Source: SAR324 cluster bacterium
GTDB lineage: Bacteria; SAR324; NAC60-12
NCBI GenBank assembly: GCA_015232315.1
Contig: JADFZZ010000032.1
Coordinates: 796 to 32,795 of the forward strand
Direction of reading: 5' to 3'
Length of the DNA stretch: 32,000 nt
How positions within the stretch are numbered: position 1 is the stretch's first letter; every line of letters starts with the position of its first letter. Shown one piece after another: positions 1-32,000 of this stretch. Below the pieces are notes generated by a model. It saw only the letters and a list, made by a program, of their open reading frames with translations, had not been told where the DNA came from and made no database searches. The translations under genes and the position numbers were made by a program.

Positions 1-787
1 TTGAAATTTTAATTTCATCATCACGACCATCCACGGTCGCGTCAAACAGGTCTCTTTGCAGAATAAGGCCCACGATATCCTCAGGGTCCATGTCATAAAC
101 AGGAATACGGCTATAGCCCTGGTCGGAAGCATCTTCCACAGCCTCCGCCAGATTCTTATGTGCTGACAACGAAAAAACATGATCCCTGGGAGTCATGATT
201 TCAGCGGCAATCTTGTCTTTAAGATTCAGAATATTTTTGATCACTTCTCCCTCGAACTGGTGGATTGTGCCAGCCCGTTGGCCGACATGCGTCAGAATAC
301 GGATTTCATCAGGTGTCGGACCGCGATAATCGTTGGCTGGATTGATGAAGGAAGTGATGAAGCCGCTGAGTTTCACGACCGGAGTGAGAAAAAGGACCAT
401 CCAGGAAATGGGGAACGCAACCCATACCGCCAGTTCACGGGCATAGCGCACGCCAATGGTTTTGGGGATAATTTCCGCGAAAACAAGAACACAGAAAGTA
501 AATACCGCAGAAAAATATACCAGCCATGCTTCCCCATACACTTCGGCCGCGGCAAATCCCGCAACGGCGGCACCTGCCGTGTTGGCCACGGTGTTGAGTG
601 TGAGAATGGCGGAAATAGGACGATCAATGTCCTTTCTCAGACGTTTGAGTTCAATTCCGGCTTTGTGACCTTTGCTCACCAGAGTTTCAATGTGGCTTTC
701 AGGAACAGAGTATAACACCGATTCAAACAATGAACACATGGATGACAGTGCTAAAACCAGTACTACAGATGACACCAGTAAGAACAT
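1..787 (-). CDS. DUF21/CNNM membrane domain + CBS-pair protein (hemolysin / CorB-TlyC family), 3' end cut by window edge
   Basis: Absent from the supplied ORF track because it has no in-window stop. My translation of the minus strand from ATG at 787 stays open to position 1: MFLLVSSVVLVLALSSMCSLFESVLYSVPESHIETL...AILTLNTVANTAGAAVAG...FAEIIPKTIGVRYA...PTPDEIRILTHVGQRAGTIHQFEGEVIKNILNLKDKIAAEIMTPRD...GYSRIPVYD. This matches DUF21 signatures (NTxxNxxGA, EIxPK) followed by the start of a CBS pair (MTPR, SRIPVY). Confidence 0.85.
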   Translation of the reverse strand, partial: MFLLVSSVVLVLALSSMCSLFESVLYSVPESHIETLVSKGHKAGIELKRLRKDIDRPISAILTLNTVANTAGAAVAGFAAAEVYGEAWLVYFSAVFTFCVLVFAEIIPKTIGVRYARELAVWVAFPISWMVLFLTPVVKLSGFITSFINPANDYRGPTPDEIRILTHVGQRAGTIHQFEGEVIKNILNLKDKIAAEIMTPRDHVFSLSAHKNLAEAVEDASDQGYSRIPVYDMDPEDIVGLILQRDLFDATVDGRDDEIKIS

Positions 788-802
788 GGGGATTTTATGG
801 AG

Positions 803-1666
803 TTATGTTTGAGGGAAGGATGGATGAAGCCCCTGATTGAGTGCCAGATATTCAGGATTGTCCGGTGAAATGTATCCATGACGGATCAGGAAATCGATGA
901 TGACAAGATTGCAGTTTGTTTTGAATTCTTTGGTACTGATTACCATTTCCTGAACCTGATCCAGAGACCATAAATAAAATTCAGAAACTTCGCCATCCTG
1001 GTTGTAAGGCTGAAACGACTTGGGTAATTCAAGGTCATAGTTGACGATCACATCCTGTCGAAGACCATTTTTGGTTTCCATGCAATAATTGATGGCACTC
1101 ACACCTCGTGCCTGAGAAGCCAGATCATGCGGAATGCCAGCTTCTTCTGCCGCTTCCTTGAGCATGGTTTCCCAGAGCGTCAGTTCATGGGATTTGCCAC
1201 CGCCAACGAGGTTATCCAAAAGTCCCGGATATGAAGAGCGTGTCATCTCACGCCGGGCAATCCACATATAACAACGTCCCTGTTTGTGCACGATACCATT
1301 CAGATGAATGCCGAACGCACGAATTCCAAACAGCGGAACAACGGCTCTCTCAAGCAAAAACAAGGGAGGCTGATCAGAATCAAGGGCACAGGCTGGATAC
1401 AGTTCATGATACAGGGCCGGGAGGAGGTCTTTTTGTTGAAGGTATTTGAGAACTTCCTGCATGGCGGCGGTTCGGTCCTCAAATGTTTGAATGGTAGAAT
1501 GAATCCGTACTTCATCCTTCTGTACACGAAAAATGCCGGGGAAATGACGTAAATCCGGGAGAAATGACTCCCGGACCCACCCTACATGATGAGTCCCTGC
1601 CTTGAAGGGAATAAAGCGGGTTCTATCAAAATTATTGCAGGTATGGATCCAGTAAAGATAACTCAT
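803..1666 (-). CDS. Nudix-family hydrolase with an N-terminal extension (possibly DUF4743-type)
   Basis: 287-aa ORF with a Nudix-box-like motif GGGKSHELTLWETMLKEAAEEAGI (G-x5-E-x8-K-E-A-A-E-E-A-G-I, one residue longer than canonical GX5EX7REUXEEXGU). Its ATG lies 7 nt after the flagellin stop. Confidence 0.8.
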   Translation of the reverse strand: MSYLYWIHTCNNFDRTRFIPFKAGTHHVGWVRESFLPDLRHFPGIFRVQKDEVRIHSTIQTFEDRTAAMQEVLKYLQQKDLLPALYHELYPACALDSDQPPLFLLERAVVPLFGIRAFGIHLNGIVHKQGRCYMWIARREMTRSSYPGLLDNLVGGGKSHELTLWETMLKEAAEEAGIPHDLASQARGVSAINYCMETKNGLRQDVIVNYDLELPKSFQPYNQDGEVSEFYLWSLDQVQEMVISTKEFKTNCNLVIIDFLIRHGYISPDNPEYLALNQGLHPSFPQT

Positions 1667-1673
1667 GAAATTC

Positions 1674-3293
1674 TCATCCTCCTTGTCCGGTGATCAATCC
1701 GAGTACCGATTGTGGTACCTGATTGGCTTGTGCCAACATGGCTGTGCTGGATGAAAGCAGAATTTGATTGCCAGTCAATTGTGACATTTGCTCTGCCATG
1801 TCCGCGTCTCTGATGGTTGATTCCGCCTGTGTCAAATTTTCCTCAGCAACTTTTAAACTGTTGAGGTTGTTTTCCAGTGCGTTTTTCTGGAACGATCCAA
1901 AAACACCCCGAATTTTTGTGATTTCATCTACCGCCGCATCGACCATGTTGATGGTATCTCGTGCTCCCTGGGGGGTGGTCACATCAATATCAGACAGACT
2001 GGTGAAGCGACTTTCATTCGGAATCCCGCGAGCCATTTCTTTGGTTCGGGTATCGACCATCGACAATTTTGCCTGTTGTCCTTCCTGAGGGCCAATCTGA
2101 AAGGAAATGGAACCCTGCGAAACATGGACATAACCTTCGCTTTTAGGATTGCTGGGACTGCCAACCAGTTCATCATTGGTTTCTTCGACATAGCTGACAC
2201 CCACTTCAAAGCCATTTTCATCAAACACCGGAACTTCTTTCAAACCCAGTTCCCTGTCATATTGAATGGTCAGTCCCTGAGCTTTGGTGCCCTCAACGGC
2301 GGTTAGAAACTGTCCGTCGCCCAGTGCGATTTCACCACCTATGGTTCCTTCAATATCCTTACCGGGTTCGGCAAACATCGCAATGTTTTCTTTTTCAGAG
2401 AGAATGCCCGCGACCGAACTCGTGACAGACAATGTTGGTTCATCACCAAATTCACGATGACGCACCACCATCATACCATTAGGGTCTGTAAAAACATCAA
2501 CCTTCAAACCTGATTCTTCCACCTTTTTACGCAACTGGGTCAAAACAATGGTCCGAATATTTTGTGACGCCTCTTCTGAGGGAAATCGTTGCGGATCCTG
2601 CCGGGTGTTTTCCACAATTTTATCAATTTCCGCCTTGATTTCACCCCGCGAGGTATCAAGAACCGCTGTTTTGTTCCCTTCATTGATAATCAGATTGATT
2701 CCTTGCCCAATATTTTCTGCTGTGAGTGGCACAGTTCCAGTGGCTTTGGCCCTGGTAGCAACTTGCAAAATATCCACTTCATAGCCATTTTCAGGAGAAG
2801 CCTTGGTGTCAGTGGTCGCATTGACAAAACGAAGTCCGGGTCCAACGGTCACCCCACGGGCACCATTACTGCCATCAAGCAATTTCTTGTCACCAAAAAT
2901 GGTATTGTTGGCAATTCGGTCAATGGAACTGAGTAAATGTTCAATCTCACTTTGATCCGCTTCCACCATTGGTTTATCATTGACAGCTTCGTTGGCCGCA
3001 TGCACGGCTAATTGTCTGATGTTGATCAGCATGGAGCTGATTTCATTCAGAGAACCTTCAGCGGTCTGCACCATTGAAATTGAGAATTCAGCATTGTCCA
3101 GAGATTGTTGCATCCCGACAATCTGACCCCGGAGCCGTTCAGACGCAATCAGTGTGGCAGGTCCATCCGCGGCTTTGTTAATACTTTGTCCAGTCGTGAG
3201 TTTTTCAATATTGTTACCCACCTTGGTGAACGCATCATTGGCATGTCGCAATGAGTTAAGTGACGCGACATTATGTTTAATACTCATTCCCAT
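1674..3293 (-). CDS. fliC: Flagellin (539 aa)
   Basis: The conserved N-terminus MGMSIKHNVASLNSL...GQSINKAADGPATLIASERLRGQIVGMQQSLDNAEFSISMVQTAEGSLNEISSMLINIRQLAVHAAN and C-terminus LTQAESTIRDADMAEQMSQLTGNQILLSSSTAMLAQANQVPQSVLGL are classic flagellin D0/D1 segments. I moved the start from the track's 3359 to ATG 3293, which has AAAGGAG upstream. The 3359 start sits inside the -10 box of the sigma28 promoter. Confidence 0.93.
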   Translation of the reverse strand: MGMSIKHNVASLNSLRHANDAFTKVGNNIEKLTTGQSINKAADGPATLIASERLRGQIVGMQQSLDNAEFSISMVQTAEGSLNEISSMLINIRQLAVHAANEAVNDKPMVEADQSEIEHLLSSIDRIANNTIFGDKKLLDGSNGARGVTVGPGLRFVNATTDTKASPENGYEVDILQVATRAKATGTVPLTAENIGQGINLIINEGNKTAVLDTSRGEIKAEIDKIVENTRQDPQRFPSEEASQNIRTIVLTQLRKKVEESGLKVDVFTDPNGMMVVRHREFGDEPTLSVTSSVAGILSEKENIAMFAEPGKDIEGTIGGEIALGDGQFLTAVEGTKAQGLTIQYDRELGLKEVPVFDENGFEVGVSYVEETNDELVGSPSNPKSEGYVHVSQGSISFQIGPQEGQQAKLSMVDTRTKEMARGIPNESRFTSLSDIDVTTPQGARDTINMVDAAVDEITKIRGVFGSFQKNALENNLNSLKVAEENLTQAESTIRDADMAEQMSQLTGNQILLSSSTAMLAQANQVPQSVLGLITGQGG

Positions 3294-3355
3294 AACAGAC
3301 TCCTTTTGTAAATTGAGGTTAATGAGCAACCCGATCAATTTTATTCTTGAGTCTA

Positions 3356-3382
3356 TCATCGGCAGGATTCAAAAAAACTTGA
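3356..3382 (-). promoter_or_regulatory. sigma28 (FliA)-type promoter of the flagellin gene
   Basis: The minus strand reads TCAAGTTT-N11-GCCGATGA, against the consensus TAAAGTTT-N11-GCCGATAA (14/16 matches, exact spacing). It lies about 60 nt upstream of the flagellin ATG at 3293. Confidence 0.72.
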
Positions 3383-3463
3383 GATCCTGTATTAAGTTTT
3401 CACCAAAAAAGTTGTTGCTGAAAATTTTCTGGTGACGGCAACCGATTCAAGCCATCGCACTGT

Positions 3464-3528
3464 GTCATTCCGTGCTTGACACGGAATCCATCGGCGCACT
3501 CCTGGATCCCCGTTTTCACGAGGATGAC
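3464..3528. repeat. Pair of inverted REP-like palindromic elements (GTCAT..CC-hairpin-GG..ATCC type)
   Basis: Copy A (3464-3489) is GTCATTCCGTGCTTGACACGGAATCC, with an 8-bp stem ATTCCGTG/CACGGAAT. Copy B (3504-3528), read on the reverse complement, is GTCATCCTCGTGAAAACGGGGATCC, an imperfect stem. The pair sits between the minE stop and the flagellin promoter. Confidence 0.6.
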
Positions 3529-3624
3529 ATCGTGGCGGGCCACAGGATTTCATCACCAAATTATTTACAGCAGGAAAAAGTTTCTTTAGGAAGATCGGAC
3601 AGATCCTGCAAACCATTGAATGCT

Positions 3625-3900
3625 CTAGCCATTGAATGATTTGGGCCTCAATTGGGTTCCCAGGGGGGTGTTTACAGACAGCGCAGGCTGACCATCTTTT
3701 CTAAGAATTTCAATTTCAAGTGAATCTCCGTCAATTTCAAAATATTTTGAAATCACATCGCATAGATCTTTTTTCATTGCATCCAACTGAGTTTCAGACA
3801 AGCCGATACGTTCTTTGGCAAGAACCAGTTGGAGACGATTTTTTGCGGTACCGGCACTGTGTTGTTTGGGGCGAAACAGTTTTCCCAGGCTACTGAGCAT
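3625..3900 (-). CDS. minE: Cell division topological specificity factor MinE (91 aa)
   Basis: MLSSLGKLFRPKQHSAGTAKNRLQLVLAKERIGLSETQLDAMKKDLCDVISKYFEID... matches the MinE pattern (AKERLQ-like helix, N-terminal membrane-targeting helix). It follows minD directly. Start moved to ATG 3900 (AGAGGA upstream), because the track's 4020 start would overlap minD by 86 nt. Confidence 0.9.
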   Translation of the reverse strand: MLSSLGKLFRPKQHSAGTAKNRLQLVLAKERIGLSETQLDAMKKDLCDVISKYFEIDGDSLEIEILRKDGQPALSVNTPLGTQLRPKSFNG

Positions 3901-3934
3901 ATTTCCTCTATGATGAATTGAGTGACGGATCAAA

Positions 3935-4714
3935 TTATTTACCGAACAAGCGAGCCAAAATCCCTTTTCTCTGCTCCAGCGACGGGATGGGAACATGTTC
4001 TCCCAAAATACGGCGGGCAATTCTTTTGTAAGCCTGCCCGGCCGCGGAATTTTCGTTCAATACCGCAGGAATTCCCTGATTTCCAGCAACGATGATATCA
4101 GAATCTTCAAGAACGACACCCAGCAAATCAATGGCCAGAATATCCATGACATCATCCTGACTCATCATTTCTCCAGCCTCCACCATCGAGAGTGAAAGTC
4201 GTGTGACAACCAGCGCGGAAGGGATCTGATGGTGCTGGAGCAAGCCGATGACTCTGTCAGCATCTCTCACCGACGAAACTTCAGGCGTTGTGACCACAAT
4301 CGCACGGTCAGCCCCGGCGATGGCATTTTTAAACCCCTGCTCAATGCCGGCAGGACAATCAATCAGAACATAATTGAATTCTTTTTTGAGTTCTGAACAG
4401 ATTTCACGCATTTCATCTTCATTCACCGCGTTTTTGTCATGCACTTGTGAAGAGGGCAACAGAAACAGGTTTTTGTTACGTTTATCGCGGATCAGTGCCT
4501 GACGGATGCTGCAACGTTTTTTTGCGACATCGACAAGATTATAAACAATCCGGTTTTCTAGTCCCATGATGATGTCCAGATTTCGCAAACCGATGTCACC
4601 GTCAATGGCGACCACACTTTTGCCGAAACTGGACAGGGCGGTACTCAGGTTTGCGGTGGTGGTCGTTTTTCCTACACCGCCTTTTCCTGATGTGATAACA
4701 ATAGATTCACCCAT
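3935..4714 (-). CDS. minD: Septum site-determining ATPase MinD
   Basis: Deviant Walker A motif SGKGGVGKTTTTANL, then DGDIGLRNLDIIMGLENRIVYNLVDV, and a C-terminal amphipathic tail KGILARLFGK. Confidence 0.97.
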   Translation of the reverse strand: MGESIVITSGKGGVGKTTTTANLSTALSSFGKSVVAIDGDIGLRNLDIIMGLENRIVYNLVDVAKKRCSIRQALIRDKRNKNLFLLPSSQVHDKNAVNEDEMREICSELKKEFNYVLIDCPAGIEQGFKNAIAGADRAIVVTTPEVSSVRDADRVIGLLQHHQIPSALVVTRLSLSMVEAGEMMSQDDVMDILAIDLLGVVLEDSDIIVAGNQGIPAVLNENSAAGQAYKRIARRILGEHVPIPSLEQRKGILARLFGK

Positions 4715-4755
4715 GATAATCCTCTAAATTGATGAAAGATAGTGATTTGATCAAA

Positions 4756-5493
4756 TTAACGAAGTTTAGGATAGAGATCAAACAGGATCTCTCCGTTTTC
4801 TACAAACACAATTTCAGGTCCAATAAATTCCCTGAGCTGGTGATGTCCGGCAAGCAAATGGGCGATTCGGACCTGACCCGACATAAGCCGTAACCCCATG
4901 ATGGTTGATTTTTCATTTCCTTCAGATCCTGCATGGACAAGTCCACGTATGGTTCCATAAACCCAGATATTCTGCGCTGAAATAATTTCGGCTCCCGGAT
5001 TGATATCCCCCAGGAGAATCACATTACGCGAGGTCCTGATTTTTTGTCCGGAACGCAATGTTTGCCGGACAATAAGCGCATCCTCAAGCACAAGTCCCTG
5101 AGTGATTTCATCCGTGGATGGGGTTTGTTTTTCCAGCATAGTGCCTGAGATGACAGGGGTTTCCTTTTTTTCTGCTGAAGCTTGATCTTCAGACTGAAGA
5201 GGGGGCGCAACGCTGGTTTTCTGCGGTGGAATGGACAGATTGAGTTCCATTTTGCCCTCAGCACTCAGAAGATCACGCAGCATCACAAATTCTTCAGACG
5301 ACAACCGTTTTGCGTCAGACTTCAGAATGATCCTGGAACCATGCAAAAAATGCTTGGCTGATTCCTGATTAATCAAATGGCGGACATCATTCACCAGTTG
5401 ATCAAATGGCAGTGCTTCGTGAATAATCAATGCTAAATGATCCCCAATGCCCTTGATCTCAACAGCTTTTTTAATTTTTCGGGATGAACTCAT
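4756..5493 (-). CDS. minC: Septum site-determining protein MinC
   Basis: C-terminal beta-helix domain RSGQKIRTSRNVILLGDINPGAEIISAQNIWVYGTIRGLVHAG. Position upstream of minDE. Confidence 0.9.
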   Translation of the reverse strand: MSSSRKIKKAVEIKGIGDHLALIIHEALPFDQLVNDVRHLINQESAKHFLHGSRIILKSDAKRLSSEEFVMLRDLLSAEGKMELNLSIPPQKTSVAPPLQSEDQASAEKKETPVISGTMLEKQTPSTDEITQGLVLEDALIVRQTLRSGQKIRTSRNVILLGDINPGAEIISAQNIWVYGTIRGLVHAGSEGNEKSTIMGLRLMSGQVRIAHLLAGHHQLREFIGPEIVFVENGEILFDLYPKLR

Positions 5494-5831
5494 GGATACA
5501 CATCAGTCAGAATGCAAAAAATTATGATTTTGCATACCGAATTCAGTCTAAAGATACAACCATTAATTTCAGGGTAAGACCCCCCGTTCAAGGATCACAG
5601 GAGGGGTAATTTTCATTTGCTCCTGAATCTGTCAACGTGGTCGGGATCCTGTGATTTACTATTTTTGCCCTTCAGAACAGGCCCCGGCCTCCATGGGCCT
5701 GTGGCGATCTCAGGATTCTTGGATATTGCTGTTTGATGTCAGCTAAAAAAAAGTTTCTTTTTTTAGCTGGTCCTGTTAAGCGAATAAATATTTGCAGAAT
5801 TATTCCGGAAGAATTCACACAGGAGTCGTGC

Positions 5832-7058
5832 ATGAGGGAAAAACTGACATCATATGATATCAATAAACTGGTGACTTATAATGTGGACAAGTTGGTGTGT
5901 GTCCGATTGATTGTCGCCATGATTCAGGCTGATGGCGTTTTAATGCCTGATGAACTGTCCTACCTGCAGAAACTGGTGTATGAATTGGAACTCTCGACAG
6001 AAGATGAATACACCATTCAATATGATTTGACGCATCCCACCCCTTTTCAGGAGTTACTCAAACAGATTCCTGTGCCGGACTCGGAAGATGTCTGTAAATT
6101 ATTGCTGGATCAAGTATGGCAGGTCGCCTGGTCCGACGGCGTTCTGGATCCAAAGGAAGAAGCGGTTTACCATCAACTGGAGCGACATTTTAAGCTCACT
6201 ATCCCACGGACCACTTCTGCTACCAACGTTGTGGAATCCGGCATGTCGAAGGAAATTCTGAAACTGCTTGAAAAAGCTGAGGAATTGCTCAACGACCAGC
6301 AGATGGAATCCGATAAGCGGAAAATCAAATTGCGGCGAACCGTCCATGATCTTGCCCTGAGCATCAAGGGCGCTGTAGCAACAGTTTTCATGCTTGCAAA
6401 TCCATCGATCGCCTATAAAATTGTGATTGAGCAAGTGCATGTCTTTGCGGATAGTTTGAAAAATGAAAAACTATCCGCCTATGGTGACGCTAATGTCTGG
6501 GCTCATGAGGAATTGCTGAAAGCCTGTCTGGAACTTGAAAAAATGATTTTCGCCAGTTCAGCCAAACGAACTCAACCAGAAAAAAATCTCAAACCGGAGA
6601 TCCAGAAATCGTCGTCAACTCCTGAAAATACCCAGCCAACACTGGACGATTTTGAACTCATCCCCTGGTATCATGTTCTGCAATCGTCTGTTGCGGATCT
6701 CAGCCCGACAGGCGAAATGTTTGCGTTCACCCGGCAATGGCTCAGGCAGTTTTATTCTGGAAAAACGGCAGAACTTGCCATGGTGCAGGTTTCTACCGAT
6801 GCCATGATACCTACGATGTCTCCCGGAGACGGAGTTGTGGTCTATCTACAGGCAAATTATCGGGGAGAAGGGATCTATCTGATTCGTTCCAATGCGAGCA
6901 TCAAAATTCGGCGAATGCAGAAACTGGTCGATGGGACGTTCCGGATTTTCAGTGACAACAACCGTTATTCTGAAGAAAAAACCTCCGGTGAATTCAATGG
7001 TGGCGTTGTGATTCTGGGACAGATTTTATGGGTAGGAAAACTCCTTGCCAGCGTCTGA
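5832..7058 (+). CDS. TerB-like N-terminal domain fused to an S24 (LexA/CI-type) peptidase-fold C-terminal domain lacking the Ser/Lys dyad
   Basis: The N-terminus has two TerB-type repeats (LIVAMIQADGVLMPDELSYLQKL; VWQVAWSDGVLDPKEEAVYHQLERHF). The C-terminus VQVSTDAMIPTMSPGDGVVVYL...GIYLIRSNASIKIRRMQKL...RIFSDNNRY...VVILGQILWVGKLL follows the S24 pattern V.GDSM.PT...GD.V.V...GIYV......VKRL.....SDN..Y....I.G.V.W. Start set at ATG 5832, which has AGGAG 6 nt upstream. Confidence 0.7.
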   Translation: MREKLTSYDINKLVTYNVDKLVCVRLIVAMIQADGVLMPDELSYLQKLVYELELSTEDEYTIQYDLTHPTPFQELLKQIPVPDSEDVCKLLLDQVWQVAWSDGVLDPKEEAVYHQLERHFKLTIPRTTSATNVVESGMSKEILKLLEKAEELLNDQQMESDKRKIKLRRTVHDLALSIKGAVATVFMLANPSIAYKIVIEQVHVFADSLKNEKLSAYGDANVWAHEELLKACLELEKMIFASSAKRTQPEKNLKPEIQKSSSTPENTQPTLDDFELIPWYHVLQSSVADLSPTGEMFAFTRQWLRQFYSGKTAELAMVQVSTDAMIPTMSPGDGVVVYLQANYRGEGIYLIRSNASIKIRRMQKLVDGTFRIFSDNNRYSEEKTSGEFNGGVVILGQILWVGKLLASV

Positions 7059-7072
7059 TTTCCGGCAAGGAG
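7041..7072 (-). terminator. Intrinsic terminator of the thiolase operon, placed between convergent genes
   Basis: 9-bp stem CTCCTTGCC/GGCAAGGAG with a 14-nt loop. On the minus strand the hairpin is followed by TTTTCC and preceded by a T-run. The stop codon of the plus-strand gene lies in the loop. Confidence 0.5.
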
Positions 7073-7080
7073 TAAAAAAA

Positions 7081-8496
7081 TCATTCGACTCGTTCCAGAA
7101 CGGCTGATCCTCCCAACCCTCCGGCCGCGCAAATTCCAAGAACAGCAAACTGTTTGTTCCGTTCATGAAGTTCATGAGCCAGCGTGGTCACCATTCTGGC
7201 TCCGGTGGCGCCAAAGGGATGCCCGATCGCAATGGACCCGCCATGCACATTCAAGCGGTCTATATCGACTTCTCCCGTGGCTTTTGATTTGCCCAGTTTC
7301 ACTTTGGCAAAACCATCACTTGCCATCATTTTCAGCACACTCAGCACCTGTGCGGCAAAGGCCTCATGAATATCTACCAGATCCATGTCTTTGAGTGTCA
7401 GACCGGCACGATCCAGTGATTTCGGGATGGAAATTGCCGGGCCAATCAGCAATTGGTCTGAAGGGTCCACACCGGAATAAGCCCAACTTCGAAAGCAGGC
7501 CAGCGGTTTGAAACCCATCGCACGGGCTTTCTCTTCACTCATCAACAGTACAGCCGCGGCTCCATCCGTCAGCGGACTGGAATTGCCCGCGGTCAAAGTC
7601 CCGTTTTTGGCGAATACAGGTTTGAGTTTGGAAAGTTTTTCCAGGCTGGTGTCACCACGAACAAGACCATCCGCATGAATCCAACTTCCATCTTCTGTCT
7701 GGACAGGAGTCACTTCACGATCAAACCGACCGGAGGCAATGGCCGCGGCCGCACGATGGTGGGATCTGAGTGCAAATTCATCCTGGGATTCTCTGCTGAT
7801 CTGATTGCGTTGTGCCATTTCTTCCGCGGATTCTCCCATGACCTGACCCGTGGTGCGTTCCGCGATTTCTGGTTTGCTGGGCAAAATGTCACGAAAAGGA
7901 AGCAGTTGGGGCAATACGCTCAAAATATCCGAGGGTTTTCCTTTACCAAAGGCGAAAGGCGCCAAGGCATGAACCAGTTTTTGCGGCAACCGGATTTCAG
8001 CGTTACTGGTGGAATCGGAGCCTCCGGCAATCACAATATCAGCTTCTCCCCGTTCAATCGCGGCGGCGGCAAGGGTTAGCGCCTGTAAGCCGGAAGCGCA
8101 GGCTCGTGTAACCGTCATGCCTTCAGTGTATTCAGGAAACTTCAGATCCAAGGCGATTTCCCTCGCCAGATTAGGTGCGCCAAAAGGCAGAACCACGCCA
8201 CCCCAGACAATGCTTTCCACTTCTTTTTTGGGCAGACCGGTTTGTTTCAGCAGTGCGCTTACGGCCAGATCACCCAGAGCAATCGTATCCATTTTCATGA
8301 AGGGGCCGAATGCTCTGACAAAGGGTGTTCGGACACCAGCCACAATCACAGCCCTGATTGGTTTTTTGGAACCAGAGTTTTGTGACACCTGAACCGTTGG
8401 TGCTTTTTTTTCTGTCGTTGTGCTGTGGCTGTTTGCTGTTTTCTTGACAGGTGGTTTGGTCGTGGGTGCTGTTTGTTTGGTATTATCAGTTGTCAT
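7081..8496 (-). CDS. Acetyl-CoA C-acyltransferase (thiolase, FadI/FadA-like) with a low-complexity N-terminal extension
   Basis: Thiolase motifs VTRACASGLQAL (nucleophilic Cys), NVHGGSIAIGHPFGATGARM and GICAAGGLGGS. Start moved to ATG 8496 (GGAG upstream). The first ~45 aa are T/K/P-rich (MTTDNTKQTAPTTKPPVKKTANSHSTTTEKKAPT...). Confidence 0.92.
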   Translation of the reverse strand: MTTDNTKQTAPTTKPPVKKTANSHSTTTEKKAPTVQVSQNSGSKKPIRAVIVAGVRTPFVRAFGPFMKMDTIALGDLAVSALLKQTGLPKKEVESIVWGGVVLPFGAPNLAREIALDLKFPEYTEGMTVTRACASGLQALTLAAAAIERGEADIVIAGGSDSTSNAEIRLPQKLVHALAPFAFGKGKPSDILSVLPQLLPFRDILPSKPEIAERTTGQVMGESAEEMAQRNQISRESQDEFALRSHHRAAAAIASGRFDREVTPVQTEDGSWIHADGLVRGDTSLEKLSKLKPVFAKNGTLTAGNSSPLTDGAAAVLLMSEEKARAMGFKPLACFRSWAYSGVDPSDQLLIGPAISIPKSLDRAGLTLKDMDLVDIHEAFAAQVLSVLKMMASDGFAKVKLGKSKATGEVDIDRLNVHGGSIAIGHPFGATGARMVTTLAHELHERNKQFAVLGICAAGGLGGSAVLERVE

Positions 8497-8648
8497 GAAA
8501 TTACTCCAATAATGTTTAGGTACGTGAACAGAATAGCATGCAAAAATTCTCCTGACAGATCTTCTGCCTGAAAATCGTAGAGACGTGCCAGAGCGTGCCT
8601 CTACAGTCCTGAAAAAGCAGTGTGGGGGAAGGATCTGCCGGAAACACC

Positions 8649-10094
8649 TCAAGCCCCCAAAATTGCACCACCACACACTCGGATCACTTCCCCGGTAACG
8701 CCCTGGGCTCCCGGTGTGGCCAGAAAAGCAATGGCCTGTCCTACGTCTTCCGGTTGGCCGCCTTGCCCCAGATTGTTCATACGGCGACCCACTTCACGGA
8801 TCGCTACCGGAATAGCCTCTGTCAGGCGAGTCTCAATGAATCCCGGTGCGATCGCGTTGACGGTGATTCCTCGATCAGCCACCAGATTGGACAAATGCCG
8901 GACGAATCCGATAATTCCCGCTTTTGAGGCAGAATAGTTGGTTTGTCCCCGATTGCCGGCAATCCCTGCAATAGAAGACAGACAAATGATCCGTCCTTCA
9001 TCTCTGAGAGTGCCTTTCAGCAATTGTTCCGTGATCCTCAGGACAGCGCCGAGATTGACATCGACAGCCTGATTCCAATATTCAGGAGTCATTCTGGCAA
9101 TGGTTTTGTCACGGGTGATGCCCGCGTTATGAACAACAATATCCACACCACCATACGTTTTTTTCAGATAATCTGAAATTTGCTGAGGCGCATCCGCTTG
9201 AGTGACATCCACCAGCAGAACATCACCATTGATTTCACGGGCAAGCTGACTGGCTGGTCCATCATCTGCCGGTCGGTCAAGACACACGACTCTTGCACCT
9301 TCCCGTGCCAGAATTTTTGCGGTGGCGGCACCAATCCCTCGGGCCGCGCCTGTCACCAGTGCGACCTTTCCATCGAGTTGTGAAGTCCAGGCGGGTTTGT
9401 CTTTGGAGGCCTTAGCCGTATTGCTGAGTGTGACAGGTTGCCCTGAGATATACGCGGATCGGGGCGACATGAAAAAACGTAAGGCGCCAGGCAGTCGTGA
9501 AACACAATCTTCGGAAACATAAATCAGTTGAGCGATGGAACCATTATTGCCGATTTCCTTGGCAATACTGCGGGTGAATCCGCTCAAGGCCCCCTGCACG
9601 GAAGCCCGTGAGATGTCGGCTTTGATGCTGGACGGATTGCATCCTACGATCACGATTCTCCCTGATTTTTCCATTTTGGTCGCAAGCGGATGAAAAAAAT
9701 CATACACCTGTTTGAATTCTTCAGGAGAAGAAATGCCGGTTGCGTCAAAAACAAGAACCTTGAATTTTTGATTTTCCGCGGGTTTTCCGGAAATATCGAG
9801 TTTCTGGATGGGTTGTCCGTAAGCTTCTGTAGGTTCGTTGAAGGCCGTCAGGCTTTTTGAGTCGCCCGCTACATGCAGGGACGCTCCGGCTTCTGCCAGC
9901 GTCGTGGCAATTTCCGAGGCGGCAAAACTTCCTGCGGCCACATAAATGCCAGCCTGCTGATTGGCCAGTATTCGAACTTTCCACGAGTCTTGATCGCGCT
10001 CAAGTGCCTGTGGCATGGGAATTGGCAGACCAAGAGATTTAATCCATTTCCGTGCTTGTGGATTTTTGCCTAGCTCAAGTAAGAAATCACTCAT
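8649..10094 (-). CDS. Two-domain 3-oxoacyl-(ACP/CoA) reductase, FabG4-like SDR
   Basis: 481 aa. The C-terminal half is a classical SDR (GKVALVTGAARGIGAA; NAG; YSASKAG; PGFIET). A ~230-aa N-terminal non-catalytic domain precedes it, as in high-molecular-weight FabG4-type enzymes. AAGGAG lies upstream of the ATG at 10094. Confidence 0.9.
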   Translation of the reverse strand: MSDFLLELGKNPQARKWIKSLGLPIPMPQALERDQDSWKVRILANQQAGIYVAAGSFAASEIATTLAEAGASLHVAGDSKSLTAFNEPTEAYGQPIQKLDISGKPAENQKFKVLVFDATGISSPEEFKQVYDFFHPLATKMEKSGRIVIVGCNPSSIKADISRASVQGALSGFTRSIAKEIGNNGSIAQLIYVSEDCVSRLPGALRFFMSPRSAYISGQPVTLSNTAKASKDKPAWTSQLDGKVALVTGAARGIGAATAKILAREGARVVCLDRPADDGPASQLAREINGDVLLVDVTQADAPQQISDYLKKTYGGVDIVVHNAGITRDKTIARMTPEYWNQAVDVNLGAVLRITEQLLKGTLRDEGRIICLSSIAGIAGNRGQTNYSASKAGIIGFVRHLSNLVADRGITVNAIAPGFIETRLTEAIPVAIREVGRRMNNLGQGGQPEDVGQAIAFLATPGAQGVTGEVIRVCGGAILGA

Positions 10095-10128
10095 GAAACT
10101 CCTTTACAGTATTCAGGTTGAGAGAAAG

Positions 10129-11022
10129 TTATTGCATTTCAAAATGACCTGTCAGATAGGCCGGTCCTCCGGGAGCATCTCCCACAAACACTTCATTTTT
10201 TTCTGTCACAAACAATCCAACTTTTGCTGGAAGCACCAACGGTCTGGTGAATTTCACATCGAACACCTTGATTTTACGACCATCGGCTCCGCAAATGCGG
10301 TTCACGCCTTCCATCGCTCTGGCCATGGTTCCAAAGCCATGCAGAATGGTGCTTTTAAATCCGGAGGCCCTGGCATAGGAAGGGATCCAGTGGATGGGGT
10401 TAAAATCGCCTGTAAGCTTGGCAAAATCGAGCCCCGCGTGGGCACTCAGTTTCCAGAATCCAATTTCCCGAACGTTTTTGGGAACCCTTGCAGGCTCGGA
10501 TTTCTTCCCGCCTTCTTCTTTTTTGTGGGGCAAGGGAACAATCGCATATAAATGAGCTGTCAGCGCGTTGGGTGTTGAAGCGGTTCCTGTAATAATTTTC
10601 TGGTGCAGAACAGCGCGTTTGCCATTGTCATTAACATCTTCAAGGCGTGCTGTGATCTGGAGGGGTTCATTGTTGGGCAGGGGGTGATTGACTTCAATCC
10701 TGCAACCGCCATTCATGACTTTCATTAACGGATAAGGGACACCGCACAGAGTTTGAGAGGCAAGTCCGAAGGCCCATTGAGGAAACAAATGGGGCGGAAG
10801 TTCTTTCTTGTACATTCCGGGATCCCCACCAACATGTCGAATGTAATCATTCACCAGATCCAGCGAGCGTGGCGGTAATGTTTTCTGGATTTCCGGCCCT
10901 GGTATAGTGATAGCAGAGCCCTGCCTGTGATCAAAACGCTGCATGAACGCGGTCAATACGGTTTTCCCCATGCCAGCGAGGACTGTCCCCTGTTTGAGTA
11001 TATGCCTGCTTGAAACACCCAT
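10129..11022 (-). CDS. MaoC-like (R)-specific enoyl/hydroxyacyl dehydratase, double hotdog (HtdX-like)
   Basis: Hydratase-2 motif LTGDFNPIHWIPSYARASG. The length (~297 aa) fits a double hotdog fold. The track start at 11028 is a GTG, and ATG 11022 has AAAGG 5 nt upstream, so the start is uncertain by 6 nt. Confidence 0.87.
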   Translation of the reverse strand: MGVSSRHILKQGTVLAGMGKTVLTAFMQRFDHRQGSAITIPGPEIQKTLPPRSLDLVNDYIRHVGGDPGMYKKELPPHLFPQWAFGLASQTLCGVPYPLMKVMNGGCRIEVNHPLPNNEPLQITARLEDVNDNGKRAVLHQKIITGTASTPNALTAHLYAIVPLPHKKEEGGKKSEPARVPKNVREIGFWKLSAHAGLDFAKLTGDFNPIHWIPSYARASGFKSTILHGFGTMARAMEGVNRICGADGRKIKVFDVKFTRPLVLPAKVGLFVTEKNEVFVGDAPGGPAYLTGHFEMQ

Positions 11023-11052
11023 GAACACCTTTCGAATCAGTTTTTATGTGTT

Positions 11053-11069
11053 TTAATAAAATTTATTAA
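11053..11069. promoter_or_regulatory. Perfect 17-bp AT palindrome upstream of the beta-oxidation-like operon (candidate operator)
   Basis: TTAATAAA-A-TTTATTAA lies 31 nt upstream of the MaoC start, in a very AT-rich intergenic region. TTAAT-AATA-ATTAA follows nearby. Confidence 0.3.
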
Positions 11070-11213
11070 TATCAAATATATATTAATAATAATTAAGCGG
11101 ACACTTGTTCATTAGAGCAAATGTTCTACGCTGATCATCCTGAAAAATCAATGAGAAAATTTATTGAAAGTGGGGGGCTTTTCTTGTCGAAATATTGTGT
11201 TTTTATGACGGGA

Positions 11214-12080
11214 CTATTCAAAATCGATAATTCCGGTGATTTTCCACATGTGCCCACCGAGTCCGACATATTCAGCTTCGGGAGTTGTTGTGATCAATCT
11301 GCTGTGATAAAAAGGATTCCACAATACGGGATTGTTATCCAAAAGCCAGAATTCAGCGCTCAATCCCCAGCCTTGCTGACCTTTCAGGGTTAATCCCGCT
11401 CGCTGAAAGCCAATCAGGGAATCAGCCACAAAGTGATCATAGCGTTCTTCCAGATCGTCCACCGGAATTTTTGTACCATCCTCCCGAAACGCTGTATGGA
11501 GTGTGCTTTCCACATGCATGGCCCCGACTCCCGCAAATAAACGAAGGGGAGGCGGTAACAATGAGTCCTCTGCGTAAAATGAAAATGCTATATAATAATA
11601 ATGTGTCCTTAAGTGAATCATCGGGGTGGACTGGATGGGATCATTCTGGACATTTTTTGAGGTATTATCCGTAAGCCATGTGTTGGTATACCCACCTGTC
11701 CAACTCAACGCGGAGATGATTGAGGATTCCAGCGATATCAAATATTCTATAGAAAATGGTGGCAGAGAATGCGCAAGCTTCCCCCATCTGGACTCTTCAG
11801 CTTCAGTGTGCCGATCTTTTGAAAGCCCCCCGACGTTGGCCCAGGAGGCATTGAAGGAGCCGCCCCCATCCCGGAATTTTTCATTTCCTGTCATGACATA
11901 AAACGGATGTTCTGTGTATCCCTGATAGGTCATTTCCAGCAATCCAACCTGCCACCATGTTTTTGTTTCTCCTGAAGCTGTTGTCTCAGGTAATAATTCA
12001 GATGGTTCCTGGGCCAGAGCCACTGTGGTCCATGCAATCAGAATCCAGATACGCCATAACCAGTGTTTTATACGTTTCAT
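11214..12080 (-). CDS. Secreted protein of unknown function (possible outer-membrane beta-barrel)
   Basis: Start moved to ATG 12080, giving the signal peptide MKRIKHWLWRIWILIAWTTVALA|QEP. The mature part is rich in W/Y/G/T. The longer track ORF (to 12293) would run through the hsp20 promoter and CIRCE. Confidence 0.55.
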   Translation of the reverse strand: MKRIKHWLWRIWILIAWTTVALAQEPSELLPETTASGETKTWWQVGLLEMTYQGYTEHPFYVMTGNEKFRDGGGSFNASWANVGGLSKDRHTEAEESRWGKLAHSLPPFSIEYLISLESSIISALSWTGGYTNTWLTDNTSKNVQNDPIQSTPMIHLRTHYYYIAFSFYAEDSLLPPPLRLFAGVGAMHVESTLHTAFREDGTKIPVDDLEERYDHFVADSLIGFQRAGLTLKGQQGWGLSAEFWLLDNNPVLWNPFYHSRLITTTPEAEYVGLGGHMWKITGIIDFE

Positions 12081-12260
12081 TCCCGTTTTGTCCCATGAGG
12101 TGAGTGAATGGTAACAGTTTCTGTGCAAGACTATCGCTCTGCACTGAGTTTTCCTGTTTAGCGAAAAACAGGTTTGAAGGGCATCTTCATGCCACTGATA
12201 TCCTTCCCTGATACCAATAACTCCTTTTCTGTAAAAAAATAAAATTTTTAAAAAGGGGGA

Positions 12261-12288
12261 TTGACAAGAATTTTTTATTTGATATATT
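12261..12288 (+). promoter_or_regulatory. sigma70-type promoter of the hsp20 operon
   Basis: TTGACA (12261-12266), a 16-nt spacer, then TATATT (12283-12288). Confidence 0.6.
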
Positions 12289-12313
12289 AGCACTCAAGTT
12301 AAGTGAGTGCTAA
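12287..12313 (+). promoter_or_regulatory. CIRCE operator (HrcA binding site)
   Basis: TTAGCACTC-aagttaagt-GAGTGCTAA matches the CIRCE consensus TTAGCACTC-N9-GAGTGCTAA perfectly. It overlaps the -10 box and TSS region, 34 nt upstream of the first hsp20 ATG. Confidence 0.88.
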
Positions 12314-12346
12314 TAATATTAAAAACATAAACATATGGAGGTTGAT

Positions 12347-12775
12347 ATGTGGAATAATTCACTCTCAAGAACAGTCAATGCAATGCTGTCGTTACAGGAT
12401 GCGCTTGATCGGGCACATGCCAATGATTTTTTCGGAGGCCACACCACCAGTCGCGGAGTGAATCCGCCTGTAAATCTGTTTGAAAAAGATGGAGATGTGG
12501 TGCTGGTTACTGAACTTCCTGGTGTGCATAAGGAAAACATCAAGATGGAGGTGAAGGAAAATATGATCCGGCTATCCGGTGAACGGAAACTGGATTATAG
12601 CGAAAATTGCAGTTGTCATCGCATGGAGCGTGGCGCATGGAAATTTGATCGATCCATCAAATTACCCTTCCGGGTTGATAATGATAAAATCAGGGCTGAA
12701 CTCAAAAACGGCTTGCTGGTGGTTTCTCTTCCCAGAGCCGAACAGGATAAACCACGGCAAATTGCCATCAATTGA
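12347..12775 (+). CDS. Small heat-shock protein, Hsp20/alpha-crystallin family (copy 1)
   Basis: Alpha-crystallin domain PPVNLFEKDGDVVLVTELPGVHKENIKMEVKENMIRLSGER...FDRSIKLPFRVDNDKIRAELKNGLLVVSLPRAE. Start at ATG 12347, with GGAGG 5 nt upstream. Confidence 0.92.
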   Translation: MWNNSLSRTVNAMLSLQDALDRAHANDFFGGHTTSRGVNPPVNLFEKDGDVVLVTELPGVHKENIKMEVKENMIRLSGERKLDYSENCSCHRMERGAWKFDRSIKLPFRVDNDKIRAELKNGLLVVSLPRAEQDKPRQIAIN

Positions 12776-12816
12776 TAAATAATTATAATCACTGAACCAA
12801 TTGATCAGGAGGTCAT

Positions 12817-13224
12817 ATGAGTATCGAAAATAAAGATCTGAATAAAACAGAGCAGAATGTCACCAAAAAGGAATCTGGTGAGGAAAAAACTGTCGCAGGT
12901 CGATTTTATAGTCCACCGACAGATATCGTTGAAACCGATAAGTCGCTGATTGTGAATATGGACATGCCGGGAGTCTTGAAGGAAAATCTTGCTATCCGTC
13001 TGGAAAACCAGGTGCTGGAAGTGGAGGGACACATTGATTTCAGCCCGTATCAGGGATTGAATCCGATTTATACGGAATACAATGTTGGTCATTACACCCG
13101 CAAATTCACTGTATCCAGTTCGATTAATACGGATAAAATTGAAGCATCTCTCAATGATGGCGTTCTGACATTGACTTTGCCCAAGGCGGAAAAAGCACAG
13201 CCAAGACAGATTCAGATCAGTTGA
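12817..13224 (+). CDS. Small heat-shock protein, Hsp20 family (copy 2)
   Basis: PPTDIVETDKSLIVNMDMPGVLKENLAIRLENQVLEVEG...FTRKFTVSSSINTDKIEASLNDGVLTLTLPKAE. AGGAGG RBS. Confidence 0.92.
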   Translation: MSIENKDLNKTEQNVTKKESGEEKTVAGRFYSPPTDIVETDKSLIVNMDMPGVLKENLAIRLENQVLEVEGHIDFSPYQGLNPIYTEYNVGHYTRKFTVSSSINTDKIEASLNDGVLTLTLPKAEKAQPRQIQIS

Positions 13225-13282
13225 CCATTGATAAGCCCTGTGCCTTGGAGCATGGGGCCTTCAGGAGAACAGGAGGATCTAT

Positions 13283-13474
13283 ATGAGAAAACAGCACGAG
13301 GAAAAGCAATTGACACATGAGGAAATTCAGCAGGCCATGCAAAATTTTCTCGCAAAAGGAAAATCCATTAAAATTCTGGCCCCACAGGAAATATACCAAC
13401 ATGATTATGTCGGTGGATACAACTGGGGACCTTATGAATCAATGGATTCTCTTGATTTTAATACGTTGTCATAA
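13283..13474 (+). CDS. Small hypothetical protein (63 aa) embedded in the hsp20 operon
   Basis: Strong RBS (ACAGGAGGATCTAT-ATG). It sits in its own intergenic slot between hsp20 copies 2 and 3. I recognise no family. Confidence 0.45.
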   Translation: MRKQHEEKQLTHEEIQQAMQNFLAKGKSIKILAPQEIYQHDYVGGYNWGPYESMDSLDFNTLS

Positions 13475-13533
13475 CAAAGGTTTCGCCTAATATTTCGAAG
13501 TATTATTCTTTACTTTTTATGCATGGAGGTCAT

Positions 13534-14055
13534 ATGTCATGGAAAGATTTGATCACATGGAATCAAAAAAAAGATGGATATAATAATCCTGTCAAAGTTG
13601 ACACTGCGATGGATCAACACCCGATGGTGATGTTTCATCGTGAAATGGACCGGCTATTTCAGGATTTTTTCAAGGATTTCTGGTCTCCCTCCACTTTCTG
13701 GGGCCGAGAGGGCGGCAGCATGTTTTCACCGAAACTGAATGTCAGTGAGGATGAAAAACAGATTGATGTGACTCTTGAAATTCCGGGGATGGACGAAAAG
13801 GACATTCGAATTTCCCTGAAGGATGACATTCTGTCCATCAAGGGAACGAAAAATCAGGAAAAAGAAGATAAGCAAAAAGAGTATCACCATATTGAGCGTT
13901 CCTATGGTTCGTTTCAACGATCCATTCAGTTGCCTTGTGAAGTACAGGCTGACAAAGTGCAGGCTTCCTTTAAAAAGGGCGTGTTGTCTGTGACGCTTCC
14001 CAAAGTTGAGAATGCACAATCCAGAGTACGAATCATCCCTGTTCAGGGCAACTGA
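13534..14055 (+). CDS. Small heat-shock protein, Hsp20 family (copy 3)
   Basis: PKLNVSEDEKQIDVTLEIPGMDEKDIRISLKDDILSIKGTK...FQRSIQLPCEVQADKVQASFKKGVLSVTLPKVE. Start at ATG 13534, with GGAGG 4 nt upstream. Confidence 0.92.
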   Translation: MSWKDLITWNQKKDGYNNPVKVDTAMDQHPMVMFHREMDRLFQDFFKDFWSPSTFWGREGGSMFSPKLNVSEDEKQIDVTLEIPGMDEKDIRISLKDDILSIKGTKNQEKEDKQKEYHHIERSYGSFQRSIQLPCEVQADKVQASFKKGVLSVTLPKVENAQSRVRIIPVQGN

Positions 14056-14061
14056 CACTAC

Positions 14062-14088
14062 GGTGGAGGCAAAACCACGGCCTCCACC
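14062..14088 (+). terminator. GC-rich hairpin after the hsp20 operon (terminator candidate without a clear U-tract)
   Basis: GGTGGAGGC-aaaaccacg-GCCTCCACC is a perfect 9-bp stem 7 nt after the hsp20 stop. It is followed by CTTCTC rather than a T-run. Confidence 0.4.
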
Positions 14089-14155
14089 CTTCTCGCCCCC
14101 CTCTTCACCCACAAATTCAAAAAAATTCCTAAAAAATTTCATCAACCTTTCTGAA

Positions 14156-14171
14156 TGGATTATTCTTTGCA
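14156..14171 (+). promoter_or_regulatory. Candidate sigma54 (-24/-12) promoter for the stator/FliG-like operon
   Basis: TGGATTATTCTTTGCA has GG and TTGCA at exactly the spacing of TGGCACG-N4-TTGCA. Only TGG of the -24 box is conserved. It lies 63 nt upstream of ATG 14234. Confidence 0.3.
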
Positions 14172-14233
14172 AGAACAAAAATCAGAATTCTGCTGACTTC
14201 AGATTTAATAATTGTCTTCAAAGAAAAGGTCGG

Positions 14234-15211
14234 ATGAAACGGTTACTCATTACATTGATGTTATTATCATGCTGCTGGCTGACAGCCATGGCGGAAGAAA
14301 CAGAAAAATCCAGTATTTTCTGGGAGGATCGGGAGATTGGTCAACTGGAAAATATGACGCCGGAATTGCTGGCCGCTGTCAAGCGCATGCATAACCGGAT
14401 TCCCTCGGTCGCAATTTCGACCACCACCATCGATGAAAATCTGAGTCCCAAATTAAGAAGGGTTCTGGTTTCCCGATTGTATGAAATATTGACCACGGAT
14501 GTGGCCTTGAAAATCGGAAAATGCGATGAATGCGGGCAGATACGCAGTGAGCTTTCCGGAAGTTTTCTCAAAATCAGTCGCGGCATCGCGGAAGATGCCT
14601 ACCGACGTTCCAAAGCACGTGAACTGAATGTCGCAGGATTTCTGGACATTTCTGTTTTCATGAGCGAACGGCAACTTTCTGTCACCTTCACCGCTTATGA
14701 TGCCCAGGATGGAAAAATTGCGTTTTCGGAGATCATCACCGGTGATCCGGGTGGACGAACAGAATATACCAATATCTATCTGGGACGATTCAACATTCCA
14801 ATTGCCATTGATGGCACATCCATTGATCATTCAGCCTATATTCTTGGAATGGAACTTTCCAAGCGCATATCGGAATCATGGTTGTTTGCAGGAAATGTGG
14901 CACTTCTGACAGACAATAACAGCAAGTTGACCACCAAATATCCTGACAGTATTTCAGGATTGATGATTGACGGCACTGCCATGTATGAGATGGTTCAGGC
15001 TCTTGGCGGTCGTGCGACAATCGCGGGTGTATTGGGCATGGGGCAATTATTGGCTCCCGCCTTGACGTCACCGTTTTATGCTAAAGTCGGAACAAAAATC
15101 GCGGTAGGTGAGAAACTCACCATTAATCTGCATTATATGTCATTCATCCCTGCCTTGACGACTCCTGAAACAACTGGTGCGACGTATATGGCTTTAGGAT
15201 GGCAGTGGTAA
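14234..15211 (+). CDS. Secreted protein, probable outer-membrane component (periplasmic N-domain + Gly-rich beta C-domain)
   Basis: Start moved to ATG 14234, giving the signal peptide MKRLLITLMLLSCCWLTAMA|EE. The N-domain pattern (VAISTTTIDENLSPKLRRVLVSRLYEIL...NVAGFLDISVFMSERQLSVTFTAYDAQDGKIAFSE) recalls LpoB/FlgO/CsgG-type periplasmic scaffold domains. The C-terminus is Gly-rich with alternating strands and ends ...ALGWQW (aromatic terminus). Confidence 0.6.
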   Translation: MKRLLITLMLLSCCWLTAMAEETEKSSIFWEDREIGQLENMTPELLAAVKRMHNRIPSVAISTTTIDENLSPKLRRVLVSRLYEILTTDVALKIGKCDECGQIRSELSGSFLKISRGIAEDAYRRSKARELNVAGFLDISVFMSERQLSVTFTAYDAQDGKIAFSEIITGDPGGRTEYTNIYLGRFNIPIAIDGTSIDHSAYILGMELSKRISESWLFAGNVALLTDNNSKLTTKYPDSISGLMIDGTAMYEMVQALGGRATIAGVLGMGQLLAPALTSPFYAKVGTKIAVGEKLTINLHYMSFIPALTTPETTGATYMALGWQW

Positions 15212-15252
15212 TCAAACACGGATGTTAATTCATAGATTCCAGGGAAGGTAGT

Positions 15253-16578
15253 ATGCGTCAATTTCGTAAATATGCGGCATGGCTGTTATTGACAGGAGGT
15301 CTCGCAGGATGTTCCTCCTCCGCTGAAGAGGTGGAAAGTGCCCCCAAAGTATCCAGACAAACCATTTATAATCAGTTCATTGATGGTGGAAAAAGCTCAA
15401 TCAGCGTTCTGGAGGAAACCATTGGTGGTAAAAAGCAGATCCGGATTGTGCTGAAAAAAGAGGGCGTTGATTCCAGCATCACACACCCTATCGACAATCC
15501 AAATTTCGTGATCGCAGTCCCACTGCATGATCCTACCAGTGCCAGAGTCGGTATTCAGACCATTGATTTTGAAAATGAAAAACGACGTTTGATTGAAGAA
15601 TTACTGCTGAGGTATATTCCACGTGATCGTTTCAATGTTTCCATTAAACTGTTTTGGGATGAAAAACGACTGGAAGAACTCCAACTCAAGGGGGTGCCAT
15701 TTCAAGAATCAATGGGAAGCACACAACCCGTCCCAACAGCATCAACCAAAGCGCCCGATAAATTGAATTATGAACTGGAACAGGCCGTGATTCGGCAGGA
15801 AACCAGGATTATGCTGGACAACACACTGCCAGCATATCAGGAAAAATTTGTCCGACTGCTACTGCCTTCCCAAACTTTTTTTGTCAAATCACGCGGAGAC
15901 ACGGCCACCGTGGAGCGTGTGATTTTCCCCAAGGCATCACCCGAAAGTATTGCGCCTGAGGAAGAACGACTGATCCGTGAAAAAGTACAGAAAATGATTC
16001 AGGAATATCTGAGTCAGGATGATTTTGTGGTCAATGTCCGGCTCAGTATGAAAGGTGGACAAAACATTCAGAGCATCACTGGACAGGGCGATCAGATTTC
16101 TGTGGCCTCCATGTCCACTGCAACGGATCAGGTGAGTGACCGCATGAATATCAATATCAATGTTCTGCTCAATGATCTGACCTCTCCGGATACCGATGAG
16201 TTTCTCCGCAACACGATTCCCTATGCCATTCACATGGACATGGCGGATGGCGACCAGTTGACCATCACCCGCAAACGGTTTCCGGAAAAAGATTATGGTC
16301 AGATTTCGCCACAACAGGTTGCGCAACTGGAAGAATACAAACGGGAAATTCTTACCGCTTTTGAATCAGGGAATTATGCAGGTGGCCTGGATCTGGTTAA
16401 AAAGGCCATGAAGATCAGTGTAAAACGGGACGACCGCCTGAGTTTGCTAAAAATGCAGGGGTCGCTGTATTTTCTGCTTCAGGACAAACAGCGTGCTCGC
16501 GAAACATGGGAGCATTTGATCAAACTTGATCCGGAAAACGAAGAAGCAAAACAAATGCTTATGAATTTGGTGAAATGA
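15253..16578 (+). CDS. Lipoprotein with two ring-module-like repeats and a C-terminal TPR region
   Basis: Lipobox LLTGGLAG|C (Cys20). Internal modules are RRLIEELLLRYIPRDRFNVSIKL and EERLIREKVQKMIQEYLSQDDFVVNVRL...MNININVLLNDLTSPDTDEFLRNTIPYAIHMDMADGDQLTITRKRF. TPR-like C-terminus (...LKMQGSLYFLLQDKQRARETWEHLIKLDPENEEAKQML). Confidence 0.8.
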   Translation: MRQFRKYAAWLLLTGGLAGCSSSAEEVESAPKVSRQTIYNQFIDGGKSSISVLEETIGGKKQIRIVLKKEGVDSSITHPIDNPNFVIAVPLHDPTSARVGIQTIDFENEKRRLIEELLLRYIPRDRFNVSIKLFWDEKRLEELQLKGVPFQESMGSTQPVPTASTKAPDKLNYELEQAVIRQETRIMLDNTLPAYQEKFVRLLLPSQTFFVKSRGDTATVERVIFPKASPESIAPEEERLIREKVQKMIQEYLSQDDFVVNVRLSMKGGQNIQSITGQGDQISVASMSTATDQVSDRMNININVLLNDLTSPDTDEFLRNTIPYAIHMDMADGDQLTITRKRFPEKDYGQISPQQVAQLEEYKREILTAFESGNYAGGLDLVKKAMKISVKRDDRLSLLKMQGSLYFLLQDKQRARETWEHLIKLDPENEEAKQMLMNLVK

Positions 16579-17855
16579 CCATGAGACTGAAACGATTTGG
16601 ACTGACATTGTTATGTTTGGGACTGACCGGAATGTTTTTCGGAACATTTTACGCGGCAGAACCGGAATCCTCTGCTGTAACCGCAGAAATGCCTAGCAGA
16701 CCTTCCATTTTGCCTGATTCCGCTATGGATATTCCGGCGGAAATGCCAGTTGTGCCAGAAGCACCCGCGACGACTGCGGTGCCTGTTACATCAACCGCGC
16801 CCTCAAAGGCCGCGGACTCTACTGTTGTGCCCCCTGCGCCCGTAAAAGCAGGCAATGCTTCTGCTCCAACGATGCCAGTGCAGGAACAGCCAAGACGGCC
16901 CGAACCACGAAACACCAACGAAATTATTTCCGCGCCCTTTGAACAATTGAAAAAACTGTATGGCAAACCTGAGGGGACAACCCTGGAACAACCAGCAGAA
17001 GTGGACCAGAAACCAAAACAACCTGAAGTTGTTGAAACCAAAACGAAGTCACCGATTGAAGAAATGGATTTGCCTTCGCTTTCAGAGCAACAGGAAACGG
17101 AACGGAATCTTGAGTTCAAACTGGAAACAGCCCTGAAAGAATTATTGCTGGACAAATATGTTCAGGTCAAAGTGATTGTCCATTATCTCGTCAATACTGT
17201 TCCAATCACTGAAAGCAACAAGCAAATATCACAAATGCGGCTTCCGGGATTTAAAAATCAGGTGTGGGTGCCGATTGATCAGAAAAAAGTAACAGGCCTG
17301 GTGCATCGGTTGACACGTTACAACAGTATTTTTGTGGTGGTCAATCAGCCGGTATCACCGTTTGATCTGGAAGTCCTGCGACAAAAACTGAATGCAAAAA
17401 TCGCTGAAATTGATCTGGAAACCAATGATTTTCTTAAAGTCGCTTATGTTCCACTGGCAGAAATGCCAGGAACTGAAAAGCCAATGGCATCCCAACCGGA
17501 AACTCAGTCAGAGGCCACTGATCAGGTTGAAAAAATGCCTGAACCTGAAATAACGCCAGAACCGCCCAAACTTGTTTCAGCCAATGAACAACGCGATGTC
17601 GAAGTAAAATCAGCCAAGCAATTGCTCGAAGCACGCACCGCGTTTTTCAGGAATGACCTGAAAGAAGCGTTGGATAAAATCAATAAAGCCATTGAAATGA
17701 ATCCTGACTCCGCACAGGGCTATGCCATGCTGGGGTCGGTGTATTATCGCCTGAAATGGTATGGACAGGCAAAAAAACACTGGAAAAAATCTCTGGAACT
17801 GGAGCCTGACAATCCTTTGATTGCTCAGTATCTCGAACGATTGGAGAACGAATGA
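16575..17855 (+). CDS. Secreted or anchored Pro/Ala-rich protein with a ring-module-like domain and C-terminal TPR
   Basis: N-terminal hydrophobic signal (LTLLCLGLTGMFFGTFYA|AEP) and a ~140-aa P/A/T/E-rich linker. The module is LEFKLETALKELLLDKYVQVKVIV...SIFVVVNQPVSPFDLEVLRQKLNAKIAEIDLETNDFLKVAYVP. The TPR is AQGYAMLGSVYYRLKWYGQAKKHWKKSLELEPDNP. The ATG at 16575 overlaps the upstream TGA; an alternative ATG is at 16581. Confidence 0.8.
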   Translation: MTMRLKRFGLTLLCLGLTGMFFGTFYAAEPESSAVTAEMPSRPSILPDSAMDIPAEMPVVPEAPATTAVPVTSTAPSKAADSTVVPPAPVKAGNASAPTMPVQEQPRRPEPRNTNEIISAPFEQLKKLYGKPEGTTLEQPAEVDQKPKQPEVVETKTKSPIEEMDLPSLSEQQETERNLEFKLETALKELLLDKYVQVKVIVHYLVNTVPITESNKQISQMRLPGFKNQVWVPIDQKKVTGLVHRLTRYNSIFVVVNQPVSPFDLEVLRQKLNAKIAEIDLETNDFLKVAYVPLAEMPGTEKPMASQPETQSEATDQVEKMPEPEITPEPPKLVSANEQRDVEVKSAKQLLEARTAFFRNDLKEALDKINKAIEMNPDSAQGYAMLGSVYYRLKWYGQAKKHWKKSLELEPDNPLIAQYLERLENE

Positions 17856-19744
17856 TGGCACGCTATCTTAAAACAGGTTGGATCTGTCTGTTGCTGAGCC
17901 TATGCGTTTCAGGGCATGTATGGGCTGAAGAACGCATCACATCCCTGCCTGCGAAACAGTATGAAATTGAATCGGCCATTCACAACAGCCTGCGGCATTA
18001 TATGGAACCACAGGACTATGTGATCAAAGTCTGGCTGAAGGGAAAGAAAAAAACCATTGAGACCTTCCCTTTCAAAAATTTCAGTTCATCAACGGATGAA
18101 GTCCTGCCCGGATTCGGTACACCGCCCTCGCCTGTAACCAACGAAGACCCTGTCGCCGTTGAAGGCGAAACTTACTGGGTTGTGGAACAGATGCGTGTGG
18201 ATTTGATTCTTTACAAAGAAATATCTCCATCGCTGGCCACCTATATCACAGAGATCATTCCCGTCTTAAGCGGAATGAATTCTCAACGTGGCGATGTATT
18301 CAATTTTATGCCGATCAAACCCAAACCACTTGAAAGCGACAGTCCCAGACCGTTGAATCCTGATGGCAGTGCCATGGATGGTGCGTCGTCATCTTCAGAT
18401 CAGGCTGTCGCCACACCTGAACCGGAACCAACCCTTGAACAAATGCTGATTCCGCAAACACCAATGGAATGGCTACAGGCAGGGGTGAGTTTGCTGTTAT
18501 TGCTCCTGATCCTCTTTATTTTCTGGAGAATCATTAAATTACAGAAACAGCAGAAAGCCGCGCAGGCCGCCCAGGAAAAATCCGCTGTGGACATCCGGGA
18601 TCTGGTGCCTTCTCCGCAAAACGCCATCGCGACGATTCAACAGGCTCGTCAAGATCTGGTGCGCCGGCAGGATGAGCATGTTCAGGAAATATTGCTGGTT
18701 GAAGAAAACAACCGGCTTTTGCAGGAAATCATCAAACAACTGGTAGGACGTGAAGACTGGAAACAGCATCTGATTGAGGAAATGACACGGGATAAACAGT
18801 CCACCGAAGCCTTCACACGGTTGCTGGCCATGATGGGACCCCAGACGGCCCGCCGGCTGTTTTCCGAACAGTTGGGACATGAGGCCTATCTGGATCTGGA
18901 ACAACTGGCCCGGGATCTTTCGTTCACACCACAAGAGGCCAATTCGATTCTGAAGGATATCTGGACATTTTTATTCACTAAAAAGCTGACCTTGCCTGAA
19001 AAAGTAGCGACGGATCCTTTTGGTTATCTGTTGAAATTGTCTACCGGGCAAATCGCGTTTTTGCTCAAGGATGAACCGGTCAAAATCAAGGCACTGGTTG
19101 TCAGTCGCCTGAACAGTGAACAGGCAACAGAAGTGATCGGACATTTCCCGAAAGATGAACGGACTCAGGTCATGCTGCATCTGGGCAAGATGGAGGAACT
19201 TCCTCTCGAACTGGTGTCGCAGGTCGCTTATAATCTGGCTGACAAGGTACGAAGCCTGCCTGACAGCAATACTGTCGCGGTCAATGGAGTGAATCTCGTG
19301 ATTGATGTCCTGGGTGAGGTCGAACATGGAGTTCGGCAGGACATCATCAACGGCTTGCGGATTTCTGATCAGCGTTTGAGTGATATGGTGGAAAGCCGGT
19401 GTTTCATTTTTGAATCCATTCCGTTTGTACCCAAAGAAGTTTTGATGGAAGTGGTCCGTCGTTTACCGCTGGATGATGTCATTATTGCGATCTCCGGTGC
19501 GACAAAAGAAATCAAGGAAGCCGTCATCCTGTGTTTTCCTGAGCAAAACCGTCAGGCGATTGTATCTGCCTTGAAAGCAAAAACACCATCCCCGGATGAC
19601 ATTCGGGAAAAACGCAGGGTGTTTGCCCAATCCATGCGTGGCATGGCAGAAAACAACAGGGTCGATTTGAAAGAAATCAACACCGCGTGGGCCCAACAGC
19701 ACGATGCTGTTCCAGCCCTGAATTTTGAACAGCAGGAGTCATAG
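17852..19744 (+). CDS. Bitopic membrane protein: periplasmic FliF/YscJ-like module, one TM helix, cytoplasmic FliG-like (middle + C-terminal) domain
   Basis: Signal peptide ...CVSGHVWA|EE and TM helix SLLLLLLILFIFW (aa ~206-226). The C-terminal ~230 aa align by eye to FliG: LLKDEPVKIKALVVSRLNSEQATEVIGHFPKDERTQVMLHLGKM; NGVNLVIDVLG; CFIFESI (cf. MFVFEDI); AISGATKEIKEAV (cf. ALKGAS.E.KEK). GGAG RBS, and the ATG overlaps the upstream stop (ATGA). Confidence 0.85.
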   Translation: MMARYLKTGWICLLLSLCVSGHVWAEERITSLPAKQYEIESAIHNSLRHYMEPQDYVIKVWLKGKKKTIETFPFKNFSSSTDEVLPGFGTPPSPVTNEDPVAVEGETYWVVEQMRVDLILYKEISPSLATYITEIIPVLSGMNSQRGDVFNFMPIKPKPLESDSPRPLNPDGSAMDGASSSSDQAVATPEPEPTLEQMLIPQTPMEWLQAGVSLLLLLLILFIFWRIIKLQKQQKAAQAAQEKSAVDIRDLVPSPQNAIATIQQARQDLVRRQDEHVQEILLVEENNRLLQEIIKQLVGREDWKQHLIEEMTRDKQSTEAFTRLLAMMGPQTARRLFSEQLGHEAYLDLEQLARDLSFTPQEANSILKDIWTFLFTKKLTLPEKVATDPFGYLLKLSTGQIAFLLKDEPVKIKALVVSRLNSEQATEVIGHFPKDERTQVMLHLGKMEELPLELVSQVAYNLADKVRSLPDSNTVAVNGVNLVIDVLGEVEHGVRQDIINGLRISDQRLSDMVESRCFIFESIPFVPKEVLMEVVRRLPLDDVIIAISGATKEIKEAVILCFPEQNRQAIVSALKAKTPSPDDIREKRRVFAQSMRGMAENNRVDLKEINTAWAQQHDAVPALNFEQQES

Positions 19745-19765
19745 AATTTTTTATAGGTCTGAGTT

Positions 19766-20725
19766 ATGAAAGACACCATTGGCACACTTCTGGGCTTTTT
19801 AATTGGTATTTCCCTCGTCTTGTTTGGAATCACCTGGCCTGATCATTTGTCCAACTATTACATGTATCAGTTGCGCGAATATGAAATGGCCACAAAGCAG
19901 ATGAAAAAAGACGGGGTGCCTCGCAACCAGATTCAGGAACTTGAACAGAAATTCTCAGAGTTTCAGGATTCATGGATCGGAACCATGTCCCGCTTTATTG
20001 ATCTCAAATCGTTTTTGATTGTGATGGGCGGCGCCTATTCCGCGATGATGGTCGCGTTTCCGTTTGACAAGGCGATGGGGGCTTTTGTGTTCATTGTCAG
20101 GGTGTTTGCGTCATCCGTGAAGAAGGAAGAATTTCTGGATGTGTATCACACCGTTCTCAAACTGGCTGAAAAACGAGTGAACAATGCCATCCTCACCGAT
20201 GAGGATATCAATGCTATTCATTCAGTGGATCTAAAACGTTGGGTTCAGGATTTCATTGTGGTCGATATCGTTGAAGAAAACATGATTGAGGAAATTGTTC
20301 GATCGGAAATTGAAATGTACAATTATCGTTCTTTTGAAGAAATTGATGTCCTCAATTTTCTTGGTGCCGCGTCTCCCGCTTTTGGAATGCTCGGTACCGT
20401 GGTTGGTCTGATTCTGATGCTGGGAAATACGGGTGGTGATGTAGCCGGTGTGATGGGGGGAATGTCCATTGCGTTGATCACGACATTGTATGGAGTGTTT
20501 CTGGCCCAGATCATGTTTTTGCCGATAGCATCCAAACGCTATCAAATGAAAGAGTCGCACATCATGTTGCTGGAAATGATCAGAGAAGGTCTGCTCTATC
20601 TCAAACGGCGTGAAATTCCTGATACGATCTCCCAGGATTTAATCATTTATCTGCCTCTCAAAATGCGTCAGAAAATCACTGAAGAAAAAATGGCGGCGAT
20701 GCGTGAGGGTAATTTGGGATTGTGA
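19766..20725 (+). CDS. motA: MotA/PomA-family stator channel protein with an enlarged first periplasmic loop
   Basis: SPAFGMLGTVVGLILML and GGMSIALITTLYGVFLAQIMFLPIASK match MotA TM3/TM4, including both conserved prolines. There is a ~50-aa insertion between TM1 and TM2. Confidence 0.9.
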   Translation: MKDTIGTLLGFLIGISLVLFGITWPDHLSNYYMYQLREYEMATKQMKKDGVPRNQIQELEQKFSEFQDSWIGTMSRFIDLKSFLIVMGGAYSAMMVAFPFDKAMGAFVFIVRVFASSVKKEEFLDVYHTVLKLAEKRVNNAILTDEDINAIHSVDLKRWVQDFIVVDIVEENMIEEIVRSEIEMYNYRSFEEIDVLNFLGAASPAFGMLGTVVGLILMLGNTGGDVAGVMGGMSIALITTLYGVFLAQIMFLPIASKRYQMKESHIMLLEMIREGLLYLKRREIPDTISQDLIIYLPLKMRQKITEEKMAAMREGNLGL

Positions 20726-20728
20726 TCT

Positions 20729-21376
20729 ATGGCCAATCGAAAAGACGCATCAACCGAAACCCCTGCATGGGTGGTTTCTTTTGCCGATCTGATGAGCTTG
20801 CTGTTCAGCTTTTTTGTGCTGCTCACCACACTTTCCACTCAGCCGAAAAATTGCGAGGGCATCCGTGAATATATGGAAAACAACAAGGCGTTTTTTAAAA
20901 ACTATGAACTTCGATCCACTAAACTGAGTTGCATTGTTTCCTTACCTCAAGATTATCTGTTCAAATCAGGACAAGGCAAAATCCAGCCTTCGGCCTTCAA
21001 AGCGCTCACTCCATTTTTTGAGAAAATCCGCGATCTGCCGGAACATCGTGAAGATCTGTTGATTGTGGAAGGTCACACCGACAATGTGCCCATCCATACC
21101 CGTGAATTTCCCAGCAATTGGGAACTCAGCTCGGCCAGAGCCACCAATATTTCCGTATTCATGATGGAAAAACTCAAATTTGCCCGCGAACGACTGTCCG
21201 TTTCGGCCTATGCGGATTCGCGTCCCAAAACCCCCTATGTAGACACTTACGGCAAACCATTAACCGGCAAGGACCTCCAGAATGCTCGACAAACCAACCG
21301 TCGAGTTGAAATCATTCTGACAACACCCCCCAAATCCCTTGAGGAAACCACCATGCTGTTTGATGGTCGGGAATAA
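20729..21376 (+). CDS. motB: MotB-family stator protein (OmpA-like peptidoglycan-binding C-domain)
   Basis: PAWVVSFADLMSLLFSFFVLL carries the conserved channel Asp. OmpA_C motifs are VEGHTDNVPI, SNWELSSARATNISVFM, YADSRP and NRRVEI. It starts 3 nt after the motA-like stop. Confidence 0.9.
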   Translation: MANRKDASTETPAWVVSFADLMSLLFSFFVLLTTLSTQPKNCEGIREYMENNKAFFKNYELRSTKLSCIVSLPQDYLFKSGQGKIQPSAFKALTPFFEKIRDLPEHREDLLIVEGHTDNVPIHTREFPSNWELSSARATNISVFMMEKLKFARERLSVSAYADSRPKTPYVDTYGKPLTGKDLQNARQTNRRVEIILTTPPKSLEETTMLFDGRE

Positions 21377-21842
21377 GGCCCTCATCTGACCTCATCAATA
21401 CTGTGTGAATTATTTTTTCACGATAATGAGGCCATATTATGCAATATTAACTCATGTGATGCAATAAACTTTTTTAAATAAAAAATATGAGTTTTCTCAT
21501 CACAACGCCGCTAACGCAGAGGGCCAATGGCTGACAGTTCGCACTCTGAATCATTTCGGATTGAGGAAACAAAAAACTTTGATTTCAGCCGGATATATTG
21601 TCAGTTACCACAAAGTGCTGTCCATTGAAAACAAGCCTGGCAGGCGTAAAGAGCATTCAAAAAAAACTCCTTGACGAAGGGCTAGTGAATACGCTACATG
21701 CATATCTAATATCTAACAAAGGCCAGGGGAGGATCTTTGTTTACAACGATTTCCCAAATCGGGGGGGATTAACCAGCCCCCTGTAAACATTGGCAATTGT
21801 GAGATATTGTTTATTTTTTTAACTAATCTCTTTGGAGGAAGT

Positions 21843-22427
21843 ATGAAAATGTTCAAACAATGGAAAAAAAGATGGGCTGGATTCAGTCTTGTAGAAATTG
21901 TAATCGCCATCGCGGTCATCGGGATCATGTCTGCGGCGTCAGTGCCCCTGATCAAAAGCACACTCGATAAATCAAAAAATTCCCGCGCAAAAAGCGAACT
22001 GGAAGAAATACGAAATGCGTCTGTGTCATTTTATGGCGATACCTTTCAGGTTCCCGGTAATATTGGATGTACCAAGACAGCCACAACCCATCTGCTGACA
22101 GATACAGCAGCGGCAAAAATTGACATGTCCAAAGCAGGGACTGTGACATCTGATGATCTGGATGCGCATTTCAATACGAACTGTACAGGTGCCAATGCCG
22201 GTAAATATACAGACAATAGCTTGGGTGGCGCCTGGAGAGGCCCATACATGGAAGCTGATCGCTATGATCCATGGCAAAAATCTTATGTATTGGTCACAAA
22301 TACATTTGGAACTACTGATACCGCATCCGGTTATGCTCTTTCCGGTGGAACCGATGAGCAGGTCAACACTGCCAAGGCTACAGCCGCAAGTACCAGTGAT
22401 GTATATATCAAAGTCAGTCTGAAATAA
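21843..22427 (+). CDS. Type II secretion pseudopilin / type IV pilin-like protein (GspG-like), orphan
   Basis: Prepilin signal KRWAG|FSLVEIVIAIAVIGIM (Gly-1, Phe+1, Glu+5). GspG-like motifs are WRGPYM and DPWQKSY. Start at ATG 21843, with GGAGG 4 nt upstream. Confidence 0.85.
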   Translation: MKMFKQWKKRWAGFSLVEIVIAIAVIGIMSAASVPLIKSTLDKSKNSRAKSELEEIRNASVSFYGDTFQVPGNIGCTKTATTHLLTDTAAAKIDMSKAGTVTSDDLDAHFNTNCTGANAGKYTDNSLGGAWRGPYMEADRYDPWQKSYVLVTNTFGTTDTASGYALSGGTDEQVNTAKATAASTSDVYIKVSLK

Positions 22428-22438
22428 TTTTTCCTCAT

Positions 22439-22459
22439 AAGGCGGGTCACTCCCGCCTT
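22439..22459 (+). terminator. Rho-independent terminator after the pseudopilin gene
   Basis: AAGGCGGG-tcact-CCCGCCTT followed by TCTTTT. It overlaps the stop codon of the convergent minus-strand gene. Confidence 0.7.
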
Positions 22460-25341
22460 TCTTTTAGCTGACGATTCAGCTCTTCAAAGTGATTTCCCAT
22501 CCAACTCAACAGTTTCTTCTCATGCGGTGGAAAGCGTGTGTCAGACATGATGAATGTCTGGAAAATTTGAAGATACATGGCTTTTTCTCCGGCTTTCAGC
22601 ATTTCGACCTCCATTGCGCTCAGAAATACAGGATTGTATTTGGGCGGTGATGAATTTTGCAGGATGTTCCTGATTAAATCTTTCAGGTGATCCAACTGGT
22701 CCGTATACAGAAAATCCAGAAACAGAAATTCATCCTGAAACTTTTTTGGGGGAATATCCTTTCGGACTAGCTCACGATACAATGTGACAGCTTCCAGTTT
22801 ATCCCACATTTGTGCCATATTTCTGGGGTGCGTGATTTTTTTGAATTGATGATCAATCTCATTCCAGTTGGAATTTTTGCGGGCAATTCGCAGGGAATCT
22901 GTCAGCCATTCCAATTTTTCTGAAGGAATTGGCGGAGCATTTTTAAAATAATCTGTTTGAGCTCTGGAAAAATTTTCTGGTTCCAGAATTTCCTGATAAA
23001 ATGAAATAGCATTTATAAATGACCAGAACAAATCCACTTCCTGACTCAGAAACAACGCTTTTTCCGCACTGTTATCAACCAGAGGGAAAAAATATGAATT
23101 GGGATTCACATCTTCCAGAATAGGGCGTAGACTCTGGGTTGAAACAATAAAATTCTGAGGGCCGAACAAACGGGTATCCCCCTTGAATTTCAAAAATTCC
23201 TGAGCAATCTCTGGTTCTCGTTCAAAACGATCAATGGCATCCAGATTGAAATCAGTGTTGCCTGCAACAATCACATAATTTGCTTCACCAGCCAGATATA
23301 TTTTTGCGTAGGGAAAACGATTATCCAGAGCCTTGATAATGGTCAGCATGAGTTCTGTGTTGAAGGAATAACCATGGACCCATTGGACCAGTAAGCCTTC
23401 TGGTTTTAGAAATCGTTGGATGTGCTCGTAGAATTCTTCGGTGAACAGGCTCGAAACACCACTGACCCAAGGATTTGATGGTTCTGAAATGATAAGGTCA
23501 TATTGTCTGTTGGCCTGATAGAAATAGGTTTTGGCATCATCAAAAATAGGACGGATTTTGGGACTGTCATACACATTTCGATTATAAGGATAGAAATTTT
23601 TTGCCAATTCATACATCTGTTCTTCAATTTCGATCAAATCCAGATGTTTTAACAAGGGGTCGGATAGCAGATAGTGTGCAGACATACCACTGCCCAACCC
23701 GATCATTGCGGCGTCATAAGGCTGATTCATCGCAGCCATCGGAACAAACGCGGCAGCGGCCTGAGTATATTCATCTTCAGATATGGTGCCTTTCAATCCG
23801 ATACTCGCATCAACCTTGCCATTTGTTGCGATCATTGACCTGAATGGATTGAACGTGAATGAGATGGTTGCTGTTTTTCCATCCTTGACGAGTATTTGAT
23901 GAAAATCTCCGGCATTCAGCTTGCCACGAAAAACACCTATTGTGGTAAGATTCGGGTCAAGTTTGATATGCAATACAGGAATAAAGACCAGCACAGAAAC
24001 GCAGAGTGTCGCAATGAACTTCCATCGGGAAAGCTTATAGGCACCCAGCAGCACAAGTCCCAGACCGATATCAATCAAAGCTCCTGAGGCAATGGTGTAT
24101 TTGATCTGAAAATTCGGCAATAGCAATAACCCTCCCAGAGAGGCGCCAAGTATGGCTCCTATCGTATTCCAGCCATATACAAATCCAGTGTATTTTTCAT
24201 TGCGTGTAAAATTGATCAGATAATAAGTGATCAATGGCAGTGTCATTCCCGCAAAGAAACTGGTGGGTGCCATCATCAATAGGCAGATCAGATATTTGAA
24301 TATGGAATAGACTGGATAGGCGAGTTCTGTTTTTCTGAATACAGAATGTGAGTCGCTGATCGCGTAAAAAAACGGCTCGTAAAAATAGATGCTGCTCAAC
24401 GCAAACGCCCCCATGAGAATCTGGATGAAAGCCAACGTATGCGCGATGTTTCGTGAAGAGTCAATCAGCTTGCGGGCATAACCGCCTCCCAGGGCCAACC
24501 CCAGGATGAACGCGGAAATCATGATATCAAACGAATGGGTTGAAGATCCCAGCAACAACCCCAGAAGCCTGATCCAGCCAACTTCGTAAATGAAGGATGA
24601 AAACCCTGTCAGACCGCTGATCAACAACCATAGTCCAATGGTGCGCTGATCCGGAAGTTCATGTGAAATTTCCTTGTGAGATTCCGCACCGGAAAAAGAT
24701 TCTGTTATTTTGGGGCCAATGATTTTATCAGCTTTTTTGGCGATGAAATAAAACATCAATGCAATCAGTACATTGGAAGAACCAGCAATGGCGAGAGTTC
24801 CTATGGTTCCCATTTCCGGAATGAGCAGATAGGAAGTCGCCAGAATTCCAATGGCGGCACCCAGAGAATTGGTGAAATATAACACAGGCAGTGAAGAACG
24901 TCCTTCATCTCTGCTGACACGAATGACACCCACTGTGATGAATGGAAAAGTCATTCCAAGCAGGATCGCGGTCGGGAGCGTCATCAGCATGGAGATCAGC
25001 ACCTTGGTCAGATTGGCAAACCAGAAAGACGAAAAATATACATTGGCGGCTTCATAAAACCATTGGGTACAGACTAGATAAATTCCGTGGAAGACAAAAC
25101 CTGAAACGCCCACCAGCAACTCAATGGCAGCATAGACATAAAATGGATTCCGGATATTCCGACAGAGTCGTCCTGCCAGAAACGACCCGATGCCGAGTCC
25201 ACCCATAAAAATGGAAAGTGTCAGGATCTGACCATAAAACGAATGTCCGAGAAATAATTTAAGATACCGGGACCACAGTGATTCATAAATAAGACCAACA
25301 AATCCTGAAACAACGAACAGACCATAAATCAGGCGAACCAT
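22447..25341 (-). CDS. Fused polytopic membrane domain + spermidine-synthase-like (aminopropyl/methyltransferase fold) protein with a long C-terminal extension
   Basis: The N-terminal ~450 aa have many hydrophobic helices. The central region MIGLGSGMSAHYLL...LDLIEIE...DLIISEPSNPWVSGVSSLFTEEFY...LKPEGLLVQW is a spermidine synthase family signature. The track start at 25347 is a TTG; ATG 25341 is preferred. Confidence 0.85.
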   Translation of the reverse strand: MVRLIYGLFVVSGFVGLIYESLWSRYLKLFLGHSFYGQILTLSIFMGGLGIGSFLAGRLCRNIRNPFYVYAAIELLVGVSGFVFHGIYLVCTQWFYEAANVYFSSFWFANLTKVLISMLMTLPTAILLGMTFPFITVGVIRVSRDEGRSSLPVLYFTNSLGAAIGILATSYLLIPEMGTIGTLAIAGSSNVLIALMFYFIAKKADKIIGPKITESFSGAESHKEISHELPDQRTIGLWLLISGLTGFSSFIYEVGWIRLLGLLLGSSTHSFDIMISAFILGLALGGGYARKLIDSSRNIAHTLAFIQILMGAFALSSIYFYEPFFYAISDSHSVFRKTELAYPVYSIFKYLICLLMMAPTSFFAGMTLPLITYYLINFTRNEKYTGFVYGWNTIGAILGASLGGLLLLPNFQIKYTIASGALIDIGLGLVLLGAYKLSRWKFIATLCVSVLVFIPVLHIKLDPNLTTIGVFRGKLNAGDFHQILVKDGKTATISFTFNPFRSMIATNGKVDASIGLKGTISEDEYTQAAAAFVPMAAMNQPYDAAMIGLGSGMSAHYLLSDPLLKHLDLIEIEEQMYELAKNFYPYNRNVYDSPKIRPIFDDAKTYFYQANRQYDLIISEPSNPWVSGVSSLFTEEFYEHIQRFLKPEGLLVQWVHGYSFNTELMLTIIKALDNRFPYAKIYLAGEANYVIVAGNTDFNLDAIDRFEREPEIAQEFLKFKGDTRLFGPQNFIVSTQSLRPILEDVNPNSYFFPLVDNSAEKALFLSQEVDLFWSFINAISFYQEILEPENFSRAQTDYFKNAPPIPSEKLEWLTDSLRIARKNSNWNEIDHQFKKITHPRNMAQMWDKLEAVTLYRELVRKDIPPKKFQDEFLFLDFLYTDQLDHLKDLIRNILQNSSPPKYNPVFLSAMEVEMLKAGEKAMYLQIFQTFIMSDTRFPPHEKKLLSWMGNHFEELNRQLKERRE

Positions 25342-25595
25342 AGACAATTCTCAAGAGAAGAGGATATTAAAAATAAAAATGCATAGCAGATGTTATTCAT
25401 GACGGTCAAGTGCGATTCTTTTCAAACAGAATATTGCTATCCGTCGCAGAATGTATTAGTTGTTCCCTGCTGGTAATCTGGACTTTCCCTATGGGATTCT
25501 GAGCTATTTTCCCGGAGGGGTAAATGAATCATCCTTAGCGTGAAAAATTAAAATCCATTCGTGTAACGTGTTCATGTTTTATTAATCTTTATTCA

Positions 25596-27647
25596 ATGTC
25601 ACTGATGCCTGTTCACTCCGTACAACAACAGGGAATCCTCGCCAGGGTGATTGCCATTTTATGGATATTTTTTCTCACCTGGACCGTCTATTTTTCTACG
25701 CTGTTTATCCCGTTTTTTTTCGATGATCATCATATTATTGACAATGCGAGCCTTCATTCCCTGGCGATTCAGTGGCAGGAACTCCTGCATAACTGGTATA
25801 AATTCCAGAATAGCCGAATATTTCCAGACCTGACCTTTGCACTGAACTACTATGTTCATGGATTGGATGTTCCGGGATACCATGCAGTCAATATTCTGAT
25901 TCACGCTATCAATGCCTTGATTCTGATGAGGATGTTCTCATTCCTTGTCAGTATCCATACTTCCGCTGAAGAGCAGGTATCCTCACGTTCATCCATCACA
26001 TTCATTCAATATACTGTAATCTCTTTTTTCATCATTCATCCATTACTGACAGGATGTGTCAACTACACTGTTCAGCGTGCTGAACTCATGGCCATGACGT
26101 TTTATGCGCTGGGATTTTTATGCTATCTGCACTTGCGGCATCAAACGGGAACAAGGCGTCCTGTCTGGGCATTCTTGATATTGATCTGTTGGTATTTGGC
26201 TCTGAAAAGCAAGATTACGACGGTGACATTCCCAGGCATGCTGTTGGGATACGAAGTCATATTGGGCGCCAGCACGCCAGAATTTATGAAGAAATTGATG
26301 CATGCGGGTATTGCGGTATCCGGGTTGGCCTTATGTTTCATTCTGCTCCAATATGAATTTCACCTGTTCATTCCTCAGGCAACCTCTGTAGGCTTCAATG
26401 CCGGTGAACTCTGGGGGCCATGGGAGCAATTTCAGGCGCAATCCCGTGCGCTGTTTTATTACTGGCGCAATCTGTTTTTGCCATATCCAGGCTGGTTGAG
26501 TGTTGATCATGATTTCAGAATTTCGAGTCAGTTTATCGATCCTGTAGCTTTGTTGGCCTTACTGGGACATCTTTTGATTGCGGCTGGAGCGCTTTTGCTG
26601 GCTCGGCAAAAAAGAATTTATGCCGCATTAGGAATTTTTTGGTTCTATGTTGTGCAATCACCCTATATGATCACACCCATTGCCGATATTCTGGTGGATT
26701 ACAGAGTTTACAGTGTCAGTCCGGGATTTTTTCTGATCATGCTGGAAATGCTGAAATTTCTGAACCATCGCGTTTCCCCCCATGGGTTTCGGAGTTTGTT
26801 GCTTGGCCTTGGATGTCTGACATTGCTAACAGCATGGAATAGAAATCTTGATTATGACAGCAATATTACTTTGTGGGAAGATGCCTTGAATAAGGCTCCT
26901 GAAAATGCGAGAGCCTATAACAATCTCGGTGATGTATATTTCAATGAGTCTCAATGGGGAAAAGCTGAAAATGCCTTCCAAAACGCCATCAGAATTAAAC
27001 CAGATTATTTTGATGCCCGTAGAAATCTGGCAAAAGTCCATGTCTTTACTGAACGGTACTCACAAGGGTTGGAAATATACCATTCGATCCTGAAAGAAAC
27101 CCCACAGGATCCGTTATCATATTTTGGAATTGGTTATATTCACAAAAAAAGGAATGAGAATACGGAGGCAGAATCTGCGATGCGGAAGGCCATAGAAATC
27201 ATGGAGGCTCCTGACTATGAGGGGCCCTTATATTACAAATCAGACTTTGCTGCTAGTGTTTACAACAGTTTAGGTGATTTACTCATGGGCGAAGGACGGA
27301 TTGATGAAGCGCTCATTTATCTGAAAAAATCACTGCATATCGATCCTGATAACGCATTCACTCTCTATAATCTTGGAACCGCCTATATGAAAATTGAAGT
27401 ATGGGATCAGGCAATGTCCCATCTGATCAGATCAATTGAACGCAACCCAAACCATGCGGATGCCTGGAATAACCTGGGTATCGTTTTTATCCAGGTTGGC
27501 CAGAGGGAAAACGCAAAAAAAGCTTTCAGGAAAGGCTTGAGCATTGCTCCTCGAAATTCCCAACTGTTACAGAATTATAGCCGATCAATGAATTCCCCGC
27601 AATCTGGGCCACACCATAACGATCAAGCTGGATTCTTTGGAAAATAA
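25596..27647 (+). CDS. GT-C-fold membrane glycosyltransferase-like protein with C-terminal TPR repeats (TMTC/PMT-like)
   Basis: FFFDDHHIIDN acidic motif in the first loop after TM1 (cf. the DD/DE motif of PMT/TMTC GT-C enzymes), about 10 further TM segments, then at least 5 TPRs (ARAYNNLGDVYFNESQWGKAENAFQNAIRIKPDY..., AFTLYNLGTAYMKIEVWDQAMSHLIRSIERNPNHADAWNNLGIVF...). Confidence 0.78.
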   Translation: MSLMPVHSVQQQGILARVIAILWIFFLTWTVYFSTLFIPFFFDDHHIIDNASLHSLAIQWQELLHNWYKFQNSRIFPDLTFALNYYVHGLDVPGYHAVNILIHAINALILMRMFSFLVSIHTSAEEQVSSRSSITFIQYTVISFFIIHPLLTGCVNYTVQRAELMAMTFYALGFLCYLHLRHQTGTRRPVWAFLILICWYLALKSKITTVTFPGMLLGYEVILGASTPEFMKKLMHAGIAVSGLALCFILLQYEFHLFIPQATSVGFNAGELWGPWEQFQAQSRALFYYWRNLFLPYPGWLSVDHDFRISSQFIDPVALLALLGHLLIAAGALLLARQKRIYAALGIFWFYVVQSPYMITPIADILVDYRVYSVSPGFFLIMLEMLKFLNHRVSPHGFRSLLLGLGCLTLLTAWNRNLDYDSNITLWEDALNKAPENARAYNNLGDVYFNESQWGKAENAFQNAIRIKPDYFDARRNLAKVHVFTERYSQGLEIYHSILKETPQDPLSYFGIGYIHKKRNENTEAESAMRKAIEIMEAPDYEGPLYYKSDFAASVYNSLGDLLMGEGRIDEALIYLKKSLHIDPDNAFTLYNLGTAYMKIEVWDQAMSHLIRSIERNPNHADAWNNLGIVFIQVGQRENAKKAFRKGLSIAPRNSQLLQNYSRSMNSPQSGPHHNDQAGFFGK

Positions 27648-27829
27648 ATAATTGTCGGGTGGAAACCTTTACGCTTGCGGTCGCCGGGGAAAAACTGATA
27701 AATCCACACGTGCCGATGTTATATTTTACAGTCACATAACGACGCAAAGCATGCCAGCAAATAAGCGGAAAGTTACAGTCCTGCGCTCTTGGTGAAGAGT
27801 GATCACACAAAACCCGTATCATCAGGAAA

Positions 27830-28333
27830 ATGGTCATGATTAAATTAAGAGATTCCATTTTTGTAATTCGCCCGGCTACACCGCAGGATGTCCCGGTGAT
27901 TTTACAACTGATCAGGGACTTGGCTGACTATGAAAAATTAAGTCAGGAAGTTTGCGCCACGGAATCCCTGTTGCACCAGGCCCTGTTTGAACAATATTCC
28001 GCAGAAGTTTTACTGGGATTTATGGATCATCAGCCTGTCGGAATGGCTGTTTTTTTTCATAGCTGTTCCACATTTCTGGGGCGTCACGGTATTTATCTGG
28101 AAGATCTTTATGTGCGACCGGAATTCAGAGGTAAAGGGTTGGGAACTTCTTTGCTGAAAGAAATTGCCCGCTTGGCTGTTGAACGGAAATGCGGCCGAAT
28201 TGAATGGGCTGTGCTCAATTGGAACACTTCCGCGATTGAGTTTTATGAAAATCTTGGCGCTTCTCCACTGAGTGGCTGGACCACGTATCGTCTTACTGGA
28301 AATGCCCTGGAAAAATTCGCGCTGAGTGATTAA
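27830..28333 (+). CDS. GNAT-family N-acetyltransferase (diamine/SSAT-like)
   Basis: IRPATPQDVPVILQLIRDLADYEKL...LEDLYVRPEFRGKGLGTSLLKEIARLA...IEWAVLNWNTSAIEFYENLGA contains the acetyl-CoA motif R-x-x-G-x-G. An alternative ATG is at 27836. Confidence 0.88.
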   Translation: MVMIKLRDSIFVIRPATPQDVPVILQLIRDLADYEKLSQEVCATESLLHQALFEQYSAEVLLGFMDHQPVGMAVFFHSCSTFLGRHGIYLEDLYVRPEFRGKGLGTSLLKEIARLAVERKCGRIEWAVLNWNTSAIEFYENLGASPLSGWTTYRLTGNALEKFALSD

Positions 28334-28349
28334 CCATCATAGGAATAAT

Positions 28350-29051
28350 ATGGGATCGAAAAAAACAATTGACAAACTTGCTAAAATTTTCGGAGATGCC
28401 GCCGTCGAAGTGCTCTCCAACTCCAGTGGCGCGGATATTTATTTTGCACCCACTGTTCAGAAAGTGGATCTCATTTATCTCAAACCGGATATTGGCACGT
28501 TTGTACAGTTTCGTGGCGATTATTCAGGCCTGGTGATTGTGAATTTCACCAAGGAAGCCGCTATGGAGTATTACCGCATGTCCATGCTGAACATGGGCTT
28601 TCCAGCAGAGGAACTGGCCATTGACCATACTGCTGATGATGTGGTGGACAGTATCGGTGAAAGTGTGAATCAATTGATCGGAAAAGCCCGGCAAATGATT
28701 CAGGAAGAATATGGCCTGTCCTCCTACAACAACCAGCCCAAAGCGGTTTGTCTGATGGAATCCATCCTGCTTTCAATCAACACCATGATTCATCACAAAC
28801 CCTCAGATTGCCGCAGATTGTCCTTTCGTATTTCAGGTCGGCATACGTTTCATATTGAAATGTTCATTGAACAGACAGAGTTCATTATACTTGACCCTGA
28901 ACGTCTGAAAGCCGGCCAACAAAAAAGCAGTAACCGTGACCTTGATATTGATGCCATGATGGATGCTGAAAAAGCTGATAAAAAAGAAAAAGAAACGGTC
29001 GCGGCAACCAACAACCTTGATATTGAAGCATTATTGAATGCCAATCGTTAG
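28350..29051 (+). CDS. CheX/CheC-family CheY-P phosphatase-like protein with a charged C-terminal tail
   Basis: Exact phosphatase consensus D-x3-E-x2-N-x22-P: DSIGESVN-(22 aa)-P at aa 108-138 of the track ORF. N-terminus is CheX-like (LAKIFGDAAVEVLSNSSG). Start at ATG 28350 (AGGA upstream). Confidence 0.72.
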   Translation: MGSKKTIDKLAKIFGDAAVEVLSNSSGADIYFAPTVQKVDLIYLKPDIGTFVQFRGDYSGLVIVNFTKEAAMEYYRMSMLNMGFPAEELAIDHTADDVVDSIGESVNQLIGKARQMIQEEYGLSSYNNQPKAVCLMESILLSINTMIHHKPSDCRRLSFRISGRHTFHIEMFIEQTEFIILDPERLKAGQQKSSNRDLDIDAMMDAEKADKKEKETVAATNNLDIEALLNANR

Positions 29052-29065
29052 TCCTGAGCTGCTTA

Positions 29066-30760
29066 ATGACTATTGAAAAATCCGCTTACAAAATATTGCT
29101 GATCAGCCAGAATAATGAAGATCGTACCCGCCTGCAAAATCATCTGGATGCCATCAAGGTTGCCACAATCCATCTGGATCAGGAAACGCTCTTTGAACAG
29201 GCCCGGGAATTGATTCTGGAGGCCAAATATGATGCCTATCTGATTGACTATGACATTCTTCCTGAATCAGCCTTGGCACTGGTGCAGAGCGTTTATGAAG
29301 ACTGCGCAAAACCACTGATCATCATCGACGAACAGGAACAGTATGAGCGGGACATTGCGGCAATGGAAGCCGGAGCAAGTTATTACCTGCCCAAAAAACA
29401 TATTGTTCCCTCCATTCTTGAACGGTTACTCCGCTACAACATCTACTATAGCTCCACCCGTGATGAGTTGCAGAATTTTCTGGAAATCCAGAATACAATC
29501 TCTGGAAATCTACTGGAAACCGCCAGTCAACTCAAAGTCGCAAAAGATGAACTGCAACAGAAAAATACTGAAATGCTGGCCAGTCATCGCAAACTGGAAG
29601 ACCTGAATCAGACCAACCAGCAGTTTTTAAATATCGCGCTCAAACTTTATAAAAACCATTTCATTCCGTTGCGCGAAAATATTGAAAACATGCTGAACTC
29701 CGTAGTCCTTGACACGAAGGAAGGCATTCGTCAGGCGGCCCGGGAAATCCACCAGATGGATGAACTCCTGCGTCCTGTAACTCTTTTGGGTACGGAACAG
29801 GCGGCCATTCACAAAAAACGGGTGCTGTTGGCTGAACTGGACCGTAAACAACAGATTGTCGCAAAAATGGCGCTGGGAGGAACAGGCATTGACTTTGATA
29901 TTGTAGCTGATTTCACTGAGGGTGAGGAACGCCTCAAAACTTCACGTTATGATATACTTTGTGTCGATCTGGGATTTATTGAACTGGCACGCATGGCCCA
30001 TGAACAATATCCGGAAACACAGATTGTGTTCATGACCTCGGCCAATGCTCCGGCTTATCTGCCGATCATCATCAAGTTGCCGTTTCTTTCCAATATTGTT
30101 TCAAGAGATAAGGAGGACCGCACCTTTACCCTGAAAAATATTCTGGTTACCATCAGCAAACTGCTCACCGATGATTTATTCGGACTGGAAAAGTATATGA
30201 GTTGGGGGGTTGAAGTGCATCAAATGGTCATTCGATCCAGTCGGGAACGCGCGGAAATGGTGGAAAACATGGAACGGATTCTGGATCAGTTCGGTGTTCA
30301 TCGTTCCGTGATCCGCAAAGCAGGAATGGTGGCGGAAGAATTGTTGATGAACGCAATTTATGACGCGCCTCACAGTGCCGATGGGAAACCTCTGTATAAC
30401 CATCTTTCACGGATAAACCCGGTGGAATTGCCACTCAATGAGCAGGGAATTTTCCGGTTTGCCTGCGACGGGATGTTGCTGGCGCTTTCTGTTCAGGATC
30501 CCTTTGGTGCTCTGGGGCGCCACACAATTCTGAATTATTTGCAAAAATCCTATCTGAATCGGAATCTGGCGGAGGATAGTCAGGAAAAAATGAATAAGGG
30601 CGGAGCCGGATTGGGACTGTTCCAGATCATGTCCGCCTCCGACCTGTTTGTGATCAATGTCAAACCGGGCGTCAGGACAGAGGTGATTGTAGTGTTCAAT
30701 ATTGATCCTGATAAACCTAAAAACACACCATCCACATCATTTCAATATTTTTGTCATTAA
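29066..30760 (+). CDS. Dual receiver (REC-REC) protein fused to an RsbW/SpoIIAB-type GHKL serine-kinase/anti-sigma domain
   Basis: REC1: KILLISQNNED...YDAYLIDYDI...PLIIID...GASYYLPKK. A coiled coil follows. REC2: RVLLAELDRK...YDILCVDLG...QIVFMTSANA. The C-terminus has N-box VAEELLMNAIYDAP and G-box GGAGLGLFQI. Confidence 0.72.
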   Translation: MTIEKSAYKILLISQNNEDRTRLQNHLDAIKVATIHLDQETLFEQARELILEAKYDAYLIDYDILPESALALVQSVYEDCAKPLIIIDEQEQYERDIAAMEAGASYYLPKKHIVPSILERLLRYNIYYSSTRDELQNFLEIQNTISGNLLETASQLKVAKDELQQKNTEMLASHRKLEDLNQTNQQFLNIALKLYKNHFIPLRENIENMLNSVVLDTKEGIRQAAREIHQMDELLRPVTLLGTEQAAIHKKRVLLAELDRKQQIVAKMALGGTGIDFDIVADFTEGEERLKTSRYDILCVDLGFIELARMAHEQYPETQIVFMTSANAPAYLPIIIKLPFLSNIVSRDKEDRTFTLKNILVTISKLLTDDLFGLEKYMSWGVEVHQMVIRSSRERAEMVENMERILDQFGVHRSVIRKAGMVAEELLMNAIYDAPHSADGKPLYNHLSRINPVELPLNEQGIFRFACDGMLLALSVQDPFGALGRHTILNYLQKSYLNRNLAEDSQEKMNKGGAGLGLFQIMSASDLFVINVKPGVRTEVIVVFNIDPDKPKNTPSTSFQYFCH

Positions 30761-30786
30761 TTTTTTTAAGGGGGGAGAAACTATAA

Positions 30787-31395
30787 ATGAGTATTACAAT
30801 TTTTAACACACCAATTCTGAGTCCATTATTGCGTTATATCTCTCTCATCAGCATGAAATTGCTTGGCTGGAAGCATGAAGGTGAATTTCCGCCGGTTTCC
30901 AAGGCTGTGATGATTGCCGCACCGCATACAACCAATTGGGACCTGATTATCATGTTGGCGCTGTGTTTCATCTTTCGGGTCAAGATTGTCTGGCTGGGAA
31001 AAGACAAAATATTTCGCTTTCCTTTTGGCTGGTTCATGCGCTGGATGGGCGGCGTTTCAATCGACCGGAGCAAATCCAACAACGTGGTTTCTCAATCGAT
31101 CGAACAATTCAACCGTAGTGAATCACTGGTAATGACGGTTCCGCCTGAAGGCACCCGCAAGAAAGTAAAAGTCTGGAAAACCGGTTTTTATTATATCGCT
31201 CTTGGCGCCAAGGTACCGATTGTGCTGGGGTTTATCGACTTTGAACGCAAAACGGGAGGAATTCTCGGCACCTTCACGCCTACAGGAGATATTGAAAAAG
31301 ACATGGTTGCCATTCAGGGGTATTATGTGAATATAAAGGGGAAGTTTGCTGATAAAACCAGTTTACCCGAATTTGAAAATAATCCGCCTCAGTAA
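30787..31395 (+). CDS. Lysophospholipid (1-acyl-glycerol-3-phosphate) acyltransferase family protein
   Basis: H-x4-D motif AAPHTTNWD. Also GGVSIDR and VPPEGTR motifs typical of PlsC-family acyltransferases. Confidence 0.85.
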   Translation: MSITIFNTPILSPLLRYISLISMKLLGWKHEGEFPPVSKAVMIAAPHTTNWDLIIMLALCFIFRVKIVWLGKDKIFRFPFGWFMRWMGGVSIDRSKSNNVVSQSIEQFNRSESLVMTVPPEGTRKKVKVWKTGFYYIALGAKVPIVLGFIDFERKTGGILGTFTPTGDIEKDMVAIQGYYVNIKGKFADKTSLPEFENNPPQ

Positions 31396-31400
31396 GTTTT

Positions 31401-31775
31401 ATGAAAGAACCACGTATGCAAGTTGAACATCAAGCAATGGAACAAATTGGGATCCTTCATGTTTCCGGTCACATTTCCCTGAGAGACATTGAATATTTCC
31501 GGGATTTTGCGCACAAAATCATTGATGATCCCCTTGTGACTCATTTTATCATGAATCTGGAAAAAGTGAGTTTTATAGATTCTTCAGGGATTGGAATTTT
31601 CATCCACTGTTGGCGGGCAATGTCGCAGAAACAGGGCTATTTTGTTCTGTGTGGTCTGAATGAAAAAAACAGACAACTGATTCAGATGACCACCCTGCCC
31701 CAGTTTATTTCAATTCATAACAACCTGGAAGAGGCAATGACCCGCCTTCAGGAAAAGGCCAAACCGCATTCATGA
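31401..31775 (+). CDS. STAS-domain anti-sigma-factor antagonist (SpoIIAA/RsbV-like)
   Basis: HFIMNLEKVSFIDSSGIGIFIHCWR carries the phosphorylatable Ser in the DSSG motif. LCGLNEKNRQLIQMTTL is also present. Confidence 0.85.
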   Translation: MKEPRMQVEHQAMEQIGILHVSGHISLRDIEYFRDFAHKIIDDPLVTHFIMNLEKVSFIDSSGIGIFIHCWRAMSQKQGYFVLCGLNEKNRQLIQMTTLPQFISIHNNLEEAMTRLQEKAKPHS

Positions 31776-32000
31776 ATCCCGATGTCGAATCACATCCAGC
31801 ATCTGGTCCACTTCTGAAAACTTTTCTCTGGGTTTTCCATGTTGTTCACCCAGAGATTTTTCAGCATCATCCAGAACTTTCCAGTCTGTAAACGTGGCGA
31901 ACTCAATCTTTTTTTGGTTGAGTAGCGATTCCGCAAACCCTCTGTTGGTTTCTTCAGGATGATGCACGGGGTTTTTGAGATCTTCCAATAAATGATGCAC
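31770..32000 (-). CDS. Hypothetical protein, C-terminal fragment (5' end outside window)
   Basis: Open frame running to the window edge, convergent with the STAS gene and overlapping it by 6 nt. No family recognised. Confidence 0.35.
   Translation of the reverse strand: MHHLLEDLKNPVHHPEETNRGFAESLLNQKKIEFATFTDWKVLDDAEKSLGEQHGKPREKFSEVDQMLDVIRHRDS

Follow-up and report, generated by a model that had tools for sequence, protein, structure and literature searches.

A SAR324 TerB-domain protein with a CI-type S24 domain lacking the catalytic residues

The S24 domain is almost always read as the mark of a self-cleaving repressor. The window analysed here, a stretch of 32,000 nucleotides from a SAR324 genome, contains a gene whose product (P0001, 408 aa) automated annotation would call a peptidase or a LexA-family regulator, and neither name fits. 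The locus raises the question of what an S24 domain does on a protein that has no DNA-binding domain and no Ser/Lys dyad. We found that in P0001 a TerB domain at the N-terminus is followed by a helical middle part of ~145 aa and, at the C-terminus, by a Peptidase_S24 domain of CI/XRE type (Table 1). The TerB-S24 combination is a very rare new architecture made from known modules, and its pseudo-peptidase state has precedents.

Table 1. Position of the TerB-S24 gene, its domains and motifs, and upstream elements in the window
Feature	Position	Strand	Basis or remark
Whole TerB-helical-S24 gene (408 codons and stop)	5832..7058	+	Open reading frame and translation; N-terminus MREKLT common to P0002 and P0003
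Perfect 12-bp inverted repeat CAGCTAAAAAAA-N6-TTTTTTTAGCTG	5740..5769	.	63 nt upstream of the start codon; identical in L002
Shine-Dalgarno AGGAG	5821..5825	+	6 nt ahead of ATG 5832; identical in L002
TerB domain, residues 1-125, two A/S-D-G...E repeats (D34/E41, D102/E109)	5832..6206	+	Pfam; profile A4
Family-specific helical middle domain, residues 126-270, low-complexity tail at its end	6207..6641	+	AlphaFold model
CI/XRE-type Peptidase_S24 domain, residues 271-408, predicted catalytically dead	6642..7055	+	Pfam, PHROG, model, Foldseek
Cleavage-site hairpin remnant, residues 275-300, ASAG(G/Y)G loop deleted	6654..6731	+	Gap in alignments A2 and A3; modelled strands
TDAM (T322-D323-A324-M325) in place of the GDSM nucleophile motif	6795..6806	+	Alignments and UmuD' profile match
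IRRM (I359-R360-R361-M362) in place of the VKRL general-base motif	6906..6917	+	Alignments and UmuD' profile match

Two full-length homologues were available for comparison: P0002, a 96% identical orthologue from an independent, syntenic SAR324 MAG (GCA_015231535.1), and P0003, a metagenomic protein of 409 aa encoded on a 2-kb ENA contig. Both begin with the same residues as P0001, and these N-termini, along with the position of the Shine-Dalgarno sequence, favour the ATG over a TTG at 5733, which was rejected as a start. The longer frame from the TTG would enclose the inverted repeat, which may act as operator or attenuator. The intergenic region between minC and the TerB-S24 gene is ~98% identical between the two MAGs, apart from a 142-bp insertion at the second locus (L002:5658-5799, corresponding to ~5636/5637 of the window). 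With the direct repeat GTCAACGTGGT(C/T)GGG at its flanks, this insertion has the look of a small MITE-like mobile element that duplicated its target site.

P0001 exceeded the curated Pfam cut-offs for both of its recognizable domains. TerB (PF05099, cut-off 24.4 bits) was matched with 29.1 bits, as compared to 43.1 bits for P0003, and Peptidase_S24 (PF00717, cut-off 23.3 bits) with 40.3 bits at residues 294-397. A profile of the N-terminal domain (A4), built from P0001 and seven TerB relatives, matched the solved TerB structure PDB 2ou3 with an E value of 7.4e-6. In these eight sequences, QADG (residues 32-35) and SDG (residues 101-103), each followed by a Glu, are invariant, and so are both acidic pairs. 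No helix-turn-helix (HTH) family was matched by P0001 in Pfam or NCBIfam at E values up to 10, and NCBIfam yielded weak partial matches only, one of them to the TerB-like part of DjlA. An initial reading made from the sequence alone, which had noted two TerB-type ADG repeats in place of an N-terminal HTH, agrees with the Pfam match and with the invariant acidic pairs. Since P0001 has no DNA-binding domain, it is not a repressor. The TerB domain has been described as one of unknown exact function that occurs in defence and stress systems and is predicted to bind metal or a small ligand. It is the best conserved part of the comparison with P0003 (61% identity) and has no non-synonymous change relative to P0002.

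TerB-domain proteins are unusually numerous in the genome of the window, with 11 loci, several of them in larger multidomain proteins (for example, C66:98217-98564 in a 415-aa ORF and C22:201284-201991 with two TerB repeats). A stand-alone TerB paralogue of 146 aa (C55:156671-157015; L009:1480-1920, minus strand) is 39% identical to residues 12-126 of P0001. Its neighbours are a membrane protein with a weak resemblance to YdjM (24.2 bits, short of the cut-off), a 243-aa protein with two repeats and no annotation, and a cNMP-binding protein.

The middle part had been taken for a helical linker of ~150 aa. Its helical nature was retained in the AlphaFold model, with helices at residues 137-153, 160-183, 191-212, and 224-246 predicted at moderate confidence (pLDDT about 75-89), but its description as a linker was not. 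Residues 160-235 are 51% identical to P0003, and the middle domain as a whole 34.5%. When 1.84 billion cluster representatives were searched exhaustively with HMMER, P0003 alone matched this region among the 150 top-scoring hits listed out of 6,900. On these observations, we regard the middle part as a domain of its own, specific to this family, and not simply as a linker. A Foldseek search with the full-length AlphaFold model gave no meaningful fold match for the middle domain; this model, built from three sequences, is poor (pLDDT 56.9) and weak in its S24 part. No transmembrane segment is evident in P0001 by hydropathy, as the highest 19-residue windows contain charged or polar residues. 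Membrane anchoring was therefore rejected, and the earlier notion of a membrane-associated scaffold is not supported.

The C-terminal ~130 aa had been said to follow the S24 pattern, and both the Pfam score and the structural comparison agree with this. PHROG assigned the C-terminus to CI-like repressors (E 5e-16). Modelled by AlphaFold from a deep alignment, residues 257-408 reached a pLDDT of 85.5, and the model was matched by Foldseek, with a probability of 1.00, to the C-terminal domains of phage 186 CI, LexA, UmuD', and lambda CI (E 1.6e-7 to 3.4e-3; TM-score by target length up to 0.8). A profile was needed to see this relationship, since single-sequence phmmer searches against the PDB with the whole protein or the C-terminal piece returned matches at chance level only (TolB, and SipA at E 0.5).

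Despite the clear S24 fold, none of the features used for self-cleavage is in place. In an alignment of P0001 with the two XRE-HTH-S24 proteins of its own genome (A2), the homology is plain (ELAMVQVSTDAMIPTMSPGDGVVVYL in the window protein against QLAMVQVSGDSMVPTLSDGDQILVDL in the own-genome protein), with Ala324 opposite the Ser and Arg360 opposite the Lys. The same residues occupy the dyad columns of a 123-row alignment gathered with a mixed profile and containing 120 HTH-S24 relatives (A3), where the Ser column holds Ser in 119 rows and the Lys column holds Lys in 121. In A3, Thr322 stands where GDSM has its Gly, two residues ahead of the Ser (Gly in 121/123), and the combination of Thr, Ala, and Arg is confined to the lineage of the window. 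A 146-row alignment of the best representative hits likewise has Ser and Lys in 139 rows each at the two positions. When the A3 profile was aligned with E. coli UmuD', GDSM was placed on GDSM and VKR on VKK, columns which we take to be the Ser60 and Lys97 dyad of UmuD. The sequence-only reading had proposed that GDSM is replaced by TDAM and VKRL by IRRM; all four comparisons place Ala and Arg, not Ser and Lys, in the dyad columns, and the codons had been located correctly (GCC at 6801-6803 for Ala324, CGG at 6909-6911 for Arg360). As P0002 from the independent MAG also has TDAM and IRRM, the replaced dyad is not a sequencing error.

The substrate side of the reaction is affected as well. The hairpin that carries the cleavage site in S24 proteins is modelled as two strands (residues 274-282 and 290-300), and P0001 has a four-residue gap opposite AG(H/Y)G in both A2 and A3. 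Active S24 peptidases have an Ala-Gly or Cys-Gly scissile bond in this loop. The Ala-Gly scissile loop is deleted in P0001 and P0002, and P0003 also lacks Ala-Gly there. Judging from these alignments, P0001 cannot cut itself by the known S24 mechanism.

The TerB-S24 fusion has a very narrow distribution. Only two full-length clusters, that of the window and P0003, were among the 150 listed hits of the exhaustive search, and the remaining listed hits were stand-alone TerB, HTH-TerB (P0113), or HTH-S24 proteins. Among 88 species-level SAR324 genomes, the fusion was found in the genome of the window only; a scan of genome contigs found no TerB-S24 relatives, and the C-terminal piece, used by itself in a word-index search, gave no match. 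P0003 is 44% identical to P0001 overall, with the lowest value, 32%, in the S24 domain. In a quick and poorly resolved tree of the S24 domain, P0001/P0002 and P0003 fall within one 29-row clade (support 90), not as sisters and both on long branches. The common origin of the fusion is thus argued from the full-length collinear homology between P0001 and P0003 rather than from the tree. The NusB protein encoded beside P0003 is 47-54% identical to those of the SAR324 family of the window and less to those of other families, and by this measure the fusion seems to have arisen within this family. P0003 retains Ser and Lys (GDSM and VKR). Whether the Ser-to-Ala change is conserved, a point raised by the sequence-only reading, therefore has a divided answer: Ala is kept in P0002 but not in P0003. 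From the dyad of P0003, we conclude that the loss of the dyad is recent, later than the fusion, and specific to the lineage of the window.

The gene neighbourhood, which is syntenic in the MAG of P0002, is not conserved between P0001 and P0003. As had been noted before, the window gene is divergent from minCDE, with MinC, MinD, and MinE encoded upstream; on the convergent flank lies a thiolase/SDR/MaoC operon, and flagellin is also encoded nearby. A functional link to minCDE was rejected because the P0003 gene sits between nusB and lpxD instead. The Ter operon genes terA, terC, terD, terE, and terZ, or biosynthetic genes linked to them, are absent beside P0001 and P0003. A reading as a defence system was likewise rejected: in a comparison with known anti-phage systems that contain TerB, such as Bunzi and Shango, PADLOC gave no match for P0001 or P0003, and phage genes were not seen among the annotated neighbours of the window gene, which encode flagellin or have housekeeping or metabolic roles.

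If the S24 domain of P0001 cleaves nothing, it is reasonable to ask whether the fold itself is still maintained. We considered 27 hallmark columns that are at least 85% conserved among the 120 HTH-S24 relatives. P0001 keeps 18 of them (F299, W303, L315, D323, M325, P327, T328, D333, I348, Y349, R361, G368, S374, D375, N376, Y379, G396, and W400), and at three others the replacement is conservative (L to V, L to I, and V to I). The non-conservative changes take in all the catalytic features, namely the deleted Gly of the cleavage loop, E291S in the cleavage hairpin, G322T, S324A, and K360R, together with D338Y, which is common to P0003, and R397Q. This pattern fits a loss of catalysis within a fold that would still be maintained. 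Comparison of the window gene with the P0002 gene showed that the gene as a whole is under purifying selection (dN/dS 0.25; 16 non-synonymous and 18 synonymous changes; p = 1.3e-4 against neutrality). By part, dN/dS is 0 for TerB, 0.25 for the helical domain, and 0.40 for the S24 domain; with 8 non-synonymous and 6 synonymous changes, the last value is not significantly below 1 (p = 0.089), so that constraint on the S24 part alone is not proven. The S24 branch of P0001 in the quick tree is also ~3 times the median length, suggesting that this domain may be only weakly constrained, and conservation arguments drawn from two independent lineages are thin.

On balance, we lean towards P0001 being a cytoplasmic sensor or adaptor of the TerB type, whose non-catalytic S24 domain serves for dimerisation or for binding a partner. 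The sequence-only reading had likewise seen a non-cleavable S24 fold kept as an interaction module, and the loss of the dyad, the active-site Gly, and the loop, the hallmarks that are kept, and the purifying selection on the whole gene support it. In the simplest scenario, P0001 would be a soluble cytoplasmic protein in which the TerB part, thought to bind metal or a small ligand, senses such a ligand. Having neither the active-site Gly, the Ser nucleophile, the Lys base, nor the Ala-Gly substrate loop, the CI-type S24 domain would cleave nothing and could instead act as a dimerisation or peptide-binding module, like the LexA-fold domain of 186 CI. A dimerised S24 domain would then join two units of TerB and the family-specific four-helix domain, or dock them to a partner. 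If so, the LexA fold would have found a second, non-catalytic use on a TerB scaffold, and P0003 and P0001 would offer a natural pair, active and inactive by their dyad sequences, for studying the role of an S24 domain that does not cleave and the signal to which this TerB subfamily responds. The locus is of limited practical value, as the family is confined to two known SAR324 lineages, both from metagenome assemblies only, and lacks conserved genomic partners.

Alternatively, the S24 domain may be a decaying relic. An ancestral self-cleaving TerB-S24 switch, like P0003, would have broken, leaving the TerB and helical parts as the only functional ones. The retention of Ser and Lys in the sole other lineage, the joint alteration of three active-site residues, the long S24 branch, and an S24 dN/dS indistinguishable from neutral beside a TerB domain free of non-synonymous change are all as expected from such decay. 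However, the 138 codons of the domain are still open in two independent assemblies, two thirds of the hallmark columns are kept, with the catalytic ones among the non-conservative changes, AlphaFold models a confident S24 fold, and phage 186 CI shows that a domain without the dyad can function. We therefore consider decay rather unlikely.

The genome of the window offers partners for another possibility. This genome (95% complete) encodes RecA, the LexA_DNA_bind domain was not found in it, and it contains only three S24 proteins: P0001 and two XRE-HTH-S24 paralogues (C20:62641-63051, L004:1477-2154, minus strand; and C50:13334-13753, L003:1219-1887, plus strand). Both paralogues have an intact AG site and GDSM and KR motifs, and they may be the non-canonical SOS repressors of this SAR324 lineage. 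Their near relatives in SAR324 MAGs are annotated as 'LexA family'. P0001 could thus be a regulatory decoy, with its dead S24 domain docking to activated RecA filaments or forming heterodimers with the two repressors, so that DNA damage or repressor activity would be tied to the TerB module and P0001 would not be consumed. Non-cleavable LexA S119A still docks to activated RecA filaments. The S24 domain of P0001 is 31-35% identical to those of the two paralogues and matches their core motifs, and complexes of the RecA filament with LexA, UmuD, and lambda CI are among its fold matches (8gms, 8trg, 8gmt, and 8gmu). Against this, the cleavage-site hairpin, which contributes to RecA* engagement in LexA, is shortened in P0001, and the S24 domain is the part that has diverged most from P0003. 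A decoy role is, in our estimate, quite improbable.

A broader version of this idea is that TerB-S24 proteins form an unrecognised class of LexA-like autoproteolytic switches acting on a TerB effector that does not bind DNA, in which P0003 would be the active form and P0001 a naturally locked variant, a sensor or decoy that would not be consumed when it engages activated RecA or the HTH-S24 repressors. If true, DNA damage would be coupled to a TerB-mediated response in a bacterium without canonical LexA, but we regard such a class as very doubtful. Finally, residual peptidase activity, with Thr322 (two residues ahead of the nucleophile position and conserved in P0002) or another Ser as nucleophile and Arg360 or the nearby Lys358 as base, is most improbable, because Arg is a poor general base, the canonical scissile loop is absent, the Gly that occupies the Thr322 position in nearly all relatives makes this change more likely to disrupt the site than to rebuild it, and Lys358 (6903-6905), put forward earlier as an alternative base under the number K391, is Glu in P0002 and so is not conserved.

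Returning to the preferred reading of P0001 as a sensor or adaptor, its parts can be compared with several known systems. On the TerB side, stand-alone TerB proteins (PF05099; 2ou3) of 115-146 aa, including the paralogue from its own genome, align over their full length with residues 1-125, and the TerB module of DjlA gives a weak NCBIfam match. Unlike in these, the TerB domain of P0001 is fused to helical and S24 domains, and P0001 has no ter-operon neighbours, J-domain, or transmembrane helix. Another protein, P0113 (202 aa), is a direct fusion of an XRE-HTH with a TerB domain from this subfamily, and the TerB domain stands where CI-like repressors have S24. This arrangement hints that the subfamily may serve transcription factors for sensing or oligomerisation.

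On the S24 side, the nearest sequence relatives of residues 271-408 are the XRE-HTH/S24 proteins of the 'phage repressor protein C' family (lambda CI-like; PF00717 and PF01381). They share with P0001 the motifs xDxMxPT, GD, IY, R-Q, SDN, and G-W, but have an HTH, the ASAG(G/Y)G loop, GDSM, and VKR, all four of which P0001 lacks. The pair of Ser-to-Ala and Lys-to-Arg changes is also present in the HTH-S24 proteins P0097, P0128, P0133, and P0146, which are scattered in the tree and were gathered with a search profile biased toward such sequences. P0121 and P0123 belong to the same group of HTH-S24 proteins, whose members carry both changes or one of the two. Non-cleavable CI-like repressors with the Ala/Arg pair seem to arise repeatedly.

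Loss of the dyad has also been described in the wider LexA/signal-peptidase superfamily. SipA of S. pyogenes is an inactive S26 homologue in which the Ser-Lys dyad is lost but the peptide cleft is conserved, and which acts in assembly without catalysis (PMC4049620). It is a weak match to P0001 by sequence and by fold (PDB 4n31), and differs from it in belonging to the S26 family, in being membrane-anchored and extracytoplasmic, in having a cap domain, and in the replacement of its dyad by Asp and Gly. Phage 186 CI, in turn, is a repressor with an N-terminal HTH where P0001 has TerB and helical domains, and the two are 13-14% identical in sequence. The C-terminal domain of 186 CI serves oligomerisation rather than self-cleavage. 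Like P0001, 186 CI combines a LexA/S24-like fold with an Arg at the general-base position, and its structures (PDB 2fkd, 2fjr, and 7jvt) are the top Foldseek matches of the P0001 S24 domain; its LexA-like domain has no canonical active site, and the Arg in question is Arg152 (PMC12984324).

Follow-up and report, generated by a model that had tools for sequence, protein, structure and literature searches.

An operon of six genes, G1 to G6 (positions 14234-21376, + strand, of the window, a stretch of 32,000 nucleotides from a SAR324 bacterium), may encode a flagellar-motor-derived, envelope-spanning rotor-stator device that is not a flagellum and that has a one-piece FliF/FliG rotor, a reading to which we give about an even chance. 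As judged from sequence and structure models, a single polypeptide, G4, appears to join the RBM3 S-ring/beta-collar part of FliF, the second transmembrane helix (TM2) of FliF and a complete FliG-like region. It is encoded with a MotAB-type stator (G5 and G6), two periplasmic proteins (G2 and G3) and an outer-membrane protein (G1).

Results

Layout of the operon and a putative promoter

The six ORFs are all co-directional, and the spacings from G1 through G6 are, in order, +41, -4, -4, +21 and +3 nt, in agreement with a preliminary description that had given six co-directional genes with gaps of at most 41 nt. The start of G1 at 14234 matches the NCBI gene call HQM11_17120 (325 aa). It had also been claimed that a flagellin is the sole other flagellar gene in the 32 kb, and this was confirmed: besides the flagellin gene (1674-3359, minus strand), the window contains no flagellar structural gene. 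The remainder of the window is non-flagellar, except for one CheX-like gene.

A sigma-54-type -24/-12 promoter element (TGGATTATTCTTTGCA, 14156-14171, + strand) is predicted 63-78 nt 5' of G1 from its consensus match and positional conservation. Of 23 SAR324 loci, 20 have the pattern TGG-N8-TTGC[A/T] at 54-130 nt 5' of the leading module gene, with at least 9 distinct spacer sequences, against a background of 0.018 per 250 nt. At four loci where motAB leads (L019, L020, L022 and L027), the element lies upstream of motA instead. The putative promoter thus appears to track whichever module gene stands first in SAR324. The pattern is not enriched within this window alone (5 found vs 4.06 expected). 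A search for a sigma-28-type promoter upstream of the module found none, whereas the flagellins do have one.

G4, a one-chain rotor candidate

The preliminary description had taken G1 for a secreted, outer-membrane-like protein with an aromatic C-terminus, G2 for a lipoprotein with an LAGC lipobox and TPR, G3 for a Pro-rich TPR protein with a signal peptide, G4 for a bitopic protein with a FliG-like cytoplasmic part, G5 for a MotA with both conserved prolines, and G6 for a MotB with the channel Asp in FADLM and an OmpA-like domain. Each of these assignments was borne out by the findings given below for the individual proteins.

G4 (17852-19744, + strand) has a predicted signal peptide, a FliF-RBM3/collar-like domain, a transmembrane helix, a coiled coil and a FliG N/M/C-like region (AF2 model, pLDDT 70.7). 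The mean column identity in its family is 63%, with many invariant residues. Among the best 150 representatives of 50% identity clusters, the one-chain architecture is found in 93 of 100 long proteins.

The cytoplasmic FliG-like region (~aa 290-617, 18719-19702, + strand) comprises N-like helices, FliG_M and FliG_C. Profile and structure searches both found a FliG-like fold: Pfam matches were FliG_M (2e-14, aa 400-471) and FliG_C (7.5e-14, aa 502-605), the NCBIfam model TIGR00207 (fliG) gave 74 bits, under its cut-off of 226.7, FliG in the PDB was matched by sequence at 3e-14, and Foldseek aligned G4 with full-length FliG at 4e-9 to 1e-7 across 310-339 columns. G4 reads DEPV where FliG has the FliM-binding EHPQ motif. 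The canonical charges of the FliG torque helix are replaced in SAR324-clade G4; its Arg/acidic residues are retained in distant family members.

The anatomy of G4 is more rotor-like than had been seen at first, in that its periplasmic part is homologous to FliF RBM3/beta-collar. The periplasmic domain (aa 26-160, 17927-18331, + strand) is modeled by AF2 as alpha-beta-beta-alpha-beta, matching the FliF S-ring, with LPGFG on the loop between two long strands and RGDxFxFxPI at the C-terminal end. Foldseek aligned G4 with FliF RBM3/S-ring at 1e-3 to 3e-2 across 140-158 columns; the structures matched by the domain were FliF S-rings (8z4g, 8z4d, 6sd1 and 8t8p) and also SpoIIIAG, with 8z4d and 8z4g the top FliF-type matches of G4 by both structure and sequence. 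A profile built from 16 distant members of the family matched the bona fide FliF P0509 (Pfam YscJ_FliF) at 6.5e-12 over residues 228-478, a stretch that takes in RBM3, the collar and TM2 and contains the RGD..PF motif of FliF. The single transmembrane helix (~aa 204-228, 18461-18535, + strand) begins at aa 204 in the AF2 model, and 93 of 100 long representatives of the family have a hydrophobic stretch at this position.

G5 and G6, a flagellar-type stator

G5 (19766-20725, + strand) is a predicted stator A subunit of the MotA/PomA type, in which TM1 and TM2 are separated by an additional periplasmic loop of ~45 aa. It matched Pfam MotA_ExbB at 2.7e-21, and its top PDB matches were flagellar MotA/PomA (1e-25 to 1e-17). 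NCBIfam MotP/PomA/MotA models were matched at 2e-35 to 2e-29, all under their equivalog cut-offs, vs 4e-4 for ExbB and 8e-4 for TolQ; a search for ZorA gave no match. P204, P253, R136 and D144/E145 are invariant among 9 orthologues; we take R136 and D144/E145 to be spaced like R90/E98 of Escherichia coli. G6 (20729-21376, + strand) is a predicted MotB-type B subunit, with a transmembrane helix carrying Asp20, a plug (MotB_plug, 2.2e-10) and an OmpA-like peptidoglycan-binding domain (OmpA, 7.3e-13). D20, within FADLM, is invariant among 9 orthologues, and the NCBIfam MotB/MotD/MotS families were matched under their cut-offs. Together, G5 and G6 appear to form a MotAB of the flagellar type (plug plus OmpA), in which no catalytic or rotor-contact residue is missing. 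No module-specific signature was found in G5 or G6 that would distinguish this stator from flagellar ones: SAR324 and FCB-type module MotAs score 56-88 bits against each other, vs 66-102 bits against solved flagellar MotA/PomA.

Periplasmic and outer-membrane partners

G2 (15253-16578, + strand) is a predicted lipoprotein (lipobox LAGC) restricted to the SAR324 lineage, with two tandem FliF-RBM3-like domains, G2a (~aa 100-230) and G2b (232-348), and a C-terminal TPR (~aa 350-441). Pfam detects this TPR only below threshold (22 bits vs a cut-off of 27), and its assignment comes from homology to that of G3 (hhalign 97.3%). G3 (16575-17855, + strand) has a predicted signal peptide or anchor, a Pro-rich linker, one RBM3-like domain (~aa 168-296) and a C-terminal TPR (~aa 335-426; TPR_2, 3.6e-10). 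By hhalign, G2a matched G2b at 99.1%, the G4 periplasmic domain matched G2b at 98.3% (1.7e-14), and G2b matched the G3 domain at 90.2% (1.6e-6). The match of the G4 domain to the G3 domain is weak (16%, E 0.0016), yet it is full-length and the LPGF motif is common to both. G2a and G2b HMMs both align with residues 243-403 of FliF P0509, and the G2 family profile matched the flagellar M-ring protein 12dr_A at 0.0048 (G2 aa 111-168 on FliF 246-306). G2 and G3 therefore appear to bear two copies and one copy, respectively, of RBM3-like domains paralogous to that of G4, in addition to a common C-terminal TPR.

G1 (14234-15211, + strand) is predicted to have a signal peptide, an LpoB/TolB-N-like periplasmic domain (~aa 55-170) and an 8-stranded C-terminal beta-barrel (~aa 177-324) ending in GWQW (AF2 model, pLDDT 77.2). 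In Foldseek searches of the PDB, the barrel matched the OmpA transmembrane domain, Ail, NspA, OmpX, OmpW and PagL (8.5e-6 to 1e-3), and G1 matched the LpoB C-domain (2.1e-4, TMt 0.57). OMP_b-brl was matched by 6 of 19 G1 family members, and FlgO by one, below threshold.

Recurrence of the module

Every one of the 22 SAR324 loci with sufficient flank contains G1-G4. motAB adjoins them in 7 SAR324 loci, at two different positions; three marine SAR324 lineages carry the G5/G6 orthologues away from G1-G4, at a syntenically conserved site ~1-2.5 kb from a sigma-28-type flagellin gene. A homologous five-gene operon, OMP-TPR-MotA-MotB-TMFliG, was found in 19 of 19 FCB-type (Bacteroidota/Ignavibacteria-type) loci, the named matches being Ignavibacteria or Bacteroidota MAGs, and a third order, TMFliG-OMP-TPR-MotA-MotB, in L038 and L064. 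The SAR324 and FCB-type modules matched component by component (hhalign): G1 is homologous to the first gene (~370 aa) of the FCB-type operon (94.1%, 1.3e-7), and the G3 TPR to its TPR protein (98.3%). In L036 and L037, the gene immediately 5' of TM-FliG is likewise homologous to the G3 TPR. Stator genes lie within the operon in most lineages, and no flagellar genes were found in any module flank examined (~45 loci). Thus, the module genes travel together in three gene orders, and their synteny is conserved well beyond SAR324; with dozens of loci combining these genes, the arrangement is far beyond chance.

Discussion

For the device proposed here, we infer ring formation, rotation and an output as follows. 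G4 would use its RBM3-like domain to oligomerize, forming a ring in the inner membrane with FliG_C domains on the cytoplasmic face, and peptidoglycan-anchored, ion-driven MotA5B2 would turn this ring as in the flagellar C-ring. G3 and G2 may stack periplasmic rings onto the G4 ring, their TPRs joining the outer-membrane tether G1, and rotation or force would thereby reach the outer envelope. Because G1 is an OmpA-size barrel, neither a secretin nor a pore, the device probably exerts a mechanical effect, by which parts of the outer membrane or parts attached to peptidoglycan are moved or put under stress; secretion or the export of a filament is less likely. As the FliM/FliN-binding motif is absent, the device should lack a chemotactic switch. 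The module and the flagellum may draw on one stator pool in SAR324.

Compared with the flagellar core, G4 has a FliF RBM3/collar-like domain, a transmembrane helix at the TM2 position and FliG N/M/C-like domains, and G5/G6 have the plug-plus-OmpA organization, the channel Asp, both prolines and the R/E rotor-contact pair. However, FliF and FliG are two proteins there and one polypeptide here; G4 has a signal peptide where FliF has TM1, and lacks both the EHPQR FliM-binding motif and RBM1/RBM2, and therefore a housing for a type III export gate. Genes for FliM/N, export, rod, hook and L/P-ring are absent in or near the operon, which adds RBM3-like/TPR proteins and an OmpA-size outer-membrane barrel. 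A natural single chain with ring-building motifs, a transmembrane segment and a cytoplasmic FliG-like domain is known from the Chlamydiaceae, in an organism without a flagellum (Bergeron 2016, PMC4768692). That protein is ~330 aa long with two transmembrane helices, an RBM2-like domain and a FliG_M-like region only, and it is not encoded with MotAB but is a proposed injectisome partner (PMC4768692), whereas in G4 the ring-building motif is RBM3, FliG_M and FliG_C are both complete, and a stator is linked. Fusions of FliF to FliG engineered in Salmonella and Vibrio (8z4d and 8z4g, PMC11481574) show that a covalent chain can assemble S-rings, although these are laboratory constructs that contain full-length FliF with all three RBMs and sit inside a normal flagellum.

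Other ion-driven inner-membrane motors are also coupled through the periplasm to the outer membrane (GldLM of T9SS/gliding, TolQR-Pal, ExbBD-TonB, AglRQS-Glt and ZorAB). GldLM, which drives a lipoprotein-containing GldKN ring, is the nearest functional analogy. These repurposed 5:2 motors have generic ExbB/TolQ-like A subunits and no FliG, in contrast to the flagellar-type stator (G5 at 2e-35 to MotP vs ~5e-4 to ExbB/TolQ) and the proposed FliG ring partner of this operon. SpoIIIAG and SctJ/SctD share the alpha-beta-beta-alpha-beta ring-building motif with a beta-hairpin insertion, as well as the stacking of several paralogous ring proteins within a machine, as proposed here; however, the structural match of G4 to SpoIIIAG is weak (Foldseek, E 0.5), and the operon lacks secretion or feeding-tube components.

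As the main alternative, the operon could be a lineage-specific accessory of an ordinary flagellar motor, with G1-G3 as periplasmic disks or a stator scaffold and G4 as an additional ring in the membrane, touching from the cytoplasmic side the very MotAB units that drive the C-ring, so as to recruit, position or gear them. Its models would be FlgO/FlgP/FlgT-MotX/MotY in Vibrio and PflA/PflB/FlgP/FlgQ in Campylobacter, where stators likewise are encoded with, or acted on by, a lipoprotein, periplasmic proteins of the TPR type and a protein of the outer membrane. The LpoB-like fold of the G1 periplasmic domain and the faint FlgO signal of one G1 homologue fit these scaffolds, but no module protein belongs above threshold to the FlgO, FlgP, FlgT, MotX/Y or Pfl families (Pfam, NCBIfam). 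Co-transcription with motAB is common among stator accessory proteins, and flagellar basal-body genes are under sigma-54 promoters in many polar flagellates, consistent with the element upstream of G1; Ignavibacteria and Bacteroidota also include flagellated members. In favor of this alternative, SAR324 is flagellated (PMC9031357, PMC4749706), with a flagellin in the window itself, G5/G6 are indistinguishable from flagellar stators, and the marine motAB lies close to flagellin. The earlier reading of the operon as a self-contained rotary machine is thus supported in part: it stands as regards rotor and stator anatomy and synteny beyond SAR324, while in SAR324 the machine may not be self-contained. 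We nevertheless consider a flagellar accessory less likely than a separate device. FliG_C is known only as the domain that takes up torque from MotA, and therefore a static FliG ring would jam the stators beneath which it sits; a chain that unites FliF-RBM3 with FliG copies a rotor, not a scaffold. In the ~45 loci examined, the module never adjoins flagellar genes, and it lacks the sigma-28-type promoter of the flagellins. To our knowledge, there is no scaffold protein with FliG domains, nor any flagellar periplasmic scaffold that includes a FliF/FliG-like protein.

The loss of the FliM-binding motif and of torque-helix charges in the SAR324 clade, together with a stator encoded elsewhere in marine SAR324, would suit a non-rotating platform, on which membrane FliG-like domains bind MotA to sequester, store or gate stators as a decoy rotor, brake or ion-leak regulator, while the periplasmic and outer-membrane partners sense the envelope state. 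This seems improbable to us, as distant members keep the canonical Arg/acidic torque-helix residues, stator genes are within the operon in most lineages, and the elaborate, conserved ring-building domains and outer-membrane tether would be superfluous for sequestration. That a duplicated set of flagellar genes is decaying, with this operon as a remnant that has no function of its own, is scarcely credible: partial flagellar gene sets are common (PMC12199754), but none of the six ORFs is disrupted, conservation in the G4 family is strong, synteny and promoter element are kept across deep lineages, and G2 and G3 are elaborations rather than losses.

No prior description of such a motor was found in the literature searched. 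If the rotor-stator reading is right, the operon would represent an apparently undescribed, stripped-down rotary motor, in which the ring-forming part of FliF and FliG are united in one membrane protein.

Gene organization of the operon and its surroundings

The six open reading frames of the operon (14234-21376, + strand), designated G1 to G6, lie exactly where the preliminary description placed them and are separated by gaps of +41, -4, -4, +21 and +3 nt. G4 corresponds to HQM11_17135 and G1 to HQM11_17120 (identical), both on a 58.9-kb contig of a SAR324 metagenome-assembled genome (MAG). The layer-by-layer assignment of the six proteins to the cell envelope, i.e., an outer-membrane protein (G1), a lipoprotein (G2), a secreted TPR protein (G3), a membrane-anchored FliG-like protein (G4) and a MotA/MotB stator pair (G5/G6), was upheld by structure models and profile comparison. 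It can be refined in one respect: three of these proteins together contain the FliF-type ring-building domain four times.

Apart from a flagellin gene (1674-3359, - strand), no flagellar structural gene was found in the rest of the 32-kb window, which contains MinCD, fatty-acid, Hsp20, pseudopilin-like, spermidine-synthase-like, CheX-like, response-regulator and STAS genes. The three Hsp20 genes are arranged in tandem (12335-14055, +) immediately upstream of the operon, and the last of them stops 100 nt before a sigma-54-type element. After a 430-nt gap, the operon is followed by the pseudopilin-like gene (21807-22427, +), the product of which has an N-terminal methylation motif and a weak T2SS-G match; this gene is not kept downstream in other SAR324 loci, and one of them (L001) has large CarboxypepD_reg/Calx-beta proteins at that place. 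The protein encoded at 22447-25347 (-) is a multi-pass membrane protein of 966 aa with the spermidine-synthase-like domain in the middle, an unusual fusion. A 359-aa reading frame without a Pfam match (11214-12293, -) has an internal signal-peptide-like start (MKRIKHWLWRIWILIAWTTVALAQEP) and may encode another envelope protein. CheX-like/DUF3334, 564-aa response-regulator-like, acyltransferase and STAS-domain proteins are encoded co-directionally at 28326-31775 (+); a STAS gene, together with a sigma-54 activator, is present near the module in locus L038 as well. When the operon was scanned for terminators and sigma-70 promoters, the result was no better than for shuffles.

G4 resembles a FliF/FliG chimera

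Canonical FliG is a soluble protein of ~330 aa that is tethered non-covalently to the C-terminus of FliF. In contrast, G4 (630 aa) is a membrane protein that starts with a signal peptide and has both a periplasmic domain and a transmembrane (TM) helix. Its Pfam domains FliG_M (2e-14) and FliG_C (7.5e-14) both exceed the gathering scores, and its score against the fliG equivalog TIGR00207 is 74.1 bits, under the cut-off of 226.7. In an AF2 model (pLDDT 70.7), the signal peptide is followed by a periplasmic domain of alpha-beta-beta-alpha-beta order (aa 32-153), in which two strands of 13-14 residues stand on either side of a disordered loop, and then by a TM helix from aa 204, a long coiled coil and an all-helical region (aa 301-617). 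Foldseek comparison with the PDB matched G4 to full-length FliG (4e-9 to 1e-7 over 310-339 columns, in-situ C-ring chains among the matches) and to the RBM3/S-ring of FliF (1e-3 to 3e-2 over 140-158 columns, probability 1.0); SpoIIIAG ranked lower. A profile built from 16 distant members of the family matched P0509, a bona fide FliF with the Pfam domains YscJ_FliF and YscJ_FliF_C, at 6.5e-12 (61.7 bits); the alignment spans FliF 228-478, i.e., RBM3, collar and TM2, and includes the LPG segment and the end motif RGD-x-L-x-I-x-x-x-PF, both of which are present in G4. G4 by itself gave no match to Pfam YscJ_FliF at E up to 0.1. RBM1 and RBM2 are missing, the sole periplasmic domain being ~135 aa. 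Because FliG and FliF matches were obtained in both structure and sequence, G4 is a fusion of the C-terminal half of FliF to a FliG.

The FliM-binding motif of FliG is EHPQR. At the position of EHPQ, G4 reads DEPV, and the motif is not conserved in the G4 family either. In HMMER/MAFFT alignments, the register of which is ambiguous by 1-2 residues, R281, D288, D289 and R297 of the E. coli FliG torque helix align to Q565, S572, A573 and P581 of G4. The SAR324 clade carries different conserved charges in this helix (E564, R567, K575 and K577 in G4), and more distant family members retain an Arg and acidic residues in the customary positions. A compensatory swap was sought in the stator: G5 retains the canonical R/E pair though the charges of G4 have changed, with the same ambiguity in the G4 register. 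It is unlikely that G4 serves as the ordinary FliF or FliG of its host, since it is devoid of RBM1/RBM2 and the FliM motif, falls below the fliG equivalog cut-off, and belongs to a group reported to possess fliM (PMC9031357 supplement). In one short contig (L029), the N-terminal domain of G4 occurs twice, ~2 kb apart (4985-5350 and 7115-7480), reflecting either a local duplication or a misassembly.

Periplasmic and outer-membrane partners

Profile-profile comparison shows that the periplasmic domain of G4 recurs in its neighbours, with two tandem copies in G2 (G2a and G2b) and one in G3, because hhalign matched G2a to G2b (99.1%, E 7.2e-19), the G4 domain to G2b (98.3%, E 1.7e-14) and G2b to the G3 domain (90.2%, E 1.6e-6). 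The direct match between the G4 and G3 domains is weak (16%, E 0.0016). An independent match (0.0048) was found between the G2 family profile and a solved flagellar M-ring protein. G2 and G3 also have a C-terminal TPR region in common (hhalign 97.3%), which is confirmed by Pfam in G3 and lies below the Pfam threshold in G2. The G1 model (13 orthologues, pLDDT 77.2) comprises an N-terminal LpoB/TolB-N-like domain (2.1e-4) and a C-terminal 8-stranded barrel like those of OmpA-TM, Ail, NspA, OmpX and PagL (8.5e-6 to 1e-3); OMP_b-brl was matched by 6 of the 19 G1 family members. Generic TPR aside, Pfam and NCBIfam gave no match of G1-G3 to FlgO, FlgP, FlgT, MotX, MotY, PflA or PflB; a single distant G1 homologue matched FlgO below the cut-off (0.0047-0.026).

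The stator pair

G5 matched Pfam MotA_ExbB (2.7e-21), and G6 contains MotB_plug and an OmpA-like peptidoglycan-binding domain. As the preliminary description had it, the two MotA prolines (P204 and P253) and the MotB channel aspartate (Asp20) are present; all are invariant in nine orthologues, as is the rotor-contact pair of G5, R136 and D144/E145. The nearest solved structures of G5 are flagellar MotA/PomA (1e-25 to 1e-17), and its NCBIfam scores are far better for MotP/PomA/MotA (2e-35 to 2e-29) than for ExbB/TolQ (only ~5e-4). A generic motor of the ExbBD/TolQR/AglRQS/GldLM type is therefore ruled out by the MotP/PomA/MotA-like character of G5 and by the plug and OmpA domain of G6. Hallmarks of Zorya are a ZorA whose cytoplasmic tail is long, together with ZorC/D or ZorE/F/G. 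PADLOC reported neither ZorA nor any other hit, with a generic ZorB/OmpA-type match on G6 only, and Zorya or another defence system is thus ruled out as well.

G5 missed all NCBIfam stator equivalog cut-offs and is therefore the equivalog of no named stator. Comparison of MotA proteins revealed no module-specific stator clade: the module MotAs of SAR324 and of the Bacteroidota/Ignavibacteria-type (FCB-type) loci score 56-88 bits against each other and 66-102 bits against solved flagellar MotA/PomA. In G5, TM1 and TM2 are separated by an additional periplasmic loop of ~45 aa (aa 25-75; 19838-19990), which is conserved in SAR324, including copies detached from the module in marine genomes, and is missing from solved flagellar MotA/PomA and from FCB-type module MotAs.

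Conservation and promoters within SAR324

When one genome per GTDB species was scanned, 27 loci were recovered, every one in MAGs labelled SAR324, 'Deltaproteobacteria' or Lambdaproteobacteria. The order G1-G2-G3-G4 is present in each of the 22 loci whose upstream sequence is long enough. The motAB pair lies downstream of G4 in the window, L001 and L028, and upstream of G1 in L019, L020, L022 and L027; the context of the stator genes is thus mixed, being the module operon in these seven SAR324 loci and in all FCB-type loci, and a flagellin neighbourhood in marine SAR324. In the marine clade, motAB is absent from the flanks examined around G1-G4. G5/G6 orthologues with 62-64% identity and the same insertion occur there as a lone pair, in a synteny (flagellin - FtsJ-like methyltransferase - RadC next to motA - motB) conserved in three lineages (L032, L034 and L066, about 5900-11600 each) and detached from G1-G4 elsewhere in the genomes. 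The four motAB-first lineages have an extra small TPR protein of 214 aa between G1 and G2 (e.g., L020 7043-7687), and their G2 is only ~24% identical to that of the window. Three unrelated lineages (L020 857-2570; L036 5594-9027; L038 15072-16109) have genes of aromatic amino-acid biosynthesis (DAHP synthase, prephenate dehydrogenase, chorismate mutase/PDT and EPSP synthase) in the flanks of the module, possibly by chance.

A sigma-54-type element matching the consensus TGG-N8-TTGC[A/T] is located upstream of G1 (14156-14171). In this putative promoter, which precedes the first gene, the -24 GG and the -12 GC are correctly spaced. In 20 of 23 SAR324 loci, such an element lies 54-130 nt ahead of the gene that opens the module, with at least nine different spacers and a background of 0.018 per 250 nt, and it precedes motA wherever motAB heads the operon. 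No sigma-28-type promoter was found upstream of the module in the scan of SAR324 loci. The flagellin genes of marine SAR324 have good sigma-28-type sites, TAAAG-N-GCCGAT(G/T)A, and a good promoter of the sigma-28 type (CAAGTTT-N11-GCCGATGA) lies ahead of the window's flagellin gene at 3355-3385. Because the listed ATG at 3359 lies inside the -10 element, this flagellin probably starts ~20 codons further downstream; Flagellin_N begins at residue 27 of the listed reading frame.

Conservation beyond SAR324

An exhaustive phmmer search of 1.84 billion cluster representatives retrieved 2214 matches to G4, 367 of them below 1e-10. Among the best 150 of the 2214, 100 proteins reach a length of 520 aa or more; 93 of these 100 have a TM helix at residues 150-400, and 75 of the 93 additionally contain the LPG and RGD motifs. 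In this family, here called TM-FliG, the named relatives come from MAGs of Bacteroidota, Ignavibacteria and 'Bacteriovoracaceae' and are annotated just as 'FliG C-terminal domain-containing protein' or 'hypothetical'. A five-gene operon, OMP (~370 aa) - TPR - MotA - MotB - TM-FliG, was found in L030, L039, L040 and L041 and in all 19 metagenome loci that had sufficient flank; the order is TM-FliG - OMP - TPR - MotA - MotB in L038 and L064, and locally only TPR and TM-FliG remain in L036 and L037. Every component of the five-gene operon is homologous to its SAR324 counterpart by hhalign (G1 vs OMP, 94.1%; TPR of G3 vs TPR protein, 98.3%; G4 vs TM-FliG, 100%; G5 vs MotA, 99.9%; G6 vs MotB, 99.9%). 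The module is flanked by housekeeping genes that differ from lineage to lineage, and no flagellar gene was present in any flank examined.

Discussion

The anatomy and conservation of the module are solid: it is a widespread, conserved gene set for a flagellar-type stator, a candidate rotor with FliF and FliG parts in one chain, and a putative outer-membrane tether, without export gate, rod, hook, filament or switch. Since the linkage of stator and chimera survives three gene orders and very distant lineages, gene context provides strong evidence that the predicted target of the stator is the chimera. To our knowledge, FliG_C does nothing other than receive torque from MotA, and FliF RBM3 nothing other than build rings; FliF itself assembles into a ring of ~34 subunits. 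Engineered FliF-FliG fusions assemble S-rings (PMC11481574). In view of these roles and fusions, the most economical mechanism would be that G4 forms a membrane ring turned by MotA5B2 units, above which RBM/TPR rings of G3 (plus G2 in SAR324) would stack, with G1 as their outer-membrane tether. To this flagellar-derived rotor-stator we assign about an even chance. The output is expected to be mechanical rather than secretory, because the modelled G1 is a barrel of OmpA size and the module offers no room for an export gate; in function, the closest parallel is the lipoprotein GldKN ring driven by GldLM.

The reading of the module as an autonomous rotary engine independent of the flagellum, i.e., a homo-oligomeric FliF(RBM3)-FliG ring turned by flagellar-type MotAB and coupled through stacked RBM/TPR rings to an outer-membrane tether, appears to fall just short of an even chance. 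Such an engine would be present in SAR324, in Ignavibacteria/Bacteroidota-type and in other lineages, and would either have branched off from the MS-ring/C-ring/stator core or be its surviving sister. The module might instead be an accessory of the ordinary flagellar motor. SAR324 is flagellated (PMC9031357, PMC4749706), the module stator is not separable from flagellar stators by MotA bit scores, a motAB pair sits beside flagellin in marine SAR324, and the set of outer-membrane protein, lipoprotein and TPR proteins resembles the Vibrio and Campylobacter scaffolds; for these reasons we retain the accessory role as a somewhat unlikely alternative. A stator pool shared with the flagellum would reconcile the rotor-stator and accessory readings. 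A sequestering or regulatory platform fits the conservation poorly and is improbable, and a decaying remnant, which fits it poorly too, is very improbable indeed.

FliG is regarded as a flagellum-specific torque receiver, and the non-flagellar stator relatives known to us (ExbBD, TolQR, GldLM, AglRQS and ZorAB) all act on quite different partners. Full-text literature searches returned no description of the TM-FliG family or the module. The nearest precedents for G4 are laboratory FliF-FliG fusions and the Chlamydiaceae FliF-FliG fusion (PMC4768692), which differs in being shorter, in having a FliG_M-like region only and in having no stator. A recent MotAB phylogeny separates flagellar ('FIT') from generic stators and mentions no such partner (PMC12505986). 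What is new here is a flagellar-type rotor-stator in a minimal, non-export context.

If the autonomous engine is real, FliG would for the first time be known to act outside flagella, and the engine would be a living model of rotor plus stator without the export apparatus. A rotor-stator pair could then exist apart from type III secretion, which bears directly on the evolutionary assembly of the flagellar motor. The engine would also help explain the rotor genes reported in non-flagellated genomes, 11% of the non-motile species in one survey having rotor genes that lack an explanation (PMC12199754), and would offer a far simpler system for the study of torque generation. If the module is a flagellar accessory instead, the stators would carry a second ring with FliG, which would be a new principle of motor architecture. 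Since SAR324 ranks with the most abundant bacteria of the deep ocean, the structure is also ecologically widespread.

Follow-up and report, generated by a model that had tools for sequence, protein, structure and literature searches.

Three neighbouring envelope proteins and a MotA/MotB pair of a SAR324 bacterium resemble a flagellar motor and may form a widespread, hitherto undescribed machine without secretion apparatus or filament

The rotor-stator pair of FliG and MotA/MotB is known almost only within the flagellum, and the origin of the motor is an open question. In a locus of a SAR324 cluster bacterium, a FliG-like protein and a MotA/MotB pair are encoded beside other envelope proteins. 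The window (the whole stretch of 32,000 nucleotides that was analysed, from contig JADFZZ010000032.1) contained the genes P0, P1, P2 and P3, followed by motA and motB; these genes and all the features given below are on the forward strand. Start and stop codons overlapped between P1 and P2 (ATGA, with the start of P2 overlapping the stop of P1) and between P2 and P3, and the gaps before motA and motB were 21 nt and 3 nt, respectively. Genes for a flagellin, for a CheX-like protein and for a response regulator also lie in the window.

The first-pass annotation had proposed that one two-part module recurs in three consecutive proteins, and all the peptides quoted for it were located in P1, P2 and P3. 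RDRFNVSIKL was found at aa 124-133 of P1 (window 15622-15651), QDDFVVNVRL at aa 255-264 of P1 (16015-16044), LDKYVQVKVIV at aa 192-202 of P2 (17148-17180), and PQDYVIKVWL at aa 53-62 of P3 (18008-18037), while the stretches of strand, S/T-P, helix and strand were found at aa 298-338 of P1, aa 251-291 of P2, and aa 114-152 of P3. The first copy in P1 had a second half of its own (RIMLDNTLPAYQEKFVRLLLPSQTFFVKSRGDTATVERV). The modules were named L1 (P1 aa 96-225, 15538..15927), L2 (P1 aa 226-350, 15928..16302), PR (P2 aa 166-300, 17070..17474), and FG (P3 aa 26-165, 17927..18346).

Pairwise identity among the four segments was only 12-25%, and raw BLASTP gave matches that were weak, yet collinear. 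Such values would also be expected if the resemblance were due to chance or composition (a generic amphipathic helix followed by a strand) and not to homology. Against this, hhalign comparison of profiles, for which 22-28 orthologues of each protein were aligned, showed a probability of 98.7% (E 1.7e-16) for L1-L2, 98.4% (E 9e-15) for L2-FG, 88% (E 2.8e-6) for L1-FG, and 87.5% (E 3.6e-6) for L2-PR, while controls among unrelated parts (TPR tails, FliG part, P0, and P1 N-terminus) did not exceed 1.1%. Two pairs, PR-FG (10%) and L1-PR (2.8%), were not significant alone, a point in favour of chance, as is the PDB sequence search with the FG profile, which found no FliF. A second, independent profile, built from 45 distant P3-type modules, aligned with each of the four modules over 121-128 columns (L1 E 2.9e-17, L2 4.5e-18, FG 1.4e-13, and PR 2.4e-6; controls <1%), and phmmer with P3 as the query aligned both P1 modules in orthologues. 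Full-length collinear profile matches, reaching E 1e-14 to 1e-18, thus indicate that L1, L2, PR and FG are homologous, paralogous modules, in agreement with the recurrence first proposed, and PR is the most diverged of the four. The core [DQ][DK][FY]V[VQI][NK]V, put forward as shared by the modules, is only a hydrophobic strand pattern and shows variation; throughout the superfamily, conservation was seen for RGD before the last strand (xxD in P2) and for LPG[FL] in the insert.

The fold of the modules was predicted with AF2. The FG model (pLDDT 78.5) showed H7-22, E31-43, an insert of low confidence (pLDDT 52-56), E82-95, H101-115, and E124-129, while the PR model (pLDDT 80) showed H4-25, E30-56, E65-91, H97-110, and E121-126, with a long hairpin (E30-56/E65-91) at a pLDDT of about 85. 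The PR model is not fully independent, since its alignment (A6) included paralogous modules. The first-pass annotation had expected wedges of the ring-building-motif (RBM) type, and this was borne out, as the modules of P3 and P2 were both predicted as alpha-beta-beta-alpha-beta with FliF RBM3/S-ring structures as their best solved matches; for L1 and L2 the same topology was assigned by homology (E 1e-14 to 1e-16). In Foldseek searches of the PDB, the best 17 matches of FG were all FliF S-ring/RBM3 (best E 9e-6) and the best 16 matches of PR were all FliF S-ring (best E 2e-6), with a probability of 1.00 and TM of about 0.4-0.53. SpoIIIAG and then PrgK followed after FliF (PR against SpoIIIAG 5wc3, E 5e-4, and against PrgK 2y9j_Y, E 5e-3).

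Sequence families pointed to the same protein. PF08345 (YscJ_FliF_C) matched 6 of 9 P1 relatives at 25-28 bits (gathering score 23.8) and, among 54 diverse relatives of P3, 17 at E <=0.01 (best E 7e-8), while the window's own P1 and P3, searched as single sequences against this family, gave no match at E<1 and E<0.1, respectively. The L1 profile matched FliF 12dr_A in the PDB (E 3e-4), and the match covered both RBM3 halves that flank the collar. The RGD-x-strand-F ending was common to the modules and E. coli FliF (EKRGDSLNVVNSPF). With Pfam, the PDB sequence search and the fold search converging independently on FliF, and with the RGD and LPGF motifs in common, a chance origin of the resemblance is extremely improbable, and for L1, L2 and FG it was ruled out by the profile matches, the motifs and this convergence.

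These results narrow the modules to the RBM3 type of FliF. An insert appears to separate beta1 from beta2, comparable to the collar of FliF and to SpoIIIAG. The modules share with FliF RBM3/S-ring and its beta-collar (PF08345; PDB 6sd1, 8z4d) the alpha-beta-[insert]-beta-alpha-beta topology, the RGD before the last strand and the terminal aromatic residue, and the P3 module precedes a membrane helix as FliF RBM3 precedes TM2. The insert is 20-55 aa in the modules (about 50 aa in L1) against about 110 aa in FliF; in P2 and, with low model confidence, in P3 it looks like a simple hairpin with LPGF at its tip, the PR family alignment being gap-free with LPGF invariant, whereas the inserts of the window's L1 and L2 are short and degenerate. 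Unlike in FliF, the domain is spread in four copies over three proteins, two of which do not span the membrane and end in TPR repeats. SpoIIIAG of the sporulation channel and SctJ/PrgK of the injectisome inner ring have the same RBM fold as the modules, and SpoIIIAG also the insert between beta1 and beta2, but both ranked clearly under FliF with no match at the sequence level, and their gene contexts (sporulation and type III secretion) were not present at the SAR324 locus. By their likeness to these domains, the modules may themselves form rings.

P3 (17852..19744, 630 aa) contained a signal peptide, module FG as an RBM3-like periplasmic domain, one membrane helix (about aa 205-228, 18464..18535, hydrophobic run WLQAGVSLLLLLLILFIFWRII), and a cytoplasmic FliG-like N/M/C region (18719..19681) recognised by Pfam (FliG_M E 2e-14, FliG_C E 7.5e-14). 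Since these parts follow one another in the FliF-like order, with the FliG-like domains fused directly behind the membrane helix, P3 is a natural fusion of the C-terminal half of FliF with FliG. This architecture was found in 100 of 114 long representatives, in about 100 representative clusters at 50% identity, and the hydrophobic segment stood at an equal relative position in 100 P3 relatives. FliG_M and FliG_C were detected in all 54 P3 relatives scanned and FliG_N in 45 of them. RBM1 and RBM2, which house the export gate in established FliF structures, are missing here, and the corresponding family PF01514 (YscJ_FliF) had no match in P1, P2, P3, or the 54 P3 relatives.

P3 scored 74.1 bits against the fliG equivalog TIGR00207 (NCBIfam), under its cutoff of 226.7. 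In MAFFT alignment with E. coli FliG, only the Glu of the FliM-binding EHPQ was kept (DEPVK in the window) and R160 was not conserved, which is consistent with a rotor without a switch complex. Other FliF-FliG fusions likewise join, in one chain, a periplasmic domain of the MS-ring type to a membrane helix and a cytoplasmic FliG-type domain, which fixes a 1:1 stoichiometry. The natural fusion of the Chlamydiaceae has about 330 aa with RBM2, one RBM-like domain and FliG_M only, and is thought to work with the injectisome (Bergeron 2016, PMC4768692), whereas P3 has RBM3 only, carries FliG N/M/C and is encoded with MotAB; engineered Salmonella and Vibrio fusions keep full-length FliF (PMC11481574).

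P1 (15253..16578) is a lipoprotein, with LAGC as its lipobox and Ser at +2; it consists of an N-terminal domain, the RBM3-like modules L1 (helix-strand, insert, strand-helix-RGD-strand) and L2, and a TPR tail (16303..16578; Pfam TPR_2 at aa 399-429). P2 (16575..17855) has an N-terminal hydrophobic anchor or signal, a Pro-rich linker, the single RBM3-like module PR, and a TPR tail (17562..17855; Pfam TPR_2 E 3.6e-10). The two tails matched each other in hhalign (97%, E 2.8e-11), and both were homologous to small TPR lipoproteins of distant gene clusters, the P2 tail at E 1e-10 to 1e-19. P0 (14234..15211) has a signal peptide and a periplasmic N-terminal domain, and its C-terminal part is an outer-membrane beta-barrel that terminates in an aromatic residue. 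Its alignment (A7) showed invariant C98/C101 (CxxC) in the N-terminal domain and GWxF at the C-terminus; OMP_b-brl matched 6 of 13 P0 orthologues (best E 8.7e-5), while the window copy had no match in Pfam. P0 was homologous to a ~360-aa gene of the distant clusters (E 1e-9 to 1e-11), and it is a core component of the system.

The MotA-type stator subunit (19766..20725; MotA_ExbB E 2.7e-21) was closest to the NCBIfam models MotP, PomA and MotA, the best equivalog score (MotP, 122 bits) being below the cutoff of 394. The MotB-type subunit (20729..21376) contained a plug (MotB_plug E 2.2e-10) and an OmpA-like peptidoglycan-binding domain (OmpA E 7.3e-13). Because the channel Asp of MotB (SFADLM) was conserved in all clusters examined, together with the equivalents of MotA P173 and P222, the stator looks functional at the level of its residues. 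Of the rotor-contact charges of MotA, R90 was not conserved and E98 was mostly conserved (MAFFT). In the torque helix of FliG, K264, D288, D289 and R297 were uncharged or variable in P3-type proteins and a basic residue near R281 alone recurred, in a MAFFT comparison with E. coli FliG that is alignment-dependent. The loss of the torque-helix charges and of R90 therefore suggests a rotor-stator contact unlike that of E. coli, or maybe no torque interface.

The last possibility would suit a static periplasmic conduit or scaffold comparable to the SpoIIIAG/AH channel or the SctJ/SctD rings. MotAB would then act on P3 as a Tol/Ton-like force transducer, gating or remodelling a process at the outer membrane by way of P0, with no continuous rotation. 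SpoIIIAG and PrgK were among the fold matches, and an outer-membrane barrel protein and lipoproteins belong to the system, as in Tol-Pal. This arrangement is nevertheless improbable, since every P3 relative scanned kept FliG_M and FliG_C, for which the reception of torque from MotA is, to our knowledge, the sole function established in rotors, and since the stator is closer to MotA/PomA than to ExbB/TolQ. Tol-Pal and the GldLM motor of type IX secretion are envelope machines driven by 5:2-type ion motors. By analogy only, both resemble the present system in coupling an ion-driven inner-membrane motor to lipoproteins, a TPR protein and outer-membrane parts (the TPR protein CpoB in Tol-Pal, the GldK/N ring in type IX secretion); from general knowledge, they work through TolA or GldM, whereas a FliG-like ring would take this place here.

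Wherever a SAR324 locus was of sufficient length, the order P0-P1-P2-P3 was kept, and MotAB adjoined these genes in six of these loci, in two different orders. Within 8 kb of the cluster, MotAB was absent in most marine SAR324 loci and in L030/L031. In the distant clusters, a P3-like gene, a P0-like gene, a TPR lipoprotein, MotA and MotB stood together in 5 of 7 contexts, and the surrounding 8-10 kb contained no further flagellar gene. Besides SAR324, the carriers included other Pseudomonadota-labelled MAGs and at least one Bacteroidota-labelled MAG, and all carriers found were uncultured. The gene set of the window is part of a widespread five-gene system, and the extra RBM3 modules on P1 and P2, fused to TPR proteins, are an elaboration of the SAR324 lineage only.

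Since a flagellin is encoded in the same organism, the cluster might have a role linked to its flagellum. P1-P3 would then be an accessory periplasmic scaffold of an ordinary flagellar motor, like the H/T rings, the PflA/PflB cage, the spirochaete collar or MotC/MotK, forming extra rings around the MS ring that recruit MotAB, with P3 as a membrane-tethered FliG paralogue. The flagellin, CheX-like protein and response regulator in the window fit this explanation, as do the flagellar MotA/PomA/MotP type of the stator and the location of MotAB elsewhere in most marine SAR324 loci, as expected if a flagellum shares it. Periplasmic TPR proteins are also typical stator scaffolds in several flagellar motors (PMC13023049), and PflA/PflB, MotC/MotK and FlcB resemble the present proteins, by description, as TPR proteins encoded with or acting on periplasmic MotAB-type stators (PMC13023049). 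Those scaffolds are not described with RBM domains, whereas in the present system the tails are short, at about 90 aa, and are fused to RBM3-like modules in SAR324. An accessory scaffold is nonetheless unlikely, as P3, with a FliF-type ring domain of its own and FliG-like domains that are complete, would duplicate the rotor, not decorate it, the FliM-binding motif is absent from P3, and the distant five-gene clusters, including that of the Bacteroidota-labelled MAG, stand alone over 8-10 kb.

On balance, the locus may well encode an envelope-spanning, proton-driven, flagellar-motor-derived machine of FliF RBM3 paralogues, without type III export apparatus, rod, hook, or switch complex; no description of such a machine was found in the searched literature or family libraries. 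In this machine, P3 would oligomerise into an inner-membrane ring through its FliF-like periplasmic domain, one membrane helix and FliG-like domain, and peptidoglycan-anchored MotA/MotB units would push the FliG-like ring by means of the proton gradient. P2 with one module and the lipoprotein P1 with two could add periplasmic rings that sit on the P3 collar or surround it, and their homologous TPR tails might connect the rings with the stators, with the peptidoglycan or with P0. The first-pass suggestion of three rings stacked between the membranes, with the TPR tails as stator or peptidoglycan adaptors, is plausible. The analysis itself showed the domain homology, the fold models, the operon structure, the synteny across distant lineages and the conserved channel residues, while the formation of rings, their stacking order, rotation, and the output of the machine at the outer membrane are inferred. 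A bolder and more tentative reading, less probable than the one above, is that a stand-alone proton-driven rotary motor consisting of the RBM3-TM-FliG fusion, P0, a TPR lipoprotein, MotA and MotB exists in many uncultured lineages and does without type III export apparatus, rod, hook, filament, or switch complex. Such a motor, either a reduced descendant of the rotor-stator core that gave rise to the flagellar motor or a relative of this core that has survived, would turn periplasmic rings coupled to the outer membrane, and in SAR324 its periplasmic part would have been enlarged by duplication of the ring module onto TPR proteins.

An S-ring domain, FliG and MotAB occurring together without an export apparatus constitute a compact gene set that is conserved in about a hundred diverged clusters of proteins. 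Should the machine work alone, it would give structural and single-molecule studies a minimal natural rotor and models of flagellar origin a concrete case for testing, and it would point to a proton-driven envelope process in the abundant ocean bacteria of SAR324. The paralogous modules of P1 and P2 suggest that the RBM3 domain is reusable outside FliF as a portable ring-builder. A lineage-specific insertion of about 45-50 aa was also observed in MotA, between TM1 and TM2.

Four adjoining envelope-protein genes and a stator pair formed one co-directional row in the window. P0 (14234-15211, +) was followed by P1 (15253-16578, +), a lipoprotein with a TPR tail, P2 (16575-17855, +), a Pro-rich protein with a TPR tail, and P3 (17852-19744, +), which carried FliG_M and FliG_C domains. 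MotA (19766-20725, +) and MotB (20729-21376, +), the latter with a plug and an OmpA-like domain, came after P3. ATGA overlaps were present at the P1/P2 and P2/P3 junctions, and the intergenic gaps were 21 nt upstream of motA and 3 nt upstream of motB. The window P3 was 100% identical to a hypothetical protein from a SAR324 cluster bacterium MAG.

The first-pass annotation had proposed that one two-part module recurs in three consecutive proteins of this row, and the peptides it quoted were all found at the places it gave. The modules were delimited as L1 (P1 aa 96-225), L2 (P1 aa 226-350), PR (P2 aa 166-300), and FG (P3 aa 26-165). BLASTP among the four raw segments gave collinear matches that were weak and not significant alone. 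The related-locus sample consisted of 27 fetched loci, all from SAR324 or 'Deltaproteobacteria'/Lambdaproteobacteria MAGs. With the window P3 as phmmer query, aa 38-167 aligned over the whole of L1 and aa 113-153 over L2 of P1 orthologues. Profile-profile comparisons, using family sub-alignments of each module, gave 98.7% for L1-L2 (E 1.7e-16), 98.4% for L2-FG (E 9e-15), 88% for L1-FG (E 2.8e-6), and 87.5% for L2-PR (E 3.6e-6), with only 10% for PR-FG and 2.8% for L1-PR. Control pairs of unrelated parts (TPR tails, FliG part, P0, and P1 N-terminus) reached at most 1.1%, and the P1 and P2 TPR tails matched each other at 97%, as expected. The similarity claimed among the modules was thus significant, and a chance resemblance among them is very improbable. 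A profile built from 45 distant P3-type proteins only matched L1 (E 2.9e-17), L2 (E 4.5e-18), FG (E 1.4e-13), and PR (E 2.4e-6) over their full length. The paralogy of the four is therefore real, with PR as the most diverged copy. The [DQ][DK][FY]V.[NK]V core described for the module held as a strand pattern and not as a fixed motif. The conserved hallmarks were RGD just before the last strand (xxD in P2) and LPG[FL] in the insert; the LPGF tip was decayed in the window P1 and preserved in both modules of P1 in the L017/18/20/25 clade of related loci.

The AlphaFold2 model of FG (pLDDT 78.5) comprised helix 7-22, strand 31-43, a low-confidence insert, strand 82-95, helix 101-115, and strand 124-129. 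The PR model (pLDDT 80), built on a mixed-paralogue alignment, comprised helix 4-25, a 27-residue hairpin 30-56/65-91 with LPGF at its tip, helix 97-110, and strand 121-126. Both models had the alpha-beta-beta-alpha-beta order of the ring-building motif (RBM) fold suggested for the module, with the insert between strands 1 and 2. Foldseek against the PDB placed FliF S-ring/RBM3 structures (RBM3 being the third ring-building motif domain of the flagellar MS-ring protein FliF) in all of the top 17 matches of FG (8z4d, E 9e-6; 6sd1, E 1.4e-4) and all of the top 16 of PR (best E 2e-6), followed for PR by SpoIIIAG (E 5e-4) and PrgK. Pfam YscJ_FliF_C scored above gathering on the second half of L1 in 6 of the 9 P1 relatives scanned and was matched by 17 of 54 diverse P3 relatives (best E 7e-8). 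The L1 profile matched a solved FliF (E 3e-4) as two segments (FliF 246-296 and 425-450) that exactly flank the collar, and the RBM3 end of E. coli FliF reads EKRGDSLNVVNSPF against RGDxVxVERTSF in the L1 consensus. The FG profile found no FliF among PDB sequences, and when each module profile was compared by hhalign with the one E. coli FliF RBM3 sequence, just a local match in the RGD region resulted (probability at most 3%). Sequence (YscJ_FliF_C, solved-FliF, and RGD matches) and structure (Foldseek) agreed on the class; the module belongs to the RBM superfamily and is of FliF RBM3 type, which supports and sharpens the earlier RBM interpretation, and its insert is much shorter than that of FliF. 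Chain Oj of PDB 9yh6, named 'FliF' (144 residues, 34 copies), aligned over its full length (15-143) with positions 11-130 of the L1 profile, at a non-significant E of 0.8.

In P3, the signal peptide and the RBM3-like module were followed by about 50 aa of acidic/Pro linker, a single membrane helix, and the FliG-like domains. FliG_M and FliG_C were matched by all 54 P3 relatives and FliG_N by 45 of them; RBM1/RBM2 (PF01514) was never matched in P3. P3 is therefore the equivalent of the C-terminal half of FliF (RBM3 and TM2) fused to FliG. It differs from orthodox FliF in lacking RBM1/2, and from orthodox FliG in falling far below the equivalog cutoff and in keeping neither the EHPQ FliM-binding motif nor the torque-helix charges. 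When 1.84 billion representative proteins were searched by profile, 3014 matched at E <=1e-3 (764 at E <=1e-10). Among the 148 newly listed proteins in the best 150 of the 3014 matches, 114 were at least 450 aa long; of these long relatives, 102 matched the module, 100 had a hydrophobic helix just after it, and their N-terminal parts contained LPG[FLIMV] in 97 cases and RGD in 92. The MAGs of P3 relatives were labelled Pseudomonadota, Deltaproteobacteria, or Bacteroidota, and 20 distant relatives were named in their sources only as 'hypothetical' or 'FliG C-terminal domain-containing'. Among the natural proteins described, the FliF-FliG fusion of Chlamydiaceae comes closest; at about 330 aa it retains RBM2 and, of FliG, FliG_M only, and it has no MotAB link (PMC4768692). 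Engineered FliF-FliG fusions are reported to form S-rings (PMC11481574).

The order P0-P1-P2-P3 was syntenic in every one of the 27 loci long enough to show it. MotAB was adjacent in six SAR324-lineage loci, in two different orders, and lay elsewhere in most marine loci. Seven distant genomic contexts (L028-L034) were also inspected. Four of them (L028, L029, L032, and L034) contained a P3-like gene, a gene of about 360 aa, a small TPR lipoprotein, MotA, and MotB; L033 had the same five genes in a different order, while L030 and L031 combined a TPR protein and a P3-like gene with one of about 215 aa and had no MotAB close by. The widespread core is P0, a TPR lipoprotein, P3, MotA, and MotB, because the gene of about 360 aa was homologous to P0 (E 1e-9 to 1e-11, tested in L028, L029, and L033) and the small lipoproteins, which lack the RBM module, matched the TPR tails of P2 and P1. 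The RBM3-to-TPR fusion is particular to the SAR324-related lineage, where P2 carries one module and P1 carries two in the window and three in L026 (4571-6181). In the L017/18/20/25 clade, P1 is a two-module non-lipoprotein beside a separate 214-aa lipoprotein made of the P1 N-terminal domain and TPR (L018 5043-5687). Small stand-alone PilZ-domain proteins lay within a few kb of 2 of the 7 distant clusters (L030 6456-6797, -; L034 2278-2652, -), which may hint at c-di-GMP control, as by YcgR on flagellar motors, or be coincidence. A CsgG/LpoB/FlgO-like lipoprotein gene (L034 45-770, -) lay about 7 kb upstream of that distant cluster.

P0 orthologues carried a signal peptide; an invariant CxxC marked their N-terminal domain, and their C-terminal half matched OMP_b-brl in 6 of 13 orthologues, with an aromatic final residue in all. 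The CxxC of the periplasmic N-terminal domain (CDEC in the window) was conserved in the 13 orthologues. The P0 profile found nothing among PDB sequences, and the window P0 had no Pfam or NCBIfam match.

We consider it slightly on the probable side that the row encodes an export-free, proton-driven, motor-like envelope machine. P3 would assemble into a ring in the inner membrane, with peptidoglycan-anchored MotAB driving the FliG-like face on its cytoplasmic side; P2 and P1 would add periplasmic rings, and the TPR tails would link to stators, peptidoglycan, or P0. That RBM1/RBM2 are absent speaks for a motor lacking an export gate, and the loss of EHPQ for one lacking a switch complex. In proteobacteria, lipoproteins with Ser at +2 are sorted to the outer membrane, and P1, which has Ser at +2, would go there by this rule. 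The MotB channel Asp and MotA P173/P222 were conserved, and the stator was nearest to MotP/PomA/MotA, not ExbB/TolQ; a static conduit energised in the Tol/Ton manner is a rather unlikely alternative. The FliG torque-helix charges K264, D288, D289, and R297 and MotA R90 were not conserved in the alignments, which speaks against a plain interface of flagellar type, so the rotor-stator contact is different or unproven. SAR324-type MotA carried about 45-50 extra residues between TM1 and TM2 (MotA aa ~27-75; WPDHLSNYYMYQL...). This insertion was absent in E. coli MotA and the MotA of L028-L034; it would face the periplasm and could contact the extra rings.

The window also codes (1674-3359, -; 3935-5493, -; 28326-30760, +) for a 561-aa flagellin, MinD, MinC, a CheX-like protein (DUF3334), and a response-regulator protein, from which the source organism is probably flagellated and chemotactic. 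The flagellin favours a second alternative, that the proteins are an accessory scaffold of an ordinary flagellum, and several flagellar motors have TPR stator scaffolds (PMC13023049); no other flagellar genes lay within 8-10 kb of the P3-like clusters in any of the seven distant contexts, and we hold this alternative to be fairly improbable. The E-ring review deals with another protein family.

The searched literature described no FliG system with MotAB that is membrane-anchored or non-flagellar, and neither it nor the NCBIfam and Pfam libraries described this gene set. The parts belong to known families and the arrangement is new: three proteins share four RBM3 modules, RBM3, TM, and FliG are naturally fused in one chain, and five genes, MotAB among them, form a conserved set that lacks an export apparatus.

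Three tandem Hsp20/alpha-crystallin genes (12335-12775, 12817-13224, and 13519-14055, +) lay directly upstream of the P0-MotB cluster on the same strand; none of the other SAR324 loci examined had them ahead of P0. A prepilin-like gene (KRWAG|FSLVEIVIAIAV; GspG/PilA-like) was found at about 21843-22427 (+), 430 nt downstream of motB. It was dropped as a cluster partner, since the strict prepilin motif occurred in the window and in no other locus, and a pilin-like ORF in one other, L018 (908-1297), upstream of motA. A strong terminator-like hairpin (22439-22459) followed the prepilin-like gene, and a multi-pass membrane protein of 966 aa that contains a spermidine-synthase-like domain (22447-25347, -) converged on this cluster terminator.

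Follow-up and report, generated by a model that had tools for sequence, protein, structure and literature searches.

A natural FliF(RBM3)-TM-FliG fusion encoded with MotAB in SAR324 bacteria: a candidate rotor-stator machine made of flagellar components

A 32,000-nucleotide stretch of a SAR324 cluster bacterium genome (assembly GCA_015232315.1, contig JADFZZ010000032.1, positions 796 to 32,795; hereafter the window) encodes a single protein in which a signal peptide, a periplasmic domain, one transmembrane (TM) helix and a cytoplasmic FliG follow one another. It is best explained as the C-terminal half of FliF (RBM3 and the second TM helix) joined naturally to a complete FliG-like rotor protein with N-like, M and C domains. 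The operon encodes an ion motor of its own, MotAB, but none of the remaining flagellar parts, so that the system looks like a widespread and previously undescribed rotor-stator machine made of flagellar components. The best reading, with perhaps an even chance of being right, is a stand-alone MotAB-driven ring. What the sequences show is the homology of the domains, the indicators of topology, the structure of the operon, its conservation and its spread among phyla; ring formation, rotation, contact with MotA and a trans-envelope output are inferred. A literature search on the fusion family found no paper. The features are collected in Table 1.

Table 1. Features of the gene cluster and its surroundings (window positions; aa, residues of the respective protein).
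Feature	Position	Strand	Basis
Probable OM beta-barrel protein with signal peptide, 325 aa (start at the Met at 14234), ending in ...LGWQW	14234..15211	+	Synteny; orthologue Pfam
Lipoprotein (lipobox LAGC), 441 aa, two FliF-RBM3-like modules and C-terminal TPR unit	15253..16578	+	hmmsearch, Pfam, synteny in SAR324
RBM3-like modules of lipoprotein, aa ~106-231 and ~238-347	~15568-15945, ~15964-16293		
Secreted protein, 426 aa: Pro/Ala-rich linker, one RBM3-like module, TPR unit	16575..17855	+	A2 profile, Pfam TPR_2
RBM3-like module with LPGF of 426-aa protein, aa ~170-304	~17082-17486		
Cluster-specific C-terminal TPR unit of 426-aa protein, aa ~342-423	~17598-17843		
FliF(RBM3)-TM-FliG fusion protein, 630 aa	17852..19744	+	ORF reading, Pfam, orthologues, alignments
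Probable signal peptide, aa 1-25 (...SGHVWA-EE)	17852..17926	+	n/h/c pattern, V at -3, A at -1
Periplasmic FliF RBM3-like domain, aa 26-160	17927..18331	+	Profile search, AF2 model, Foldseek, PF08345 in relatives
TM helix, aa ~206-228	18467..18535	+	Hydropathy; acidic N-terminal side, R/K-rich C-terminal side
FliG_N-like helical domain, aa ~300-380	18749..18991	+	AF2 model, Foldseek, weak profile matches
FliG middle domain, aa ~388-485	19013..19306	+	Pfam FliG_M, Foldseek
FliG C-terminal domain, aa ~502-610	19355..19681	+	Pfam FliG_C, family profile, Foldseek
Torque helix, aa 564-576	19541-19579		Helix in model
Flagellar-type MotA/PomA-like stator subunit, 319 aa	19766..20725	+	Pfam, NCBIfam, PDB profile matches, alignments
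~50-aa insertion between TM1 and TM2 of SAR324 MotA, aa ~25-78	~19838-19999		
MotB-like stator subunit, 215 aa	20729..21376	+	Pfam, NCBIfam, sequence reading
Pseudopilin-like gene (N_methyl and T2SSG)	21807..22427	+	Pfam
Terminator-like hairpin, 8 bp, 6 G-C, then T-run	22439..22459	.	Only convincing one downstream of cluster

The fusion protein

The fusion ORF is real and conserved, and it is under strong purifying conservation. It is 100% identical to one SAR324 MAG protein, and orthologues of 617-660 aa (42-52% identity) occur across the SAR324 phylum. An alignment of 16 full-length sequences has 35 invariant columns. Metagenomic copies number in the hundreds, and the best 150 representatives include 93 long relatives, mostly with one TM helix. 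A decaying duplicate, left over from a FliF/FliG duplication and now without function, might be suspected from the loss of key FliG residues (torque charges, EHPQR) and from the splitting of the ORF in two SAR324 MAGs (L027 and L033). Such a relic is highly improbable and is effectively refuted by this phylum-wide conservation at full length, to which strict synteny with three partner genes, the metagenomic copies and homologues in several phyla can be added.

RBM3 (ring-building motif 3) is the S-ring/collar domain located just before the second TM helix of FliF. The periplasmic domain of the fusion is a homologue of it. Its topology is alpha-beta-(35-aa loop with LPGF)-beta-alpha-beta with an RGDvFnF motif at the end; LPGF (aa 85-88) and RGD (aa 146-148) are invariant, and an RGD..n(v/f)...F motif is likewise found before TM2 in FliF. 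The profile search against the PDB returned Vibrio FliF 8z5s (E = 4.7e-4), FliF 9yh6 (7.8e-4) and SpoIIIAG (0.065). The AF2 model of the module (pLDDT 87.7) gave 17 best Foldseek matches in the PDB that are all FliF RBM3/S-ring structures (E from 6e-6 to 4e-4, TM-score ~0.5), the first being 8z4d, an engineered Vibrio FliFG. PF08345 is matched in 16 of 34 family members (best 6e-7) and is not matched in the window's own fusion protein. A YscJ/PrgK-type RBM1/2 identity was ruled out by the profile search, Foldseek and the PF08345 pattern, all of which indicate RBM3. The RBM3 loop is too short for a FliF-type beta-collar.

Topology was assigned from hydropathy, the positive-inside rule and domain homology. 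A25 and E27, on either side of the VWA-EE end of the N-terminal segment, are invariant in 13 orthologues; the segment could alternatively be an uncleaved anchor. A P/S-rich linker leads to the TM helix, which has a Kyte-Doolittle peak of 2.61 at aa 210-228, is homologous in nearly all of the 93 long relatives and is directly followed by RIIKLQKQQK, consistent with the positive-inside rule. The FliG part is cytoplasmic by every indicator at hand.

A conserved segment, EENxRLLQEIIKQLVGRxDW (aa 283-303), precedes the FliG_N-like domain, which is modelled as five helices. Profile matches to FliG_N are weak (5tdy_B at 6e-4 in A3 and 0.067 in A5; Pfam 18.5 bits, below the cut-off of 25), and Foldseek aligns 309-330 columns of the model to full-length FliG (3hjl, 8wiw). 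FliG_M is matched at aa 400-471 (2e-14, 54 bits vs. a cut-off of 25; TM-score 0.90 to H. pylori FliG_M 4fq0_C) and FliG_C at aa 502-605 (7.5e-14, 52.3 bits vs. 23.3; TM-score 0.86 to 1qc7_B). The family profile matches T. maritima FliG 1lkv at 1e-45 up to the C-terminus. CFIFESI (aa 517-523, with the CFIF hinge at 517-520) aligns with MFVFEDI of T. maritima FliG, and the FliG M/C stacking motifs are kept. In the EHPQR column analysis, EPVK (aa 408-411) stands in place of EHPQ in FliG_M. The fliG equivalog score of 74 bits is far under the cut-off of 226.7. An MgtE identity of the C-terminal region was rejected: FliG structures dominate the fold search, in which MgtE takes only rank 27 (E = 2.5). 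The domain order of the fusion is co-linear with the FliF C-terminus followed by FliG.

The original prediction of a single chain with a FliF-like module, a TM helix and a FliG-like part is borne out by profile, Pfam and Foldseek results. Its signal-like N-terminus, P/S-rich linker with a single TM helix, FliG-like M/C domain and CFIFESI motif were all recovered, with FliG_C above the Pfam cut-off rather than another armadillo-like family. The FliF-like character of the periplasmic module (aa ~26-160) stood and was sharpened to RBM3. Of the coiled coil it proposed, a long helix is present at aa 272-297 of the model; aa 229-270 contain prolines and fall outside the modelled part. Two features were absent from the original prediction, namely the three RBM3-like copies encoded upstream and the spread of the architecture across phyla.

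Torque helix and stator

By eye, R567, L574/K575 and D582 had been assigned to the torque-helix charge positions. In HMM and MAFFT alignments, which are gap-free through the helix, all of them prove to be two positions too far C-terminal: the columns of E. coli K264/R281/D288/D289/R297 are S548/Q565/S572/A573/S580 of the fusion protein. The loop immediately ahead of the R297 column holds the one indel, a single residue in the SAR324 type. The SAR324 protein has none of the five canonical charges at the aligned positions, so that the claim of altered charges holds in a stronger form than was made, with the residue equivalences shifted by two. In the wider fusion family the R281 column has R/K in 80 of 98 sequences; as judged from the alignment, the charge loss is a feature of the SAR324 subfamily.

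The window MotA matches Pfam MotA_ExbB (2.7e-21), NCBIfam MotP/PomA (1e-35 to 1e-30, under the equivalog cut-offs) and flagellar MotA/PomA of the PDB (1e-25 to 1e-17). P204 and P253 correspond to MotA P173 and P222, and the predicted charged pair is present as R137...D145/E146 with the canonical spacing of 8. The MotB-like protein combines a plug and a TM helix bearing the conserved Asp (D20 in SFADLMSLL) with a peptidoglycan-binding domain of the OmpA type (Pfam MotB_plug 2.2e-10, OmpA 7.3e-13; NCBIfam MotB family 1.9e-35). With the MotB plug, Asp and OmpA domain and the MotA prolines and charged pair, the stator looks functional. Because MotA keeps its R...D/E pair, the suggestion that the stator interface has partly co-diverged finds no support. 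The sequences give no evident canonical electrostatic interface, as the fusion protein lacks the five charges and MotA retains its own. SAR324 MotA gives 62-85 bits against MotAs of other fusion clusters and 72-94 bits against bona fide flagellar MotAs, and by these scores it is no closer to the former.

Gene cluster and distribution

The cluster, from 14234 to 21376, is compact, with 4-nt overlaps and gaps of 3-41 nt. The order OM-barrel protein (the first gene), lipoprotein, 426-aa protein and fusion recurs in every SAR324 locus with enough flank. Pfam gave no match for the window's OM-barrel protein itself; a marine orthologue matches PF13505 OMP_b-brl in its C-terminal half (1.7e-5, 25.5 bits, below the cut-off of 28.7). 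The lipoprotein is found by hmmsearch with the A2 module profile at a full E of 3e-20 (6e-22 in the small set; domains 106-231, 238-273 and 298-347) and has TPR_2 at aa 399-429. The gene for the 426-aa protein (A2 profile E ~1e-3 to 1e-5; TPR_2 3.6e-10) overlaps each neighbour by 4 nt at its start and stop codons. When the TPR unit of this protein is compared with the TPR partners that accompany the fusion in other phyla, it reaches 32-40 bits; unrelated TPR controls give -4 to 17.6 bits. In total these two genes contribute three further RBM3-like modules.

The pseudopilin-like gene is not conserved beside the cluster in other SAR324 loci, and its membership in the system is doubtful. The hairpin sits between the convergent pseudopilin and Spermine_synth genes; the total of terminator-like sites in the region is no higher than the shuffled expectation. 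A pilin-like gene also follows the cluster of locus L036.

MotAB linkage survives gene rearrangement. MotAB directly adjoins the cluster in non-marine SAR324 members, downstream in the window and two other loci (TL4, L032) and upstream in four (L023, L024, L026, L031). The fusion architecture is widespread across phyla: the fusion, the specific TPR partner and MotAB are retained together in distant relatives of the 'Bacteroidota'/KSB1/Calditrichota type, in Elusimicrobia and in two further lineages. FliM, FliN, export-gate, rod and hook genes were sought within about 10 kb of the cluster and found in none of 8 lineages.

The orthologous MotAB of the abundant marine SAR324 clade is separate from the cluster and lies 2.4 kb from a flagellin gene; the window has a flagellin gene at 1674..3359, 11 kb upstream of the cluster. 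Therefore, the stator may be, or may also be, the flagellar one. This arrangement, in a flagellated organism, is what a flagellar-motor accessory, the main rival reading, could show. The fusion, the RBM/TPR proteins and the OM barrel would then form extra rings or a scaffold round a canonical SAR324 basal body, and the FliG-like domain would dock or organise flagellar MotAB instead of being an independent rotor, by analogy with the PflA/PflB TPR spokes, FlgY ARM-like E-ring and FlgP disks of Campylobacterota. TPR and ARM-like modules are established components of flagellar scaffolds in the periplasm (PMC11870540), the periplasmic insertion specific to SAR324 MotA could be a scaffold contact, and MotAB retains the charges for a canonical FliG which the fusion protein no longer matches. 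Nevertheless, we consider an accessory role possible but rather unlikely, since in none of 8 lineages and about 20 SAR324 loci does the cluster sit among a set of flagellar genes and the compact fusion-TPR-MotA-MotB operons of distant phyla look self-contained. Furthermore, a full FliF-RBM3 plus FliG N/M/C with a retained MFXF-type hinge meets the needs of a rotor and is not used by known scaffolds, and if MotA were clamped by a static FliG-like ring, its rotation would be impeded.

Proposed mechanism

In the stand-alone ring that we favour, the RBM3 domains would oligomerise into an S-ring-like ring at the periplasmic face of the inner membrane, holding a matching 1:1 ring of FliG-like domains at the cytoplasmic face, as in engineered FliF-FliG fusions, which do assemble rings (PMC11481574, PMC6079021). 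Ion flow through the co-transcribed, peptidoglycan-anchored, flagellar-type MotA5B2-like stator would rotate the MotA ring, which would push on the FliG_C-like domain and turn the membrane ring. The machine would have no switch (no FliM/FliN nearby, FliM-binding EHPQR motif not kept) and would also lack a type III export gate, rod, hook and filament. The ring would instead have as partners the secreted protein and the OM lipoprotein, with their additional RBM3-like modules and cluster-specific TPR unit, and the probable OM beta-barrel would complete the set. With such partners in place of flagellar parts, the output probably goes to a periplasm-spanning envelope assembly and not to a propeller. 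Several observations weigh against the stand-alone ring: the marine MotAB near flagellin and the flagellin gene of the window, a SAR324 MotA no closer to those of other fusion clusters than to flagellar ones, the missing torque-helix charges and the short RBM3 loop.

A set of partners spanning the envelope (inner-membrane protein, periplasmic protein, OM lipoprotein, OM barrel) would also suit a non-rotary energy-transducing adaptor. Its FliG-like domain would merely couple to the MotAB-type ion motor, and conformational work would reach the TPR lipoprotein and the OM barrel by way of the TM helix and the periplasmic domain, as in Tol-Pal, TonB or AglRQS-Glt, with no closed rotating ring. The loss of canonical torque-helix charges fits this idea, and other 5:2 motors, ExbBD, TolQR, AglRQS and GldLM, power envelope processes (PMC12505986). 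We find it improbable, given that RBM3 is a dedicated ring-building fold, that the FliG M/C stacking motifs are kept and that MotB has the plug and OmpA build seen in torque-bearing stators of flagella and is not of the compact Exb/Tol kind (PMC12505986).

Comparison with known systems

SpoIIIAG and SctJ-SctD have the same alpha-beta-beta-alpha-beta RBM fold, in which an insertion separates beta1 from beta2, and the profile match to SpoIIIAG is weak; they are static channel scaffolds with neither a FliG domain nor an ion-motor partner. Complex-motor scaffolds (PflA/PflB TPR spokes, FlgY ARM-like E-ring; PMC11870540) likewise combine TPR and ARM-like modules with MotAB stators; however, their ARM-like domains are small and located in the periplasm, an RBM3-TM-FliG architecture occurs in none of them, and they belong to a canonical flagellum (PMC11870540).

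The natural FliF-FliG fusion of Chlamydiaceae (Bergeron 2016, PMC4768692) also unites, in one chain, a periplasmic RBM region of the FliF type, a TM helix and a FliG-like domain in the cytoplasm, in a setting without a complete flagellum. It has ~330 aa, keeps both TMs, pairs an SctJ-like RBM2 with another RBM, has only a FliG_M-like region and is discussed as an injectisome partner with no MotAB linked (PMC4768692). By that description, the SAR324 fusion is set apart by RBM3 alone, FliG N-like/M/C and MotAB in the operon. Engineered fusions (Salmonella deletion-fusions; Vibrio FliFG, PDB 8z4d/8z4g, PMC11481574) have the same 1:1 covalent FliF-FliG link, compatible with ring assembly, but were made in the laboratory from full-length FliF and FliG and work inside a complete flagellum.

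The flagellar FliF and FliG core has in common with the fusion the RBM3 fold, the TM helix, FliG N-like/M/C, the order in which the FliF C-terminus meets FliG and the MFXF-type hinge; the cluster's stator resembles MotAB/PomAB in its MotB plug, conserved Asp and OmpA domain and in its MotA prolines and charged pair. Unlike the two flagellar proteins, the fusion is one polypeptide. Compared with FliF, it lacks RBM1, RBM2 and the long beta-collar insertion and has a signal peptide instead of TM1; compared with FliG, it lacks the FliM-binding EHPQR and, in the SAR324 subfamily, the five torque-helix charges. In contrast to the flagellar core, it is unlinked to FliM/N, export-gate, rod, hook and filament genes, and it is accompanied by RBM/TPR proteins and an OM barrel.

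Architecture and Topology of the Fusion Protein

The fusion gene encodes a protein of 630 aa, identical to a hypothetical protein of one SAR324 cluster MAG. Thirteen orthologues with 46–54% identity can be aligned with it end to end. A25 and E27 are invariant just past the N-terminal hydrophobic segment, LPGF 85–88 and RGD 146–148 are invariant in the periplasmic module, and conservation is dense over aa 283–610. Every region listed in the original prediction, from the signal peptide to the FliG-like domain, was found to carry invariant residues common to the 13 orthologues. It is highly improbable that the gene is a decaying duplicate. In two other SAR324 MAGs (loci L027 and L033) the fusion ORF is in two pieces; a frameshift, an assembly error or a pseudogene could account for this.

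A hydropathy scan reveals one strong transmembrane (TM) helix at aa 210–228, which appears in the orthologue alignment as a hydrophobic helix at about 206–228, with acidic residues before it and RIIKLQKQQK after it. Judging from hydropathy, flanking charges and domain homology, the N-domain is predicted to be periplasmic and the C-terminal part cytoplasmic. A FliG is expected to be soluble, lacking a signal peptide or TM helix, whereas this protein has a signal-like N-terminus and the TM helix. Weak Pfam matches to GspL_C and ArlX at the TM/linker were rejected, being below the cut-off and lying over the TM and a low-complexity helix.

The Periplasmic Module

Three independent tests, by profile, structure and Pfam, agree that the periplasmic module is RBM3 of FliF. 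A profile built from this region of 34 family members (A2) matches PDB sequences of Vibrio FliF (8z5s, E = 4.7e-4), where the match takes in the RGD..nV...F motif at the end of RBM3, and a 144-residue FliF chain over its full length (9yh6, E = 7.8e-4), with SpoIIIAG weaker (E = 0.065). An AlphaFold2 model of the module (pLDDT 87.7) has the order alpha-beta-[loop]-beta-alpha-beta, which is the topology of a ring-building motif. In a Foldseek search of the PDB with this model, Vibrio and Salmonella structures of the FliF RBM3/S-ring take the first 17 places (E from 6e-6 to 4e-4, probability 1.0, TM-score about 0.5), followed by unrelated OsmC folds with E > 0.01. Similarly, PF08345 (Flagellar M-ring protein C-terminal) is matched by 16 of the 34 members, the best at 6e-7, though not by the query alone. 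The domain directly precedes the TM helix, as is required of a FliF.

The homology to FliF that had been read from the sequence by eye therefore stands, but the module is RBM3, and the SctJ/PrgK-like RBM1/RBM2 are absent. No Pfam match to the SctJ-homology domain (PF01514) was found in the fusion protein, and its mature periplasmic part, about 180 aa with one domain, leaves no room for RBM1/RBM2. The model contains no long beta1-beta2 insertion of the beta-collar kind; the loop of about 35 residues (residues 47–82, pLDDT 64–71) seems too short for a FliF-type beta-collar.

The Cytoplasmic Part

The cytoplasmic part is a FliG. Pfam places FliG_M (PF14841) at aa 400–471 with 54 bits vs. a cut-off of 25, and FliG_C (PF01706) at aa 502–605 with 52.3 bits vs. 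23.3. Among solved structures, T. maritima FliG is the closest in sequence (3e-14), and its MFVFEDI motif lines up with CFIFESI of the query. A profile of aa 271–630 from 24 members (A3) matches the T. maritima structure 1lkv at 1e-45, gapless across the M and C domains to the end. The AlphaFold2 model is all-helical (pLDDT 87.9), and in a Foldseek search of the PDB FliG structures fill the first 13 ranks, among them full-length FliG aligned over 309–330 columns. By domain, the TM-scores to FliG structures are 0.90 for M (4fq0_C), 0.86 for C (1qc7_B) and 0.5–0.6 for N.

For the N domain, FliG_N (PF14842) reaches 18.5 bits vs. a cut-off of 25 and is placed over the M region. Weak matches connect A3 positions 69–136 with the N domain of A. 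aeolicus FliG (3hjl, aa 11–79) and A3 with the FliG_N structure 5tdy_B (6e-4), and many relatives have precomputed PF14842 matches. Upstream of the FliG_N-like domain there is a conserved VGRxDW... segment resembling the FliF C-terminus. Its score against the Salmonella FliG-binding peptide is a non-significant 2.5 bits, and no FliF chain in the PDB was matched.

An assignment to MgtE alone, without FliG_C, was considered and rejected: PF03448 scores 25.6 bits vs. a cut-off of 25.9 and overlaps FliG_C, and MgtE (8gpv) ranks only 27th in Foldseek, with E = 2.5. The FliG-like C-domain proposed from the sequence is thus borne out by Pfam and Foldseek. The protein is not an orthologue of the switch protein, since it scores 74.1 bits against the TIGR00207 equivalog cut-off of 226.7.

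The Torque Helix and the Stator

Residue numbering follows E. coli FliG and MotA sequences (331 and 295 aa), which were checked by length and by FliG K264, R281, D288, D289 and R297 and MotA R90, E98, P173 and P222. E. coli FliG was aligned by MAFFT with 12 short FliG-like representatives and 98 long family members. The register of the torque helix in this alignment is the same as in the gapless HMMER alignment of the family profile with T. maritima FliG. The aligned positions are K264 to S548, R281 to Q565, D288 to S572, D289 to A573 and R297 to S580. The residues assigned by eye in the original prediction (R567, L574/K575 and D582) all prove to be two positions too C-terminal in both alignments. 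None of the five canonical charges is present in the SAR324 subfamily, where E564, R567, K575 and K/R577 are conserved instead. Among the 98 long relatives, the R281 column holds R or K in 80, and the D288 and D289 columns are acidic in 34 and 38, respectively (about a third to two fifths). The charge loss is specific to the subfamily. In the FliM-binding EHPQR motif, relative to the E. coli reference, the query has E-P-V-K for E125-H126-P127-Q128 and H for R160; across the long relatives E125 alone is retained.

The two genes downstream of the fusion are predicted from sequence to encode a flagellar-type stator. The MotA-like protein (319 aa) matches MotA_ExbB (PF01618) at 2.7e-21, the NCBIfam MotP/PomA families at 1e-35 to 1e-30 and flagellar MotA/PomA structures in the PDB at 1e-25 to 1e-17, but reaches no named-stator equivalog (MotP, PomA, MotA), its best score being 122 bits vs. 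a cut-off of 394. The MotB-like protein (215 aa) matches MotB_plug (PF13677, 2.2e-10) and OmpA (PF00691, 7.3e-13). The functional residues P204 and P253 of MotA and the TM aspartate D20 of MotB were found. That the proteins form a non-rotary adaptor, working in the manner of Tol/Ton, is improbable.

The charged pair expected in the MotA-like partner was located: R137...D145, eight residues apart, or V138...E146 in an alternative register, the register being uncertain by one residue within K136-R137 and D145-E146-D147. Since MotA keeps this pair, the stator has not lost its half of the canonical interface, and the co-divergence of the stator interface that had been proposed finds no support in the tests made. 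The MotA-like protein also has an insertion of about 50 residues, predicted to be periplasmic, between TM1 and TM2 (aa ~25–78). It is common to all SAR324 orthologues (319–322 aa); E. coli MotA and the MotAs that accompany the fusion in other phyla (263–272 aa) lack it.

The Gene Cluster in SAR324

The cluster consists of six same-strand genes with 4-nt overlaps or gaps of 3–41 nt, and the only convincing terminator-like hairpin lies beyond the MotB-like gene. The first gene probably encodes an outer-membrane (OM) beta-barrel; its marine orthologue matches OMP_b-brl at 1.7e-5, which is below the cut-off. The A2 profile detects two RBM3-like modules in the lipoprotein (E = 3e-20) and one in the secreted protein that follows (E from 1e-3 to 1e-5), and both proteins end in TPR repeats. 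Together with the module of the fusion itself, the locus therefore encodes four RBM3-like modules. Their carriers are thus an inner-membrane protein, a periplasmic protein and a probable outer-membrane lipoprotein, encoded along with an OM barrel and a peptidoglycan-anchored ion motor. Features of the window and of the compared loci are collected in the table.

Features of the window and of other loci
Feature	Locus	Position	Strand
Flagellin gene, 561 aa	window	1674–3359	-
minD-minC	window	3935–5493	-
ORF with TerB-like and S24 peptidase (LexA-type) domains	window	5733–7058	
Three tandem HSP20/alpha-crystallin genes	window	12335–14055	
OM barrel (probable)	window	14234–15211	+
Lipoprotein, two RBM3-like modules, TPR	window	15253–16578	+
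Secreted protein, one RBM3-like module, TPR	window	16575–17855	+
Fusion protein	window	17852–19744	+
MotA-like protein	window	19766–20725	+
Insertion between TM1 and TM2 of MotA-like protein	window	19838–19999	
MotB-like protein	window	20729–21376	+
Pseudopilin/pilin-like gene (N-methylation motif)	window	21807–22427	
Terminator-like hairpin	window	22439	
966-aa polytopic membrane protein, spermine/spermidine synthase domain	window	22447–25347	-
TPR gene, 683 aa	window	25596–27647	
DUF3334/CheX-like, 564-aa degenerate receiver-domain protein, acyltransferase, STAS protein, in a row	window	28326–31775	
Split fusion ORF	L027	8095–10059	
Split fusion ORF	L033	4856–7612	
Secreted protein between fusion and TPR genes	L005	11820–12953	
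Secreted protein between fusion and TPR genes	L006	11084–12250	
Secreted protein between fusion and TPR genes	L037	11854–12939	
Spermine_synth gene	L006	19732–21071	
Bat-like set (MoxR AAA+, DUF58, DUF4381, VWA)	L036	13496–16573	
Pilin-like gene	L036	16593–17039	

A scan of one genome per GTDB species with the alignment A1, whose reach was limited to the SAR324 phylum, returned 27 loci, all in MAGs of SAR324, 'Deltaproteobacteria' or Ca. Lambdaproteobacteria. The order OM barrel, lipoprotein with two RBM modules, RBM-TPR protein, fusion is kept in all loci with enough flank. MotA-MotB lies directly downstream in the window, in TL4 (one locus, L001 = L007) and in L032; in L023, L024, L026 and L031 it immediately precedes the OM-barrel gene. 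No MotA-MotB occurs within 9 kb of the cluster in the marine SAR324 clade. The orthologous MotAB of this clade (321–322 aa, 62–64% identity) is found on hundreds of contigs; it lies 2.4 kb from a flagellin gene.

According to the main rival explanation, the system serves the flagellar motor of SAR324 as an accessory. The flagellin gene in the window, 9–11 kb upstream of the cluster together with minD-minC, indicates that the organism is probably flagellated. The accessory explanation also draws on the proximity of MotAB to flagellin in marine SAR324, on the MotA charges kept beside a charge-less FliG-like helix and on Campylobacter motors, which set a precedent with their TPR spokes and ARM-like E-ring (PMC11870540). 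A shorter contig related to that of the window carries no flagellar genes. Overall, the accessory explanation is possible but rather unlikely.

Several neighbouring genes were recorded in passing. The HSP20/alpha-crystallin genes lie directly upstream of the cluster, and further upstream one ORF joins TerB-like and S24 peptidase domains. The pseudopilin gene after MotB is not conserved in other SAR324 loci; neither it nor the Spermine_synth gene is syntenic there, and for this reason neither was accepted as a conserved component. The near-identical genome GCA_015231535.1 (L038) lacks the 683-aa TPR gene, and there a GNAT gene directly follows the Spermine_synth gene. The gene row at the far end of the window may be a regulatory module.

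Relatives in Other Phyla

Searching 1.84 billion representatives exhaustively yielded 2214 matches at E ≤ 1e-3. Among the best 150 of these, 93 proteins are at least 540 aa long; many of the 93 align with query residues ~35–610 at 20–25% identity, and nearly all have the same single TM helix, between residues 170 and 370. The members with a named source belong to MAGs of Bacteroidota, Elusimicrobia, Gammaproteobacteria, KSB1 and Calditrichota, where they are called 'FliG C-terminal domain-containing protein' or 'flagellar motor switch protein FliG'. Many of them have precomputed PF08345, FliG_N, FliG_M and FliG_C matches in a single chain. A search with the broad alignment A6 reached the KSB1/Calditrichota subfamily only, and no cultured, named organism is among its matches.

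In four of five distant loci (L005, L006, L036 and L037) the fusion, a TPR protein, MotA and MotB form one string; the fifth (L004) has the fusion and TPR genes only. The C-terminal unit of these TPR partners scores 32–40 bits against the window protein, compared with -4 to 17.6 bits for unrelated TPR proteins. The TPR partner is specific to fusion clusters. No FliM, FliN, export-gate, rod or hook genes were found within ~10 kb in the eight lineages examined. Three non-SAR324 lineages share a homologous secreted protein of 361–388 aa (pairwise E from 1e-14 to 1e-28) that has no Pfam family and does not occur in SAR324. In L036, on a 2.17-Mb circular contig, the Bat-like set directly follows MotB, and a pilin-like gene lies ~3 kb after MotB in this unrelated cluster. 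The Spermine_synth gene of the Elusimicrobia locus L006 is ~4 kb downstream of the fusion-MotAB cluster and ~8 kb from the fusion gene.

Proposed Function and Comparison with Known Systems

The best-supported reading, which we give about an even chance, is a rotor-stator module that descends from flagellar components and operates independently of the remaining flagellum. To the domain identities, operon structure, linkage and distribution observed here it adds a ring, the rotation of this ring and the kind of output, which we infer as follows. The RBM3 domains would build an S-ring-like ring holding a FliG-like ring at 1:1, the peptidoglycan-anchored MotAB would turn it, and the output would pass to the stacked RBM/TPR partners and the OM barrel. 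More tentatively, at somewhat under even chances, the system may be a free-standing rotary nanomachine without a type III secretion system, in which a dedicated MotAB rotates the FliF-RBM3/FliG ring, itself linked to a stack of RBM/TPR rings and to an OM barrel. Such a machine, in SAR324, KSB1/Calditrichota, Elusimicrobia and Gammaproteobacteria-like MAGs, would be an extant relative of the flagellar rotor-stator module or a lineage that branched off from it very early.

One question about the origin of the flagellar motor is whether the rotor-stator module of FliF, FliG and MotAB existed independently, either earlier than the type III export machine or separately from it. This conserved multi-phylum operon would be the rotor-stator module alone, with one fused rotor protein and new envelope partners. 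It offers a concrete test object for the question of origin, one that can be expressed, imaged and spun. If the free-standing reading is true, neither export apparatus nor rod nor filament is needed for the torque-generating core to exist and work; a stand-alone system would come close to a new class of machine, and even a flagellar accessory would represent a motor ring of a new kind. Furthermore, the fusion protein may serve structural work as a minimal 1:1 FliF:FliG ring. With canonical charges lost from the rotor and retained on the stator, it is also a natural experiment on which FliG-MotA contacts are needed. SAR324 is one of the most abundant deep-ocean bacterial lineages, and the cluster points to an unknown envelope function in it.

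Searches of the full-text literature turned up the fusion of Chlamydia, engineered fusions and the scaffolds of Campylobacter, and no description of this fusion family. A recent survey of MotAB evolution sets flagellar-type stators ('FIT') apart from generic ones and does not include the fusion-protein context (PMC12505986). The only natural FliF-FliG fusion described previously is that of Chlamydiaceae, with RBM2, RBM, TM and a FliG_M-like region in ~330 aa. Compared by description rather than by sequence, it differs from the present protein in having no MotAB link (PMC4768692). Engineered FliF-FliG fusions assemble rings (PMC11481574, PMC6079021).

Follow-up and report, generated by a model that had tools for sequence, protein, structure and literature searches.

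Organization of the gene cluster

The window (the whole stretch of DNA that was analysed, 32,000 nucleotides from a contig of a SAR324 cluster bacterium) holds a group of five genes, the third of which encodes a 564-aa signalling protein. Domains were called with Pfam and NCBIfam models, and the genes and features of the cluster are the following:

27830..28333, + strand: GNAT N-acetyltransferase, 167 aa, opening the cluster (PF00583, 1e-18)
28326..29051, + strand: DUF3334/CheX-like protein, 241 aa (PF11813, 3e-48; CheX PF13690, 35 bits)
28647..28739, + strand: active-site motif D-x3-E-x2-N-x22-P, aa 108-138 of the DUF3334 protein (exact regular-expression match, one copy)
29066..30760, + strand: 564-aa signalling protein (degenerate receiver, coiled coil, pseudo-receiver and RsbW-like Bergerat domain)
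29087..29425, + strand: REC1, aa ~8-120, a receiver fold whose active site is degenerate (S14-Q15, D61, D88, K110)
29426..29812, + strand: long coiled coil for signalling, with helices at aa ~110-212 and 215-249 (DSSP assignment from the AF2 model)
29813..30175, + strand: REC2 pseudo-receiver, aa ~250-370, receiver fold in the AF2 model (E257, D301, T324, R347)
30176..30757, + strand: RsbW/SpoIIAB-type Bergerat (GHKL) domain, aa 371-564 (domain-only AF2 model, Foldseek, invariant residues)
30787..31395, + strand: small PlsC-family acyltransferase, 202 aa (PF01553, 2e-12)
31401..31775, + strand: SpoIIAA/RsbV-like STAS protein, 124 aa (PF01740, 6e-17; TIGR00377, 69.8 bits)

All five open reading frames described in an earlier note on this DNA are confirmed on the + strand. 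The GTG start of the DUF3334 gene overlaps the GNAT stop by 8 nt (the first in-frame ATG would instead leave a 16-nt gap), and the following gaps measure 14 nt (DUF3334 to the 564-aa gene), 26 nt (564-aa gene to acyltransferase) and 5 nt (acyltransferase to STAS). No internal terminator above chance was found within the cluster, and the five co-directional genes, with gaps of at most 26 nt, look co-transcribed. The cluster ends at the STAS gene because the next gene in the 3' direction is convergent. The same note had reported neither a sigma factor nor a PP2C phosphatase in the window, and there is indeed no sigma-70 or PP2C match anywhere on the contig.

The two receiver domains of the 564-aa protein

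The full-length AF2 model of the 564-aa protein has a mean pLDDT of 85. In this model, REC1 adopts a receiver fold (DSSP strands from β1 at 9-13 through β5 at 106-109), and its score against Pfam Response_reg is 28.5 bits, under the cut-off of 30.2. The acceptor D61 and K110 are kept, but in the alignment S14-Q15 stand where the canonical relatives carry D-D, and D88 where they carry T/S. REC1 is thus, judging from its sequence, a degenerate receiver lacking the acidic metal-binding pair, and therefore it probably does not receive phosphoryl groups by ordinary transfer from a histidine kinase.

The conserved part of the protein begins at about aa 140, within the coiled coil, and is conserved from there onward in all relatives, whose alignment contains no invariant His in the helical region or in the rest of the module. 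In REC2, the conserved Lys is replaced by Arg (R347) in 37 of the 38 aligned relatives. At the acceptor position, 12 of these 38 have D and 17 have N, and D/E/N/S/G/A all occur there across 80 loci. Such alignments indicate that REC2 is a pseudo-receiver family-wide, in which the requirement for the acceptor Asp has been lost.

Both receiver domains consequently look unable to act as normal phosphorylation switches. The proposal that each retains the acceptor Asp and the Lys stands for the Asp of both domains (D61, D301) and for K110 of REC1; it does not stand for the Lys of REC2, and the acidic pocket is absent from REC1. An Asp-phosphorylation gate reset by the CheX-like protein, as had been suggested, is therefore doubtful.

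The C-terminal domain is related to RsbW/SpoIIAB

The C-terminal domain carries an N box (E424/E425 and N429), a G1-like box (D478-P-F-G481, thus D-P-F-G and not D-x-G-x-G) and a G2 box (G513, G515, G517), and E424/E425, N429, D478, G481, G513, G515 and G517 are invariant in the 38 relatives. Sequence searches contribute little to its classification: no Pfam HATPase model matches the domain, PDB sequence and profile searches with the 564-aa protein do not match any GHKL domain, HATPase_c_2 is the sole GHKL Pfam model that registers, weakly, in four of the 38 relatives, and HATPase_c matches none of them at E 0.01 or better. With hhalign, the domain aligns to both the RsbW set (E 1e-4) and the histidine-kinase set (E 7e-6), so that sequence profiles alone do not separate an RsbW-type from a histidine-kinase-type GHKL domain.

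In contrast, the domain-only AF2 model (pLDDT 87.6, pTM 0.84) retrieves from the PDB with Foldseek a top 12 composed of SpoIIAB (1til, 1tid, 1l0o, 1th8) and RsbW (6m36, 6m37) structures at target TM 0.71-0.87, and LvrC, UsfX and SiaB are within the top 21 matches. Histidine-kinase ATP-binding domains appear at E>0.02, and CheA P4 at a TM of about 0.4. The predicted structure, and only the structure, therefore identifies this domain as an RsbW/SpoIIAB-type Bergerat domain, of the serine kinase/anti-sigma kind, as the earlier note had correctly recognized from the N box and G box. Among the domain models named in that note, STAS and CheX match in this cluster (CheX above its cut-off), Response_reg is below its cut-off for REC1, and HATPase is undetected.

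A conserved output module at the C-terminus of diverse sensors

The last ~420 aa of the 564-aa protein (coiled coil, pseudo-receiver and RsbW-like domain) constitute a conserved, hitherto unannotated output module. The searches found 351 homologs, and the same genome holds eight close paralogs. Fused to many kinds of sensor, hybrid histidine kinases and Hanks kinases among them, the module occurs in Bdellovibrionota and in genomes apparently of the SAR324 lineage. The module is always C-terminal, and is preceded by REC, cNMP-binding, CBS, PAS, HAMP, 7TMR-DISM, GAF, HisKA-HATPase_c-REC or Pkinase-AAA_16-GAF domains. Most relatives are stand-alone genes, although a histidine kinase gene precedes one REC-type relative by 4 bp and another such relative adjoins a REC-PP2C gene.

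About 11 canonical REC-HATPase_c_2 proteins of ~300 aa are encoded in this genome as well, and they match LvrC (9qih) along their entire length (E 8e-25). With hhalign, the core of the module (aa 245-564) aligns to them over 296 colinear columns (probability 96.3, E 1.5e-9), so that the pseudo-receiver and Bergerat core is remotely related to Rec-Bergerat regulators, LvrC among them. We are highly confident of these domain and family assignments.

The STAS protein as a putative substrate

The STAS protein exceeds the TIGR00377 cut-off (69.8 bits against 53), and its best PDB relatives are SpoIIAA proteins (E 1e-9), with D60-S61-S62-G63 aligned on D57-S58 of SpoIIAA (S61 codon 31581-31583). The RsbV/SpoIIAA-like protein with a DSSG serine reported downstream is thus confirmed, and the retention of a phosphorylatable S61 makes kinase-to-STAS signalling plausible. 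Indeed, the presence of an RsbW-type domain and of a STAS protein aligned to SpoIIAA in the same operon makes a partner-switching step between them reasonable. This part of the partner-switching model in the earlier note finds support, unlike Asp-phosphorylation and CheX reset.

In other genomes, none of 80 module loci has a STAS gene beside it; in this genome, none of the other seven close paralogs shares an operon with one, and therefore the STAS pairing rests on a single operon. Since the 5.25-Mb genome contains 22 STAS and about 10 module genes, chance would by a rough estimate bring one module gene and a STAS gene within 1 kb with a probability of the order of 5-10%. That the 564-aa protein acts on the adjacent STAS protein is consequently a tentative proposal, which we place slightly short of an even chance.

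A genome-wide search for cognate partners recovered 56 PP2C genes, all outside the cluster, and only six genes of the sigma-70 family; RsbW-type genes number at least 13. With the 22 STAS and about 10 module genes counted as well, there are too few sigma genes for most of these units to own one.

DUF3334, GNAT and acyltransferase genes

The DUF3334 protein scores above the CheX cut-off (35 bits against 27) and matches exactly the CheC/CheX/FliY active-site consensus used here (D/S-x3-E-x2-N-x22-P), in agreement with the CheX-type phosphatase proposed immediately upstream of the 564-aa gene. In its relatives, the Glu, Asn and Pro are invariant (30/30) and the Asp is found in 24/30. Of 88 phylum genomes, 26 have a member of this family, for which we found no mention in the literature searched. 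Its neighbours elsewhere include an MscS-like channel, FecR, a radical SAM enzyme, RmuC, STAS and PP2C; a STAS or PP2C gene adjoins it in three other genomes of two genera, and in one relative it is directly upstream of a REC-PP2C gene. A module gene and a DUF3334 gene are never adjacent in the 29 other DUF3334 loci or the 80 module loci.

The GNAT protein has only weak, below cut-off NCBIfam matches (HaaN; PaiA/SSAT-like), has no second copy in the genome, and shows no conserved link to signalling genes. The acyltransferase carries an H47-x4-D52 motif, read directly from the sequence, and scores 49.9 bits against TIGR00530, below cut-off. Its orthologs occur in 20 of 88 phylum genomes, this one counted, and never adjoin a STAS or module gene in the 19 others. 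The metabolic or lipid output suggested from these two genes thus gains no backing from conservation. More generally, the five-gene cluster is absent from all related genomes checked, and none of its pairings recurs in relatives (80 module, 30 DUF3334 and 21 acyltransferase loci).

Proposed mechanism and alternative explanations

From these data, we infer for the 564-aa protein a kinase activity, a STAS target and the following gating route. The sensor domain N-terminal of the coiled coil would be the input, and the coiled coil would relay its signal to the pseudo-receiver, which would gate the Bergerat domain. For the copy in the window, the degenerate REC1 would serve as input, probably without normal histidine-kinase phosphotransfer, and the likeliest output would be that the predicted kinase binds the co-transcribed STAS protein and phosphorylates its Ser61 in an ATP-dependent manner. 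The DUF3334 protein, with its intact phosphatase motif, may dephosphorylate another receiver feeding the system or may bind the degenerate receiver, while the GNAT and PlsC-like proteins would best be read as lineage-specific operon companions rather than a conserved output. As a whole, this explanation, a module family with a sensor-gated Bergerat domain acting on STAS, is the best that we can propose, and its chances of being right or wrong appear balanced.

The juxtaposition of these genes could instead be recent or due to chance, the 564-aa protein having an unlinked partner and the STAS, DUF3334, GNAT and acyltransferase proteins functioning in other pathways. The lack of any recurring pairing, the stand-alone location of most module relatives and the density of STAS and PP2C genes in this genome agree with such an explanation, which we consider unlikely, if a serious contender, in view of the co-directional arrangement with short gaps and no above-chance internal terminators, the signalling logic shared by three of the five genes, and the occurrence of DUF3334 beside STAS or PP2C in three other genomes.

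It is rather improbable that the Bergerat domain is mainly an anti-sigma factor sequestering one of the few sigma factors of this genome, with the STAS protein as its antagonist and STAS phosphorylation as a reset only. Structurally, the domain matches anti-sigma factors best (SpoIIAB with sigma F, RsbW, UsfX), LvrC has been interpreted likewise (PMC13269768), and the STAS protein passes the anti-sigma-antagonist model TIGR00377. Nevertheless, sigma genes are far outnumbered in this genome and absent from the contig, and partner switching with non-sigma outputs is documented, for example HsbA-HsbD.

More improbable still is the phosphorelay of the earlier note, in which an unlinked histidine kinase phosphorylates D61 and/or D301, DUF3334 removes the phosphate, and the resulting state gates STAS Ser phosphorylation. 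The residues kept in REC1 (D61, K110) and REC2 (D301, E257, T324), the exact and family-wide CheC/CheX motif encoded 14 nt upstream, the DUF3334 gene preceding a REC-PP2C gene in one relative and the histidine kinases adjoining canonical REC-type module members would all fit such a relay. In contrast, REC1 lacks both acidic metal ligands and the Thr and falls below the Pfam cut-off, REC2 has Arg for Lys and an unconstrained acceptor position, and DUF3334 and module genes are neighbours at none of the other loci checked.

Finally, a histidine-kinase-like autokinase, with a DHp-like acceptor in the coiled coil and the pseudo-receiver as internal acceptor, is already largely refuted and extremely unlikely, since, despite the hhalign match to the ATP-binding domains of the genome's histidine kinases (N box to G2) and the REC-histidine kinase LvrB among the top Foldseek matches of the full-length model, the module has no invariant His, the acceptor position of its pseudo-receiver varies, histidine-kinase ATP-binding domains come far behind SpoIIAB/RsbW in the fold search with the domain alone, and HATPase_c remains unmatched in the relatives.

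Comparison with known systems

The DUF3334 protein resembles the CheY-P phosphatases CheX, CheC and FliY (PF13690) in passing the CheX cut-off and in the active-site consensus conserved across its family, but DUF3334 is a separate Pfam family (PF11813), with very varied neighbours and not encoded with chemotaxis genes. For the Bergerat fold and the STAS sequence, the best matches are SpoIIAB-SpoIIAA and RsbW-RsbV of Bacillus (1th8, 1til, 6m36), with the phospho-Ser motif aligned. These kinases are stand-alone proteins of ~145-160 aa encoded with their sigma factor, whereas the present domain sits at the C-terminus of multi-domain sensors, its N box is followed by an insert of ~25 residues, and its surroundings contain no sigma gene.

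The fusion of a receiver with an RsbW-like kinase has precedents, namely HsbR, LvrC and the canonical REC-HATPase_c_2 proteins of this genome. LvrC of Leptospira interrogans (PDB 9qih) is a Rec-Bergerat response regulator proposed to be an anti-sigma factor under Rec control, with a canonical receiver phosphorylated on D53 by LvrB (PMC13269768). LvrC and the 564-aa protein both have an RsbW/SpoIIAB-like Bergerat domain immediately behind a domain of receiver fold, and LvrC is among the matches in the full-length and domain-only fold searches, although PDB sequence and profile searches detected no direct match to it. The 564-aa protein differs by its pseudo-receiver (Arg for Lys, variable acceptor) and by the ~140-residue coiled coil and exchangeable sensor domain ahead of it.

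HsbR-HsbA of Pseudomonas aeruginosa and CrsR-CrsA of Shewanella are REC-PP2C-kinase/anti-sigma regulators with a STAS partner (PMC6482189). In these systems, the receiver is phosphorylatable and a PP2C domain lies between receiver and kinase, whereas the 564-aa protein and its operon have no PP2C, the coiled coil and pseudo-receiver being found instead, behind a degenerate N-terminal receiver. They share with the 564-aa protein the fusion of a receiver to an RsbW-type kinase/anti-sigma domain and a gene beside that of the STAS substrate (predicted here), and they illustrate that such systems can have outputs other than a dedicated sigma factor (PMC6482189).

Cluster Layout and the Signalling Protein

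The most useful result of this analysis is a module recognised at the level of a protein family, namely the last ~420 residues of the 564-aa product of the third gene in a five-gene cluster, in which a coiled coil, a pseudo-receiver and an RsbW-like domain follow each other. The observation in the earlier note that drew attention to this cluster was largely right. Its five plus-strand reading frames are all present at the coordinates below, and Pfam and NCBIfam models agree on the identity of four of them (GNAT, DUF3334, acyltransferase and STAS).

Genes of the cluster
27830-28333, plus strand, GNAT, first gene of the cluster (PF00583, 1e-18)
28326-29051, plus strand, DUF3334/CheX-like protein, with a GTG start overlapping the GNAT stop by 8 nt (a 16-nt gap if the first ATG is used)
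29066-30760, plus strand, 564-aa signalling protein, 14 nt from the previous gene
30787-31395, plus strand, PlsC-family acyltransferase, 26 nt from the previous gene (PF01553, 2e-12)
31401-31775, plus strand, STAS protein, 5 nt from the previous gene (PF01740, 6e-17)

Beyond the STAS gene comes a convergent oxidoreductase gene, which makes STAS the last member of the cluster. The promoter region probably lies in the 182-nt gap ahead of GNAT; promoter and terminator scans of the cluster gave nothing above shuffled expectation. Upstream, the stretch 22447-27647 encodes two membrane proteins: one of 966 aa on the minus strand, which includes a spermidine-synthase domain, and one of 683 aa on the plus strand, rich in TPR repeats.

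The C-Terminal Domain

In the 564-aa protein, Pfam registers a sub-threshold receiver match alone, with nothing over the C-terminal 200 residues, and NCBIfam gives weak response-regulator matches. The protein has no match to the HATPase_c_2 model (PF13581) at E<0.1; this is the sole GHKL model of Pfam that registers among its relatives, weakly and in four of 38 (best E 0.0016). PDB sequence and profile searches with the C-terminal domain returned nothing meaningful, and the fold search alone succeeded. In the full-length AlphaFold model (mean pLDDT 85), residues 9-109 adopt a receiver fold, two very long helices (110-212 and 215-249) follow, and a further receiver fold (252-370) leads into an alpha/beta domain (384-563). 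When this last domain was modelled by itself (pLDDT 87.6, pTM 0.84), the top 12 Foldseek matches in the PDB were all SpoIIAB/RsbW (target TM 0.71-0.87), and the top 21 also included LvrC (a Rec-Bergerat response regulator of Leptospira), SiaB and UsfX, an anti-sigma factor of mycobacteria, while histidine-kinase ATP-binding domains (CheA P4) appeared at E>0.02 with a TM of about 0.4.

The nucleotide-binding boxes are conserved in two alignments, of 38 and 27 relatives: E424/E425 and N429 of the N box, D478 and G481 of a G1-like box whose D-P-F-G (478-481) is atypical, and G513, G515 and G517 of the G2 box (G-x-G-x-G) are invariant in both. A profile-profile comparison relates the domain to the RsbW/SpoIIAB type (HATPase_c_2) at E 1e-4; the homology is visible through this kind of comparison alone. 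As modelled, the C-terminal domain is a Bergerat fold nearer to SpoIIAB/RsbW than to histidine-kinase ATP-binding domains. The fold search and the invariant N, G1-like and G2 boxes thus bear out the assignment of an RsbW-type GHKL domain in the earlier note, the closest folds being precisely SpoIIAB/RsbW. A DHp-like histidine-kinase reading is out, as there is no invariant His and the ATP-binding domains of histidine kinases rank low.

The Receiver-Like Domains

The sites of the two receiver-like domains, REC1 (N-terminal) and REC2 (adjoining the Bergerat domain), were read from an alignment with relatives carrying canonical receivers.

Receiver sites of the 564-aa protein and of the REC2 family
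Acidic pair (D-D): REC1, S14-Q15; REC2, E257 kept; REC2 family, first acid conserved (E or D)
Acceptor Asp: REC1, D61; REC2, D301; REC2 family, D in 12/38, N in 17/38, S in 5/38
Thr/Ser site: REC1, D88; REC2, T324; REC2 family, T in 34/38
Lys site: REC1, K110; REC2, R347; REC2 family, R in 37/38

REC1 scores 28.5 bits against the Response_reg model (PF00072), whose cut-off is 30.2, and the REC2 domain has no Pfam match. Across 80 loci the acceptor position of REC2 is occupied by D, E, N, S, G, A and other residues, and we saw no co-variation between positions 259 and 301, which would mark a phosphorylatable subfamily. From this alignment, therefore, REC1 is a degenerate receiver and REC2 a pseudo-receiver scaffold. 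Judging by these residues, the conserved mechanism of REC2 cannot be Asp phosphorylation. It had been thought that each domain keeps the acceptor Asp and the Lys; D61, D301 and K110 are indeed there, but REC2 has R347 in place of the Lys, and S14-Q15 leaves REC1 without an acidic pocket. These degenerate sites weaken the idea of a gate based on Asp phosphorylation and reset by the CheX-like protein.

The Module as a Family

Among 351 homologs of the 564-aa protein, conservation is limited to the last 70-77%, from about aa 140, and in the proteins that carry it the module is always C-terminal. The sensors in front of it are diverse: canonical REC, cNMP-binding, CBS, PAS, HAMP, dCache and 7TMR-DISM domains in relatives elsewhere, and 7TMR-DISM+GAF, 7TMR-DISM+HisKA+HATPase_c+REC (two proteins), PAS, REC and Hanks kinase+AAA_16+GAF in the source genome (G000). 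An all-against-library search placed 271 clusters (50% identity) in the family at E<1e-30; with the threshold relaxed to E<1e-10, the number rises to 1,219. In species-representative genomes, 380 stretches carry the module, mostly from Bdellovibrionota and including cultured Bdellovibrio strains such as the HCB isolates; others come from records that bear the name SAR324 or "Deltaproteobacteria bacterium TL4". The family is concentrated in Bdellovibrionota and in genomes apparently of the SAR324 lineage, to which the best hits of the source genome would assign it as well. The ~420-residue module has no Pfam annotation, and our literature search found no paper describing a module of coiled coil, pseudo-receiver and RsbW-like domain.

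The gene contexts of these relatives fit the role of an output domain. At one locus, a REC-type relative follows a histidine kinase gene at a distance of 4 bp; another adjoins a REC-PP2C-cNMP gene, and the cNMP-type members are stand-alone genes. Several proteins of the source genome extend the range of architectures (C numbers are its contigs, L numbers sampled loci):

Module proteins and distant paralogs in the source genome
C7:1555-7263 (L152), minus strand, 1,903-aa chain with a Hanks-type Ser/Thr kinase, AAA_16/STAND NTPase, GAF and the module
C55:61153-65343 (L150), ~1,400-aa protein with 7TMR-DISM, HisKA, HATPase_c, canonical REC, then the module
C14:11858-16042 (L153), second ~1,400-aa protein with 7TMR-DISM, HisKA, HATPase_c, canonical REC and the module
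C11:84482-85825 (L155), distant paralog of the module core (aa 245-564), 448 aa, canonical REC, 34% identity, E 1.7e-38
C44:75417-76328 (L156), distant paralog of the module core, 304 aa, no Pfam match, 29% identity, E 1e-13

The L150 and L153 proteins hold a whole phosphorelay that ends in an RsbW-like domain within a single polypeptide. The L155 and L156 proteins may form a bridge between the module and LvrC-like REC-HATPase_c_2 proteins.

The Putative STAS Partner

The STAS protein passes TIGR00377 (69.8 bits, cut-off 53). Among solved structures it is closest to SpoIIAA (E 1e-9), whose D57-S58 phosphorylation site lines up with D60-S61-S62-G63 of the STAS protein, in agreement with the description of a SpoIIAA-like protein with a DSSG serine downstream of the gene for the 564-aa protein. 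Because this site aligns, the protein is a credible substrate, and the shared operon and the Ser motif make it plausible that the 564-aa protein would act on it.

The pairing of module and STAS gene rests on a single operon. Among the neighbours of 80 module loci in other genomes, STAS, DUF3334, acyltransferase and GNAT genes do not occur, and a PP2C gene occurs at one locus; none of the other seven close paralogs of the module in the source genome is in an operon with a STAS gene. One paralog on contig C22 seemed to lie near a STAS gene, from which it is separated by greA and a gene of the isocitrate/isopropylmalate dehydrogenase family. With 22 STAS genes in 5.25 Mb, the chance that one of about 10 module genes would lie close to one of them is roughly 5-10%, a figure that the tight co-directional packing lowers somewhat. 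The same contig also encodes a fusion of STAS with a c-di-GMP-binding domain:

C22, about 265815-266483 (L007:9816-10484), 222-aa STAS + PilZ fusion

The DUF3334/CheX-Like Protein

The second gene of the cluster matches both DUF3334 (PF11813, 3e-48) and CheX (PF13690, 35.1 bits, cut-off 27), and carries the exact CheC/CheX/FliY consensus D/S-x3-E-x2-N-x22-P at aa 108-138 (28647-28739). With the CheX model passed and the active-site motif intact, a CheX-type gene does lie directly upstream of the gene for the 564-aa protein. The Glu, Asn and Pro of the motif are invariant in 30/30 DUF3334 proteins examined (L088-L117) and, given this conservation, the family probably retains aspartyl-phosphatase chemistry.

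Chemotaxis genes are absent from the neighbourhood of DUF3334, both in the window and at the 30 relatives' loci as far as their flanks were sampled, and its neighbours vary widely from locus to locus. Among the 30 DUF3334 loci of the phylum, the module is present in the window alone, STAS at two and PP2C at one. A STAS gene adjoins DUF3334 in two genomes from a single genus, and in another genus DUF3334 immediately precedes a REC-PP2C gene; this hints, weakly, at a family that serves regulators of the partner-switching kind. An unannotated 532-aa protein beside the second DUF3334 copy of the genome is unrelated to the module. Our literature search found no paper on DUF3334.

The Acyltransferase and GNAT Genes

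A metabolic or membrane-lipid output had been suggested by these two genes and finds no support: at 21 acyltransferase loci, with orthologs in 19 other genomes, the gene has neither a STAS nor a module gene as its neighbour in any case. We also considered whether the pair might be OlsA/OlsB-like and make ornithine lipids, and rejected this, since the sole OlsA match (E 0.006) is far below the cut-off and the GNAT protein belongs to the Acetyltransf_1 type. In two genomes of another family of the phylum, a GNAT gene follows and overlaps a PlsC-like acyltransferase ortholog at one locus (L139:1483-2555) and lies within 1 kb after the ortholog at a second (L138). The acyltransferase and GNAT may thus belong together as a pair that has no link to the signalling genes.

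Partner-Switching Parts in the Genome

Genome-wide profile searches (5.25 Mb) gave 142 HATPase_c, 56 SpoIIE/PP2C, 22 STAS and 27 HATPase_c_2 matches, and six sigma-70-family genes. This signalling repertoire is very large for a genome of this size, and partner-switching parts far exceed sigma factors. The reported lack of a sigma factor or PP2C in the window extends to the whole of its contig (C25), where neither PF07228 nor Sigma70_r2 has a match; the 56 PP2C and six sigma matches lie elsewhere. With six sigma genes in all, most partner-switching units cannot each have their own sigma factor, which fits non-sigma outputs in general and does not point to the output of the 564-aa unit itself.

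Significance and Relation to Known Regulators

Two-component signalling and partner switching tend to be treated as distinct circuits, with few known fusions between them (HsbR, CrsR and now LvrC). The present locus points to a family in which an RsbW-like domain has become an output part that can be joined to sensors of many kinds. Current domain libraries miss this module, and such proteins are therefore annotated by their sensor alone, for example as "cyclic nucleotide-binding protein". With the module recognised, annotation would improve, the wiring of a genome with 56 PP2C genes, 22 STAS genes and just six sigma factors would become easier to explain, and work on Bdellovibrio would gain a testable cNMP-to-serine-kinase route. 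The five-gene operon matters less than the family, because it is not conserved.

The widest reading would make the module a general output domain that has so far gone undescribed, with a role like that of GGDEF or HisKA, feeding sensors into partner switching based on Ser phosphorylation. One-component sensors, hybrid histidine kinases and even the Hanks kinase-STAND protein would then feed partner switching directly; the coiled coil would drive the pseudo-receiver, which would clamp the Bergerat domain with no need of phosphorylation; and, in this operon, the CheX-like protein would read the degenerate input receiver by binding instead of dephosphorylating it. Taken whole, this proposal is tentative and less likely than not.

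The source genome also encodes about 11 proteins of ~300 aa with a canonical receiver and HATPase_c_2, one of them directly after a STAS gene, and a classic REC-PP2C/STAS/RsbW trio on contig C11. The match of the ~300-aa proteins to LvrC (PDB 9qih; E 8e-25) spans them from end to end, and hhalign aligned the profile of the module core with the 11 proteins over 296 colinear columns (probability 96.3, E 1.5e-9). In LvrC-like regulators the Bergerat domain follows the receiver fold at once, and the module core is built alike, with homology over both domains. Therefore, given this colinear two-domain alignment, the module is best seen as a diverged Rec-Bergerat unit. LvrC-like regulators have a canonical receiver that is phosphorylated by a cognate histidine kinase, whereas the module has a pseudo-receiver beside its Bergerat domain; its receiver would no longer depend on phosphorylation, and an exchangeable sensor would drive it through the coiled coil. 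HsbR, a REC-PP2C-kinase/anti-sigma regulator, and its STAS partner HsbA provide the established functional precedent (PMC6482189). The module represents an unannotated C-terminal output module, a new variant on the Rec-Bergerat and HsbR theme.
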